A DNA stretch of 61,640 bases, counting the filler, from Fonticula-like sp. SCN 57-25 (taxonomy: Eukaryota), in assembly GCA_001724245.1 (NCBI GenBank). It is 11 parts of 11 records of this genome, joined end to end, with 100 filler letters (N's around TTAATTAATTAA, not from the genome) between each part and the next. Parts side by side here need not be neighbours in the genome. Positions count along the whole stretch, not along the records: positions 27,977 to 33,455 come from MEDX01000567.1; 10 more parts are not named here. One strand, 5' to 3'. Position numbers and translations under genes: made by a program. Below the pieces are notes generated by a model that saw nothing but the letters and a program-made list of their open reading frames with translations, was not told where the DNA came from and did no database searches. Shown piece by piece: positions 1 to 61,640 of this stretch (position 1 is its first letter; the number at the start of each line of letters is the position of its first letter).

Positions 1-9
1 CCCTCTCAG

Positions 10-644
10 CCTTCAAGATGGCCGACAATGTCCTCTACGAAGGCGTCCGCGGCGTCACCGACCTCATCGTCAACCCCGGCCTCGTCAACCTCGACTTTGC
101 CGACGTCAAGGCCGTCATGTCCAACGCCGGCCGCGCCCTCATGGGCACCGGCGAGGCCGAAGGCGCCGACCGCGCCAAGCAGGCCGTCCTGCACGCCCTC
201 GAAAACCCCCTGCTCGAGCACGTGGCCATCCACGACGCCAAGGGCTGCCTCGTCAACATCCAGGGCGGCTCTGACCTGACGCTCTACGAGGTCGACGAGA
301 TCACGAGCTGCATCCGCGATCAGGTGCACCCAGATGCCAACCTGATCTTTGGCTCGACCTTTGACGAGAGCTTGAGGGACCGCGTGCGCGTGTCCGTTGT
401 GGTCACGGGGCTCGCAAAGCAGCAGCAGAGGCGCGAAAAGGTGGTGCTGCGCGAGTCGACGCCGTCGCGGATCGCATCGCTGGGGGCGGACAAGGAGAAT
501 GGGGGCGGGCAGAAGGGGGGGGTGGAGAGTACGTGGAGGAGGCCGACGGGGAGTGTGTATAGTGCGGCGAATAGCGAGGAGGCGCAGGAGGGGGGGGAGT
601 CGGCAATGACAAAGGCGAAAAAGGCGTTCTGGAAGCACTGGTAA
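10..644 (+). CDS. ftsZ: FtsZ, 3' exon only; long-tailed mitochondrial FtsZ1-type paralogue
   Basis: Contains FtsZ motifs [15 protein letters not shown] (T7 loop), ALENPLLE and [23 protein letters not shown], followed by a ~75-aa tail ending KAFWKHW*. Window begins at a probable splice acceptor (ccctctcag|, 1-9); the 5' part is outside the window. Confidence 0.93.
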
Positions 645-669
645 GGAGCAGGAAAGGTTCTTTTTAGTG

Positions 670-770
670 TCTTTTTCATTTTCATGAACATTTTCATGTC
701 TTTTTCATGACATTTTCATGACATTTTCATGTCTTTTTCATGAACTTTTCATGTATTTTCATGACGTTTT
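670..770. repeat. Degenerate tandem repeat, ~11-12 bp unit built on TTTTCATG
   Basis: About 8 successive ttttcatg-containing units read directly downstream of the ftsZ stop codon. Confidence 0.85.
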
Positions 771-1215
771 GCCTTGTTTTGTGGCGTTGATTTCCCGTTT
801 GTGCTCAAAAGTGTTTCGTTTTTGCCGAAAAGATCGGAGAGAATGCCCCGTTATTCGTGTACGTATCCCCGATCAATAATAGATCCCACTCTGAAATTCC
901 ATCCACATGGCCATGCACTTGATATGGTTCCCATATGTGACTGTTTGCCACATGGTACCAGTCCATACCGTACTATACAGTATGGACATATGGTAAATTT
1001 TCACTAGATTGATTGGGAATCCATTATGAATCAATAGGAAAAGAGAGAATTCGCTCTCAATACAAATGATTAACCTAATTAAAAAAACACAAAAATCGAT
1101 TAAAAGTCAAAAGGGAAAAATCCGCTTTTCGGCCTCGCTTTCAAAGCACGCATGGCCGGCATCGTGGAATAGTGCAACATGATTGATAAACAAGGGAAAA
1201 AGTGGCCGAAAGGGG

Positions 1216-4200
1216 CTACAGTTGAGGGTCGTCGTAGGAGGAAAGCACGCGGTACTTTTTGGAAGGGACGTACGTGGCCACGGGCTTCAAGATCTTGCCG
1301 CCTTCGGTGGGGCGCTGGAAGAGGAGCATCTCGGTGGCGAGGTGCGAGTCCATGGGGGAGAACACATTGCGCGTGCTGTTGAAAGGAAGGGGTTAGAAAA
1401 TGGTTATGGGTGAAAAATGGGCGAAAAAAGGGTTGAAAATGAAGCAAAAATGAAGCAAAATGAACAAAAATGGTCCAAAATGAACAAAAATGGTAAAAAA
1501 ATAAAGCAAAAAAATATGAACAAAAAAAAAGCCCAAAACATGCCAAAACAAACCAAAAGCAAACCAAAACCACACCAAAAAACAAACTAACCAAATTATT
1601 CCCCAAAAAATAACGTACAATATGGCAAAAAAGTCGGGCAATAACGCCGCCACGACCGCGACGAGCATCATAAAGTAGAACGACGGCGCCGACGACACCA
1701 CCTGCGGCACCCCAATATACGTATCATAGATCGCAAACAAGATCCACGTGGCAATAAAAAACACAATATAGCTCAGCCAGAACGTAAAGTGCATCGGCCA
1801 CTGGAACGAATACACGAGCATTGCCCACCTAAATATAACCACCGAAATGACAATAATCGCCGTGACATCGGTAAACGCCCAGTACCCAAACGAGCGTCCG
1901 TCGGGCGACACGACATCTTCGCCGAGCCAGAAATAAATCATTGTGAACAGCAGCGCGCCCTGGTACAGCGACGACACTGCCCAGCCGACGGTGCGTTTCG
2001 GGTTCCAGTACCGCCCGCGCTGCACTTCGCGGTACAGCTCGGGTATTTCGTCGATGGCGACCTCGTCAACGTCGCGCTCAAAGATGGAAATCGCGAGCGG
2101 CGGCAGCGACAAAAACACAAGATTGTAGCCCGCGAGGATCAGTTCTTGATAGGCAGGCTGCGCCGACCAGCCCGAGATGAAGCCGTACCAAAACTGGAGG
2201 CCAATCATGGTGATGTTTTTGTAGAACGAGTAGTAGATCAGGTTGGCCATGCGGATGTACGAGTAGCGGCCGTGGAAGGCGATGAGGCGCTTGAGCGCGC
2301 GGAATTCCTTAAAGGCAAAGTCGGACGCGCGCACGGCCTGCGTGCCTTCAAGGCCGATGATGCCGACGCCAACGTGCGCGGTCTGGATCATGCTGACGTC
2401 ATTGGCGCCGTCGCCGATCGCGAGGCAGACGCGGCGGCCGCGCTTGCGCACGAGGCGCACGACCTGCGATTTCTGAAGGGGGGTGACGCGGCAGCAGATG
2501 ACGGAAATGCACATCTCGCCGAGGCGGAAGAACTTTTCGGGAAAGTGCTCGAGCGCGTGCACGAGCGAGGCGCCGGTGATGATGAGCGCGTTGCTTTCGA
2601 CGTCGCCGGCGGCGAGGCGCGTCAGTTCAATCGCGCCGTGCTTGTCCTTTGGCGACGTTTTCAGGCGCGACTCGGCTTCTTCGAGGCAGCGGTCAAGCGC
2701 CTGCTCGCACTGCACGAGCGTCTCGGCGTTGACGACCATCTGCGTCATGCGGTCGTCAAGCAGCTTGGTCGACAGGCCAATCGAAATCGCCGTCTCGAGA
2801 CGGTCGCCAGTCAGCATCCACACGTGAATGCCGCAGCGCAGCAGGTACGCAATCGTGTCGGCAACGTCGTCCTGCAGCTCGTCTTCAACGGCGGTCGCGC
2901 CAAGAATAGTCATGTCCTTTTCAAACGCCTCGCACGCCTCGGCGATGCGGTCGTCGCGGTCGACCAGCGCAGTTTCGGCCTCGCGCATGCTGTCCAAAAA
3001 GTAGGTCGCGTCGGCGTCCGAGACGGCGCGCTTGGCGGTCACGAGCGTGCGCAGGCCTTCGCGCGCGTAGCGCTCAACAACGGCCTCGAGGCTCTTGCGG
3101 TCGGGGCCGCTCGCAATGGTCGAGCGGTCAAGCACGACATTGTCGGCGCCCTTGCAGTACAAGACATACTCGCCAGTGTCCTTGGCGCGCATGAGCACAG
3201 ACATGCGCTTGCGCGTAGAGTTGAAGGGAAGCGTCTTTACAAGCTCAAAGTCCTTCATCTTTTCCCAGAACTCGACTTGAAGGCCATTGGAAGTGCGGCT
3301 CGTCAGGACAACGCCATTGTCCTTGAGGGCCGCGAGCAGCGCAGTCTCATCGGGCGAGTCGGCTTCATATACAATCGTGCCCTTGGCGGTGTCGTGCGAG
3401 GGGATGACAGTGTGGCACACAGAAAGCGCAGTGAAAAACTCGTGGAAGGCGAGGCCTTCGGCGTCGCTGCCTTGGGCCACGCGGCCGACGTCGCCGTTAC
3501 CGGTTTCTTCGCGCGTAAAGCCCGGAGGAATATACCAGCTGCGAAGGCGCATAATGTTCTTGGTGAGCGTGCCAGTCTTGTCGGAAAACACGTGACCGAT
3601 GCGGCCGAGATCTTCGTTCAAATTCGAGTTTTGCGGGCGCATGTTGACGCCGTCCGAGGAAATCATGCCATTGTCCCAGTACATAAAGATGGACTGGGCG
3701 AGGCGCGTGATTTCGAGCGACACAAAGAGCGAGATCGGGATCAGGTAGGTGAAGAGAATGTAGTAGGCGACGGCCTGGAGAAGAGCCACGTCGAGGGGCG
3801 AGGCGGGCCAGTCGAGGTAGAAAGCGTGCATGCCGACGTCGGCCTGGAACTTGCCAGAAAGGGCGACGCTGATGATCAGCACGACGAGGTTGAGGAAAAA
3901 GATCGAAAAGACGAGCAGGTTGAGGCGGCCTTCCAGAGAGGAAAACTTGAGCGACGCGCTCTTAAGGTTACTATTAAAAAGTATGTCAATTTCAGCCGCA
4001 AAAAAAAACAATGTGCGCACAGCATGATCTTGGTCTCGCGGCCGACGTAGAGGACAAAGCCATAGGCGTACTCGGTGTTGCGGAGCATGGAGCCGCGCAG
4101 GAGCAGCTGGTCAACGCTGAGCGGGTGCGCCGCGCCGCCAGTGTTCATGACGCCCTGGTAGCTGTAGAGGTTCGGCGTGTTGTTCTTGCTCACGATCGTG

Positions 4201-4998
4201 GCATCGAACACGGCGAGATCAGACTCTTCCATGAAAGAAGCGGTGGCCTTGATCGCCTGGCGGCGCTTCAGGTTGGTTTCGCTGAAAAAAAGGGAACAGT
4301 CAGCGGGCTGCGGAAAGTGCCGACAGAGAGAGCGCACCCGTCGAGTTCGGCCGTCGAGATGTAGGCAAGGCCGTCATCATGAGGTGTGCTGATGAGGATC
4401 AGATCGGCGGGGATCGACTGGTCCTTTTTTACGCGGATCTACATAAAAAAATAAGAAAAAACAAGCTCGTGCGTGTACAAGAGCGCACGATCATGCCGGG
4501 GCGGATTTCACTGCTGAGGATCGGCTTGAGCCCCTCCGGGCCGACGATCTCGTACTCCCTGCTGTTGGCCGCCTTGTCGGCGCGCCAGCGTTTCTAATTG
4601 CGCGATCGTCAGCGCAGTTCGGCTGAAAATGCAGCCAATTTGCGTACAATGTCTTCGTAGGCATCCTTGACAGCGGTCACACCGATCACGACGCAGAGCG
4701 GCAGGATCTGGGTGACCGGGCTGATGGGCGCGACGCCCAGGGGCACCGCCACGAGAATGGCGCTCAACAAAAAGTACAGATTGTAAAAGCGGCGGAACTG
4801 GCTGAACAAGTTCAGCGGGATGAACGTAAATGGAGTGTACTTTGTCGTCCGAATGTAGTTTGTCCGGTGCTTGTGGTGCGCCTCCGAGTAATGCTGCCCG
4901 CTTTCCTGGCCGGTGGCCGCGTGTCCCCTGAAATGCACGACATAGTCCTCGTCGGAGTCGACCTTTTTCCTGCCGAGGCAGGATCGCACTTTCTCCAT
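1216..4998 (-). CDS. P4-type ATPase (phospholipid flippase, DRS2/DNF/ATP8-like), multi-exon
   Basis: Motifs NYIRTTKYT, STAELDGETNLK, FSDKTGTLT (phospho-Asp), SPDE, WMLTGD, CCRVTPLQK, AIGDGANDVSMIQ. Several GT-AG introns; after splicing the last exon ends SSYDDPQL* at 1216. Confidence 0.95.
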
Positions 4999-5189
4999 AG
5001 AGCACGCCGCCTGCTCCCTTGTCTGCTTACCTCTCACCGCTTCTCGCTACTCGGCGCCGCGGGGAATAATCAGACGCCCTCGAGGCGACGCGATCGCGGG
5101 ATCGCTTTACTGCTGTAATTGACCGCGCACAATTCCCGGCAGCCGTTAGTCCGAAAAAGATCGGTATTTTCCTTTTTAGGACGGACCAG

Positions 5190-5256
5190 ATCCTCCCAAA
5201 TTCGGACGTACAATCGCCAAAATCGGAAGTGCAATCGCCAAAATCGGAGAGTTGCA
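5190..5256. repeat. 21-bp imperfect tandem repeat (CAATCGCCAAAATCGGA..), ~3 copies, in a divergent promoter
   Basis: Near-identical copies start at 5211 and 5232, with a degenerate copy at 5190. Confidence 0.75.
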
Positions 5257-5318
5257 CTGCGTCTTGAGGGGCAGTGCAAAGGGGAAGGGCGTCGAGTGAC
5301 GCGGGCTCTGCGCGGGTC

Positions 5319-5506
5319 ATGAAGGGTAGGCAGATGCCGGCGGCGGCGGGGAAGCAGGCCAAGGGGGTGGATGCGCCGGGCAAGTCTAAAGGGAAGGCGG
5401 CTGGTGCTGGTGAGGCTGTACCGAAGGCGAGGCCGGAGCGGCCTGTTTGGCTGAGCCTCATGCGGCCAAAGTTCTTTTTGGTGCTGGGCCTGTGGCTGAC
5501 GCTGTT
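5319..5506 (+). CDS. 5' end of a hypothetical membrane-anchored protein, truncated by the contig end
   Basis: MKGRQMPAAAGK...KFFLVLGLWLTL: a basic N-terminus followed by a hydrophobic stretch running into the linker. Confidence 0.4.
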
Positions 5507-5606
5507 NNNNNNNNNNNNNNNNNNNNNNNNNNNNNNNNNNNNNNNNNNNNTTAATTAATTAANNNNNNNNNNNNNNNNNNNNNNNNNNNNNNNNNNNNNN
5601 NNNNNN
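5507..5606. other. Artificial contig linker (44 N + TTAATTAATTAA + 44 N). Identical linkers at 11107-11206, 16705-16804, 22294-22393, 27877-27976, 33456-33555, 39028-39127, 44593-44692, 50158-50257, 55703-55802
   Basis: The same 100-nt structure with six-frame stop codons occurs ten times. Genes are truncated at the junctions, and complete contig lengths decrease steadily from 5500 to 5445. Confidence 0.99.
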
Positions 5607-6916
5607 TGCCTTTTCAAGCGATGCTTCAATATTCTTGACTTCTGCCTGCGCCTCGGCCAGTCGCTTGCGGACGCATGCGTGGGCAGGAAGGGCGGCTTGG
5701 GGCGCAAAAGATGATGCAATATGAGGAGCAGTTTGCCACATTTCCATGTGACCATCATTCAGACCAACTGCAATGTTGCCAGACGCAGCATGATACGACA
5801 ATGAAAACACCTGCATAGCAAAATGGGTGAGCGATATAAATAGACAAGTGAATGACACACATTTCCACCACATTCGTAGTTTGCAGTTTGCACTCCATCA
5901 GAAGTGCGCCAAATACGGAGTGATTTATCCCATGACCCAGTGACCACGTGCGACTCGTCACCGAGAAAGGCGCCGCCATAGACATGACTGGTGTGCCCCT
6001 TGAGTGTCACATGAGGAGCTGATGGCCACGTGGTACCAGTTGGAACATTCCAGATGGAAGCAGTCTCGTCCACACTTGTCGCCAATAGCATGCGGCCCGA
6101 GGGACTGAAGCAGAGTGATGTGATCTAGTATAGTACCGATTAGTAATGAGAATAATACAAAATGGTATCATACTCCATAAAAATGATGCTTGCTATGTGA
6201 TACTTGTGCCCACTGGCCATTGGTCAGTCCATATATGTACATGTGACCATCACCACATCCCGCGGCCAACAGATTCCCGTCGGGCGAAAAGGCTAGACGA
6301 TGCACCTGACACTTTCGTGTGAGCAACAGCAAGGATTCATTCAATAACGCACATAATTAGACAATCCAGTCAATGTTTGAGCAATTGAATAGTTGTTTAA
6401 TGAATCCAAGAGTGTCACTGCTTGATCTTGTCCACCGACGGCAAGGATCCCACTGCCACTGGGACTGAACGCGCATCTAAACAACTAGGCACGGTATGAG
6501 CAAAGAAAGAGCACACATAATGCGTACACCCTTGTTGATCGTGTACACGGTCGAGTGCGCATTAATGTTTGTTACTTGGATGACATCGCCATTACGCGTT
6601 ACCCCGACAAGGCGCGTCCCGTCGGGCGACCACGCAACATCATTCACCTGACGCGATGGTCAGAACAAAAGAGAACAAATAAGCGCACACATAACTTCCA
6701 CACTGCACAGTGTACATCTCTGACGGCGAGGCGATGTCGGTAATGCAGAGCGAATCATCACTACTGCCAGTTGCCACCAATGTGCCGTCGGGGGAAATCG
6801 CACACCCATCGAACTGCAAACACAAACAGCATCAGATCAGCAGCCCATCAAGTCCGGCATCTTACCCGCGACGTGTGCGGTTTAAAAGTCGCCCTTTTCT
6901 CGAGCTGATTCGCCAT
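5607..6916 (-). CDS. WD40-repeat protein, copy 1 (3' truncated); paralogue of 7383-9490
   Basis: Spliced: MANQLEKRATFKPHTSR|..CAISPDGTLVATGSSD..|VNDVAWSPDGTRLVG..|LFRCAFSP..|VHRLAFSPDGNLLAAG..|..LKGHTSHVYGGAFLGDESHVVTGSWDKSLRIW. Intron positions match copy 2. Confidence 0.88.
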
Positions 6917-7382
6917 TGCGTCAGCGCCACTGCCTCCCCTTCTCCTTCACGTCCGACGCCAACCGCGGAAAGCTCGCCACCAAGACTCGCCCAGCAGCTG
7001 TCAGCATCATGATGCCGCTGAAGTCTATCACGTGATCAGTGATTGTCACCAACTGGTCACCAACAACTTGGCAACAAGACCACGCGGGTATCATGTTTGT
7101 GTATTCACCTTTTCATTTGTGCCTAGTATAATGATAATGTGCGTGTCTGTTGAGTGGCTGTGTGGCAGAGGGACCGACAAAGAAAGGGGCTTAGCGCTGA
7201 TTATTGAGATGTACAAGACACATCGAAAAAGATGCGTTTGGGCAAAACGTCAACATAAAATAAAAAGAAAGAAACGAACGACATTGAATAGAAAGAAAGC
7301 CATTGAATATAGAGAAAGAAAGTGAATGATAAGAAGCTAGAAAAAGAAAGAAAAGGAAAATAAGCAAGAGAAAGAAAACAAT

Positions 7383-9490
7383 CTAGATGGCATGTCCCTC
7401 AATAGTGTTCACACCGCTCCACTTTGACACCCACGTGGCCTTGTCGCCGTCAGTTTCGGCTCGCAGTTTACGTACAAATCCAATGAACTTTACTGCGTCA
7501 GATGCCTTGAGTGCTCCTTCACTCGCCTTGAGTACACGTGGCGGCAGTAGAGAGCATAGTGCGGCACCATGCCAACCAGCAAAGGCAAGACGAGAATAAG
7601 GAGCACCAAGTGACTCAATCCAGTTTGCAGTTTGCTCCACTGTCCATGATAGAACACTGTCACTCGGGGGTGTAAATGCGCTGTCATCACTCAGCTTGTA
7701 ATGTGCCATGTAAGCACGCAGTTGCAAAGCAGCGGCATCATCAAAGGTGACTTTATAATCCATGACGCTGTCCACGTGGAGCATCGTCAAGGTAGGGCCG
7801 TCAACATCATGCAGTGCAGTTTTCAGTTTGCCAAGACCAATGTCACATAGCCACTCGTTAAAGGCGTCCCCGCGGACATCCTCCAACCCAGAAACAGATA
7901 GACAGTCCGTCAAGCTGTCAAGTGTCTGCGTGCACTTATTGATGATACCAAGTAGCGATTCACGGAGCTCCACCAGCTGAATATATGCACGTGATTCTGT
8001 TGTATACTCGGCAGTTTGCAGTTGCTCAAGTTCTGTCTTCTCGCTCGTCACTAGACACACGTTATTATTATGCAAACATGAGAAAATGTGCGCACATTTG
8101 GCCTCGAGGTCGGCGATAGAGCGCTTCAGTTCCTGCTCACGTGACATCTGCTGACGTAATCCAACATCTGCCTTTTCAAGTGATGCTTCGACATCCTTCA
8201 CTTGTGCCTGTGCCTCTGCCAGTCGCTCGCGGACGCACGCGTGGGTGGGCGGCGCTGCTTTCGGGGCAGTAGAAATTTTTTTATAAGGATCAGTTTGAAA
8301 CAACTCAACTTGACCATCACGAAGACCAACAACAATGTTGCCAGACTCAGCGTGATACGACAATGACGTCACCTGCATAGCAAAATGGGTGAGCGATAAT
8401 AGTAACAAAGCATGACACACCTGTCCTACACAATATGGGTAGATTGCAGTTTGCACGCCATCAGAGGTGCGCCAAATGCGGAGGGAGTTATCAGGTGACC
8501 CAGTGATCACGTGCGACTCGTCGCCCAGAAAGGCACCGCCATTGACACCTTCTGTGTGTCCCTTGAGCATCACGAGAGAAGTTGGGCATGTGGCTCCAGA
8601 TGAAATTTTCCAGATGTAAGCAATTTTGTCACTGCTTGTGGCTAATAGCATGCGGCCTGAGGGGCTGAAGCAGAGTGAATTGATCTAGTATAGTACCGAT
8701 TAGTAATGCGAATAATACAAAATGTAATAGTATCATACGTGATTAGAATGATGATACTTGTTATCACATACTTGCGCCCACTTGCCATTGGTCAGTCCAT
8801 ATATATACATTTGGCCACCGCATCCCGCGGCAAGAAAATTTCCGTCGGGGGAAAAGGCAAGACATTGCATCTGCATGAACTATTGTGAACAACAGCAAAT
8901 AATCACATTGTCAACGCACAGAATTAGCCAATCCAGTAAATGATTGAATAACTGAATAGTTATTGGATGCATCCAAGAGTGTGATTTCCTTTTTATCTCC
9001 ACCGACGGCAACGATGCCGCGAGAGCTGAACGCGTATCCATACAACTAATCAAGAATGAGCAAAGAAAGCGCCGCAAACATGATGCGTACACACTTGTTA
9101 ATCTTGTACACGGTCGAGTGCGCGTTGTTGTTTGTGACTTGGATGACACTGCCACTATTTGTCACGGCGACAAGACGCGTCCCGTCGGGCGACCAAGCGA
9201 TATCATTCACCTTGATGTAGTGTCAGAGAAAGAAGGTCAAATGGGCGTTGGGCACGCACAATATTATATTTATCACACTTCACAGTGTACACTTTAGCCT
9301 GCGTGGCAATATTGGTAATGCAGAGTAAATTGTCATTACTGCCAGTTGCCACCAAAGTGCCGTCGGGGGAAATCGCACACCGCAACACCTGCAAACACAA
9401 GCAGCATCAGTCCCAGCACATCACAGAGAAGCAGCGCACCCACTCCGTGTGCGGCTTAATAGTCGCCTTTTTCTTTAGCTGATTCGCCAT
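7383..9490 (-). CDS. WD40 beta-propeller + coiled coil + two SAM-like domains, copy 2 (complete)
   Basis: About 7 WD-like repeats after splicing, then a heptad region (RERLAEAQAQVKDVEASLEK..). Two SAM-like segments follow: FNEWLCDIGLGKLKTALHDVDGPTLTML and LSWTVEQTANWIESLG..WHGAALCSL. Confidence 0.82.
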
Positions 9491-9842
9491 TGTGCGAGCA
9501 CACTCTCCTTTTCCTTCACGTACGATCGCCACGGAAAAAACTGTGTGGCAGGCAGCAGGCAGACAGCAGTCGGACACAGCGCGCTGCAAAGTCTGTCACG
9601 TGAACGTGATTGGTCAATCCTTTCTCGTCCCTGATTGGTCAATTTTTCAATGAATCACTCCTTATGAAGGGAAAATCAATCATTGCGACTACTTTCCGAC
9701 ATGATCACCGCATGAAACAACCACATTTACTTGTGATACTTGCAATGACACTCTTAATATTCTCTTTCTGTACTACTATACCCACTATTCCCTCACTCCC
9801 CCCCCTTCTTCTCAAGATCATTCACTTTGCACAACTTTATTC

Positions 9843-11106
9843 TCAGTTGAGCAGATCTCCCACCTGCATCGGCATCTCATCAATCTGCGTCGAATAATAC
9901 TGCTCAATATCCCTCAACGCGCTCACATCCTCACTCCTCACAAAGTTGATCGCGACGCCCTTCCTCCCAAACCGCCCTGATCTTCCGATCCTGTGCAGGT
10001 ACAACTCCCTATTGGTGGGCAAGTCATAGTTGATGACGAGGCTCACCTGCTGCACGTCTATCCCCCTCGCCCACACGTCCGTCGTGATGAGCACGCGGCT
10101 CGTCCCCTGACGGAACTGGCCCATGATTACGTCACGTTCTTTCTGTGGCATTTCGCCGTGCATGGCCGCGACGGTAAAGTTGGCTTCGCGCATCTTTTCA
10201 GTGAGCCAGTCAACCTTTTTGCGAGTGTTGCAAAAGATCACCGCCTGCGTGATCGTCAGCGTGTCATACAAGTCACAGAGCGTGTCAAACTTCCACTCTT
10301 CGCGCTCGACGGCAACGAAAAACTGCTTGATGCCTTCAAGCGTCAGCTCGTCGCGCTTCACCAAGATCCGGATCGGATCGCTCATAAACTTTGAGGTAAT
10401 GTCAAGACACTCGCCGGGCAAGGTGGCGCTCACAAGAACAACCTGGCACGGAGGTAGGTGGCGGTACACTTCATAGATTTGCTCCTTGAAGCCGCGGCTA
10501 AGCATCTCGTCGGCTTCGTCAAGGATCAGCAGCGAGATCTGGCGAGTGCGAAGGGACTTGCGCTTGATCATGTCCGTGACGCGGCCGGGGGTGCCGCTGA
10601 CAACGTGCTGGCCGTACTCGAGCTTCTTGGTGTCTTCGGAGAGGGAGGTGCCGCCAATGCAGGCGTGGCACTGCACGCTCATGTAGTCGCCAAGGGCAAG
10701 CACCACTTTTTGGATCTGCTGCGCAAGTTCACTGGAGAATAGGATTAGAATGAGGGAAGAGAAAGAGAGAAAATCGCAGGTGGAGAAAGGAAAAGTCGCA
10801 TGCGGGAAAGAGAGGAAAATAGCCAAAAACTTGCCAAAAACACGGAAAACATCAAGGGGAATCGCATGCGCGTCATGATCACAGACATCCCCATTGATGC
10901 TGACAATCCCCGATGTGCATGCCGCTCATGCCGCTCATGACATCATTTCATCTCTTTTCATCCCCAAAAATGACCATTACCACATCTTCCACATTGATTC
11001 CCACATGCCGCATTGCGTACCGCGTGGGGGAGAGGACGAGCACCTGCGTCTCGCGGACATTGGTGTCGAGCATCTGCAGGGCAGTGATGCCGATCGTGGC
11101 CGTCTT
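9843..11106 (-). CDS. EIF4A3: DEAD-box helicase eIF4A-III (FAL1/DDX48), 5' truncated
   Basis: [36 protein letters not shown], plus eIF4A-III-specific [18 protein letters not shown] and TDVWARG. Confidence 0.95.
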
Positions 11107-11206
11107 NNNNNNNNNNNNNNNNNNNNNNNNNNNNNNNNNNNNNNNNNNNNTTAATTAATTAANNNNNNNNNNNNNNNNNNNNNNNNNNNNNNNNNNNNNN
11201 NNNNNN

Positions 11207-12091
11207 CTGAGCCAGTTTGTTATTCACCGCGGCCTTATTATTTCCTTCCTTCAGGCCGTCTTTTCCGCCATTTTTTTCTTTTCACCCATCGCTCTTTACC
11301 AAGTATGGTAATTATTTCCTTATTTGGCAATACTAACCATATATGTCCATAGGGGTTTCTATTGGTTGGCTACACGACCATTTACACGATGGCGCCCGTC
11401 TTTTCGCTCGTGCTCGATCATGATGTCAGCGATCATATTGCGCTAATGTACCCGGAGCTGTATAGGGACTTGCAAAAGGTGCGCAGTTTGCATTGGTGAC
11501 GTCATTGCTTACGTTGTGTAGGGTCGAATTATGTCGGTCAAGACGCTCTTTGTCTGGATGCTCATCAGCGTCTACCAGGGTACGAAAATTCACTTTGGGT
11601 CATTTATTGCCTATTTTGGATTCAAATGTCCTTTTTTGGTATATAAATTTCCTTTTTTATTGCTTTTACATATTTTTATTTCCTTTTATGGCCTATACTA
11701 ACTTGTCTTAGCTGGCGTGATCATGCTGCTGAGCCTATGGCTGTTTGGCGATCAGTTCCAGCACATTGTGGCGGTCTCCTTCACGGCCCTCATCATTAAT
11801 GAGCTGCTCATGGTCGCCTACGAAATCCACACGTGGCACATCATCATGATTTACGCCGAAGCAGTCACGCTCGCCATCTACATCGCGTCGATGCTGATGC
11901 TGCCAACCTATTTTGGTGCGAGATCGCATGCGATTTTTGTCTTTCTAATGCCCGCAGACATGCACTTTTTGGCCTCGTGGTCGTTCGTGGGCAAGGTCAT
12001 ACTGCTGCCGCTCGCGAGCTGCGCGCCACTGTTCGACTACCGCTATATTTCGCACCGGTTTAGCCCGCCAAGTCATACCAAGCTGCGCTGA
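11207..12091 (+). CDS. NEO1: P4-ATPase NEO1/ATP9 family, C-terminal exons
   Basis: Spliced: [84 protein letters not shown]. Confidence 0.9.
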
Positions 12092-12108
12092 TCGGGTTTA
12101 TTAAAGTC

Positions 12109-12163
12109 AAAAATCAGGCAAAAATCAGGCAAAAATCAGGCAAAAATCAGGTGAAAATCAGTT
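12109..12163. repeat. 11-bp tandem repeat AAAAATCAGGC, ~4-5 copies
   Basis: Read directly just 3' of the NEO1 stop codon. Confidence 0.9.
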
Positions 12164-12948
12164 CTCAATCACGTCATATTATCCGATTACTCGGCTCAGA
12201 TTCCGATGAGGGGTGGGAAGTGCACAAAAGGCAACGAAAAAGAACAAAACGTTTTGCACGAATCCTGGCCAATCCGGTGCTGTACATATGTTTTTTGGAA
12301 TGGTTCTTTTGCATACTTTGGTCGCGTTAATAATAGAATGTTCCTTTTCGATCGTTCCAGTCCCACGATGTTGCACCCCCGTCGGAGCCAGCTTATAAAT
12401 AGCAAAACCAAGCAAAACGGCATATTGGCGCGTCCACCATCGATGGGGCTTTCGGTACACCTTTGCCACGTGGTGGGCCGTCTGCCGCCCTTCCGATGAC
12501 CCCCAAAACACCGATTTTACATGTCTTTTGCCGCGATTTACCTCCCTTTCGCCCCCGTCCCCATTTTCCCACCCCTTCCCCGCCCGATTTACCGAGACCG
12601 CCGCCGTTCTCCATACCTCAAATCTGATTGGCCATTATTTTTGTAATTTTCACGCAGACCACCCGCCATCGCTCCAATCATCACTCCCCCCATTACTGGC
12701 TCGACCAATCAGATGCGTATTTCTATTTAAGGCACTCTTTTTTCCCAGACGTCGTTTTTTCCCTTTTGGCGACGGCCGCGGCGCTTTCCTTTTGCCCCTC
12801 TCGGTTCTGCCGCCGGGTTTGCACGCCGTTTTTTCGGATCGCGCTCGCTTGGCTGTCTTGGTCAACGCGTGTGCTGCTTCCGCGAGCGTCGACCCTTTTA
12901 TTTGTCTTTCGTTCCCTGTTTTTGCAAGGGCCTTTGCATTCGTTCTTG

Positions 12949-13986
12949 ATGGTTGGCGTCGAGGTGCTCGCGGGGCACCATCGCGCCGCGCCCACGGGGA
13001 TGCCGCCGCCGCCGCCAAAGTCGACGTTGGCCGCAGCTTCTTCTTCGTCGCCGGCGTCCAAGCGCATCTCTGTAGACATGCTTGTTAATAGCAACCCGCT
13101 CGCGCAGCTCGCCATGTCGGCGGCGTCACTTCCGTCCATGCCCGCCCCGCGCGACGATGCCCAGATCCGCCGCGACAATGCGGCCACGCTCGTGTCGCTC
13201 GCCGCCGCCGCCGCTGCCGCCCTGCCGCCGTCGCGCGCCCCCTCTGGCTTTTCCCCCACGGGCTTCACTCCCTACTCGATGTTTTCGCCGTACTCTGCCT
13301 CGTCATCGCCCTACCACCCCTCCTCGGCATCGCTCGCGCCGCCCGCGCCGCCGTCGACCGCGCCCATCGTTCGCCACTTTTGCTTTGTGAACGAGTCGCC
13401 TCTGCACGACGGCGCCTGCGACGCCCTGCCCGCCACGCGCGCCCACTCGCGCCAGCCCTCCCCCTCCTCGGTCACGACCGCATCAGCCGACGATGACGAT
13501 GAGCTCGATGGCGATCTCGACTATGACGACGCGTCGCCGCCGTCCTCGTGCCCCTCGCCCGACCACGTCGTCTCGCTCCCCGTGACTGTCATCCCGAGCC
13601 CGCGCGAGGCCGCCGAGGCCGTCCGCCGCTGGTGGGCGAGCGACTGCGCCGAAAAGTGGGCGCTGCCCGTCTGCCCGTGGCCCGAGTGCGGCACCGCCGC
13701 CGCGCAGCCCAAGCAGCTCATCGCGCACATTGTCGAGCACCTGCACCGCGACTATAGCCGCTGCCCGTTCTGCGCGTACCGCCAGGAGGGGAAAAAGTTC
13801 AAGCTGCTGTCGCATCTCCAGCGCCACATCGCCGCCGCGCACAAGTGCCGCTGCGGCGCCACTTTTTCGCAGGTGCAGGCGCTCATGAGGCACAGGCGCG
13901 AGCTGAGGTGCCCGCTAAAGAGCTTCAAGCAGCTCGACAAGACAAAGAGCAGGAAGCGCATCGCCATTGGTCAGCTCGTCGACTAG
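12949..13986 (+). CDS. C2H2-type zinc-finger protein (probable transcription factor); start codon uncertain
   Basis: Pro/Ser/Ala-rich and acidic N-terminal part, then CPWPEC..LIAHIVEH, CPFC..LLSHLQRH, CRCGATF..LMRHRRELRC and a basic tail. Confidence 0.8.
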   Translation: MVGVEVLAGHHRAAPTGMPPPPPKSTLAAASSSSPASKRISVDMLVNSNPLAQLAMSAASLPSMPAPRDDAQIRRDNAATLVSLAAAAAAALPPSRAPSGFSPTGFTPYSMFSPYSASSSPYHPSSASLAPPAPPSTAPIVRHFCFVNESPLHDGACDALPATRAHSRQPSPSSVTTASADDDDELDGDLDYDDASPPSSCPSPDHVVSLPVTVIPSPREAAEAVRRWWASDCAEKWALPVCPWPECGTAAAQPKQLIAHIVEHLHRDYSRCPFCAYRQEGKKFKLLSHLQRHIAAAHKCRCGATFSQVQALMRHRRELRCPLKSFKQLDKTKSRKRIAIGQLVD

Positions 13987-15003
13987 AGTCAGCTCGTCGA
14001 CTAGACATGCAAACTGGACGTTTTGCATGTGCAAACTGTGTGAGTTTGCGAGTGCAAACTGAAAAGTTTGCTGGTTGGAATGTGAACAAGTGGCGGTGTG
14101 AGCGTGTCTAGAGTAGGTTTACAGGTTTACATGTGCAAATTGAGACGAGTTTGCAAAGCTGGTAGGAGGAAAAAGCGCGATATTTTATTATTATAGGTCG
14201 TCGCTGGCATAGCCATTGGCGTTGTTATTCTTGTTCTTGTTACTATTTATATTGCTATTGCTTCACTGCTGCTTGGTATGCGCCGAGGCGTGTCTGCCCT
14301 TGCTGGTACGAGGGCCGCCTTTGGTGCTTATTGGTCAGCAAAAGTGACGCCTTGGTCTATATTTAGCCTTTGTTAGTCTATATTTAGTTATGGTTTGCTT
14401 GTTTTATGTTTTTTTTCGTCGTCGTTGTTGTTAAGGGCGTGGCGGGAAAAGGCGGCTAAATGCGCCGCCCGCCGCGCCTTCTTGATCAGGCCAAAGGCTG
14501 CTATATGTATATCGATATCGATATGAATCAATCAATACACGTCAGTGAAAGTGCAATTTGGCGGGAAAGTGGGGTGGGAAGAAAGAGGGAAGGGAAAGGC
14601 GTTTTAAATATGATTTGGTTTTGTTATGGACATGAGTGGTAATTTGGCGCGAAAGAGAAGAGGAAGAGGTAAGGGAATGTAAGGTTTTCCCGCGCGTTTG
14701 GCTGATGATGTGGCATCAGAGTGGCATCAGTGTAGGGTTTTGGTTACCTTTTTGGTCTATGTTACAGCAGTATGGTAGGCTTGTATACATATGGCAGGTG
14801 TGTTTCATAGTTGGGAACATGGCAAGGACGACGTGTGATTATCGTTGTCTGCCATTGTTGGGTCAAGATGACGCTCATGATCCATGACATGATCAGCCGG
14901 CCTCATGGATGGCCTATGCTACTGGCCATAACACAAAAACAAAACAGAGTAAAAGTGCGTCCAATATAATTATTATGTACAGAAAGAAGAGAGAAATGAT
15001 GCG

Positions 15004-15555
15004 CTAAAAGTCGTGATGGCCTGGCAGCGGTGCTGATACACAATGCCATCGTCAGCATCAGCTTCCTGTTCACTGCAATGCAAAAAGGCGTACCGTCACG
15101 GCGAGCGGTGCAGGCGACAATCTTGACGCGGTCGGCGTGCACGGTCTCGCCGCCATCAAAGCGGAATTGCGTATCGCCGAGCACAAAGGTCCAGACGTCT
15201 TCGACGGAGGGGTACGTCAAGAGGCGGCCCTAGAAAGCAGAAAAGTGGCGTTAAATTACGTAAATTCTTTCAAATAACACAAAATAGAGAAAAAGACTAA
15301 CAAAAATGACGTAAAGAAAGACAATATCGAACACGAACGACACAATAGCCTCATGGGGATGACGGGTACCTTGAATGTGTTCTTTGACTTTACTTGCGTC
15401 CTAAACGTCTCTGCAATCGATTTGTCAAACGTCTGAAGCACCTTTACGGCCAACTGGGGCGTCAGCTCATGGTCCCTCACAAGCTCATCGAGGCTGTCCG
15501 TCAGCGTCGTCCCAAGGGTCGACTTGCGGTACAGCTCGTAGTGATTCACCGCCAT
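15004..15555 (-). CDS. TOA2: Transcription initiation factor IIA gamma subunit, 3 exons
   Basis: YELYRKSTLGTTLTDSLDELV..LAVKVLQTFDKSI..TFK|GRLLTY...VWTFVL..DRVKIVAC. Confidence 0.93.
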
Positions 15556-15577
15556 CTCGAGCAAGGGCACAGGTGGG

Positions 15578-15647
15578 GGTGAATCTGGGGCAGACTTTTA
15601 GGATGTGAATCTGGGGCAGACTATAAAAAGGGTGAATCTGGGGTGAA
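15578..15647. repeat. Three copies of GTGAATCTGGGG(CAGACT) immediately upstream of TFIIA-gamma
   Basis: Read directly; spacing ~26-27 bp. Confidence 0.8.
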
Positions 15648-16184
15648 CAAATCAGACAATCAGCGTGGGTAACGGCAGACTAGGCAAGGAAAAGTAGGCC
15701 TTGTGGCGTTTAACTAGTATTGTACGTGCTCTATATTATATATTTCTTTTAGCACTACACAACTGTATATATTTCACTTTTTTATTGTTTTTAATTGTGC
15801 TTTTTGCTTGCCCACGTCCGTTCCACGCCGGGATTGCACCAAATCAGAAAAATCAGACGAAAATCAGAAAAGAATCAGTCAACGTCACCACCGCTGTAAC
15901 GCCACACCGTCACGGGCGACATCCCACTCGGAGGTCGTCTTAGAGCCTTCCTTTGCGGTCCAGAGAGTGACCTTTGAAGGAACGAGGGCGGCAAGCGCGA
16001 GCGGGCTGCAGGGAGAGAGACAAGTAGAAAAAGGATTGCTGATATTGACGTGAGTGTTAATCACTCGTGTTCATCTCGGCATCTCGCTTCTCCCGACGGG
16101 CAATCTCGCCCCTCTCTTCCATTTTAATTGACTTTTTTCCTTCCGCCGTCTTTTTCTTCATCTCGAATTTGCACTACGCAGCCA

Positions 16185-16704
16185 TGAACGCGCGCATCCT
16201 TTTTGCCTGCGTTTTCTTGGCGCTTTCCCTTTCCATCCCCCTTGTGTCATCGACCTCGGACACTTCGTTTACGCAAATCCGCTCTGACACGTACACCATC
16301 AGCATCTCCAACTCGGCGCTGGTACGAAACAAAAGATGTCGGGGATGATGCGGGCAGGGATCGTTTTGAATGTTAAAAGAGCCATCGCATTGCGCGGGAA
16401 TGCGCCCAACCCAAACGCGCGTTCGGGCATGCCCCCCTTGCCCATCATCATGTGCTGACATCCCCCGGTAGGTCCGCTGCTTCTTCCTCTACAGCCGCGA
16501 AGACGTCGTCGGCGGCAAGCAGGACGCCGCCATCGAAGGTCCGCTTTGCTTTTTTTCTTTATTTTTCATGCTCATTTGTTTCCTCAGTTGTGCTCGAGTC
16601 GGCATCGTCCGAGGCGCTCGTCTACTTTTTCAACCACAAGGAGTTTGAGTTTGGCTACACGGACGAGGCTGGCAACCAGGTACAATGGCCACGTGGAAGG
16701 GAAT
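16185..16704 (+). CDS. Signal-peptide protein, possibly PTM1/TMEM87/GPR107-type lumenal domain; 3' truncated
   Basis: Signal peptide MNARILFACVFLALSLSIPLVSS; spliced VRCFFLYSREDVVGGKQDAAIE|VVLES.. loosely resembles the PTM1 N-terminus from memory. Confidence 0.4.
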
Positions 16705-16809
16705 NNNNNNNNNNNNNNNNNNNNNNNNNNNNNNNNNNNNNNNNNNNNTTAATTAATTAANNNNNNNNNNNNNNNNNNNNNNNNNNNNNNNNNNNNNNNN
16801 NNNNCTACT

Positions 16810-18917
16810 CTACGGCTCGATGCTGTTGTGCTGCGCGAGCCACATGCCCGCGTACACGCCATCCCTGCTCATGAGCTGCCCGTGCGTCCCCTCCTCGACG
16901 ACGCCATTCTTCCCCACGACAATAATCTTGTCCGCGTCCATGATGGTCGACAGCCTGTGCGCGACAACGACCGTCGTGCGCTTCCTCGACGCGTCGCGCA
17001 GCGTCGACCCAATGACGCGCTCCGTCACCGTATCGAGCGCGCTCGTCGCCTCATCAAGCAGGAGAATCGGCGCGTCCTTGAGGAGCGCGCGCGCAATGCT
17101 GACACGCTGCTTTTCGCCGCCCGACAGCTTGAGCCCACGCTCGCCGACAACAGTGTCGAGCCCCGCCGGCAGCGCGCGAATCGTGTCCGTGAGCGCCGCG
17201 AGCCCGGCCGCGCGCTCGACCGCCTCTTGCGGCGAGCCAATGCGGCCGTACGCAATGTTGAAGCCGAGCGTGTCGTTGAAGAGCACCGTGTCCTGCGGGA
17301 TCACGGCCATCTCGCGTCGGAGGCTGTCGAGGTCAACGTCGCGGATCGGCTGCCCGTCAAAGAGGATTCGCCCGCGCGTCGGCTCGGCAAAGCGGAACAG
17401 CAGGCGAAGCACGGTCGACTTGCCCGACCCGCTCGAGCCGACGAGCGCCACGCGCTGGCCGGCCGGAATGTCAAAGGAAAGGTTCTCAAAGATGGTGCGG
17501 CCGTCCTCGTAGGCAAAGGAAACGTCCTCAAACTGGATGCGGCCGCCCTTGTACTCGTAAAGCGGCGCGCCGGGCGCAGATTGGATGCGCGGCTGGATCG
17601 CCTGCAGCGAAAAGAGCGACTCCATATCAATAAAAGACTGCTTCAGCTCGCGGTAGACGGTGCCCAAAAAGTTGAGCGGCAGCGAAAGCTGGAACACGAG
17701 GCCGTTCACCATCACAAGGTCGCCGACGGTGAGGCCGCCGCCAAGAACGCCCTGGCTCGTCATCAGCATCATGCCGGTGAGCGCGACGGAAAAGATAAAG
17801 GATTGGCCAAAGTTGAGCAGCGCAAGCGACGACTGAGTCTCAATCGACGCGGCCTCGTATTTTTGAAGCGCGCTGTCGTAGCGCGCCGTCTCAAACTCTT
17901 CATTATTGAAATACTGTGCAGCAAAGGCGGTCAGCATGCGCCAAAAGAGACAAAATAATACGCACTTTAACGCCCTCATAGTTGATGAGCGAGTCAACGG
18001 CGCGCGTGGCGGCCTGGTTGTCGGCGGCGTTCATCTGCTGGCGGAACTTTGTGCGCCACTGCGTGATGCCAAAGGTAAAAGCGGTGTATGCCGCGATTGT
18101 GCCGACGGTGGCCGCCGCGTAGGTCGCGCCAAAGCGGTACCCGAGAATGCCCGCCACCATGCTCACCTCGAGGATCGTCGGGGCAACGTGAAAGACAAGA
18201 GAAGTAAGCACAAAACTGATGCCTCTGTCGCGGTGTGTCAGTCGACAGCCAAACAAGATCTTTGTCGCACTTGGTGCCGCGGTCCAGCGCGCGCGAAAGG
18301 CCGCCCGTCTGCCTGCCGAGGTGGAAAGAAAGGTCAAGGCGGTGCAAGTGGCGGAAAATGTCCTTGGCGACGCTGCGGATCGCCTTTTGCGCAACGGCGG
18401 CAAAGACGGCATTGCGCGCCTCGCTAAAGAGCGCCGCGCCCGTCCGCGCCGCGCCATCTGCAATCAGCGCGTTAGCATGCAAAAAGAGAGCCACAAAGCC
18501 GTACAGCCGAGCAGGACAGTTCCGCCGGCGGTCCACAGGCTAATGTCGCCGGCCATGGGCGCGACGGCGTTGAGCGAGTCGACCGCATCCTTGAAGAGGA
18601 ACGGCACCTGCACGTTCAGCGCTTTGCCCGCAAGCAGCAGGCCGAGCGAGCCGACGACACGGCGACGCAGGCCTGGGTTGTCCTTGGCCCACAAGTGCGG
18701 CGCCAAGAGCTTCACCATGTCCCACTCGCTCAGCTTTCCCTCCTACCGCGTAAATTTGTAAGCATCATGGCCGTGGGCAGCCCAGGCACACCTTTTTCTT
18801 CTTTTCAACCGGCGCGTTGGGTTGCGTGGCAGAAGCCAGCTTTGGCACCGTGGAAGAGAGGCCGCGCCAGTGTAGCAACCTTGCGCTTCCGCGCGGAGCG
18901 GCACACACGAGGCGCAT
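16810..18917 (-). CDS. ATM1: Mitochondrial ABC half-transporter ATM1/ABCB7
   Basis: Arg-rich presequence [55 protein letters not shown]; Walker [27 protein letters not shown]. Confidence 0.96.
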
Positions 18918-19414
18918 GCCGGCCTTGTTGCCAAGCCAGGCGACGGGATCGGTGGAGGCTAATGCAATCTCTGATTTCTGCTGATTACCTCAAATTTTAC
19001 TGATTGGTACTGATTGGTGCTGATTCTAGCTGATTTCGACTGATTCATATTTGTCGCCCCATCAGCTCGGCATTTCCATTCCCAACCTGTTACCCACAAT
19101 ATTCTGCAGGGGAACCACCCGACGGATACGCTGAATCTTTTGCAGCGCTGGGCATCTCCGTTCATTGCGTGTTTGTAGGGGGACGTCGCGTTTGCGCTCC
19201 TCTTGCTTGACACGCTTACAATTTGTTTGCCGCGGTGGGCGATTCGGCAACTGGCGAGTGGGGCGACTGGCTCCGTTGGCTTGCACAGCAGCCGTGGATC
19301 GCGGCAAGCGCCGTTGCAGAGGCCGGTGCTGACTTGCTAGGGTTTGGCCCGGAGGCGCGTGAGGCTAGGCAGAGAAAGGAGGAGGTTGACGCGGGTGACC
19401 GTCAGCGCGCAACG

Positions 19415-20603
19415 ATGCCGGCGACGGTCGATCCCGAGACGCTCTACGTGCTCGTAGAGCGCATTGGCAGGGGCGCGTTTGGAATCGTGTACAAGGGGCT
19501 CGCGCGCGACTCGAGCAAGGCGATTGCCGTAAAGGTGATTGACATGGAGGCCGCGCGCGACGAGATTGACGATCTGCAAAAGGAGATTGTGATGCTGTCG
19601 CAGTGCCGATCGGCCCACGTCGTCGAGTACTACCGCTCCTACGCCAAGGGCATGAAGCTGTGGATCTTTATGGAGCTGATGGTCGGCTCTGCATTTGACC
19701 TGATGCGCCCCAAAAAGGCGCCCAGTTTCACCGAGCCCGAGATTGCGTGCATTGCGCGCGACATGCTGCACGGGCTCGAGTACCTGCACAGCGATCGCCG
19801 GATCCACCGCGACATCAAGTCGGCGAATGTTCTCATCTCAGAGACTGGCATGGTGAAGCTGGCTGATCTCGGTGCGTCGACGCAGCTGAGCGCCTTTTAC
19901 CCCAAGGCGAGCGCCTTTTGCGGCACGCTGCACTGGATGGCGCCCGAGATCGTCCGCAAGGAGCAGTACGACATGCGCGTCGACATCTTTTCCTTTGGCA
20001 TCACACTTTGGGAGCTGGCACGGCGCGTCCCGCCGCACGACGAGCAGCCCGGCCAGCACGCGTCGTACATCAACAGCATCCACCCGCTGCCTGCGCTCCC
20101 GGGCGACTTTTCCAAGGACTTTAAAGAGATCATTGCCGCGTGCGTCCGGCTGAACCCGGGCGAGCGGCCGTCGGCGCGTGACCTCTTGAAATACCGCTGG
20201 ATCAAGAACGCGCGGAAACCGTCCAACTTTTTGCAGGAAAAGTTTGCTTATTATGACAAGTGGCGGCTACGCGGCGGCGACGACGACGACGATGACGACG
20301 ACGACTCGGACAGCGACGCCGACGCCGACGACCGCGCGCATTTTATCGAGGAGGACCCGTCGCACTTTTGGGACTTTTCGCCGGGGTCGCCCACGCCAGA
20401 GCAGCGCGCGGCCGCAAAGGAAAAGTCGGCCGACGACAGCGACACTCAGCTCGACAGGGAGAACTGGTCAGCCAAGTTCAAGCCGCCGTCGGTGCGCACT
20501 TTTGCATTATTTTGTGTCCACGTGCTCACATGGGATGCAGAGGAGGCAGTCGAAGCGGAAAGGCACCAGGGGGCAGCGCCAGCGCGCGCTCGCGGCGGAC
20601 TGA
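19415..20603 (+). CDS. STE20/GCK-III family Ser/Thr kinase (MST3/STK25/Sid1-like)
   Basis: GRGAFG, AVK, KEIVMLSQC, HRDIKSAN, DLG, GTLHWMAPE; acidic tail; one 3' intron. Confidence 0.9.
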
Positions 20604-20935
20604 GACTATCGTTTCGCCTTGCTATCTGGCATGGTCGAGTAGCAGCAGGCAGCGATTGGCAGTCGTGCCGCAGAAAAAGTGCATAAAACGGTCAATATTC
20701 AGCATAATTCTTATCTTTTTGGCAGCTCGTCGCGTCGGCATTTCATTTTTCGCCTTCATTTTTCGGCTTCCATTCCATATATATGGTTCATTTGCAGGCT
20801 GCAGGCCTCACCCACTAGGCATATTTTTGTGTTTGTGTTTGTTGTTGTTTCAGAATATTGCATATGAATGGTTTCTATTTTAATTCATAAATACAAGAAG
20901 CAAAGGAACACGTTGCAACATAACCTCAAAAAAGC

Positions 20936-22184
20936 TCACCTGATTGCCAGCGACGCGCTCGCCACCAGCACGGTCGTCCCGAGCGCGTCCGCGAGCGACG
21001 TCACGTACGGCGCCACGTGGTTATCCGGATTGAGCCCCGTGCGCCACGCTGCGACCACGTGGGTTAGCATAGCGCGGCCAATATGAGCGCGTACCGTGGC
21101 TCGTGAGCAAGTCGGCGGCGATGAGCAGCACGACGACCTGAAGAAAGACGCCAGCAAGGTAGGCCGTCAGGAACGCGCCGTCGAGCAGGTGCGTTCTCCC
21201 GCCAAACACTGCAATGGGCAAGATGAAGCAGAGGTGCAGCGGGATCGTGATGGCGAGCACGGTCACCTCGGCGCTGAACAGCTTTGGCTGGTGGTCGCCG
21301 TCGTTCTTCTTGTGCAGCGCCGACGACTGCTTGGAGCTGACGACGCTCGCGAGGTTGCCGCCGAGGCCGTTGATGAGCGGGCTGATGAGCATGACGCCGG
21401 CGCGCTCGAGCGTGTGCATGCCGCTCTCGAGAAAGTAGCCGGCCACGCTGCTGAAGCACAGGGCGAGAAAGTAGGGCGTCCAGCCGTCGCGCAGGACAGC
21501 GGCGGTGCGGCGATCGCGGCCGGACAGCGAGTACGCAAAGGGAAGGACAAGCGCGAGGAAAGCGGCAAAGACGAGGAAAAGGGAAAAGGTGCTGAAGCTG
21601 TCAATCACTGTGGCCGACAGGCCGAGGACGAGGATCGCCAGCAGATCGCCGAGCGATGCCACAAGGGGGCCAAGCAGATTGTCCGGATCCATATTGTACC
21701 GCTGCGACACCACGAGGATCAACCCAGTCAGCAGGCCAAGGAGAACGGCGTCTGCCCACGACGTGACAATGCTCGTGAATAGAAGGACGAGGAGGCTGCG
21801 CAGGGACGCCGTCCCCCCGGACAAGACAGAGACGATAAAGGCAAGGAGGCCAGAGACGGCCGCAACGGCGACCGCCTGAATCTGGACGACGCCCATGTTG
21901 GAGACAAAGACATTGTTCTTGTTAAAGTTGGAACCGCCAAGGACGCCCGTGTGGAACGCAGTGCCGAGGCGGCTCGCGAGCGTCATCTCGAGATTACACT
22001 TTAGGCCGAGCAGCATCGGCAGCAGCATGAGCAGCGTCGGATGCGCTGACGTGACCGGCCATCCCTCCACAAGCTCGAGCACCAGGCCGGCCGAGACAAG
22101 ACCCACGCCACTCACAAGCATGGCGGGCATCGCCTCGATCGCAAGCTGCCGGTCAAACCGCGGTAGTCGCATCTCGACGCCCAT
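20936..22184 (-). CDS. SLC41: SLC41/MgtE-type divalent cation transporter
   Basis: NLEMTLASRL, MDPDNLLGPLVASLGDLL, PLINGLGGNLA and, after splicing, LNPDNHVAPYVTSLADALGT (duplicated MgtE domain). Confidence 0.9.
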
Positions 22185-22393
22185 CGCCGCGCCTCGTCAG
22201 GAACCCCGCGAGCGTTTGCGACGCAAAGACGATCGCTGACTCACAGTATATCACGTGAATTGTGCTGACACATCACGTGCTGTTCCTGCTTCCNNNNNNN
22301 NNNNNNNNNNNNNNNNNNNNNNNNNNNNNNNNNNNNNTTAATTAATTAANNNNNNNNNNNNNNNNNNNNNNNNNNNNNNNNNNNNNNNNNNNN

Positions 22394-23060
22394 GACGAAG
22401 GCCTCGCGTTCCTCTCGCCGCACCCGATGCGCGCCGACTACATTCTTTTGCCGCGCGACGCCAAGGACCCGCACGACTTTCACACGCGCATCTGCCAGCA
22501 CGCAGAAATCACCATTCCCGGCATGCCCACCGTGCGCCTTTCTTTACCCGATAACATTCACGTACTTATCGCATGTTTGCTTTGATTTCATAGCCGCTGC
22601 ATGTGTTCCAAACGCACTTGTCGCTCAGCGCGAGCGCACAGCGCCGCTCCGCCCTCAAGATTGCGCGCTTCATGTCGCGCTTCCCGCAGCCGCAGCTGCT
22701 CATGGGCGACATGAACGCCGAGCCCGACTCTGACATTATCCAGTACGCACGTGCACACTGCTGCTATGTGGCTCATGCTGTGACTTTTGTAGGTTTTTCA
22801 GCGGAAAGACAAAGATTGGCGGCATGCAGTTGCGCGGCTGGCGCGACGCGTGGCTCGAGCTTCACCCCGAACCTGTTGTCGGCTCCGAGCACACGGCGGG
22901 CTTCACGTTCAGCCAGGACAACCCGCGCAAGCGCATCGACTTTGTCTTTGTCGTCGGCGACGAGCTGCAGGTCAGCAGCATGCGCACGTTCGGCGCCGAC
23001 CCGGAAGAGTGGCCGTCAGACCACCTCGGCCTCCTGCTCAAGCTAAAGTGGAACGTCTAA
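22394..23060 (+). CDS. Endonuclease/exonuclease/phosphatase (EEP) family protein, 5' truncated
   Basis: THLSL, LMGDMNAEP, KRIDFVF and PSDH motifs across three exons. Confidence 0.85.
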
Positions 23061-23207
23061 GAACGGCCACAAATTTTGCTCATTTCTTTCATTTCTTTCG
23101 TCCGCGGCGGCGCTTTTTTATGATTGTTTCCGCGACTGTATTTGGCATGTTTGAACTAATAACACTTTTTTTTTCATGTATGTACACCCGAATGGTGCAC
23201 GCCGCGC

Positions 23208-24739
23208 CTAGCGCCGCTTCGTGTGGTCGGGCTCCTCAATCCCAGTGGCGACGACCGACACGCGCACCCGCCCCGTGAGGCTCTCATCAAAGCTCGAGCC
23301 GAAAATGATATTTGCGTTCTCGTCAACCTCTTGGCGCACCCTGAGACATTAAAGTCAGCAATTCATGTAAAAAACACCCAAAAAAATGTCATAAAAATGC
23401 ACAAAAAGACACAAAAACGGACCTGTTGGCAGCCTGGTCGACCTCAAAGAGGGTCATGTCGGACCCGCCGTTGATATTGATGAGCACTCCCTTGGCGCCG
23501 CGGAGCGTCGCGTCCTCGAGGAGCGGGTTGCTGATGGCCGCCTCGGCCGCCCGCAGCGCGCGGTTCTCGCCCTATTTCAACACAATTTAGCGCTGAAAAC
23601 TGCCAAAAAGGCGTATTTTTCGCCCAAAAAAGTGTCCAAATTACGTACGTCGCACTCGCCCGTGCCCATCATGGCCTTTCCGCTGCCCTTCATGACGGCG
23701 CGGACGTCGGCAAAATCGAGGTTGATGAGGCCCGGCATCACCATGAGGTCGGTGATCGAGCGCACGCCGTCGTGCAGCACCTCGTCGGCCATCTTGAAGG
23801 CGTCGGCGAGCGACGTGCGCTCGTTCGCTCGCCTGAACAGGTTCTGGTTGGGGATCACGATCAGCGTGTCGACCACCTTGACCATCTCGCGGATGCCGGC
23901 CTCGGCGAGGCGCATCCGGTGAAGGCCCTCAAAGTGGAAGGGGCGTGTGACGACGCCGACGGTGAGGACGCCTTGCTCGCTCGCGGCGCGCGCGATGACG
24001 GGGGCGGCGCCGGTGCCGGTGCCGCCGCCCATGCCGGCAGTGATAAACACCATGTGAGATCTGGCGCAGCGTCAGAGGGGATCGGAAAGAAACGTAGTTG
24101 AAAAGACGCATGAAAAGAGCCAAATGGAATAAAAATGACGCAAAGAAAAGGAAAATGAATATGAAAAACGCACCCCTTGATCGACTCGACGACATCGTCG
24201 AGCGACTCGCTGGCGGCCGCGGCGCCAATGTCGGGCTTGGCTCCCGCGCCGAGGCCCTTGGTGAGCGAGCGGCCGAGCTGCACGCGACGCTCGCACAGAG
24301 ACTTAAAGCCACGTCAGCGCGCACAAAGAAAGGCAAAGCATATTCATACCTGCGAGACGGCCTGCGCATCCGTGTTGGCGATCACAAACTCGACGCCCTG
24401 GAGGCGGCGCGCAATCATGTTGTTGACGGCATTGCCACCGGCGCCTCCCACACCCACAACCGAGATGCGCGGGCGCGCAAAGAGGTCCGTGTCCAAAGAC
24501 GGAGACGCGGGCGCCGCCGTCACCGACGCCTTTGGCTCCTTTCATCACCAATTCCCAATGGTTAGCAACCCGGGATCACGAGGAAGCGCATCATGACGTA
24601 CAGCGGCGGCGGGAGCGCGCGCAGCCGCAGCAGCAGCGCGGCCAATAATGGTAACATGGCGCGCCTGAAGCCCCTCGGCGGCCGACCGAAGCACCGTCGG
24701 GACCGTCCTTAGCGCCGACCCGGACCACAGCATCGGCAT
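23208..24739 (-). CDS. ftsZ: FtsZ with N-terminal mitochondrial-type presequence and 5 introns; short-tailed FtsZ2-type paralogue
   Basis: Spliced: [21 protein letters not shown]..|..[26 protein letters not shown]|..[10 protein letters not shown]..|..[30 protein letters not shown]..|..NPLLED..|..[34 protein letters not shown]. First intron is 24539-24601. Confidence 0.96.
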
Positions 24740-24966
24740 GGCGATCCTCTTGTTTCAAACCAACAAAACGAAACCAAATTTGGCGCGCCTTTCGATTTCT
24801 TTTTTTGGGCCCTTTTTCGTCGCTTTTCACAACCAATTTTGTTCATCTTCTTTGTATTAAATATTCTCGATAGACATTTCCCAACCACAGACACACGGCA
24901 TTTTTAACCCACAGCTTCATTCTAATGGGAGATTTTGTGAAAATGTACATGGACTATAGGAAGCGA

Positions 24967-26752
<1,786 letters not shown>

Positions 26753-26952
26753 GGCACCTGTGTGTGAATGACAAAGGAGGAAAAGGTAGGCTCGAGGAAA
26801 AAGGAAACGTGCCCGTCTTTTCGATCCAGCGAAAAGGGACCTTCTGGATGATGGGCAATATGAGGCAGCGTGATCGCCTATTCAACCTGATTGCCGGTTC
26901 CAGATTGGTTTGTGGATCGATGCAAACCGCCGCCAGTTTGCATCTTCCGGCA

Positions 26953-27780
26953 ATGGATGACAAGAGGGCGCGGTGCGCTGCGCGCCAAAATCGCGCATCA
27001 AGTGGCTAACGGGATTCTTTGCGGTAGGGCACGCGACTTTCGGCGCAAACAGCACCTGAAGCAGAGGCATTCGCGATGGAGGCCGCCACGGACGGGGCCG
27101 GCGGCAGCGGCCGACGCGATCTCTTCCGGCGATGAGGACGATCACCAGGGCGACGAGCATGCCGCGGGCGGCGCCGGAGGCTTTTCCCGCAGGAAAATGG
27201 CGAGCAATACGTGGAGGTTTGAGCACGACGACGATGAGGAAACGATAGAGCGGCAGTACGACCGCAACATGAGGGAGCTCGGCCTCATGTCCAACCAAGC
27301 GCCCAATGAAGAGCCACTTTTATTAAAGTCGGATCACCCGCTCGATGTCCTGCTGCCCGGCGAGCGGCCCGAGCCCGACGTACGTTATATTACTTTGTCG
27401 TTGTGTTCTAACTGTACATGTAGGGCTTTGGGAATCTTTTGGACGTTGACTTGACGCGAGCGGCGAGCTTGCTTGCCACGCTACCCCCTCAGCTTGCCTT
27501 CCGCCTCCCCGAGAACGACATTGCAATTGAAGCGCTGTCGGGTCCCGCCGCGCCGCCAATGCCCGCGCCTTTGGTACGAACGCCTGTTTCAACCCCCGCC
27601 GCTGCCCCGCCGACGAAACTGTCGCTGGACCAGGACGCCGAGCTGGACGCCCTTCTCGACGGCCCCGCCCCGCCAGCCACGCCAAGTGCACCCCCTGCTG
27701 CTATAAATGTACCGCCGCCGACGGCAAAAGAGGCGACAATTCAGGATTTGGAAAGCATGCTGGATGACATTCTAGGGTAA
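26953..27780 (+). CDS. Aven-like protein (cell death regulator Aven family), 3 exons
   Basis: FSRRKMASNTWRF, LDVDLTRAASLLATLPPQLAFRL and C-terminal DLESMLDDILG* resemble the three conserved Aven blocks as recalled (YSKRKIVSNWDRY; LQELPLCLRL; ELEDWLDSMIS). Confidence 0.6.
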
Positions 27781-27976
27781 CAAGTGACTTTACCATGTGT
27801 ATTTTAAACATATTATTGAATGATTTACATGATATTGTTATAACGATGATCGATCGGCACCCGCAGCCAGATTCGCNNNNNNNNNNNNNNNNNNNNNNNN
27901 NNNNNNNNNNNNNNNNNNNNTTAATTAATTAANNNNNNNNNNNNNNNNNNNNNNNNNNNNNNNNNNNNNNNNNNNN

Positions 27977-28699
27977 CTCACTCATCAGCATGGCTTTCCG
28001 CTGTGGTGGGGCAACTGGGATAGCGCCGAGTGGGCCCGGTGGCGCCCCCCGCCGCTGCGCTCCGAGTACCAAAACCGGCCGCTCCCCGCCGGCTGGCCGC
28101 AAGCGCTGTCGTGGGAGTCGCTCGCGCTTCGCCCGCTCGTCATGATCCACAACAAACACACGTTCGAGTGGGCGGGCAAGCCGCTCAACACGATTGAGTT
28201 GCCGTGCCTCGAGCGACTCTTCTCCATCCTGACAGCGCACTTTACGGTGGTGTACAGCCGGCTGGAAATGAACGCCACGCAAGGGGGCGACAACCAGGCA
28301 TCGTGGCCGTTTGAAGACTATAAGCTGATCAAGGAGTGGACGCCCGTGCACGCCAATGCGTCCAGGCCCATCCTCGTGCAAGACCTCCCCGGCGACCTCA
28401 ATCTCGTGCAGCTCCTCGTCAACTCGCGCGCGACGCGCTTCATCTCTGTTCAGGGCGGGTCGATGGTGCTCCCCACCTACTTTGGCGGCGCGCACATCAT
28501 CATGCACAAGGGCGGGTTCGAGCTCACAAACAACGCTTACGAGTCGGCATTTCCGCGACTTGGCGGCGCCTTCATTACGACTGTGTTCACCTGCGACGAG
28601 CTTGAGGAGCGCGTGAACGACGTGTTCGTCAAGACGCACGTCGCAATGAGCAGCCACAAGGAGTATCTTTTGGAGAACCGCAGATTTACCGAGTACTAA
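27977..28699 (+). CDS. Hypothetical protein, 5' truncated, no visible introns; possibly a glycosyltransferase-like fold
   Basis: Open frame from the contig start: ..WRPPPLRSEY..IHNKHTFEW..RFISVQGGSMVLPTYFGG..; the family assignment is a weak recollection. Confidence 0.55.
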   Translation, partial: LTHQHGFPLWWGNWDSAEWARWRPPPLRSEYQNRPLPAGWPQALSWESLALRPLVMIHNKHTFEWAGKPLNTIELPCLERLFSILTAHFTVVYSRLEMNATQGGDNQASWPFEDYKLIKEWTPVHANASRPILVQDLPGDLNLVQLLVNSRATRFISVQGGSMVLPTYFGGAHIIMHKGGFELTNNAYESAFPRLGGAFITTVFTCDELEERVNDVFVKTHVAMSSHKEYLLENRRFTEY

Positions 28700-28784
28700 A
28701 TGACCAATAAACTAAGAAAATTCTATTAATGCAAATGAATGTGTATTTGAACAACGGTTCCTGCCAAAATTTGCTGCATCGTGC

Positions 28785-30209
28785 TCAATTCCAGGGTAGA
28801 TCCAATGGCGCGATGAGGCTGGTAATGGTGCTGTTGTTGGAAACGATGGAGTCACCCGCGCTGACGGAACGTCCAAGCGCCTCCATGGTCCACTTGCCGC
28901 CAGATCGGAAAAAGCTGCAGCACACAAGAGTGTCTCCGTCCTGCAGCTCAGTCCAATCATGCTGCGCAAACGTTGTCTTTGTATTCATGCCTGAAACAGT
29001 GAGAAAGACCTCCTTGAGCCTTTCAATGGAAACGCCGCCGCCAAGGTTCAAAATAACAAAGATCCGCTGGCACTCGGCGGGAATCTTTGCCAGGTTAACC
29101 TGAAGTCGCATGGAAAACATCTGCAGCAGCTGTGAATAAAACTATACATAACCAACTTGCTTCGCGTACCCGAGTCTTTTCATCGATCGCTCTCGGCACT
29201 AAACGGGAATTATGCGCCTCGCCCGAGCTGTACAAACTTTTCGCATAATCGGTATCATTGACCTAGAATAACCATCAGCTGTCGTGAAACATATGGTATC
29301 GTCCGCACCAAAGCGCCCTCAAATTCCAACAACTTGTTCTGCCCAACGACCGTGAAACATTCGGGCTTGCCATTCACCATGCGGAATGCCGCGCCGTAAA
29401 AGCCCGGATGGGTCAATCCGCCCTCAAACACCCAGGCCATGGTCACAGCAAGGAACTCATCAACGGGCAGTTCGCTTGATACGCGCGTTACAAGCGAGAT
29501 CTCAGAGCCTTTGCTAACGCCGAGCTCGGCGAGCGTCTTGTTGTCATTGCCGGGCGCCTGAGCAGACGAAGAGAAAGAGTTCGTTAATAAGCAAAACGAA
29601 AAGAAAGAGCATATACCGCAATGTTGGCGCGCTTGAACAACAGCTGCTGCTGCTTGACAGGCGTTTGAAATTTGATGCTGTTCTGCACCGCCTCCATAAG
29701 CTGCTTCACCGTCATCGAGGGCGTCAAAGGGAAGGCCTCGGACCGGCCGCCAATGTCCTTGACGGTGATCTTTTGATCGTCTGCTGTGGCCACAGGGGCG
29801 TCTCCCGACCGCGAAGACAGCGCATACAGCGAATCCATGCAAGACGTCCGGTACTGCGCCCACAGCGAGTCGATCTCGTCGGCCGAATACTTGGTCTTGC
29901 AGGCAGGGCATGACGCGTCCTTGGGCTTCGATTGATTCTGAAAGTCGTTCATCGTTTTTGGCAATTTATATGGGTTGGTATTGAACACACACTACGCAAT
30001 ATAAGTGAGCTTGGGCGAGGTAAAGCAAAGGAAACCCAACGTACGTTCACGCAGACAGGATGGTGATTCAAACAAGCCTCAAGATCAACTGCAGGGTACT
30101 CGGTCACCGATCTCACCACCTTGCATTTTGCACATTGAAGAGGCAACAGGGTTAAAGCTGCCTCCTTTGCTGAGTTCGCTTGTGGATTCTGTGAAGTTTT
30201 CCTCTGCAT
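28785..30209 (-). CDS. RING finger - ubiquitin-like - TerD-like domain protein, copy 1 (4 introns)
   Basis: Splicing intron 29992-30044 gives CAKC..CLNHHPVCVN|C..CPAC (C3HC4). Ubl: KITVKDIGG..MTVKQLMEAV..QQQLLFK..DNKTLAELGVSKGSEISLVTR. TerD-like: LQVNLAKIPAECQRIFVILN..LVCCSFFRSGGKWTMEALG. Confidence 0.8.
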
Positions 30210-30472
30210 GACGGCTCTGCTCACTGCTGTCTGTCTGCGTGGTTTGTATGCTTGCCAGGTGCTGCGCCTCGTTCAGTTTGCAGTTTGCAGAAAAAATGCC
30301 AACTTCGCAATGCATGCATCGATTGTGGCCATGCAAATGTTGGCCTATGAGCAACATAACATACACGTCCTTTTAAAGCCTTCCTAAAAATTAGACCTAT
30401 AGTTTCAGCTGAGAAAGACAACGGGCCACTACTATGCAATATCCAAATATTATTCATTGTGCTTCTTGCCTC

Positions 30473-31892
30473 TCAATTCCAGGGCAGATCCAGTGGCGCA
30501 GCGAGATTGGTAATGACGCTGTTGTTGAGCACGGCTCCGCTACCCAAACTCGCGGAGCGGCCTAGCACCTCCATGGTCCACTTGCCTCCAGATCGGAAAA
30601 AGCTGCAGCACACAACCGTATCTCCGTCCTGCAGCTCGGTCCAGTCATGCTGCGCAAACGTTGTCTTTGTCCTCATGCCGGAAACAGTCACAAATACCTC
30701 CTTGAGTTTTTCAATTGAAACACCTTCGCCAAGGTTCAAAATGACAAACATCCGCTGGCATTCGGCGGGAATCTTTGCCAGGTTAATCTGGAAACGCATG
30801 GAAAACATCTGTAGCGGATGTTAATAAAACTATACATGACCATTTTGCTTCACGCACCCGAGTCTTGTCCTCGATCATTCTCGGCGCGGCTGTGCTAGTA
30901 TGCCCATTGCCAGTGCGGTACAAATCCTGGGCATACTTGAGGTCGTACACCTAGAAAACAGATCAGCTTCATGAAACAAATGATACCATTCGTACCAAAG
31001 CGCCCTCAAATTCCAACAACTTGGTCTGCCCAACGACCGTGAAGCATTCGGGCTTGCCATTCACCATGCGGAATGCCGCGCCGTAAAAGCCCAGATGAGT
31101 CAACCCGCCCTCAAACACCCAGCTCATCGTCACAGCAAGGAACTCATCAACGGGCAGTTCGCTTGAAACGCGCGTTACCAGCGAAATTTCAGAGCCTTTG
31201 GTGACGCCGAGCTCGGCGAGCGTCTTGTTGTCATTGCCGGGTGCCTGTGCAGAAGAGAAAGAGAAGCGCTCGTTAATAAGAAACACGATGTGACAAAAAA
31301 TATACCGCAATATTGGCGCGCTTGAACAAAAGCTGCTGCTGCTTGATAGGCGTCTGAAACTTCACGCTGTTCTGAACAGCCTCCATGAGCTGCATCACCG
31401 TCATCGAGGGCGTCAAAGGGAACGCCTCGGACCGGCCGCCAATGTCCTTGACGGTGATCTTTTGATCGTCCGCTGTGGCCACAGGGGCGTCTCCCGAACG
31501 CGACGACAGCGCATACAGCGAATCCATGCAGGAAGTCCGGTACTGCGCCCACAGCGAGTCGATCACGTCCGCCAAATACTTGGTCTTGCAGGCAGGGCAT
31601 GACGCGTCCTTGGGCTTCGCCTGATTCTGAAAGTCGCTCATCGTTGTCGGCAACTTATGCGGGTTGGTATTAAACACACACTGCGCGAAATGCGTGAGCT
31701 GGGCGATCTAAAGCAAAGAAAAGTTCAGCGTACGTTCACGCAGACAGGCCGGTGATTCAAACACGCCAAAGGAAGGTCAATCGCAGAGTATTCGGCCACC
31801 CCTCTCATCACCTTGCACTTTTCACATTGAAGAGGCAACAGGGTTGAAGCTGCCCCCATGGCCGGGATAGCTGGCGGTTTCGCGCGGGACAT
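30473..31892 (-). CDS. RING - Ubl - TerD-like protein, copy 2 (same introns; start at 31892 or 31859)
   Basis: Near-identical exons to copy 1: CEKC..CLNHRPVCVN|C..CPAC, same Ubl, ends LDLPWN*. Confidence 0.8.
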
Positions 31893-32185
31893 TTGTCTTT
31901 CTTGGATCACGGCTCCGCTGTCTGTCTGCCGGTGAGCGTTGCAAAGCCCCTGCAAAGCCTCTAATCTGTAATTTGCAGTTTGCAGTTTGGCTGATTGTGA
32001 TTTTTTTACTGTATTTCCACCAGGGGGGTTCATATCTGTTTCGTCAATCGGTGCAATTCGACGGTTGGGCTGTAGGAAGCGGAGCATGCACAGCCTTATA
32101 AAGCAATTCTATAGAAATAGACCGAATGTTTATTAAACCTCAAGTCATCAAACGTTTCGAATGAGAAAAAAGAAATGGGACATTA

Positions 32186-33222
32186 TTATTCAACAACATC
32201 CCCTTTGCTGCAACAACACTGGATTCCAGGGCGGCTAATTGTTGCAATGAGGTTAGTAATGGCGCTTTTGCTAAACACAGCAGATTCACCCACGCTCACG
32301 GTGCGTCCAAGTGCCTCCATGTTCCACTTGCCGTCAACTCGGGAAAAGCTGCAGCACACAAGAGTGTCTCCGTTCTGCAGCTCGCTCCAATCATGCTGCG
32401 CAAGCGTTATCTTTGTCTTCATGCCTGAAACAGTGAGGAAGACCTTTTTGAGCTTTTCAAGGGAAGCGCCGCCGTCAAGGTTCAAAATGACAAAGATCCG
32501 TTCGCACTCGGCGGGAATCTTTGCCAGGTTAATGATGAGACGCGTAGATGACATCTGTAGCGAATGTGAGTAAACCAATGCGTAGCAACATTGCTTCACA
32601 CACCCGAGTCTTGTCCTCGATCATTCTCGGCACTATACGGGTATGTTGCCCCTCGCCCGAGCGGTACAAATTCCTTGCATATTCGATATCATTGACCTAG
32701 AATAACCATCAGCTACTGTAAAACATATGGAATCGTGCGCACCAAAGCGCCTTCAAATTCCGACAACTTGTGCTGCCCAACGACCGTGAAGCATTCGGGC
32801 TTACCATTCACCATCCGGAATGCCGCGCCATACAAGCCCGGATGGGTCAAACCACCCTCAAACACCCAGGCCATGGTCACCGCAAGGGATTCGTCAAGTG
32901 GCAGCTCGCTTGAAACGCGCGTGGTGAACCAAAGCACCGAATGTTTGCTGACGCCGAGCTCGACGAGCGGTCTTGTTTTCGTTACCCGGCGCCTGCGCGG
33001 AAAAACGATATAAAGTTTGTTAATAGGCAACTAGAGAAAAAAGAAACACACCGCAATGTTGGTGCGCTTGAACAAAAGCCGCTGCTGGTCAATGGGAGTC
33101 TGGCTTGCGAAGCTCTTCTGCACCGCCTCCATCAGCTGCATGACGGTCATGGTCGTCGCCCAAGGGAATGCAACGGGACGGCCATCGACGTCGTGCACGG
33201 TGATAGTTTCAGCGTCGCTCAT
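32186..33222 (-). pseudogene. Ubl - TerD-like copy 3; RING absent and frameshifted
   Basis: Starts MSDAETITVHDVDG directly at the Ubl. An extra base at 32969-32970 (gagcggtcttg vs gagcgtcttg in copies 1 and 2) shifts the frame and gives an early stop. A second shift near the end puts the conserved ccctggaat (PWN) out of frame. Confidence 0.7.
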
Positions 33223-33555
33223 GGCTGTAGAGGCAACGACTGACTTCCAGCTGCTACGGGGCAATAGGCGAAAAGCAGCAAGACAGGCGCAGGATCGCTG
33301 ATCCGCTGCTGCTCGCTCCCCTTGCAAAGTAGTTGCAAAGCACACCAGAAGCACACTTGAGGCTCCATCCGGCCAAATACTCAGTGTTGGCACAAATCAA
33401 ATATACCGTGGCCTGCCCATATTGTTCAATGCACACCGATCATAGTGATGAGACGNNNNNNNNNNNNNNNNNNNNNNNNNNNNNNNNNNNNNNNNNNNNT
33501 TAATTAATTAANNNNNNNNNNNNNNNNNNNNNNNNNNNNNNNNNNNNNNNNNNNN

Positions 33556-34591
33556 TTTCATTTTTGAAATGGTGAATCTGGTAAATGATGTCTGGTGGCA
33601 TGATTGGGCAACTGTGGTTTTGAGGCTAGTGGTCCATTGACTTGGATTCTGTTCCATTTTCTCAGAATCTAATTCAACTTCAACTACTTCGTGAGATCCA
33701 AGTACTCTAGTCTCCACTTTGACATGTTTGCCAATGTTAAAAATTGCCTTCTTGGAGCCAACTCCATAGCGAGAAAAATCACTGGTCAGAAAATTAACGA
33801 TTCCAAAGGTGTCTTGAGGTTTGTTGTCCAAAATATTTGGTTTTGACTCTCCCATGGTGCACCAATCACGCAGTCCGGCAACATCCATTCCGACTCCGTT
33901 GTCTTCAATCGTCAATGTGCCTTTTTTCTGAACAAAATTGTTGAAATACATGCAGATCAGTTTGAATTTCACAATTTCAACTGGATGCAAACCTTTTTCA
34001 TAGTGATTGCGATCTCACGAGAACCCTTGTTCCGTGCAGTGCTCTGGATTGAATTATCTACAATTTCTGCAATAGCTGTAATGTAGTCGTATTCATCACC
34101 TGCATGAATCTATCATGTTACACAAGGTGTTGAATATGTTAAATATAACCCAGGGTGGTGTTGAATATGTTAAGTGTGACACACAACTGGAACAACAATA
34201 CCATTGTCTTAATGTTGGGTGTGATGTTCACTTTGAACTCTAAGTGGTCAGATATCCTCTCTTTGCAACATTGAAACATTGAGTGAGGGGTTACTATTTG
34301 GTGCACAGAGTTGTGACACCTACTGTTTCCCACTGTAAAGTAGATTATCCCTCTTTGCAGCAGTTCTCCAGCGTCTTTGGCTCTTTTTCGTTCAATGGTC
34401 CACAAGACTATGTCACAAGGCTTCGAAAAATGTGAGTTGATGGTTCACCCGCTTGTTACCTGACAAGTTGATCGTAGAGCTTCGAAGCTCGAGTGAATAG
34501 CTTGTTTGATTTCTGCCAATCCACTCGCGAATTCAATGTTTCGTTCCCTTGTATCGCTTGTGCTTGCGTTCACAAGAGTGTATCGTTTCAT
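33556..34591 (-). CDS. SMCHD1/GMI1-like GHKL ATPase, N-terminal part (3' truncated)
   Basis: Spliced: ..KVNITPNIKTM|IHAGDEYDYITAIAEIVDNSIQSTARNKGSREIAI..|..IEDNGVGM..FLTSDFSRYGVGSKKAIFNIG; contains the GHKL N, G1 and G2 boxes in an SMCHD1-like context. Confidence 0.72.
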
Positions 34592-34998
34592 TGTTTGCCA
34601 GGTGGTTCGAACAAGAAACAAAAAAACTGAAAGATGTAAAGGTTGACCCAACGGAGCTGAGTTGACCAGATCATGGCATTACTTTTTGCTTTTTATTCGT
34701 ACATTTCCTGATTCTTTACACCAGTGTTTGTTAGTTGGTTAACTTTGTTGCTGTGTGCATTCGAGTGTGGCCTTTTTTTTGTGCTATTCATGTCCAGTAC
34801 CTCCCATGGGACATCCGGTTCATTTCTTTTACACACTCTTACTGTGCAGGGTTATGGTGCTGCTGACATTTTCAAACCAGAAACCTGGAACACTAAAACT
34901 TGAAACCTGAAACTTGAAACCAAAAGAAATCGTCTTTCAGTGATATTGTTTATCGCTCCCACATACAAGCACAGCATCTCCCACATCCTAATGGCCGT

Positions 34999-36809
34999 TT
35001 AGTTACGAATCTTTGGTGGAGTGAATTGGATTTGGAAGTGGTAGGTTTTTCTCTCCTTGAATTCTAGTTCAAATGTTTCGCGATTCACGCGATATGGCAC
35101 TTGCTTTCGCTCAATATCCAAGATGACCTGATAGCCTCGCTCCGTGAGCACATCCATTGCCATGTTGAGCGCCAGTGGATCTGCGAAAACAGTGTTCTCA
35201 CTGCGAATAATGGCGACACCACTGAGCGCCTGTCTGTGAATGATGTGTAAAAACTCCCTCTCCAGCACCTTTATGATCTGCAGGAAGAGCTCGCAGTGTC
35301 TCAATTGGTAATTGTCGAGACGCCGAATGAGCTGCTGTCTCGCATGTTTTGTGATCTCTTCGACGGGGGGGACTGTCGAGATCATGTCAAACGTCTCCTT
35401 TCCGAGCTCCATGGTGCTCTGGTAGCGGAACTCCTCGTTGATCTTCTCGATCACCTGTTCCGGTGTTCCAGTTGCGTCAATAAGATTGTAGTAGAACTTT
35501 TGCTTCAATGTCTGTATGCTGTCGTGGATGTTGTCCTTGAAGTGCTTGTAGCGCTGACGGGCAGCCTCTGCGTTGAAATCGGTCACACGCTCCTCCAACA
35601 GGTGGCCGATCCCCGTGTCGAACACGATGCGGTTGTGCTCCTTGAGACGCTGTCCTCGCCTCAATTGGCGCTCCACGCTCACAGACTCCTCTACAAACAG
35701 GACGCTGATGCGGAACACGGGGCGACGAAAGAACTCGCCAAACTCTGTATTCAAGAACTCCTTCCGCAACGAGAGCATGAAATCGTAGAGCAGCGATATG
35801 CACTCTGCTTGCACCGTGGTTCGCGGGAACCCGTCCACAACCTTTTGGAAAGCAGAAAAGAAGCAAAAAAGAAGCAGTGAATTAACATTCAAGTTTCACA
35901 CCCTCATTCACACATTCACACATTCGTTCACATCCTCATTCACACATTCGTTCACACATTCACACACTCATTCACAAGAAGTGCTAACTCATCAACAATT
36001 GCTCTAAACAACAACGTACAACTCCATTGACGTATTGCTGCTCCAAGAGTTTCATGAACACGAGGGAGACAACGGTCTGATCGGAGATGAGAATTCCCTT
36101 GTCTTTCAGGTCCGTCATCTCTGGGGAGTTGAGCAGATCGCTGGTAATAATGGGCTGACAGGTGAGTCCCCTCTCGTGCAAGATGTGTCTCGTCATGGTT
36201 CCCTTCCCACTTCCAGGTGCCCCCACGAGAAAGTATATTTCCTTGGGGAATTGCAGTTTATGACGGCTGTTGTGTCAGTCACTTCATGTAATCTTCCTCC
36301 GCGCAAACACACACGCAAGTCACTTCACGTAATCTCACTTCACACGCACACACAAGTTGTACATGAATTGTCACAAATTGTACACAAACCACAAATTGAG
36401 CACACAAATACACACAAGTTGTACACTCAAGTTGAGCACATATTGTAAACTCACAAGTTGAGCACACAAACACACTCAAGTTGAGCACAAAAACGCGTTC
36501 ACGCAAATACCGTGCATACCCGTATTTTTCCTGCAAGTCTCGCATAACGTCCTCAAAAATTTGCACAGCTCGCTGGCTGACCGGCTGCTCTTTCGTCGGC
36601 GTGGCATCCAGGGGCTTCACGAGCGTCGGGTTCGGCGGCGTGTAATCCGTTCCTGCCCTCCCGTGGCTCTGTTGGTACGCCGCGGTGACCTGCTTTCGCG
36701 GTGCCAGAGAGCTGTGCATCTTGGCCACGGAGAGCGCGTGCATGCTTGCTGACATGCCGTAGGCGCCGCTGCGTATCAACAGTCGTGCGAGATGGTTGCG
36801 CGAGAGCAT
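34999..36809 (-). CDS. Atypical long adenylate kinase (Dictyostelium AdkB-like) with a probable mitochondrial presequence, 2 introns
   Basis: MLSRNHLARLLIRS..; FPKEIYFLVGAPGSGKGT (P-loop); VDGFPRT; long C-terminal extension. Confidence 0.8.
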
Positions 36810-37098
36810 TGAAAAATTGAGAGTCAATTCGGCTTCGCACTGGTTTACCGCAACAGAAGCACGGAACTTTACTGGTTGACAGGGGAGAAGCGGTTGGTCA
36901 GCTCAAGTGCGAAATTGCGCTTCCTGACTTGCTGATCAATCACAAAAATATCCGCATCCCCACAACAGGCATTGCAATTGCGGAATGAGAGCAGAATTGA
37001 AAGTGTGGAAGAGAAAGCACTCACCACCCACTGGGTTGATCTGAGTCAAAAAATGTGAACGTCTTTTTAGCGACGAGTTGACTTATTTACAGTTGTGA

Positions 37099-38236
37099 AT
37101 GTCTTCCAGTCGTCCCTTGTTGCACGCTGCAGCGCCAATTGATGGCAGTATGCGTGCTGAAGAGTTTTTTAAAAGGCCTTCACCAGTTTTATCGTCTGAG
37201 AGCCATCTCTCTCGGAAGATGAACAAGGGTGCGTTTATGAAGTGCTACTGTAGTGAAGTTTGTTTCACACTGAGGATGTGTTGTGCTTTCTTGTTTCTTT
37301 TTTGAAATGTGATGTGTTTGTTTTTCTCTCTTTCAACAAATGATTTATTTGATTTCCATTCCTCACAATATCTCCCTTCATCTCAAATCCTAGATCGCAT
37401 TTCCTCCACCACTTCTTCCACCAATGTCACCATTTCACCCACCACTCCGATCATCTCACCCACCATGGCCATCATCTCACCATCCACCATCTCCACAACC
37501 TCTCAGACAGAGGACAAGGCAATTCCCTTGCGTGAAAGTAATGAAGCTAGGAGACAGCGAAAATACATGCAAGAACAGGCTGTCGCAAAGGAAAATCGCT
37601 TAAAGCGTCTTCAAGTACGTTGGTGTTGCGAGAGATGGGAAAAGATTATAATGTGAGGAGGAGTTGGAAAAGGAGTACCAGAAGCGAATAATGGAGACAC
37701 AGAGACAAGCACTCGTTATAAAGAAAAATAAGGAGAGGCACACATTGGACTTGCAAGCGAAACAGGAGTTGCGTCGTCAGAGACTGGAGAGAATTGCACA
37801 GGAGAGAATGAAGAATGTAAAAACGGCAGAAGAGAGGAAACTCAATATTCAGAAACAAAGAGAGTTTCATTATAAGAGTAATAGAGATGCTGTACAAAAC
37901 ACACAAGAGGAAACAAATAAGTTGAAGGAAATGTCTAAGAAGAATGAAAAGTTGGAGTTGAATCAAAAAATTCAGCAAAAGATTGAAATTGAAAACAAGA
38001 AGATGTTGGCCAAGAGAGCTAGACAAGAAAATATTATACAACGATTGAACTTGGTGAAAGTGAACCATCACAAGGATGCTCAATATGAGAAGGAGCTTGC
38101 TTCCATGGCTTCCTCCAGGGTTGGAACAATTGAAGAAGAAGAGAGACGTCTGTTGGAGCGATTACAGAGCATGGAAATACGTCAACAGAGAGCAATTGAA
38201 GAATTGAAGGGAGCAATTTCTAGCAACACATTGTAG
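37099..38236 (+). CDS. Hypothetical coiled-coil protein, 3 exons
   Basis: Ser/Thr-rich middle exon and a K/E/Q/R-rich helical last exon; GTGCGT and GTACGT donors. Confidence 0.6.
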
Positions 38237-38325
38237 AACAAACTACTTTCAGTCTCATGTTTCATACACTGGGTTGGCACACTGAACAGGAGCTCCTCCA
38301 AAAAAGATGCATTACCCTGTGAAAA

Positions 38326-38952
38326 TCAAATGTGCAGTTTGCCACCAAACTTTGGTAACAAATAGCGTTTCAATCGTTGTTTCACAGGTTTACTGATTTC
38401 GTTCTCCTCCAGGTGCAAAAAACGTAATTCCTCCAAATCTCTTACCACATTTGTAATTGCAGTTGCACCACTGTCTCCAATTTGGTTATTATCGAGATTT
38501 AACCATCGTAATTGTGTCATTTTGCTGAATGCATTCGCAAATGCAATTGCACCAGAATCTCCAATTGGATTTTCGGAAATGCTCAACTCCTCCAATCTTG
38601 TCAAATTGCCAATGGAATTGGTGATTGCAATTGCACCAGTATATCCAAATTGGTTACTACCAAGGTACAACTGTTGTAATTGTGTGAATCTGTTAATCGA
38701 ATTGGCAATTGCGATTGCACCAGAAGATCCAATTCTGTTACAATGAAACGATAACTTTTGTAATTGTGTCAAATGGGAAAGTATTGGCGCTAGTGCAATT
38801 ATGCGGGAGTCACACATTTTGAAGTAATCCAACCTCAAATCTGTCTCCTTCTGGCTGAACACTTTCATCACCTGAAAAAGTAGTAGTGTGCGGGTTCTTC
38901 TTGTGATGTTTGGAGATCCTTGAAACAAGAGCATCATCACTTGGGTTGCCAA
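38326..38952 (-). CDS. Leucine-rich repeat protein (ribonuclease-inhibitor-type 28-aa LRRs); 5' end uncertain
   Basis: About 5 repeats of LTQLQxLxLxxNxIGDSGAIAIA. Confidence 0.88.
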   Translation of the reverse strand: MATQVMMLLFQGSPNITRRTRTLLLFQVMKVFSQKETDLRLDYFKMCDSRIIALAPILSHLTQLQKLSFHCNRIGSSGAIAIANSINRFTQLQQLYLGSNQFGYTGAIAITNSIGNLTRLEELSISENPIGDSGAIAFANAFSKMTQLRWLNLDNNQIGDSGATAITNVVRDLEELRFLHLEENEISKPVKQRLKRYLLPKFGGKLHI

Positions 38953-39399
38953 TACGTTGAAACGAGAAATGTGCTTGAAGACATTTTGAATAAATGGGGT
39001 GCTTGCAATTCAACAGCACAGGTTCTTNNNNNNNNNNNNNNNNNNNNNNNNNNNNNNNNNNNNNNNNNNNNTTAATTAATTAANNNNNNNNNNNNNNNNN
39101 NNNNNNNNNNNNNNNNNNNNNNNNNNNGGGAGCAAACAGGTGCCTTCCGTGCTCGCGAGAAACGGTTTCGAGCGCTGAGCGCTGTTCTCGCGGTCCATGT
39201 CGCTGTTGCTCCTCCTCGGCTCTCTCGGTCCTACAAGCTGTACCTGAACCAGTATGCGTCCGCACGACTCCCCCCTGGCGTGATTGAGACCATTACCAAG
39301 ATTATGAAGACAGAGACTGTGAGCCCATAAGAGGAAGCCCATGCTGCCTGAATCGCCGCAAAGCGTCTGTCAGATGAAAAAAGCGGGAGGCGTCCTGGC

Positions 39400-42300
39400 A
39401 TGATCGAACGCATCATCGAATGGAGCGCCAAGAATGCATTTCTCGTGATACTGGTCCTTGTGCTGGTGATGGGATCGGGCATCTGGGCCGTGTACCAGAC
39501 GCCGCTTGATGCCATCCCCGACTTGTCAGATGTACAAGTGATTGTCTTCACGGAATGGCAGGGCCGCAGCCCTGATCTCGTCGAGGACCAAATCACTTAT
39601 CCGATCATCACCTCACTACTCGGCGCGCCTCACATCAAATCCGTCCGGGGGCAGTCCTTTCTCGGACTCTCGTTCGTCTACGTCATATTTGAAGACGGCA
39701 CGGACATGTATTGGGCGCGCAGTCGCGTGCTCGAATATTTGCAGAGCGCGCTGGGAAAGCTCCCGGAAGGCATCACCCCGACGATCGGACCGGACGCGAC
39801 CGGGGTCGGCTGGGTCTACCAGTACGCATTGATTGATCGGTCGGGCCGTCATGATCTGGCTGCCTTGCGCAGCTTTCAGGACTGGTACCTGCGCTACTGG
39901 CTGTGGAGTGTGCCGGGCGTCGCGGAAGTCGCGTCGGTGGGCGGCTTCGTTAAGCAATATCAGGTGAACGTCGACCCGACGAAGTTGCTCGGCTACCACA
40001 TTCCCTTGAGGAAGGTCATTGACGCTATTCGCCGAAGTAATAACGACGTGGGCGGGCGCGTCCTGGAGGTGAGCGAACGGGAGTACATGGTCCGGGGATT
40101 AGGCTACATCCGCACGTTGGAGGACATCCGGCAAGTCGCGATCGGAGCAGACCGGGAAGGGACGCCCATTACGGTGCAGGACGTCGCCCATGTCACCCTG
40201 GGGCCGGACATGCGCCGCGGTGCCGTGGAGCTGGACGGCCAAGGCGAGGCGGTCGGCGGGATTATCGTCATGCGCTACGGGCAGAATGCGCTGGCCGTCA
40301 TCGATCGCGTCAAACAGAAGCTCGAAGAGATCAAGGGGTCCATTCCCGAAGGCATGGAGATCCTGCCGGTCTACGATCGGTCGAACTTGATTCTCGGTGC
40401 CATCGCCACATTGAAAGAAAAGCTGATCGAGGTCAGCATTGTCGTTAGTCTCGTGAGCCTCGTCTTTCTCTTCCATCTCCGGTCAGCGCTTGTGGCCATC
40501 CTGACCTTGCCGGTGGCCATCCTGCTGTCATTCCTGGCCATGTACTACCTCGGGATCACCTCGAACGTCATGTCGCTGGCTGGTATTGCCATTGCCATTG
40601 GCGCGATGGTCGACGCCGTGATTGTGATGATCGAGAACGCCCACAAGCGCCTAGAGCAGTGGGAGGTGCGGCACCGCGCGGGGGAGGCACAGTCGGAGTC
40701 GCGCATGACGGTCATCATTCGCGCAGCGCAGGAAGTGGGGAAGCCACTGTTCTTTTCACTGCTCATTATTACCGTCTCCTTCCTTCCCGTGTTCAGCCTC
40801 GAAGCCCAGGAAGGGCGGCTGTTCAAGCCGCTCGCCTGGACCAAAACCGCGTCGATGTTTTTTGCCTCGCTTGTCTCGATCACTGTGGCGCCCCTCTTGA
40901 TGGTCTGGCTGTTGCGAGGAAGGATCCGGCCGGAGGAGAGCAACCCCATCAATCGCTGGCTCATCTGGCTCTATCGGCCGCTGGTGTCGGGCGCGGTCCG
41001 CCTGAAATGGCTCATCATCCTCCTCGCCGGGCTCGCCGTAGTCGGCAGCATCCCGCTCTATCAGAAACTCGGCTCGGAATTCATGCCGCCGCTCAACGAA
41101 GGCACCATCCTCTATATGCCCACGGCCCTGCCCGGAATCTCGATCACCGAAGCAACCCAGATTCTTCAGCGACAGGATCAGCTCATCAAGCAGTTCCCGG
41201 AGGTGGATCACGTGTTCGGGAAAGTGGGCCGGGCTAGAACGCCGACCGATCCCGCGCATCTCAGCATGGCCGAAACGGTCATCACCCTGAAGCCGGAGGA
41301 AAACTGGCGCCCGGGGATGACCTGGGATGCCCTGATCGCGGAGCTGGACAAGACTGTGAAATTTCCCGGTATGCCCAATATCTGGTGGATGCCGATCCAG
41401 ACGCGGACGGAAATGCTGGCTACCGGGATCCGTAGCAATTTGGGCATCAAGGTGCTGGGGCCGGACCTGCGGGAGATCGAACGGGTGGCGATCCAGATCG
41501 AAAGCCTGCTGTCAGGGCTTCCCGGCACCCGCAGCGCGTATGCGGAGCGGGTCACCGGCGGCTATTACTTGGACTTTCGCGTGAAGCGCGACGAAGTGGC
41601 GCGCTACGGCCTGACCGTCGAGGATGTCGAGGACATCATCGAATCGGCCATCGGGGGAAAGAACATTTCCCAGACCGTGGAGGGGCGAGAACGCTACCCC
41701 ATCAATGTCCGCTATGCCCGGGAACTCCGTGAGGATGTGGAGGGACTGCGACGGGTCTTAGTGGAAACCTCGCGTGGCGCGCAGGTTCCCATTGTGCAAC
41801 TGGCGGACATCAAGATGGTCACGGGCCCACCGGCTGTGCGGGACGAACAAGGCTCACTCGCGGGGATCATTTTTGTGGATGTCGCGGGACGCGACTTGGG
41901 TGGGTACGTCGCCGAGGCAAAACGGATTGTCAGCGAACGCGTGAAGCTCAAGCCCGGCTATCGGCTGGCCTGGGGCGGTCAGTTCGAATACATGGAGCGA
42001 GCCAAGGCACGCCTCCGGATCGCAGTCCCAGTGACGATCTTCCTGATCTTCATCCTGCTCTATCTGAACTTCCGGTCTGTGACCCGGAGTCTGATCGTGC
42101 TCCTCTCGGTGCCATTCGCGGTTGTGGGTGCCATCGTGTTCCTCTACCTGCTGGGCTACCACCTGAGCGTCGCCGTGTGGGTTGGAATCATTGCGCTCGC
42201 CGGCGTGGCGGCGGAGACCGGTGTGGTCATGATCATCTTTCTGGATGAGGCATACGAGCGGTGGCAACGCGAGGGACGGCTGAGGTCGCTGGCAGATCTC

Positions 42301-42543
42301 CGGAGCGCGATCATCGAAGGCGCTGCGCAACGTGTCCGGCCCAAGATGATGACCGCATCGGCCATTCTCATTGGGCTGTTACCGATTATGTGGAGCCATG
42401 GGACCGGTGCCGATGTGATGAAACGGATCGCGGCACCGATGATCGGCGGGATGGTCTCCTCTACGTTACTCACGCTGCTCGTGATTCCTGCCATCTATGC
42501 GGTTTGGCGAAGCCGAGCAGTTCGCAGTGAATCGGAGCGGTAA
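39400..42543 (+). CDS. cusA: Bacterial heavy-metal RND efflux permease, CusA/SilA type
   Basis: Intronless 1047 aa with GGGAGG RBS. Motifs TPLDAIPDLSDVQVI and GPDATGVGWVYQY. Met residues match the CusA Cu(I)/Ag(I) triad (LYMPT, LSMAET, TEMLAT). Confidence 0.95.
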   Translation: MIERIIEWSAKNAFLVILVLVLVMGSGIWAVYQTPLDAIPDLSDVQVIVFTEWQGRSPDLVEDQITYPIITSLLGAPHIKSVRGQSFLGLSFVYVIFEDGTDMYWARSRVLEYLQSALGKLPEGITPTIGPDATGVGWVYQYALIDRSGRHDLAALRSFQDWYLRYWLWSVPGVAEVASVGGFVKQYQVNVDPTKLLGYHIPLRKVIDAIRRSNNDVGGRVLEVSEREYMVRGLGYIRTLEDIRQVAIGADREGTPITVQDVAHVTLGPDMRRGAVELDGQGEAVGGIIVMRYGQNALAVIDRVKQKLEEIKGSIPEGMEILPVYDRSNLILGAIATLKEKLIEVSIVVSLVSLVFLFHLRSALVAILTLPVAILLSFLAMYYLGITSNVMSLAGIAIAIGAMVDAVIVMIENAHKRLEQWEVRHRAGEAQSESRMTVIIRAAQEVGKPLFFSLLIITVSFLPVFSLEAQEGRLFKPLAWTKTASMFFASLVSITVAPLLMVWLLRGRIRPEESNPINRWLIWLYRPLVSGAVRLKWLIILLAGLAVVGSIPLYQKLGSEFMPPLNEGTILYMPTALPGISITEATQILQRQDQLIKQFPEVDHVFGKVGRARTPTDPAHLSMAETVITLKPEENWRPGMTWDALIAELDKTVKFPGMPNIWWMPIQTRTEMLATGIRSNLGIKVLGPDLREIERVAIQIESLLSGLPGTRSAYAERVTGGYYLDFRVKRDEVARYGLTVEDVEDIIESAIGGKNISQTVEGRERYPINVRYARELREDVEGLRRVLVETSRGAQVPIVQLADIKMVTGPPAVRDEQGSLAGIIFVDVAGRDLGGYVAEAKRIVSERVKLKPGYRLAWGGQFEYMERAKARLRIAVPVTIFLIFILLYLNFRSVTRSLIVLLSVPFAVVGAIVFLYLLGYHLSVAVWVGIIALAGVAAETGVVMIIFLDEAYERWQREGRLRSLADLRSAIIEGAAQRVRPKMMTASAILIGLLPIMWSHGTGADVMKRIAAPMIGGMVSSTLLTLLVIPAIYAVWRSRAVRSESER

Positions 42544-42674
42544 GGAGCGCCACAGTTCCCCCGCTGGTCCTGAGGAGCACGTGCAGCATGTGTCTCCTTC
42601 CCACAAGGCAAGGCAGCTGCTGAACAATTAAGAGCCTGTAACCCCGCACGCATGTTGCCAGCAAGGAGGGCAGA

Positions 42675-43199
42675 ATGAAGATAGCGCGATTTGTGGTCTT
42701 TCTGGTCACCCTGATGTTCGGGCCCCTGGTCGCAGCACTGCTGGCTGCTTACCCTGTTACATCAGGAATCGTGGCGGCGGAGGAACCGAGGCGGGCCCGC
42801 CACATCCTCAAGGCGCAGGCATTCCATCTCGTCAATGACCAGGACCAAATCCGCGCCAGCTTGGCTCTTATTCAGGATCGTCCGACGTTCACATTGTTTG
42901 ACGAACGGGGACAGGTGCGGGGGCAAGTGTTGATGATGGCGACGGACCAAGCGGGAATCACGCTCAGCGACGCGGAGGGCGTTCCACGCCTTCACCTCGT
43001 GATCCTGCCCAATGGTTCGCCTACCATCATCCTCTCGGATCAACAGCGACAACCGCGGGCGGCGCTTGCTCTCTCCCACGAGGGCCGGCCCTCGCTGAGT
43101 TTCATGGATGAAAAAGGGCAGCTCCAGGCGCAATTGTGGGCGAAGCCGGATGACACCGTCTCGCTGGATATCGAGAAACTGAACGCACCGCAGGACTAA
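42675..43199 (+). CDS. Bacterial exported/membrane-anchored hypothetical protein with internal ~21-aa repeats
   Basis: AAGGAGG RBS; hydrophobic N-terminus; repeated P.L.L.D..G..R..L motif. Confidence 0.75.
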   Translation: MKIARFVVFLVTLMFGPLVAALLAAYPVTSGIVAAEEPRRARHILKAQAFHLVNDQDQIRASLALIQDRPTFTLFDERGQVRGQVLMMATDQAGITLSDAEGVPRLHLVILPNGSPTIILSDQQRQPRAALALSHEGRPSLSFMDEKGQLQAQLWAKPDDTVSLDIEKLNAPQD

Positions 43200-43315
43200 G
43201 ATCCCAGGACAGTAGAATGGTCAAACGAATGTTCGAGACTGTCGGTAAGTGTAGGATGATCTCTCCGGAACGCTGATCGCGAACACTTGGCTCTTTAGAA
43301 GGGGAGGAGATTGTG

Positions 43316-44592
43316 ATGAAGGCCGATGATTTCCTACGCGCGTGTTACGTGTCGCTGCTTCTGATTGGTGTACCGGCCGGAACGGTTCAAGCTGCTCCGC
43401 CGTTGAACAGCCCCTTAGAGTTAGCCGAGCTGTTGGAGGAAGCCTTAGCGCGGAATCCGGAGATTCAGGCGGCCCATCAACAATGGGAGGCGTCGAAGGA
43501 GCGGGTGCCTCAGGCTGGCACACTGCCCGATCCCACGTTCGGCGTGCAGCTGTGGAACTTCCCCCAGAACGGCAATCTCCTCACCAGCCCTGGGCGAACG
43601 CAGAATACTATCTTGACCCTTGCCCAGAAGTTCCCGTTTCCAGGAAAACTATCATTGAATGCCGAAGTGGCCAATCGAGCCGCAGGCATCCGCGAGCAGG
43701 CGATCCGAGCCAAGGAGCGTGAAATTCTCGCGCGCTTAAAGCAGGCGTACTATGAATTGTATCTGGCGCACAAAGAAATTGATGTGCATCACGACCAGAT
43801 TGATGTCGTGGAACAGTTGTTCGACACGGCGAAGGCGAAATTCCGTGCCGGGCAGGGCACGCAGGTCGATGTGCTGAAAGCCCAGGTCGAGTTGTCGGAC
43901 CTCTATCAGCGCCTGCCGGTGCTCGAGCAACGTCGCGAGACGGCAGCCGCCAAGGTCAATACTCTTTTGAACCGAGACCCGCGAACGCCGTTGGGCCGGC
44001 CGCGCGAGCCATCGCTGGCGGCCCCCGAGAAGTCGATCGAGGCACTGGAGCAGTTGGCTCAGACCACCCGGCCGGAACTGAAAGCGGCCTCGCTGAGCAT
44101 CGAACGGAGCCAACAGGCTCTGGCATATGCCAAGCGGCAATACTATCCCGACTTTGAAGTGGGAGTTCAGCGGTTTCAAAATTTTGAGGCGGTCGATGGC
44201 TTTGGCGCGATTGGTGTCATGAGTATTCCCTTCTCCTTCTGGACGAGGGGCAAATATGATGCGGGCGTGCGGGAAGCCAAGGCAGGTGAAGCGGCCGCGC
44301 GTGCGGAATTGCAAACATGGCAGAACGTGACACGGTTTCAGATTACCGAAGTGCTCGCAAAGGTCCGTGCACAGCAACAGGTCGTCGATCTCTATCGGAC
44401 CACGATCCTGCCCCAAGCGGAACAAAATATGGAGGCGGCACGCGCGGGGTACCGTACCGGGCGAAATAGTTTTCTCGATTTCTTAGAGGCGGAGCGGGCG
44501 TGGTTGGAGTTTCGACTCGCGTACTACCGAGCATTGGCCGAACGAGAGAGTCAGTTTGCTGTCCTTGAACAAGTCGTGGGCACGTTTCTAGC
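43316..44592 (+). CDS. TolC-family outer-membrane efflux protein (CusC/CzcC-like), runs to the contig end
   Basis: GGAGG RBS; signal peptide; ALARNPEIQAA, QKFPFPGKL, G.GTQVDVLKAQVEL, YRTGRNSFLDFLEA. Confidence 0.9.
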
Positions 44593-44692
44593 NNNNNNNN
44601 NNNNNNNNNNNNNNNNNNNNNNNNNNNNNNNNNNNNTTAATTAATTAANNNNNNNNNNNNNNNNNNNNNNNNNNNNNNNNNNNNNNNNNNNN

Positions 44693-44801
44693 CACTTAAC
44701 CTTATGTGTCATCGACGTTTTGTGACAAATTTCGATGACACAGTCTAAGTGTCATCGATGACACATAACCTAAGTGTCATCGATGACACTTTGACCTACC
44801 C
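44693..44801. repeat. Cluster of the 16-bp palindrome GTGTCATCGATGACAC; possible DNA-transposon terminus
   Basis: Perfect palindromes at 44749-44764 and 44774-44789 (25-bp period); half-sites at 44706-44715 and 44732-44741; located at a contig start. Confidence 0.7.
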
Positions 44802-45437
44802 TTTGAGGATAGTCGTTTTGGGTTGCTCGCGTTCACAACAAAGTCGGACAAAGCAACTAGCAGCGATGAATTATATCCTCTATGCCAATCTACTCAATCT
44901 AGATGGGAGATCGATTCGCACATCTTAATCAAAATAAATGATAATTCGAAAAAAGAGGCAATTACATAAACAGAGTACTACATTGGATAACAAAGAACAA
45001 CGTTTCTTATTTGAGCGATACCCGTGAGTCGTTTTTCATAGCATGCTATCGATGGGTTTCTCGTACTTTTGTGCGTGTGAGCATTTTCTCAGTCTACCAG
45101 CGAAAGAACAAACTTGTTCATCATTCTAAACTGTCATTAGTACACAATAAACGCTCTTTGACAGTAATTACAGTAGTATTCGGCCCTTTGTGTACATTTT
45201 GCCACTGTAAAATGTGATTGATACTATGAGAGTGCATCGTTCCAGTATCAGTGCAGTGGCAAGAGCTCAATATCCACATGAAAACGCTAGTATCTATGTC
45301 TATTCTACTTTTTAAATTGCACATTATGTGTTTTAAATGCCGGTTTTCATCAAAATACTTCTCGGCATTTGAGCTTTAATCACCAGATTTGGCGGCAATC
45401 TTGTTGCAGACACACGGCCACGTGATCCATCGTGACG

Positions 45438-47125
45438 ATGTCGGTCAAGACGGAGGGCGGGGAGCCCGCCGCCGGGACCGTGCAAGAGTTCAAGTGCGCT
45501 TTGCTTTGAATCCCTTTTCTACAACTCACGAGGACCACAGACTTGTTGTGACGCCGTCTCGCCGCCTCTTTCACGTGCTGAACTTTCCTCAGAACGACTT
45601 TCATGTCGATGGGCTTGAGCCTCCGCTGACACTGAAGCGCGTTCCGCTGAGCCAACGCCGCAAGGCCCGCTTCGAGGAGGCCGACGAGAGCATTTCGCCG
45701 CTCGGCGGCGGCCGCCTTACTGGCCGCGCCTTCCAGTCAAAGACAAAGAATGTGTACAGCGACAAGCGGACACCCGAGCAGATCGCCGAGATGGAGCGCG
45801 ATCGGCAGCCGTTGATCCTGCGCGACGCAAACGACACTACTTTTGAGGGGACTGTCGTTTCAAACTCTGTTGCGCACTACGTCGCACTTAGCCACGACGT
45901 GCGTATTGCTCCCTTCTTTTGTTATAATTCTCATCCGCCGCGCACATCAGGGCAAGGAGTTTGTCGCGTTCCCCATCCAAAAGACGTACAACGTCATCGG
46001 CCAGCGCCGCGGCGCGCCCATGACCATGGAGGAGATCGAAGTAGTTGTACGCTATTTCTTTGTTTGGTTTATGCTTTTCTAAACGTGCACCGCAGCACAA
46101 GCGTAACCTGCAGTCGACGGGCGAGTCGATGAGCGGCGGTGGCGGTGGCGGTGGCATGTACGTTGCTAAACATTAAAAATACGCTTGCTGACTGCCACTT
46201 TTCAACAGCAAATCCGAGTTTGATGCGGATGAGGAGGTAAAGGGCGAGCGTATGGAGCGCCGTCGTCGTGACGCCGCCGCGCGCGAGGAAAACGTCGGCG
46301 AGGGCGACTGGGACTACGAGGAGCAGGACGGCGACATCATCGAAGACGCCGGCGAGGACACGGTCACGAACCTAAAGTCGGGCTACGAGCCGACGGCCGA
46401 GGAAATCGAGCGCGCCCAGTCTGCAAAGTACAGCAAGGACAAGGTACGTTTCGTCATTTTACACATCCTTGCACGTCTGACTGAATGTCGGCGCCGCGCA
46501 GAACATCAAGGAGCTGCTCAAGGAGGAGCGCGAGATGCAGCGAAACGACTCGTCTGAATCTTCCGACTCGGAGGACTCGTCGGCGTCGGAGGAACTGGTC
46601 TTTTCGTCCGACTCTGACGACTCTGAGGAGGATGGGTCCGAGGCGGAAGAGTCGCCCGTCAAGGCGCCGTCGCGCTCGCGGGCCGGTTCGCCCGCAATTA
46701 CGCCGGCGGCGGGTCGCAAGCGCGGCGCCGACTCGGACACGCCGGTCGCGGGGGCGAAGCGCATCAAGGTCGAGGAGGGCGCGGCAAGCCCGGCCGAGGG
46801 CAATCCTGGTACGAAATTGAATATATTGAGCGCGGTAGGTTGCTGACGAATATGTGGTGAAATAGAGCTGCTGCTGACGCGCGCAGAGGTGCGGCGCATG
46901 TGGCGCGCGCCAATCACGTTCAAGGAGTTTAGCAGAAAGTGCGTTGTTTGACCATATATGCTTGCATTGCTGACGACGTTGTGCTTCTTTTTTTGTGTGT
47001 TCAGTTTCAGGGCGCGGTGCAAGCAGCACCCGCAGAACAACTCGCTGCTGCACACATTTGTGCGCGAGATGTTTGTCGCAAAGGAGAACAATGGCGAGCT
47101 GCTGCTCTACCTTGCCAGCGGATAA
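45438..47125 (+). CDS. TFG1: TFIIF large subunit (RAP74/Tfg1), multi-exon
   Basis: Spliced: FQSKTKNVY..ERDRQPLILRD..FEGT..HYVAL|..FVAFPIQKTYNV..MTMEEIE; acidic/Ser-rich middle; winged-helix-like C-terminus ending LLLYLASG*. Confidence 0.72.
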
Positions 47126-47414
47126 GGGAATAGAGGTCGCGGAAAATATTCAATATTGTATCGATATTATTTTATAATGTACGTGCCATACAAGAAAGAT
47201 TTCTGAATTTGTTTTCACTCTATTTGGACACGCATTGTAACTCTTAAAATGCCACATTCGTATGACCATTATTGAATATGTTGCTGTGTCTCTTCGCGTC
47301 GCTCAAACCAACAAACGGGGGTGACAAAAATAAACACCCTTGGATGTATTACAGGGTGCACCCCCTTCGAACCGTTTCAAATCGTCAGCGTGTTGGCGCG
47401 CCTGCAGGGACACG

Positions 47415-50133
47415 ATGGACGGCGGGCTTGCAGCGCTGCTGAACCAGCCGTACTCGCTCGCGCACGTGGGCAATGTATCGGCCTACCTGACAAAGGTGCT
47501 TGAAAAGACAGAGGACGTTCGCGACTTTCATTGGCTGTTGCCAAAGCTTCTCGCGCACATCTTCGGCGTCGACACCCGGCCGTGCGCTCTCCCTCGTGAT
47601 CCCATGCGGCTTTCGCTAATGCTTTGCGGCGCTCTAGTGGCTGGCTTGAGCTCGCTCGCGTGACTGCCGAATACAATGCGCTTCACCAGCTGCTTCGGCC
47701 GAACGGGCCGCTCTTCCAGCTAATCCTTCGCGAGTGGCGGACGCCCTACGAGCTCGACGAGGATCGGTTCCCTGTGCGTCCTCCCCCCCGCTGCCACGCG
47801 TGTCTCACTGTTTGCCGAACTGTTTGTAGGTGTCGGTGCAAAAGGTTTTGAGTGGCATGGCGCCGCGGCAGATGTCGATGTTTGGCAAGGCCGATTTGGC
47901 GCAGTTTTTCACGCGGCGGCTCCATCAGGGCCGCGATCCTTCAAAGTGGTGCATCAAGCTAGGTGCGCACACCGCCCCCCCGCCCTCTTTAGTACTCACA
48001 GCAGCGCTTTAGATATGATTGAATATTACGTGTACTGTCTATTGTACTTTGCCAACATTGCGCACACGACGCCCCCGAGCGAGATGCCGGCGGTGAACCA
48101 GCCGCGCCCGCTCGCACACCTCGTGCCGCGCATCACGGGCGTCGTCGCCGACGGCACCAACGACGTCTACATCAACCTCGTCCAAGAATACGCGCTCTTT
48201 TTCATTCCCATTCCGTACGTGGCTCTAGTTTAATATTTAATTTAGTTGCTAACATGTACCGAAAGTGCCGCTGTCAAGCCCGCACGGGCACCGGCAGCGA
48301 CGCTAGCGGCCTCGCCACGGCAGTTTCTGCAGCAGCAGCTGCCGCTTGCACCGCCGCTTGCGTCCGTTGACGCGCCCGCGGTCAACGTCATCACTTGCGC
48401 GTACGCAGTTTGCGGTTTGCATTTTGTTGGCTCACTTTTGCCGACAGGACTCCCGAACGGCCGATGACGGGAATGACAGAGTTTTTCGTCGATGCGGTTA
48501 TTCAACTTTGGCTTTCGCAGAACGACTTTTCGCGGCCTTCAACGGTTTGTCCTTTTTGTCACTTTCTGTGCACTAACTTTTTTCACAGTCTCTTATTGCT
48601 CCTTCACCTCTTTTGTGCCGCAGCATCCACAAGATTGCCCGCCACGTCAGCTTTTCGCACGCCCTTCACCCCGCCATGAAGACCGCCTCGCCCGAGCACA
48701 GCCGCTTTGCCTCGACCGCGCAGGCGATGCTGCAGCCCATCCTCTTCCGCTTCATCACGGGCCTCATCAAGCGCGCCGTCGGCACCGACGCCTTTATGCC
48801 GATCGTCATCGATATCTGGGCCGCGTACGTGCTGCCGTGGGACCAGTCGCCGCCCGTCGGGCCCAATCACAAGGCGGCATTTTCGATGACGTGGATGCCG
48901 TTTGTGCTCGACAACTTTCCGTTCTACTCGGAGGTGCTGCGCGCGCTGCTGAGGGGGAGGATTATGCTGCCGCTGGTCGAGGCGAATGCAGAGGTGGGCA
49001 CGCTCGCGGCGGCAACGTCGGTCGTGACGTCGTCGGTTATGCTGCTCGAGCAGCTCAGGAAAGGTGCGAAATGCTGTTTTTTGTTGCTTTTTATGTGTAT
49101 TTGTGGTATACTTTGCTGTGTTTGGGTGTCTTTGGCATCATTGGTTCACTTTTGCTAACTTTTCCTTAGCTGAAAATGACTATTTTTCCGCCAAGAAATC
49201 GCCTTACGGCGGCCACAATGGTACTTTCACCCCCATTTTGCCTCTTTTTTCTGACTTTTTCCCTATTCAGCTGGCGACGCTGCCGCGATTGCCGCGATCT
49301 CCAAGAGCCTCCAAGTCCTCCGCGTCGCCCCCACCGAATTCCTCCCACTTTTCACTCTCCGCTCGATGGACTCCCTCCACGCGAGCGACACTCTTTACAT
49401 GCAAATCCGCTCGCTTCAATCCGCTCTCCTTATGACCATCGAGCAGTGCGAAGCCATGGGCGCGCGCCCCAACAGCACACCGTCCACTGCGCTCTTCTCC
49501 TCCCCCGCGTCCGCCATGACGACACCTCGCCGCGGCGGCGCCACCGAAGCGCCCCTTTTGAGCGGCGTGAAACACCTTCTTGGCCAGGACAGCGGCAACC
49601 CCGCGCAGCGCCTTCAAACACACCTCAAAAACCTCATCACTTTCTCGATGAATTTGGCGCGCATTTTCGTGGACGTTCCCGGCTATGAGCAGCGCGCCGT
49701 TACCCGGTCAGGCGAGAGCAGCAGCTCTGTTGGCGGCGCGCGCGCCCCGGCGGTGCCGCCGCTGAGCCCGCAGTCGGACGAAAAGGGCATGCTGACCGAG
49801 CTCGGCAAGGCGCAGCTGAGGAGCGGGATACGAAAGACGAGCAAGCTGTCAAAGACGCCCGTGCTGAATCATAGGGACAGGTCGGTCGTGAAGAGCTATG
49901 AGATTGGGTTTTTGGTGCAGCCGCTGGAGAGGCTGAGCGACGCGGTGAATGCGCAGTGGGCGCGGTATGTGCAGCACTTGAATGCCACGAGGGGGATCTC
50001 GCTGCCGGCGGGGATCGCGGGGGCAAAGGTGAACTTGAGGCTGTTTGCGGCGTATCCGAATTTGCTGTTTATGTGTGTCGTGTTTGTCGTCATGTGGCTG
50101 GTATGGACAGTGGCGCGGTTGGCGTCTGCATGA
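47415..50133 (+). CDS. SMPD4 (neutral sphingomyelinase 3)-like tail-anchored protein, multi-exon
   Basis: LPKLLAHIFG..GW, LLRPNGPLF, EYYVYCL, IWAAYVLPW, WMPFVLDNFPFY, KSYEIGFLV..LSDAVN, NLRLFAAY, plus a C-terminal TM helix. Confidence 0.8.
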
Positions 50134-50257
50134 CGTGGACAATAGACAGTATTTAATNNNNNNNNNNNNNNNNNNNNNNNNNNNNNNNNNNNNNNNNNNN
50201 NTTAATTAATTAANNNNNNNNNNNNNNNNNNNNNNNNNNNNNNNNNNNNNNNNNNNN

Positions 50258-53200
50258 CGACGGCCAGCCCCGCAGCGTCGCGCATGCCGGTCCCCGGCAC
50301 TGCGTCGCCCAAGCTGGCGGCGGCGCGCAGCACTCCCGCGGTGTCGGCGCCGACCCCTTCAAAGACATCGCCCAAGTTGACGGGAGTCAGCCAGACGCCG
50401 GCCGTCCCTAGCGGTACGTTTCATCTCTCATCCTGGAAAGGGATCTCTCCTTTCCGGCCTCGCGTTCATGTGCATTTTACTTACCGAGTGCGTTGCGCTG
50501 TTTTCAGGTGACCGCGAGAAGGATCGCCAGCATCGCGAGGAGCTCGAGGACGAGATCCGCCTCCTCAAGGACTCTGAGGAGGAGGCCCAGCGCCTGCGCA
50601 GCAGCCTTGCCTCGAGCCTCGCCGAAGCCGACAAGCTGCGCGAGTCGCTGCAGACGGTGTACGGCTCGATGGCGGACGAGACGAGCCCCGAGACGGCGGC
50701 ACTCAAGCGTCAGCTCGAGGAGGCCAAGACGGCGCGCGACGCGCTGCAGGCAGAGCTGGCCGAGGTGTCAGAGACGCTGCGCACCCGCGAGGAGACGCTG
50801 CAGAGCAAGATCGGAGAGCTGGAGGCGCGCTGCGAGAATCTGCAGATGCGCCGCCTGGCCGAGGACGTGACGCGCAGCGAGCGCCAGCTGATGGACGACG
50901 TGGCCAGCCTCAAGCAGCAGGTCAGCGTGTTCGACTCGGAGCGCGACACCCTTAACTCCACGATAGAGACGCTGCGTACGCAGCTCACCGCCGCGCGCGG
51001 GGAAGTCGGCACCGCGGCGTCGTCCGCGTCGGCCCTCACGGACGAGATGAACCAGACACTGCAGCGCGAGATCGACGCGCTGCGCGTGCGCCTTGCCGAG
51101 GTGGAATCGACTCACGATACGAGCGCGCGCTCGTTGACCGTACGCAGCGTCCTGCTATTTTGGATGATTGGCCCTGACACACCGTCCCGCAGGCCAAGGA
51201 GGAGGAGATTGCGACGATGGCAAAGGAGAACGCGCGCCGCGAGCGCGCGCTCCAGGACGAGATTATCTCGCTGTCCGCGCAAAATGCGGGCACTGCGAAC
51301 GCGGCCCTTGAGGAGGCCAAGAGCAAGATTGAGGAGCTCGAGGGCATTGTGAAGCAGACGCGCGAGAACGCCGTCAAGGAGGCCAAGGAGACGCACGAGA
51401 TCTTTGCCGAGCACCAGGCGCAGCTGTCCAAGCACCTGTCCGAGGCCGTCGACGAGAAGGAGCGCGCCGTCAACAAGGCGGCCATGCTCACCGAGCGCCT
51501 TCAGCTGCTGGAGGATTCGGCCAACCTTGCCGCCAACCAGGCGGAGACGGCCAAGGAGACTGCCGCGCTCCTGGACGGGGAGAGGGAAAAGGTTGCACTG
51601 GCCGAGGCCGCTGCAGCCGATGCCGCCAATAGGGCTTCTTCCTTTGAGCAGCAGTACAACAAGCTCAAGGAGCAGGCCACGGCAGCCGTCCAGCAGCGCG
51701 ACGCCAAGCTGCAGGAGCTGGAAAAGTCACTCGCCGAGCAGAGCGCACAGGCCGCCGAAAAGATGGCTGCACTGGAGAGCCAGATTTCCGCCAATGCGTC
51801 GCTCGCCGAGTCCGCGTCAAAGGAGACCGTCGGCAAGGTGGCAGAGTTGGAGCAGCACCGCGCGCAGCTGTCTGCGCAGTTGGAGGCGGCGCAGCAGGAG
51901 CGTGATGCAGCCAGCAGCAAGCTGGGCGAGCTGTCCACCGCCGCCGCACAGCAGACGGCCGCCCTGGAGGCCAAGCTGGCGTCGCTCGAGGCGCAGCTGT
52001 CCGCAAGCAAGGAGGGCGGTGACGCCGCTTTGCAGGAGGCGCAGAACCGCGCTGCGCAGCTCGAGTCTACGCTGGAGACGGCGCGGAGCCAGCACACCGA
52101 GATTGAGAAGCAGCTGCAGGAGAAGACGGCGACGGCGGCCTCGCTCGAGGCGCAGCTTGCTGCCGCCAAGCAGGAGCACGAAGCAGCCCTGAACGAGGCA
52201 GGCGCCCGCGCGGCCCAGCTCGAGTCGTCCCTTGACGAGCTCAAGTCTCAATGCGCCGACTACAAGCAGCAGGCATCGGATGCTGCAGCGCAGCTTAACG
52301 ACCAGACCGCCAAGCTCACCTCTCTTGAGACCCAGCTTGCGGCCAGCCAGCAGGGCGGCGAGGCGGCCCTTCAGGAGGCGCAATCCCGCGCCGCTGCGCT
52401 CGAGGCGTCGCTGAAGGAGGTCGAGGCGAAGATGGCAAGCGAGTCAAGTGCGCTGGCTGATGAGCGCAGCAAGTCTGCTTTGCTGGACGAGCGCATTGCC
52501 AAGCTGACCGAGTCCGAGTCGTCTCTCCAGGAGAAGGTGGCGCAGCTGGAGGAGGACGTGCAGTTTAGCCAGAATGCCGCCAGTGACCTCCAGGCGCAGC
52601 TGACCCAGCAGACACTGCGGGCCAGCACCCTTGACAACCAGCTGCGCTCCATGGCCGAGGAGTCGAGCGAGAACTCGTCGGCGCAGGAGAAAGAGCACGC
52701 CGACAAGGTCGCCTCGCTTGAGAGCGCGCACAAGGAGGCGATTGCCGCCTTCACACTTGCACAGGAGAAGGCGCTGGGTGAGCGCGATGCCGAAAAGGCG
52801 CGCCTCGACAGCGAGGTGGCCAAGCTACATTCGGAGCTGGCCGCGCACGAAAAGGAGCTCAGCAGCTTGAAGGAAAACGCGTCGGCCAGCGTCGCCGATG
52901 CGGATTCGCTTCGGCGCGATATCGAGGCGCTTACCGTCAAGCTGGCCGAGCGCGACGGCTCGCTGGCCGAGGCCGAGAAGAAGGCGCTCGCATCGTCGAG
53001 CACCATTGAGCAGCTCAACGCCAAGGTCGAAAGCCTGTCGTCGCAGCTGTCCGCGTCCGCTGAGGGCGCGTCCGCCGTCACCAAGGAGGCACAGGACCGC
53101 GCCGCCGCCCTGGAGGAGAAGCTCGCGGCGGCGCAGCGCCAGCTGATGGAAGAGGCGCAGCACCGCGCGGACGACAACGCCTCGAATGCGACCAAGGCAC

Positions 53201-55702
53201 AGGAGCAGGCTGCTCACTCGAAGGAGCTGCAGGAGACGAACGCCAAATTGAGCGCTCAGGTAGAGGCGCGGCAGTTGCAGGTTGGCACGCTGGAGCAGAA
53301 CCTCGCTGCGACCCAGGAGGAGCTGCAGGCGGTGCTCAAGCGCGCAGAGGCCGACGGCGAAAAGGCTCGCCAGGAGCACGCGGCCGAGGCCGAGTCGTTG
53401 AAGTCGACGATTACCACCCTCGAGTCGCGTCTCGCCGAGGAGACCGAGGCGTCTGAGAAAGCGGCCCAAAAGTCGCAGGCGGGTGAGAAGGAGCTGCAAG
53501 ACAAGGTGGACGGTTTGAAGGCGCAAGAAGAGCTCTTGACCGCCAAGGTGCAGGAGCAGGCGGGCAAGATGGCCGAGCTGGAGGCACGGCTTGCCGAATC
53601 CGCCAAGCTCGCGCAGGACGGCACCGCGGCGCTGCAGCAGGAGCTTGATGCTTCCCGCGAGCAGACCAAGGCGGCCGAGCAGCAGATTGCTGCGGAAAAG
53701 GCGGCTGCGGAGAACAAAATTGCCGAGCACGCTGCCAAGATCGCGTCGCTCGAGGGCCAGCTCGCCGCTAGCATGGACGGCGCCTCTTCCTCGCTCAAGG
53801 AGGCGCAGGAGCGCGCATCTACTTTGGAGAAGGAGCTCGCTGCCGAGAAGCAGCAGGCCGCTGCGGCGTCCGACGCCAATGCCTCCGAGCTCGAGAAGCA
53901 AAAGTCCGCATCTGAGGCGCAGGCAAAGGAGCTGGCCGATCAGCTCGCCTCCGAGGCGGCGCAGCGCGAGGCGGCTGACAAAAAGTGCACGTCGCTAGAG
54001 TCGCAGCTTGCCGCCGCCGGCGAAGAGCTCTCGTCCAAGGCGAGCGCTTTGTCCGGCCTTGAGCAGCAGCTTGCCGCTAGCAAGAGTGCCGTTGCTGCCC
54101 TTCAACAGCAGCTGGCCGCCAGCCAGGGCGACTCTTCGACGCAGATCCAAGAGGCACAGGAACGTGCGCGTGCGGTGGAGCAGCAGCTGGAGGCGACCAA
54201 GAGCGAAGCGGCTGCTGCCGCCGACGAGACGGCCAAAATGCGCGAGGCTGTCGCGCGGCTTGAGGCACAGGCGTCTGAGCAAAAGACCAAGGCCGATTTG
54301 GACAGCGCGGCGGCCGCAGAGCTGCGCAGCCAGAACGAGCAGCTCTCATCTCGTCTCGCCTCCCAGAGCGGTTCTGCCGAGCAGGAGATTGCTCGCCTGA
54401 CCGCTGCCGTTACGGCGTCTGCCGCTCAGCTGGCGTCGCTCGAATCGCTGCGCGCGACCGACGCCGAGAGCGCCGCCGCCGGCATGCGCGACCAGGCAAC
54501 GCGTGTAGCGGATCTCGAGCAGCAGCTGGCCGATCGTGCCGAACAGACCGCCAGCCTCGAGGCCGAGCTAAAGAGCAAAACTGACGCCGTCGGTTCGCTC
54601 GAGGCCCGTTTGGCCGCCGCGGCGCAGGGCGGCGAGGCCGAGCTCAAGGTCGCTCAGGAGCGCGCCGATCAGCTTGAGAAGCAGCTCGACTCTGAGCGGG
54701 AGGCCACGGCGGTATTCCGCAAGACGCTCGAGGATACAGTGAAGAACACGCAGGAGAAGCTTGAGGCCGCCGAGGCCCTACTCGCGACCGCCGCCTCGTC
54801 GCGCACCGCGGCAGAGGAGCAGCTCGCGTCTGAGCGGGCCTCCACCGAGGTGTTCCGCAAGACACTGGAAGACACTGTGAAGAATACGCAGGAGAAGCTG
54901 GCGGCCGCTGAGGCGCAGCTCGCGTCCGCTGCTTTGTCGCGCACCGCGGCGGATGAGCAGCGCGTCGCGTCCCTCGAGGCCGAGCTCGCCGCAGCGCGGC
55001 AGCAGGATGCCGCCGTGCAGGCCGAGGTCGCCATGCTTCGCGGTCTCGTCGAATCGCAGCGGAAGGAGTCGGCGCGCGCGCTTGAGGGCGCCGAGTCGGC
55101 CGCTGCCGCCAAGATTGCGCAGCTCGAGCAGCGGCTGGCGCAGGCTGCCGCCGTCAGCGCGCAGCCGGCGTCCAAGACAGAGGAGGACCTGAGGAGAGCG
55201 AGCGACTTTCAGCAGTCGGTCATTGCCGATCTGCAGGTCAAGAACACTCAGCTGCAAAAGGAGCACGACGACATGAAGCGCAGGATGGAGGCGGCGCTCC
55301 TTGCCACCCCCGGTACGCACCCACCAGGACCTATAGTAAATCTAACGCGCTCTGTAGCCGCGCACGTGCCGGCGGCCGCGACGAGCAAGGCCGCTGCGCC
55401 CACGCGCGCGTTCTGCGAGCTGTGCGAAGAGTTTGGCCACGGCACCGAGGACTGCACCAAGGCGCCCGCCTTCTTGCCCGACGAGCAGCGTACGCGCATT
55501 CGTTTGCTGTGGATTTTTCGCTCATTATGTGCTATGCAGAAACGCCAAAGGCAAAGTCGGTACCGGCGGCTCGCGAGTACTGCGAAATGTGCGGCGAATT
55601 TGGACATTTGGCCATCGTTTGCCCCAACGAGAATGAGGTTCGCTGCTGACTGACGAATTATCGCACTGCTAACACATAACGCTTTTTCTTGTAGTCGTTC
55701 TA
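50258..55702 (+). CDS. CLIP-170/Bik1-like long coiled-coil protein; 5' (CAP-Gly) end missing
   Basis: Ser/Pro-rich linker, >1500-aa coiled coil, two zinc knuckles (FCELCEEFGHGTEDC; spliced YCEMCGEFGHLAIVC) and a terminal micro-exon giving ..NENE|SF* (EEY/F-type end). Confidence 0.78.
54691..54960 (+). repeat. In-frame 138-bp (46-aa) duplication inside the coiled coil
   Basis: SER..T.VFRKTLEDTVKNTQEKL.AAEA.LA.AA.SRTAA.EQ starts at 54691 and 54829. Confidence 0.9.
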
Positions 55703-55802
55703 NNNNNNNNNNNNNNNNNNNNNNNNNNNNNNNNNNNNNNNNNNNNTTAATTAATTAANNNNNNNNNNNNNNNNNNNNNNNNNNNNNNNNNNNNNNNNNN
55801 NN

Positions 55803-56129
55803 GTCGCCGGCCACCACAACCTTCACGGCGGGCGACTCTGACGTGCAGACAACAAGATGCTCGCCGGACGGCGACCAAGCAAGGCATGTTACCTCAGTTT
55901 CCCCTGCTGACACTTCATATAGAGTGGTGAAAGTCCCTGTCTTCAAGATCCGCAGGGTGCCGTCGGCGCCGCCAATCGCCACACTCGCTCCATCTGGCGC
56001 GATGGCGCAGCGCACAACCTGTAACGATTCGTGAGTCTCCGAGTTGTAAAAGTAAAGTCGCCTTACGTTCATCCCAAGGTCTCCATACGTCTCTGTGCCC
56101 TCCGCAAGACGGTCTGGTTTTCGTTGCAT
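55803..56129 (-). CDS. WD40-repeat protein, 5' part only; resembles the 5607-9490 pair
   Basis: |VVRCAIAPDGASVAIGGADG..VTCLAWSPSGEHLV; first intron at the equivalent position. Confidence 0.7.
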
Positions 56130-56276
56130 TTCGACTGTCAGGACTCAGGACCCAACCGACAACAGTCAACAGACCAAGCAGGGGCAGCTGAGTCGCATCA
56201 CGTGAGACGATTTTCATGTTGACCGGTAATGTTTATTTTGTACAATCTCACTTATTTCTACACATAAATGCTTCAA

Positions 56277-59200
56277 TTAATCTCTTCTCGACAGAATGAC
56301 CGGCAGCCCATAGACGACGACCGCCCCCGCATTGAGATACTTGTAACGGCACACGACGCGCGCCTCCGCCACGGCCACCGTCAGCATACACTCATCCCTC
56401 TCCCCCTCCTCATCCGGCACAAGCCCCCACAGCCTCAACATCTCTGCAGTAAACATGTCAATATCGATCGACGTAACGTCCCAGAGCGTCCCGACCACGG
56501 CCGGACTCCCCGCGTAGAGGTAATACAAAGCGTCGCCTGCCGGGTCAAACTCGCCCTGGTCGCGCAAATGCCCACTTTGGCACCCCATGAGCACAGCCAC
56601 TGCCGCCTGACGCCCCTTTTCCGCGCTCTGATTGGGCGCCAGTAGCTTTTCATAGCGCACATATTGCATGCCGCTGCCGTGCGACATGTACAGGAACACG
56701 TCGTGCATGGTGACCGCGCGCATCCACTCGTCCTGCGTCGGCGGCCGACCGGCGACGCCCACAAAGCCGCAGCGAACAAGGCTCGGCTCAAGCCGCGTCT
56801 GCGTCTCGCCCAAATCGCGGCTTGCATTGATGACGTAATACGCTGACTGCCCATCTGCTTCGGCGACGCCGTCGCTGTGCAGCGAGAGGCGGTCGCGCAG
56901 AAAGGCGAGCGTCGGAAGGCGGCTCACGCTCGAAACGGAGAGGCAGGGGAGCGACTCCCAGGGGAAGCGCTGCACGTGGCGGTCAAGCACAAGAACCACG
57001 TGGTGGCGCAAAGGGGCCTCTTCTGTAGAAGCAGTGCTGACGGCGCGCGTGAAAGAGGCGGTAAAGTCGGGGAGAACACGTGAATACTCGTCATCGTCAA
57101 AGCCCGGGGCAAACGCCGAAAGGACGTCACGCAGTTCGCGGTCTGTCGCGTCGGGGCCAAGCTCGGCAAAAAGCGCGCACAGTTGCATGCTGACAGCGCT
57201 CACGCGGCTGCCCTTTAAAGCAGCAACAGCAGTGTTGACTGCTGATTGGACGCCGCGCACATCCGGCCGATCGTCGTCATCGTCGACACGAACGCCCTGC
57301 AAAAGGACGCGAAAACCGCCGAGAACACTCTGAAGGTCGCTGCAGAGCCGCCCGAGCTGCGCGTCAAGCACATCACGTGTCGCCCACCACGCTCGCCGCT
57401 CCTCATTGGTAGCCGGCGTCGCCTGGAAAGAGCGCGCGATCGTCTCGTCGCTGCGGCGGACAATGTCGGCGAGGCGCGCCATGATTGAGCGGACGCCGCC
57501 GGGGGGGCCGCGATGGCGCGTCGGGAGGCGGACGGTAACAGGAGCGGCGCCGCTCTCGAGGCGGGTGAGGACGAGGGCCTCGGCGTCGGTCAGCGGGTCA
57601 ATGTCGACGTCGACGGCGCAAACCGAGAGGTTCTCGGGGAGCGTGCCGGAGAGGTCTTCGGCAGAGACAAATTGCGCTTCTTGGCGGTAAAGGTCGCGGA
57701 GAGCGGCGGCGGTGCTGAGAAAAAAGAAAAGTTAGTAAGAGGGCAAAGCTACTAAAACCTTATTCAAGTCCATAGTATTCTCTTCCCTTCCCAATTTCAC
57801 TTCACCTTTCCATTTACGTACGCGTCCTGCGCCGAAGCGCGCCTCTCCAACACGGTCAGCATTTGCCTCCTATGCGCAATCCCCGGCCGCATCCCCGCCA
57901 CAACCGCCGCCATCTCACCTTGCGCGCGCCCTGCCGCCAGCGCCGCCGCCGCCGTCTCCATCCTCAGCAGCGGCGCCAGCCTGTACGGCGCCATCGTGTG
58001 GTACTCGCGAAGCCGAAGACCGCGGAGCCGCTCTGCCACATCATCATCATTGCTGTCGGAATTCTTTGCCGCCGTCTGCCCGCCGCCAATCACCGTCGGG
58101 GCAGCGCTGTCGCGCAGCCGCACGCTGAGCGAAAGTTCCGCTTCGGCCATAATTGCGTCGTCGGAATCACCGCCGTAGGACGCGTACATTCGCTGTGCGC
58201 GATCAACGTCGCCCTGCTGCGCGGCAAGAAAGGCGGCACGAATACGCAGCATGTTTACCACAACGCGGCGCTCAAGAGGAAGAACAGGAATTTTTGTCGC
58301 TACTTTGCGAGTGCCGCGCTTCACTGGCGGCGGCGGTTCGAGCTCGTTTTCTGCACCGACAAGTGCGGCTGCTGCTTCTAGCGCTTCGCTGGCGGCGGAC
58401 CACTCGCGCTGCGCGACAAAAACGTCGACGTTTTCAATGGCGCACCGCGCGGCAAAATCGGCGGGAAAGGCGCTCAGGTCGGCGTCGTCGTCGAGCTCGG
58501 CCGCGCGCGCCACTTGCATACGGCGAAGCAGCATGCGGCGGCGCGGAAGGCCAAAGAAGGTTGCAATTGGGGCCGAAGCGCCGAGCGGCTGAAGCCCGAC
58601 GGCCGACTCGCAGCAGTGGTCAAGTGCCATCGAAGCAAACTCGGCTTGGCCAATCAGCTCGTAGATTTCGGCGCGGACGGCCTGCGCAAAGAGGTCCCAT
58701 AGGAGAATTGCGTGGCCGCCACGCGCGCGCGTCGCAACAAAACGTCCAGGGCCGTCAACGGAATTCATCGTGCGCATCAAACGAGAAACCTCAAGAACAG
58801 ACTTGTCAGAGTGCGTCATGGCTGCAGTCGCGTCACCCTGGAAAGCATGTTAGTACAAGCAAAATAATACGAAAGTGCGTACAGAGAGGCAGTTGGCCGC
58901 GGCCGCGACGACGTTGGCAGCAATGGTAAGTAGCTCTACGTTCATTGACCGCCGCAAAAAGTTGCCTGTCAAAATTGCGCGCCCTGCTGCGGCACCGCTT
59001 GCTTTGACATCAATAGCAGCGAGCTGCTCGGCCAGGGCAGAAAAGGCGGCGGTGTGTTCGGGCGGGACGGCCATGGCGGACCTTATGCGCAGGATGATGA
59101 GCGCGCGCGCCATCGCAGCATGCGCAATCACCGCCGCGCGGCGCTCCGTCGGCACTGCAGTCGCGTCCGACGCACCCAAAAGCGCTGACGCGTCGTCCAA

Positions 59201-60778
59201 AAGAGAAATCGCGCGGGAAAACTGCCACGAAAAGACACACGAAAGAGCCTCGAGGACGCGCGCCATCGCCGTTTCAACGCTTTTCATTGGCTCTGGAACG
59301 TCCTTGCTCGCTGCAACGGCGTCACACAGCGTCGAAAGTAACCGCGAAGCGTCGTCTGACAGACCCGTCGCCGCAACGACGTCGGCAAGGCGCGCGGCGG
59401 CAAAGAGGCCCGCGACCGGCGCGCCGCTCAAATCAACATTGGCAAGGTCCGCAAGGTCGGCGCGCGACATTTGCTCGGCCGCATGAACGCGCAGCGCAAC
59501 AAGAATTCCGTCATCATTCTGCGTCTGCTGGACAATGACGCTCAGCGCCGGCGGGCAGTAAAGCATGGCGGCCTCGTGCTCGGCGAGTACTAGCCGCTCT
59601 CGCTCGCTGCCGCTTACATCAACGAGCGAGCACAACGGAATATAGTCGCCGGCGGCGCTATCGGCTGAGGCGCGCGCATAGTGCTCGGTGTGCGCGGACA
59701 GACGCGACGACCACGGGCGGCCGCCTGGGAAGCGCTGTACGCCACCGCGTACGCGCTCGAGGACGCCGCGCGCGTCGCCCGTCGTCAGCAGGCAGACGCA
59801 TAGCATTTCGGTGGCGCGCGAAAACGTCTCTGACGCAAAATGCTGATGACGAGACATGCCGGCGAGGGCGGTGAGCGGCGCCAGGGCGTCCGAGGGGTTT
59901 TCGCGGTAGGACGCGCGCATCGCCTCGAGGCCGGCGGCGAGAACAGTGTCAGCCGCGGCGGCGTCGGCGGTGGCGACGGACGGCAATTGGACAATGCGCA
60001 GAATGCCTTCTAGAAACGCCGAGACAAGCGAAAAGGGGGCCATGGCGGGGCAAATTTTGGCCACCGTCGCGGGCGAGTCGATAATCTTGAAAAAGAAGCA
60101 CGCCCAGCGCGCGACGCTCTCGGGCTCCTTCTCCGAAAGCGCGTTCATCCACGGAACGACGCCGCTCGAAAGGACGCGCGCAAACTGGGCGTGGTGCGTC
60201 GCAGTCAGCTTTGGTGCCGACGCGACAAAGTGACGCAGCACGAAATAGTATGAGTGGAGTACAATGAGAGCGAGCTTGGCGGGCGCGTTCTGCGGGACCG
60301 CCACAACAATGTCGGGCGCGCCCTTTGCGCTCTTTACGCCGTTCTCTTTAGAGGCAGTGTGGCGATGCAGCCGTGCTATTAGCTCGACGATCTCGGTCAA
60401 AATCACTTGAAACAATTCGGTCGACTGCGCCATGGGATCAGCGACAATATAGATTCGCATGTTGCGTACTGCGTGCGGAAGCTTCATTAGGCACCCAATT
60501 CTCCGCCGCCGCGACTCTTCCAAATTCAATTGTAAGCTGTCCAGCGCCGATTCGCTCTCCTCCAACTGTCGCGTCGCTTCCCGCGCACTCTGCGACAGCT
60601 GGATCGCCTGCGCCGCCGTGCACGACGGCAATGCCAGCTGTACCGCCGCATGGTCAATCACCTGGTGCGGTTTACGCAGCGGTTCGCTCAAAGACGAACG
60701 CTTCGCAGCGCCCTCCTCTGCCGCGGCAGGCACCGGGGCCGCCTCGGCAGCGGCCGCCCTTCGCGCGCGCGTCGCCAT
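56277..60778 (-). CDS. ESP1: Separase (peptidase C50), 3 exons
   Basis: WWATRDVLDAQL, LVLDRHVQRFPWESLP, VSRLP, catalytic His (MSHGSG) and Cys (LMGCQSG), GTLWDVT.DID, VVYGLP. Confidence 0.95.
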
Positions 60779-60882
60779 CTTGAAGTTTTGAAATGCCGCC
60801 AAGCGACGAATAACCGTCGGCCCACGTGGATGGATCTAGTTTGCAGATTGCACGTGTGTTGGACGTTGCGGCGGCGCGCACG
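60779..60882. promoter_or_regulatory. 104-bp bidirectional promoter with two CACGTG boxes
   Basis: Head-to-head ATGs at 60778 (-) and 60883 (+); CACGTG at 60823 and 60851. Confidence 0.55.
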
Positions 60883-61640
60883 ATGCAGACGCCTGGCCGC
60901 ATGCAGACGCCTGGCCGTACGCCGGCGGCGGTTCAGACGCCGGGCCGCACACCGGTTCGCTCGCGATTTCCCCAGACTCCGGCTCGGGATGCGTACGGCC
61001 TCGAACGTTAGTTGAACTGTTACTGAACTTGCGCTAGCTTGCCTGTGACGGCGGAGCTTTTCAAGCCGGGAGCCGAGATTCGCTCGAGCAAGCGCGCGCG
61101 CATGACCGTGTCGGCGCCGCTTCCGCTGGAGCTCCGCACAGAGGACGTTTTTTCTAGCAAGGCCGTTTTGGACACGCGCACGGGCTACTGCGTCGTGCTG
61201 CAGGACAAGGTCTGCTACGGGTGGTCCTATCGCGAGGTACGTGCGCGCCAACGGCCCATCTTTAGTCTAACGCGACCGCAGCGCCTGGGTGTGACGCGTT
61301 TTGATGTGCCGTTTTCAACCATGTCTGTTGACGAGCAGCAGCGCCTTGTTGGGATTTATGGCCAGTCTTACGGCTCGGCGGGCCTTGCTTCCTGCTCGAC
61401 GTACGGCGAAGTTCGCTACTGGGAGGCCGTTACGGATCCCTCGCGGTTCCTGACGGCGCGCCTCCCGCTCACGGACGGCGACACATGCAAGCAGCTTGTC
61501 TGCGTTGAGCCTGTCGGTTTCGCCGTTTTGACGCGGCTGGGCCGCGTGCACCTTGTTTCGCCCTCGTACGGCGGCGGCGACCTGAGCATTGTGCAGCTGG
61601 CGCGCCCGTCGTCGTCCCTGTTTTCTCGCGTGACGTCGCT
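60883..61640 (+). CDS. NUP133: Nucleoporin Nup133-like N-terminal beta-propeller (runs off the window)
   Basis: TP-rich N-terminus; spliced ..LPLEL..LDTRTGYCVV..GWSY|..GLASCSTYGEVRYWEAV..VEPVGFAVLTRLGRVHL..LARPSSSLFSRVTS. Confidence 0.68.

Follow-up and report, generated by a model that had tools for sequence, protein, structure and literature searches.

The window analysed here is a stretch of 61,640 nucleotides joined from 11 parts of the Fonticula-like sp. SCN 57-25 assembly (GCA_001724245.1), one of which, the eukaryotic contig MEDX01000567.1 of ~5.5 kb (5479 bases, positions 27977-33455), carries three paralogous genes in tandem, head-to-tail on the minus strand, with the array extending exactly from 28785 to 33222. 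The three copies (C, B and A in order of position) share 78-86% identity between their coding sequences, and their GT-AG introns of 45-61 nt (four in B, four in C and three in A) occupy common positions, confirming the head-to-tail arrangement with shared intron positions described in an earlier note on this DNA. Gene C (28785-30209, minus strand; 405 aa, start codon inferred) has exons at 30209-30045, 29991-29617, 29557-29309, 29262-29170 and 29120-28785, and gene B (30473-31892, minus strand; 403 aa, alternative start at 31859) at 31892-31734, 31680-31306, 31244-30996, 30950-30858 and 30808-30473; every intron of both genes is in phase 0, and the lengths of exons 2-5 are identical between them. 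Both genes encode an intact succession of RING, helix, ubiquitin-like (Ubl) and TerD domains, with domain junctions internal to exons: exon 2 comprises the second half of the RING, the helix and the start of the Ubl, and exon 3 the end of the Ubl together with the presumed start of TerD. Exons 1-5 of B and C are expected to be joined on one transcript.

Gene A (32186-33222, minus strand; exons 33222-33052, 32992-32743, 32696-32604 and 32554-32186) is, in contrast, a Ubl-TerD paralogue with neither RING nor helix; one surplus base near 32969 shifts its frame within the Ubl, and one base missing near 32235 alters only the C-terminal tail. Since A is RING-less and frameshifted, the array represents two intact RING-Ubl-TerD genes and not the three fusion genes initially proposed, and the suggested evolution of the fusion architecture by local duplication applies to two of the three copies (B and C) but not to A. 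The frameshift near 32969 is polymorphic (absent in two of the four runs compared), and dN/dS of the Ubl between A and C is 0.27. Purifying selection on this RING-less copy shows that Ubl-TerD has been kept as a unit. The idea that a RING or linker has decayed upstream of gene A was discarded, as the 233-base flank there matches the promoter/5' flank of gene B instead (a score reached by 0/500 shuffles) and shows no match to RING or linker DNA (scores reached by 61/500 and 85/500 shuffles).

The RING-HC (C3HC4) domain of gene C (29887-30134, minus strand, ends approximate) is split by intron 1 (29992-30044, minus strand; 53 nt, GT-AG, phase 0; gene B counterpart 31733-31681), and, as claimed earlier, it becomes visible only once this intron is spliced out: the intron boundaries are exact, and the pattern is then complete, reading C-x2-C-x16-C-x2-H-x3-C-x2-C-x26-C-x2-C in gene C and differing in gene B only by x17 for x16. 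All eight zinc ligands are present in both B and C (no such pattern is found in A), and shuffling the N-terminal 128 aa of each protein 100000 times never produced the pattern. A scan of contiguous exons yielded a weak Pfam zf-RING_4 match for the second half of this intron-split domain (E 0.014-0.035), and nothing relevant matched the first half in a profile scan of its exon; support for the whole RING thus combines the spliced pattern match with weak half-domain profile matches. The RINGs of B and C keep the linchpin Lys after the last Cys and the Pro of the last loop, but have Lys and Ala at the positions that, from Cys numbering and positional mapping, we take to be equivalent to the BRCA1 E2 contacts Ile26 and Leu63, respectively, as well as a Pro early in the central helix, six residues after the sixth ligand. 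By this mapping, the predicted domain is a RING without the typical hydrophobic E2-contact residues or an intact central helix, and its proposed status as a candidate E3 ligase is uncertain, supported by the complete zinc ligands and the linchpin Lys but not by the E2-contact positions. Roles of such residues in E2 contact and as a linchpin are described in passages of PMC9910797 and PMC11992055, the former indicating that a BRCA1 I26A variant retains activity with some E2s.

The segment that connects RING to Ubl, a helix plus linker (29775-29886 in gene C, minus strand), is 95% identical between B and C (dN/dS 0.11). A low-confidence model of exon 2 folded as a single exon (pLDDT 46) places a helix at exon-2 residues 37-61, which might be a dimerisation helix. 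By ESM features, exon 2 lies nearest to three clusters of ubiquitin+RING proteins (0.85, 0.82 and 0.78), a lead only, as these scores are below 0.9. The integral Ubl of gene C (29483-29775, minus strand) spans intron 2 and matches Pfam ubiquitin in two pieces, positions 1-44 from exon 2 (E 8e-4 to 0.017) and positions 49-71 from exon 3; these matches bear out the postulated Ubl, with scores under the Pfam gathering cut-off because the domain is divided between exons. In a PDB search, 19 of 20 matches were to chains of ubiquitin or a Ubl, the best at E 0.036. The hydrophobic patch positions are occupied by Ile, Leu or Val, and the domain ends without a diglycine, leaving no cleavable GG. Pfam scans of its separate exons gave no match to RAWUL, the scoring families being ubiquitin and TUG-UBL1.

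Exon 5 (28785-29120 in gene C, minus strand; counterparts 30808-30473 in B and 32554-32237 in A) encodes the C-terminal half of a TerD domain, with PF02342 matched above its curated cut-off on the last exon of all three copies (29.2-32.6 bits vs. 25.3) over profile positions ~88-179 of 187. The same half is recognized by PDB 3ibz (E 4e-4), hhalign (97% vs. bacterial TerD), ESM features (a TerD cluster scoring 0.96) and PHROG (phrog_5698). A model of this half domain (pLDDT 54) consists mostly of beta strands; it returned no Foldseek matches at E 0.001 and a best VIA-align Z of 3.8. The N-terminal half by itself was not significant against column shuffles (score reached by 24/100 and 8/100 in local and 43/150 in global comparisons), and the anticipated TerD-like domain is therefore substantiated for its C-terminal half but not, in these shuffle tests, for its N-terminal half taken separately. 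In a global alignment, exons 3-4 provide ~83 aa of fitting length in which Trp and Gly positions of the TerD N-terminal half are kept.

Exon 4, a variable 31-aa segment (29170-29262 in gene C, minus strand; counterparts 30950-30858 in B and 32696-32604 in A), aligns to the bacterial TerD calcium loop, GDN...GxGxGDDE, with an insertion of ~16 aa, a mapping that rests on a global alignment of ~19% identity because the TerD N-terminal half is not independently detectable. The acidic DLD, GDN and DDE motifs, which we presume to be the calcium ligands of TerD, are at least 96% conserved across 72 bacterial GDN-type TerD domains, and none of them is kept in any of the three copies in the low-identity alignment with these domains. 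At the nine Asp/Glu/Asn columns that are at least 90% conserved in the 72 bacterial domains, identical residues occur at 0/9 positions in C, 0/9 in B and 1/9 in A. This weakens the view of a bacterial-type sensor domain put forward in the earlier note: given the loss of calcium-binding residues, the probable role of TerD, as judged from the alignment, is to select proteins for the ubiquitin system and not to sense metal. No ter partner genes (TerB, TerC, TerY, TelA and others) were found on the 5.5-kb contig.

Comparison of B and C revealed overall purifying selection (dN/dS 0.30, 95% CI 0.21-0.43), which extends to the Ubl (0.08), helix (0.11), RING (0.33) and exon 5 (0.24), at dS of ~0.3-0.9 among the copies. 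Exon 4 is only 48-58% identical between copies, and its dN/dS values over 31 codons in the three pairs, 1.08 (0.43-3.10), 2.36 (0.76-6.54) and 0.57 (0.25-1.38), span 0.6-2.4; neither there nor in any other region tested is dN/dS significantly above 1. Nonsynonymous change is concentrated in exon 4 (25/70 vs. 52/802 sites, p 3e-11), synonymous change is not enriched in it (p 0.31), and sequence has been exchanged between copies (p 0.0005). Thus, amino acid change in exon 4 and sequence exchange agree with the conflict- or immunity-type evolution envisaged earlier, whereas the lack of any dN/dS significantly above 1 and the small size of the family do not. Selection for new binding would account for the observed variation, but relaxed constraint on a loop would do so equally well.

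The host is probably a Fonticula-related uncultured amoeba, kin of fungi, an assignment based on a marker from another contig, the assembly being mixed: ATP synthase beta, encoded elsewhere in the window, groups with Fonticula alba (support 100/100) in a tree of 27 of the 120 matches listed. The tetranucleotide correlation between the array contig and the ATP synthase contig of this mixed assembly is only 0.40. The prefix and placement of one sequence in the tree (P0073) suggest an aphelid and leave the Fonticula clade unaffected. Word-based searches, of little weight and restricted to longer proteins, identified no homologues of exon 2 (none of 228 candidates at E 0.001) or of the exon-3 alignment (none of 7384 candidates at E 1), and an NCBIfam scan gave nothing useful. 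A HMMER search of 1.84 billion representatives with an exon-5 profile yielded nine matches at E 0.001 (one sibling, three bacterial-type TerD and five repeat-protein matches, the latter dismissed as spurious), none of the 24 and 104 candidate stretches from viral contigs matched, and the single match among 159 candidates from metagenome contigs belongs to the same lineage. Within the databases searched, the RING-Ubl-TerD combination was found nowhere beyond same-lineage metagenome fragments; nor did literature searches on TerD list any account of it, although the survey by Anantharaman, Iyer and Aravind (2012) may include such eukaryotic fusions. DNA of the array is present in runs from several studies.

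With the bacterial TerD family (PF02342; PDB 3ibz; 2kxt of Klebsiella TerD) the array genes share the C-terminal half (by Pfam, PDB profile, PHROG and profile-profile comparison), but they are eukaryotic, intron-interrupted and fused downstream of RING and Ubl, have lost DLD/GDN/DDE, gained ~16 aa after the loop and retained a barely alignable N-terminal half, and lack ter operon partners on their 5.5-kb contig. Dictyostelium CapA/CapB (CABP1) likewise are eukaryotic proteins whose C-terminal half is TerD of bacterial origin, but passages of PMC3188802 describe them as cAMP-binding, with RING or Ubl unmentioned there. As CapA/CapB are not among the nine exon-5 profile matches, close kinship with the array genes is not established, and a separate transfer of the two TerD domains is likely. 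In PRC1 RING-RAWUL proteins (Ring1A/B, Bmi-1) an N-terminal RING also precedes an integral ubiquitin-like domain (PMC2447854); the array genes differ by a Ubl that, scanned exon by exon, scores with Pfam ubiquitin/TUG-UBL1 instead of RAWUL and by the extra TerD, with no sequence kinship detected. The uncharacterised ESM Atlas ubiquitin+RING clusters (one mostly of Mucoromycota, 355 aa) combine Ubl and RING as does exon 2, but list no TerD family, a comparison of family content at scores <0.9. Finally, Rad23, Dsk2 and midnolin are Ubl shuttle or adaptor proteins combining an integral Ubl with a target-binding domain, a layout that recalls the gene A type with its intact-patch Ubl and a binding domain, although in the latter this domain is a TerD.

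Overall, we assign a probability of about one half to the array genes being a small, gene-converting, locally duplicated family of ubiquitin-system adaptors with a metal-free TerD as their target-binding end. A TerD of bacterial origin, already interrupted by spliceosomal introns, would have lost its calcium site and become the target-binding end, with the former calcium loop (exon 4) as the surface at which the copies diverge. The integral Ubl, with its intact hydrophobic patch and no diglycine, would dock on ubiquitin receptors, of which the proteasome and p97 cofactors are examples. At the N-terminus, the zinc RING and the following helix may constitute a non-canonical ligase module, probably weak alone or reliant on pairing with a second RING (B with C, or a different protein), and the A type, having no RING, would be a plain shuttle or competitor. 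A defence role for these genes is possible. A bolder proposal, in which a nucleariid amoeba rebuilt an anti-phage Ter component into a ubiquitin-wired intracellular recognition receptor, is speculative and has perhaps a minor chance of being right; the former calcium loop would then be a diversifying surface that gene conversion reshuffles among the tandem copies and that binds proteins from bacteria the amoeba ingests, from endosymbionts or from giant viruses, and a single array would hold RING-bearing ligases alongside decoys or shuttles that lack the RING.

We consider it unlikely that the proteins act in defence or stress response as autonomous RING E3s, activated when TerD senses a signal of stress or infection (calcium, a cyclic nucleotide or a nucleoside-like alarm). 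Passages of the literature present TerD as a component of the anti-phage Ter system that binds ligands (PMC7824862), as calcium-binding in Klebsiella (PMC8123226) and as part of Dictyostelium cAMP-binding proteins (PMC3188802), and the full zinc ligand set, the linchpin Lys, and the tandem array with its variable exon and sequence exchange are in line with this option; an altered pocket could accommodate a non-metal ligand. However, it has to contend with the missing acidic calcium motifs, the atypical residues at E2-contact positions (PMC9910797), dN/dS nowhere significantly above 1 and no further ter-type gene evident on the contig. Somewhat less likely still, the RING could be a pseudoligase, a non-catalytic scaffold akin to BARD1 or Bmi-1/PCGF that pairs, through RING and helix, with an active RING, the Ubl being a RAWUL-like interaction domain and not a proteasome handle. 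The same Lys and Ala substitutions, the Pro six residues past the sixth ligand (cf. helix-broken TRIM6 in passages of PMC9910797 and PMC11992055), the RING-then-Ubl order known from PRC1 (PMC2447854) and the high conservation of the post-RING helix all suggest as much, but the linchpin Lys and last-loop Pro are retained, the Ubl, in scans of its separate exons, matches Pfam ubiquitin rather than RAWUL and keeps its receptor-binding patch, and BRCA1 I26A remains active with some E2s (PMC9910797).

It is improbable that the family is a young domain-shuffling product without a specific role, drifting or decaying: one of three copies is indeed without RING and frameshifted in the assembly, homologues were not found outside the lineage in the databases searched and TerD motifs have decayed, but against this stand purifying selection across dS of ~0.3-0.9, conserved splice sites, the frameshift missing from two of four runs, and DNA seen in runs of several studies. 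Very improbable indeed is separate expression of the TerD half, making the fusion a modelling artefact, since despite a Met that comes first in exon 5 in all four variants and a sole significant TerD match lying wholly inside this exon, the 49-nt GT-AG gap between exons 4 and 5 in all three copies is too short to hold the ends of two genes plus a promoter, and exon 5 covers just one half of a TerD, the other half having its conserved Trp/Gly positions in exons 3-4 by the global alignment.

TerD proteins occur widely and have been tied to resistance against phage, colicin and tellurite. The adaptor family outlined above, with calcium ligands dropped, a variable loop and ties to Ubl and RING, suggests that the TerD sandwich can serve as a protein-binding surface, for which ubiquitination or degradation would offer a simple read-out in finding TerD targets. 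In a little-sampled sister group of the fungi, it would also be a further instance of a bacterial defence-associated domain taken into the ubiquitin system of eukaryotes. The reach of these predicted roles is limited to two intact copies from one uncultured lineage whose relatives were not found.

Two hints of an additional tandem copy were rejected, namely a sequence (L001) that is C-like in its 5' part and B-like in its 3' part from position 719, with a 55-base terminal repeat, and a joint in run X3, because their crossovers differ and both fall within stretches of 38-48 identical bases shared by B and C, at which an assembler can jump from one copy to the other. A word shared with the WD40 contig, TGCAAACTGCAAA, was likewise discarded as a promoter link, its matches there falling in coding sequence. 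A candidate promoter element, TTTGCA-N5-TTTGCA, lies upstream of gene B (31940-31956, minus strand) and again upstream of gene A (33323-33339); it has three matches in the window, a number reached by 0/100 shuffles.

Three tandem paralogues occupy the minus strand of a single contig (27977-33455). Two of them, gene B (31892-30473) and gene C (30209-28785), each comprise five exons in one open frame (403 and 405 aa, respectively), apparently encoding a RING finger, a helix, a ubiquitin-like domain (Ubl) and a TerD domain. The four introns of each are GT-AG, phase 0 and 45-61 nt long, exons 2-5 are identical in length between B and C, and intron 29992-30044 lies exactly where the earlier note had placed it. 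That note's picture of three RING-Ubl-TerD genes with shared intron positions applies to the intact B and C, but gene A (33222-32186, minus strand) starts at the Ubl, without a RING, and has only introns 2-4 in common with them. The 233 bases upstream of gene A align to the 5' flank of gene B (score reached by 0/500 shuffles) and match neither RING nor linker DNA (61/500 and 85/500 shuffles reach the score), and the frame upstream of gene A shows no similarity to the pre-Ubl protein (1302/2000 and 714/2000 shuffles).

In gene A a surplus base stands near 32969, and one base is missing near 32235. Four of the 20 sequencing runs listed were checked for the surplus base: position 32969 is covered with no gap in X1 and X3, while the base is absent from X4 (depth 2.1, where this could be an error) and from X5 (depth 11.4, with 8 differences per 151 letters, which could be another paralogue); an in-frame Ubl-TerD version of gene A thus probably exists. 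Public assemblies also include a further variant of exon 5, the fourth (P0001), which shares 93% identity with that of gene C, and a contig (L001) is C-like to about position 718 and B-like after it; this C/B hybrid, also found in X3, may be an assembly switch or an extra hybrid tandem copy. L001 (1-1745) is circular-looking, with a 55-base terminal repeat.

The C3HC4 pattern of B and C arises in 0/100000 shuffles of each, and the second half of the RING gives weak Pfam RING matches; judged by sequence, the zinc finger is real. The conserved segment after it is predicted as a 25-residue helix in a low-confidence model. By Cys numbering, we take the residues of B and C equivalent to BRCA1 Ile26, Leu63 and Lys65 to be Lys, Ala and Lys, so that the E3-ligase RING proposed earlier keeps its zinc-finger pattern and the linchpin Lys but has Lys and Ala at E2-contact positions. 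In BRCA1, Ile26 defines E2 binding and Lys65 is the linchpin; the I26A/L63A/K65A mutant is dead and I26A keeps some activity (PMC9910797). Helix-breaking residues in the region after the sixth zinc ligand mark the TRIM6 pseudoligase (PMC11992055), and in B and C a Pro stands there, six residues past that ligand. The Lys and Ala together with this early Pro make strong ligase activity of the RING alone doubtful.

The Ubl suggested for the fusion is borne out by Pfam ubiquitin positions 1-44 on exon 2 and 49-71 on exon 3 and by PDB matches, 19/20 of which are ubiquitin or Ubl chains. The diglycine is absent from it, and the Leu8/Ile44/Val70 patch by ubiquitin numbering presumably corresponds to Ile/Leu/Val in genes B and C, against Val/Leu/Thr for gene A.

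A model of exon 5 alone (pLDDT 54) consists mostly of beta strands, with no Foldseek match at E 0.001 and a best VIA-align Z of 3.8. By sequence, the TerD-like assignment is firm for exon 5, which exceeds the Pfam TerD cut-off in 3/3 copies, matches PDB entries 3ibz (E 4e-4) and 2kxt (E 0.025), has an ESM TerD cluster score of 0.96, and matches profiles of 154 bacterial TerD domains at E 1e-14 to 1e-18 (in a search of three sequences) and at 97% by hhalign; the preceding 83 aa, however, gave no significant match to bacterial TerD when searched alone. In global alignment these 83 aa keep the conserved Trp and loop glycines, and the TerD of genes A-C has an insertion of ~16 aa relative to bacterial TerD. 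The DLD, GDN and DDE motifs are the calcium ligands of TerD. Their acids are absent from this alignment, with conserved Asp/Glu/Asn columns kept at 0/9 in C, 0/9 in B and 1/9 in A, which weakens the notion of a retained bacterial-type sensor domain. Calcium is bound by Klebsiella TerD (PMC8123226).

Exon 4 (31 codons), which aligns to the old calcium loop, shows 48-58% identity between copies, with pairwise dN/dS (Nei-Gojobori, 500 bootstraps) of 1.08, 2.36 and 0.57 and 1 inside every interval; the exon holds an excess of nonsynonymous change (p 3e-11) but none of synonymous change (p 0.31). This pattern would fit a variable binding surface, and a loop under relaxed constraint would give the same pattern. 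Over the Ubl region the balance of informative sites is for B+C (61 vs 18), but between the TerD start and the end of exon 4 it shifts to A+C (36 vs 22; p 0.0005 for the switch by max-chi permutation). Gene A dS is far higher in the Ubl (0.83-0.92) than in TerD (0.26-0.44). Together these results point to gene conversion or recombination within the TerD portion. The suggested conflict- or immunity-style evolution is partly supported by the exon-4 enrichment and the exchange, but no dN/dS interval lies above 1.

The exon-intron structure, the order of the domains, the loss of the motifs and the selection are observed, and every functional step is inferred in the mechanism that we rate most likely (probability roughly 0.5): TerD without metal would bind a target via the variable exon-4 surface, the Ubl would dock the complex on ubiquitin receptors, RING and helix would add ubiquitin transfer, weak or partner-dependent, and the RING-less form would be a shuttle or competitor. 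A stand-alone E3 gated by a ligand and acting in stress or defence, close to the E3-ligase module of the earlier note, seems unlikely given the RING residues, even with TerD described as a component of the anti-phage Ter system that binds ligands (PMC7824862) and with the known ter phenotypes (PMC12054061). Comparably unlikely is the most far-reaching interpretation open to these data, in which TerD would serve as a recognition receptor in defence within the cell. A non-catalytic scaffold, which the E2-contact positions would suit and the linchpin Lys would not, is somewhat less probable still. Drift is improbable: B-C dN/dS is 0.30 overall (0.21-0.43) and 0.33 in the RING, 0.11 in the helix, 0.08 in the Ubl, 0.28 in the exon-3 TerD part and 0.24 in exon 5, by which the genes are translated and maintained. 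A separate transcript for the TerD half is very improbable.

RING-Ubl-TerD is a real and, it seems, undescribed combination of known parts, with two intact copies and a RING-less one, so far restricted to one uncultured lineage. Relatives with this architecture were not found with single-exon queries, whose reach may not extend to distant eukaryotic proteins of like layout; a sensitive search gave 9 matches, the true ones being one sibling and three bacterial-type TerD proteins. No description of the fusion was found in the literature covered, which did not include the main TerD survey (PMC4104200). Ubiquitin+RING proteins that lack TerD are common, examples being the three highest-scoring ESM neighbours found with exon 2 and the PRC1 RING-RAWUL proteins (PMC2447854). 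Dictyostelium CapA/B, which resemble genes A-C in being eukaryotic TerD proteins, acquired TerD by transfer (PMC3188802; bioRxiv 10.64898/2026.03.01.708701).

The window's 11 contigs (~5.5 kb each, with N spacers) are of mixed origin, genes A-C all lying on one of them. Contig 39128-44592 has no introns and a distinct composition, and its ORFs have what we take to be a bacterial look (heavy-metal efflux pump and outer-membrane channel); contig 33556-39027, with lower GC (44%) and poor tetranucleotide correlation with all others (0.15-0.30), is probably from a different eukaryote. Short GT-AG introns mark genes A-C as eukaryotic nuclear genes, whatever the host. For the ATP synthase beta of a neighbouring contig, the best match with a name is to Fonticula alba (88%); a tree of 27 of 120 listed matches places this protein in one clade with F. 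alba plus 7 environmental sequences (support 100/100). A Fonticula relative is the probable rather than proven host of genes A-C, since the link from that contig is indirect, resting on the tetranucleotide correlation between the two contigs (0.40) and a shared motif. Locus DNA, whole or in part, is present in 19/20 listed runs, with at least half of its words in three; the three with fullest coverage are DNA metagenomes from bioreactor and wastewater, and none of the listed runs with locus DNA is recorded as RNA.

The shared motif, TTTGCA-N5/6-TTTGCA, is a candidate promoter element found upstream of gene B (31940-31956), upstream of gene A (33323-33339) and on another eukaryotic contig (12921-12938), giving 3 matches in the window vs 0.08 expected (3 reached by 0/100 shuffles). 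Loose ends occur at 33344-33358 in contigs from three runs (X1, X3, X4), so similar DNA recurs elsewhere. A partial ORF (27977-28699, plus strand, at least 239 aa), convergent with gene C and 86 bases from its stop, has no significant match in Pfam, NCBIfam or PHROG, and presumably resembles a glycosyltransferase-like protein. Two intron-rich WD40 genes, similar in appearance to a variable WD40-coiled coil-SAM family, lie in tandem at 5607-9490 (minus strand); should they share a host with genes A-C, that host would have several variable families in tandem. FtsZ-like genes lie at 23577-26677 and 3-641, one of which adjoins the F. alba-grouping ATP synthase beta gene.
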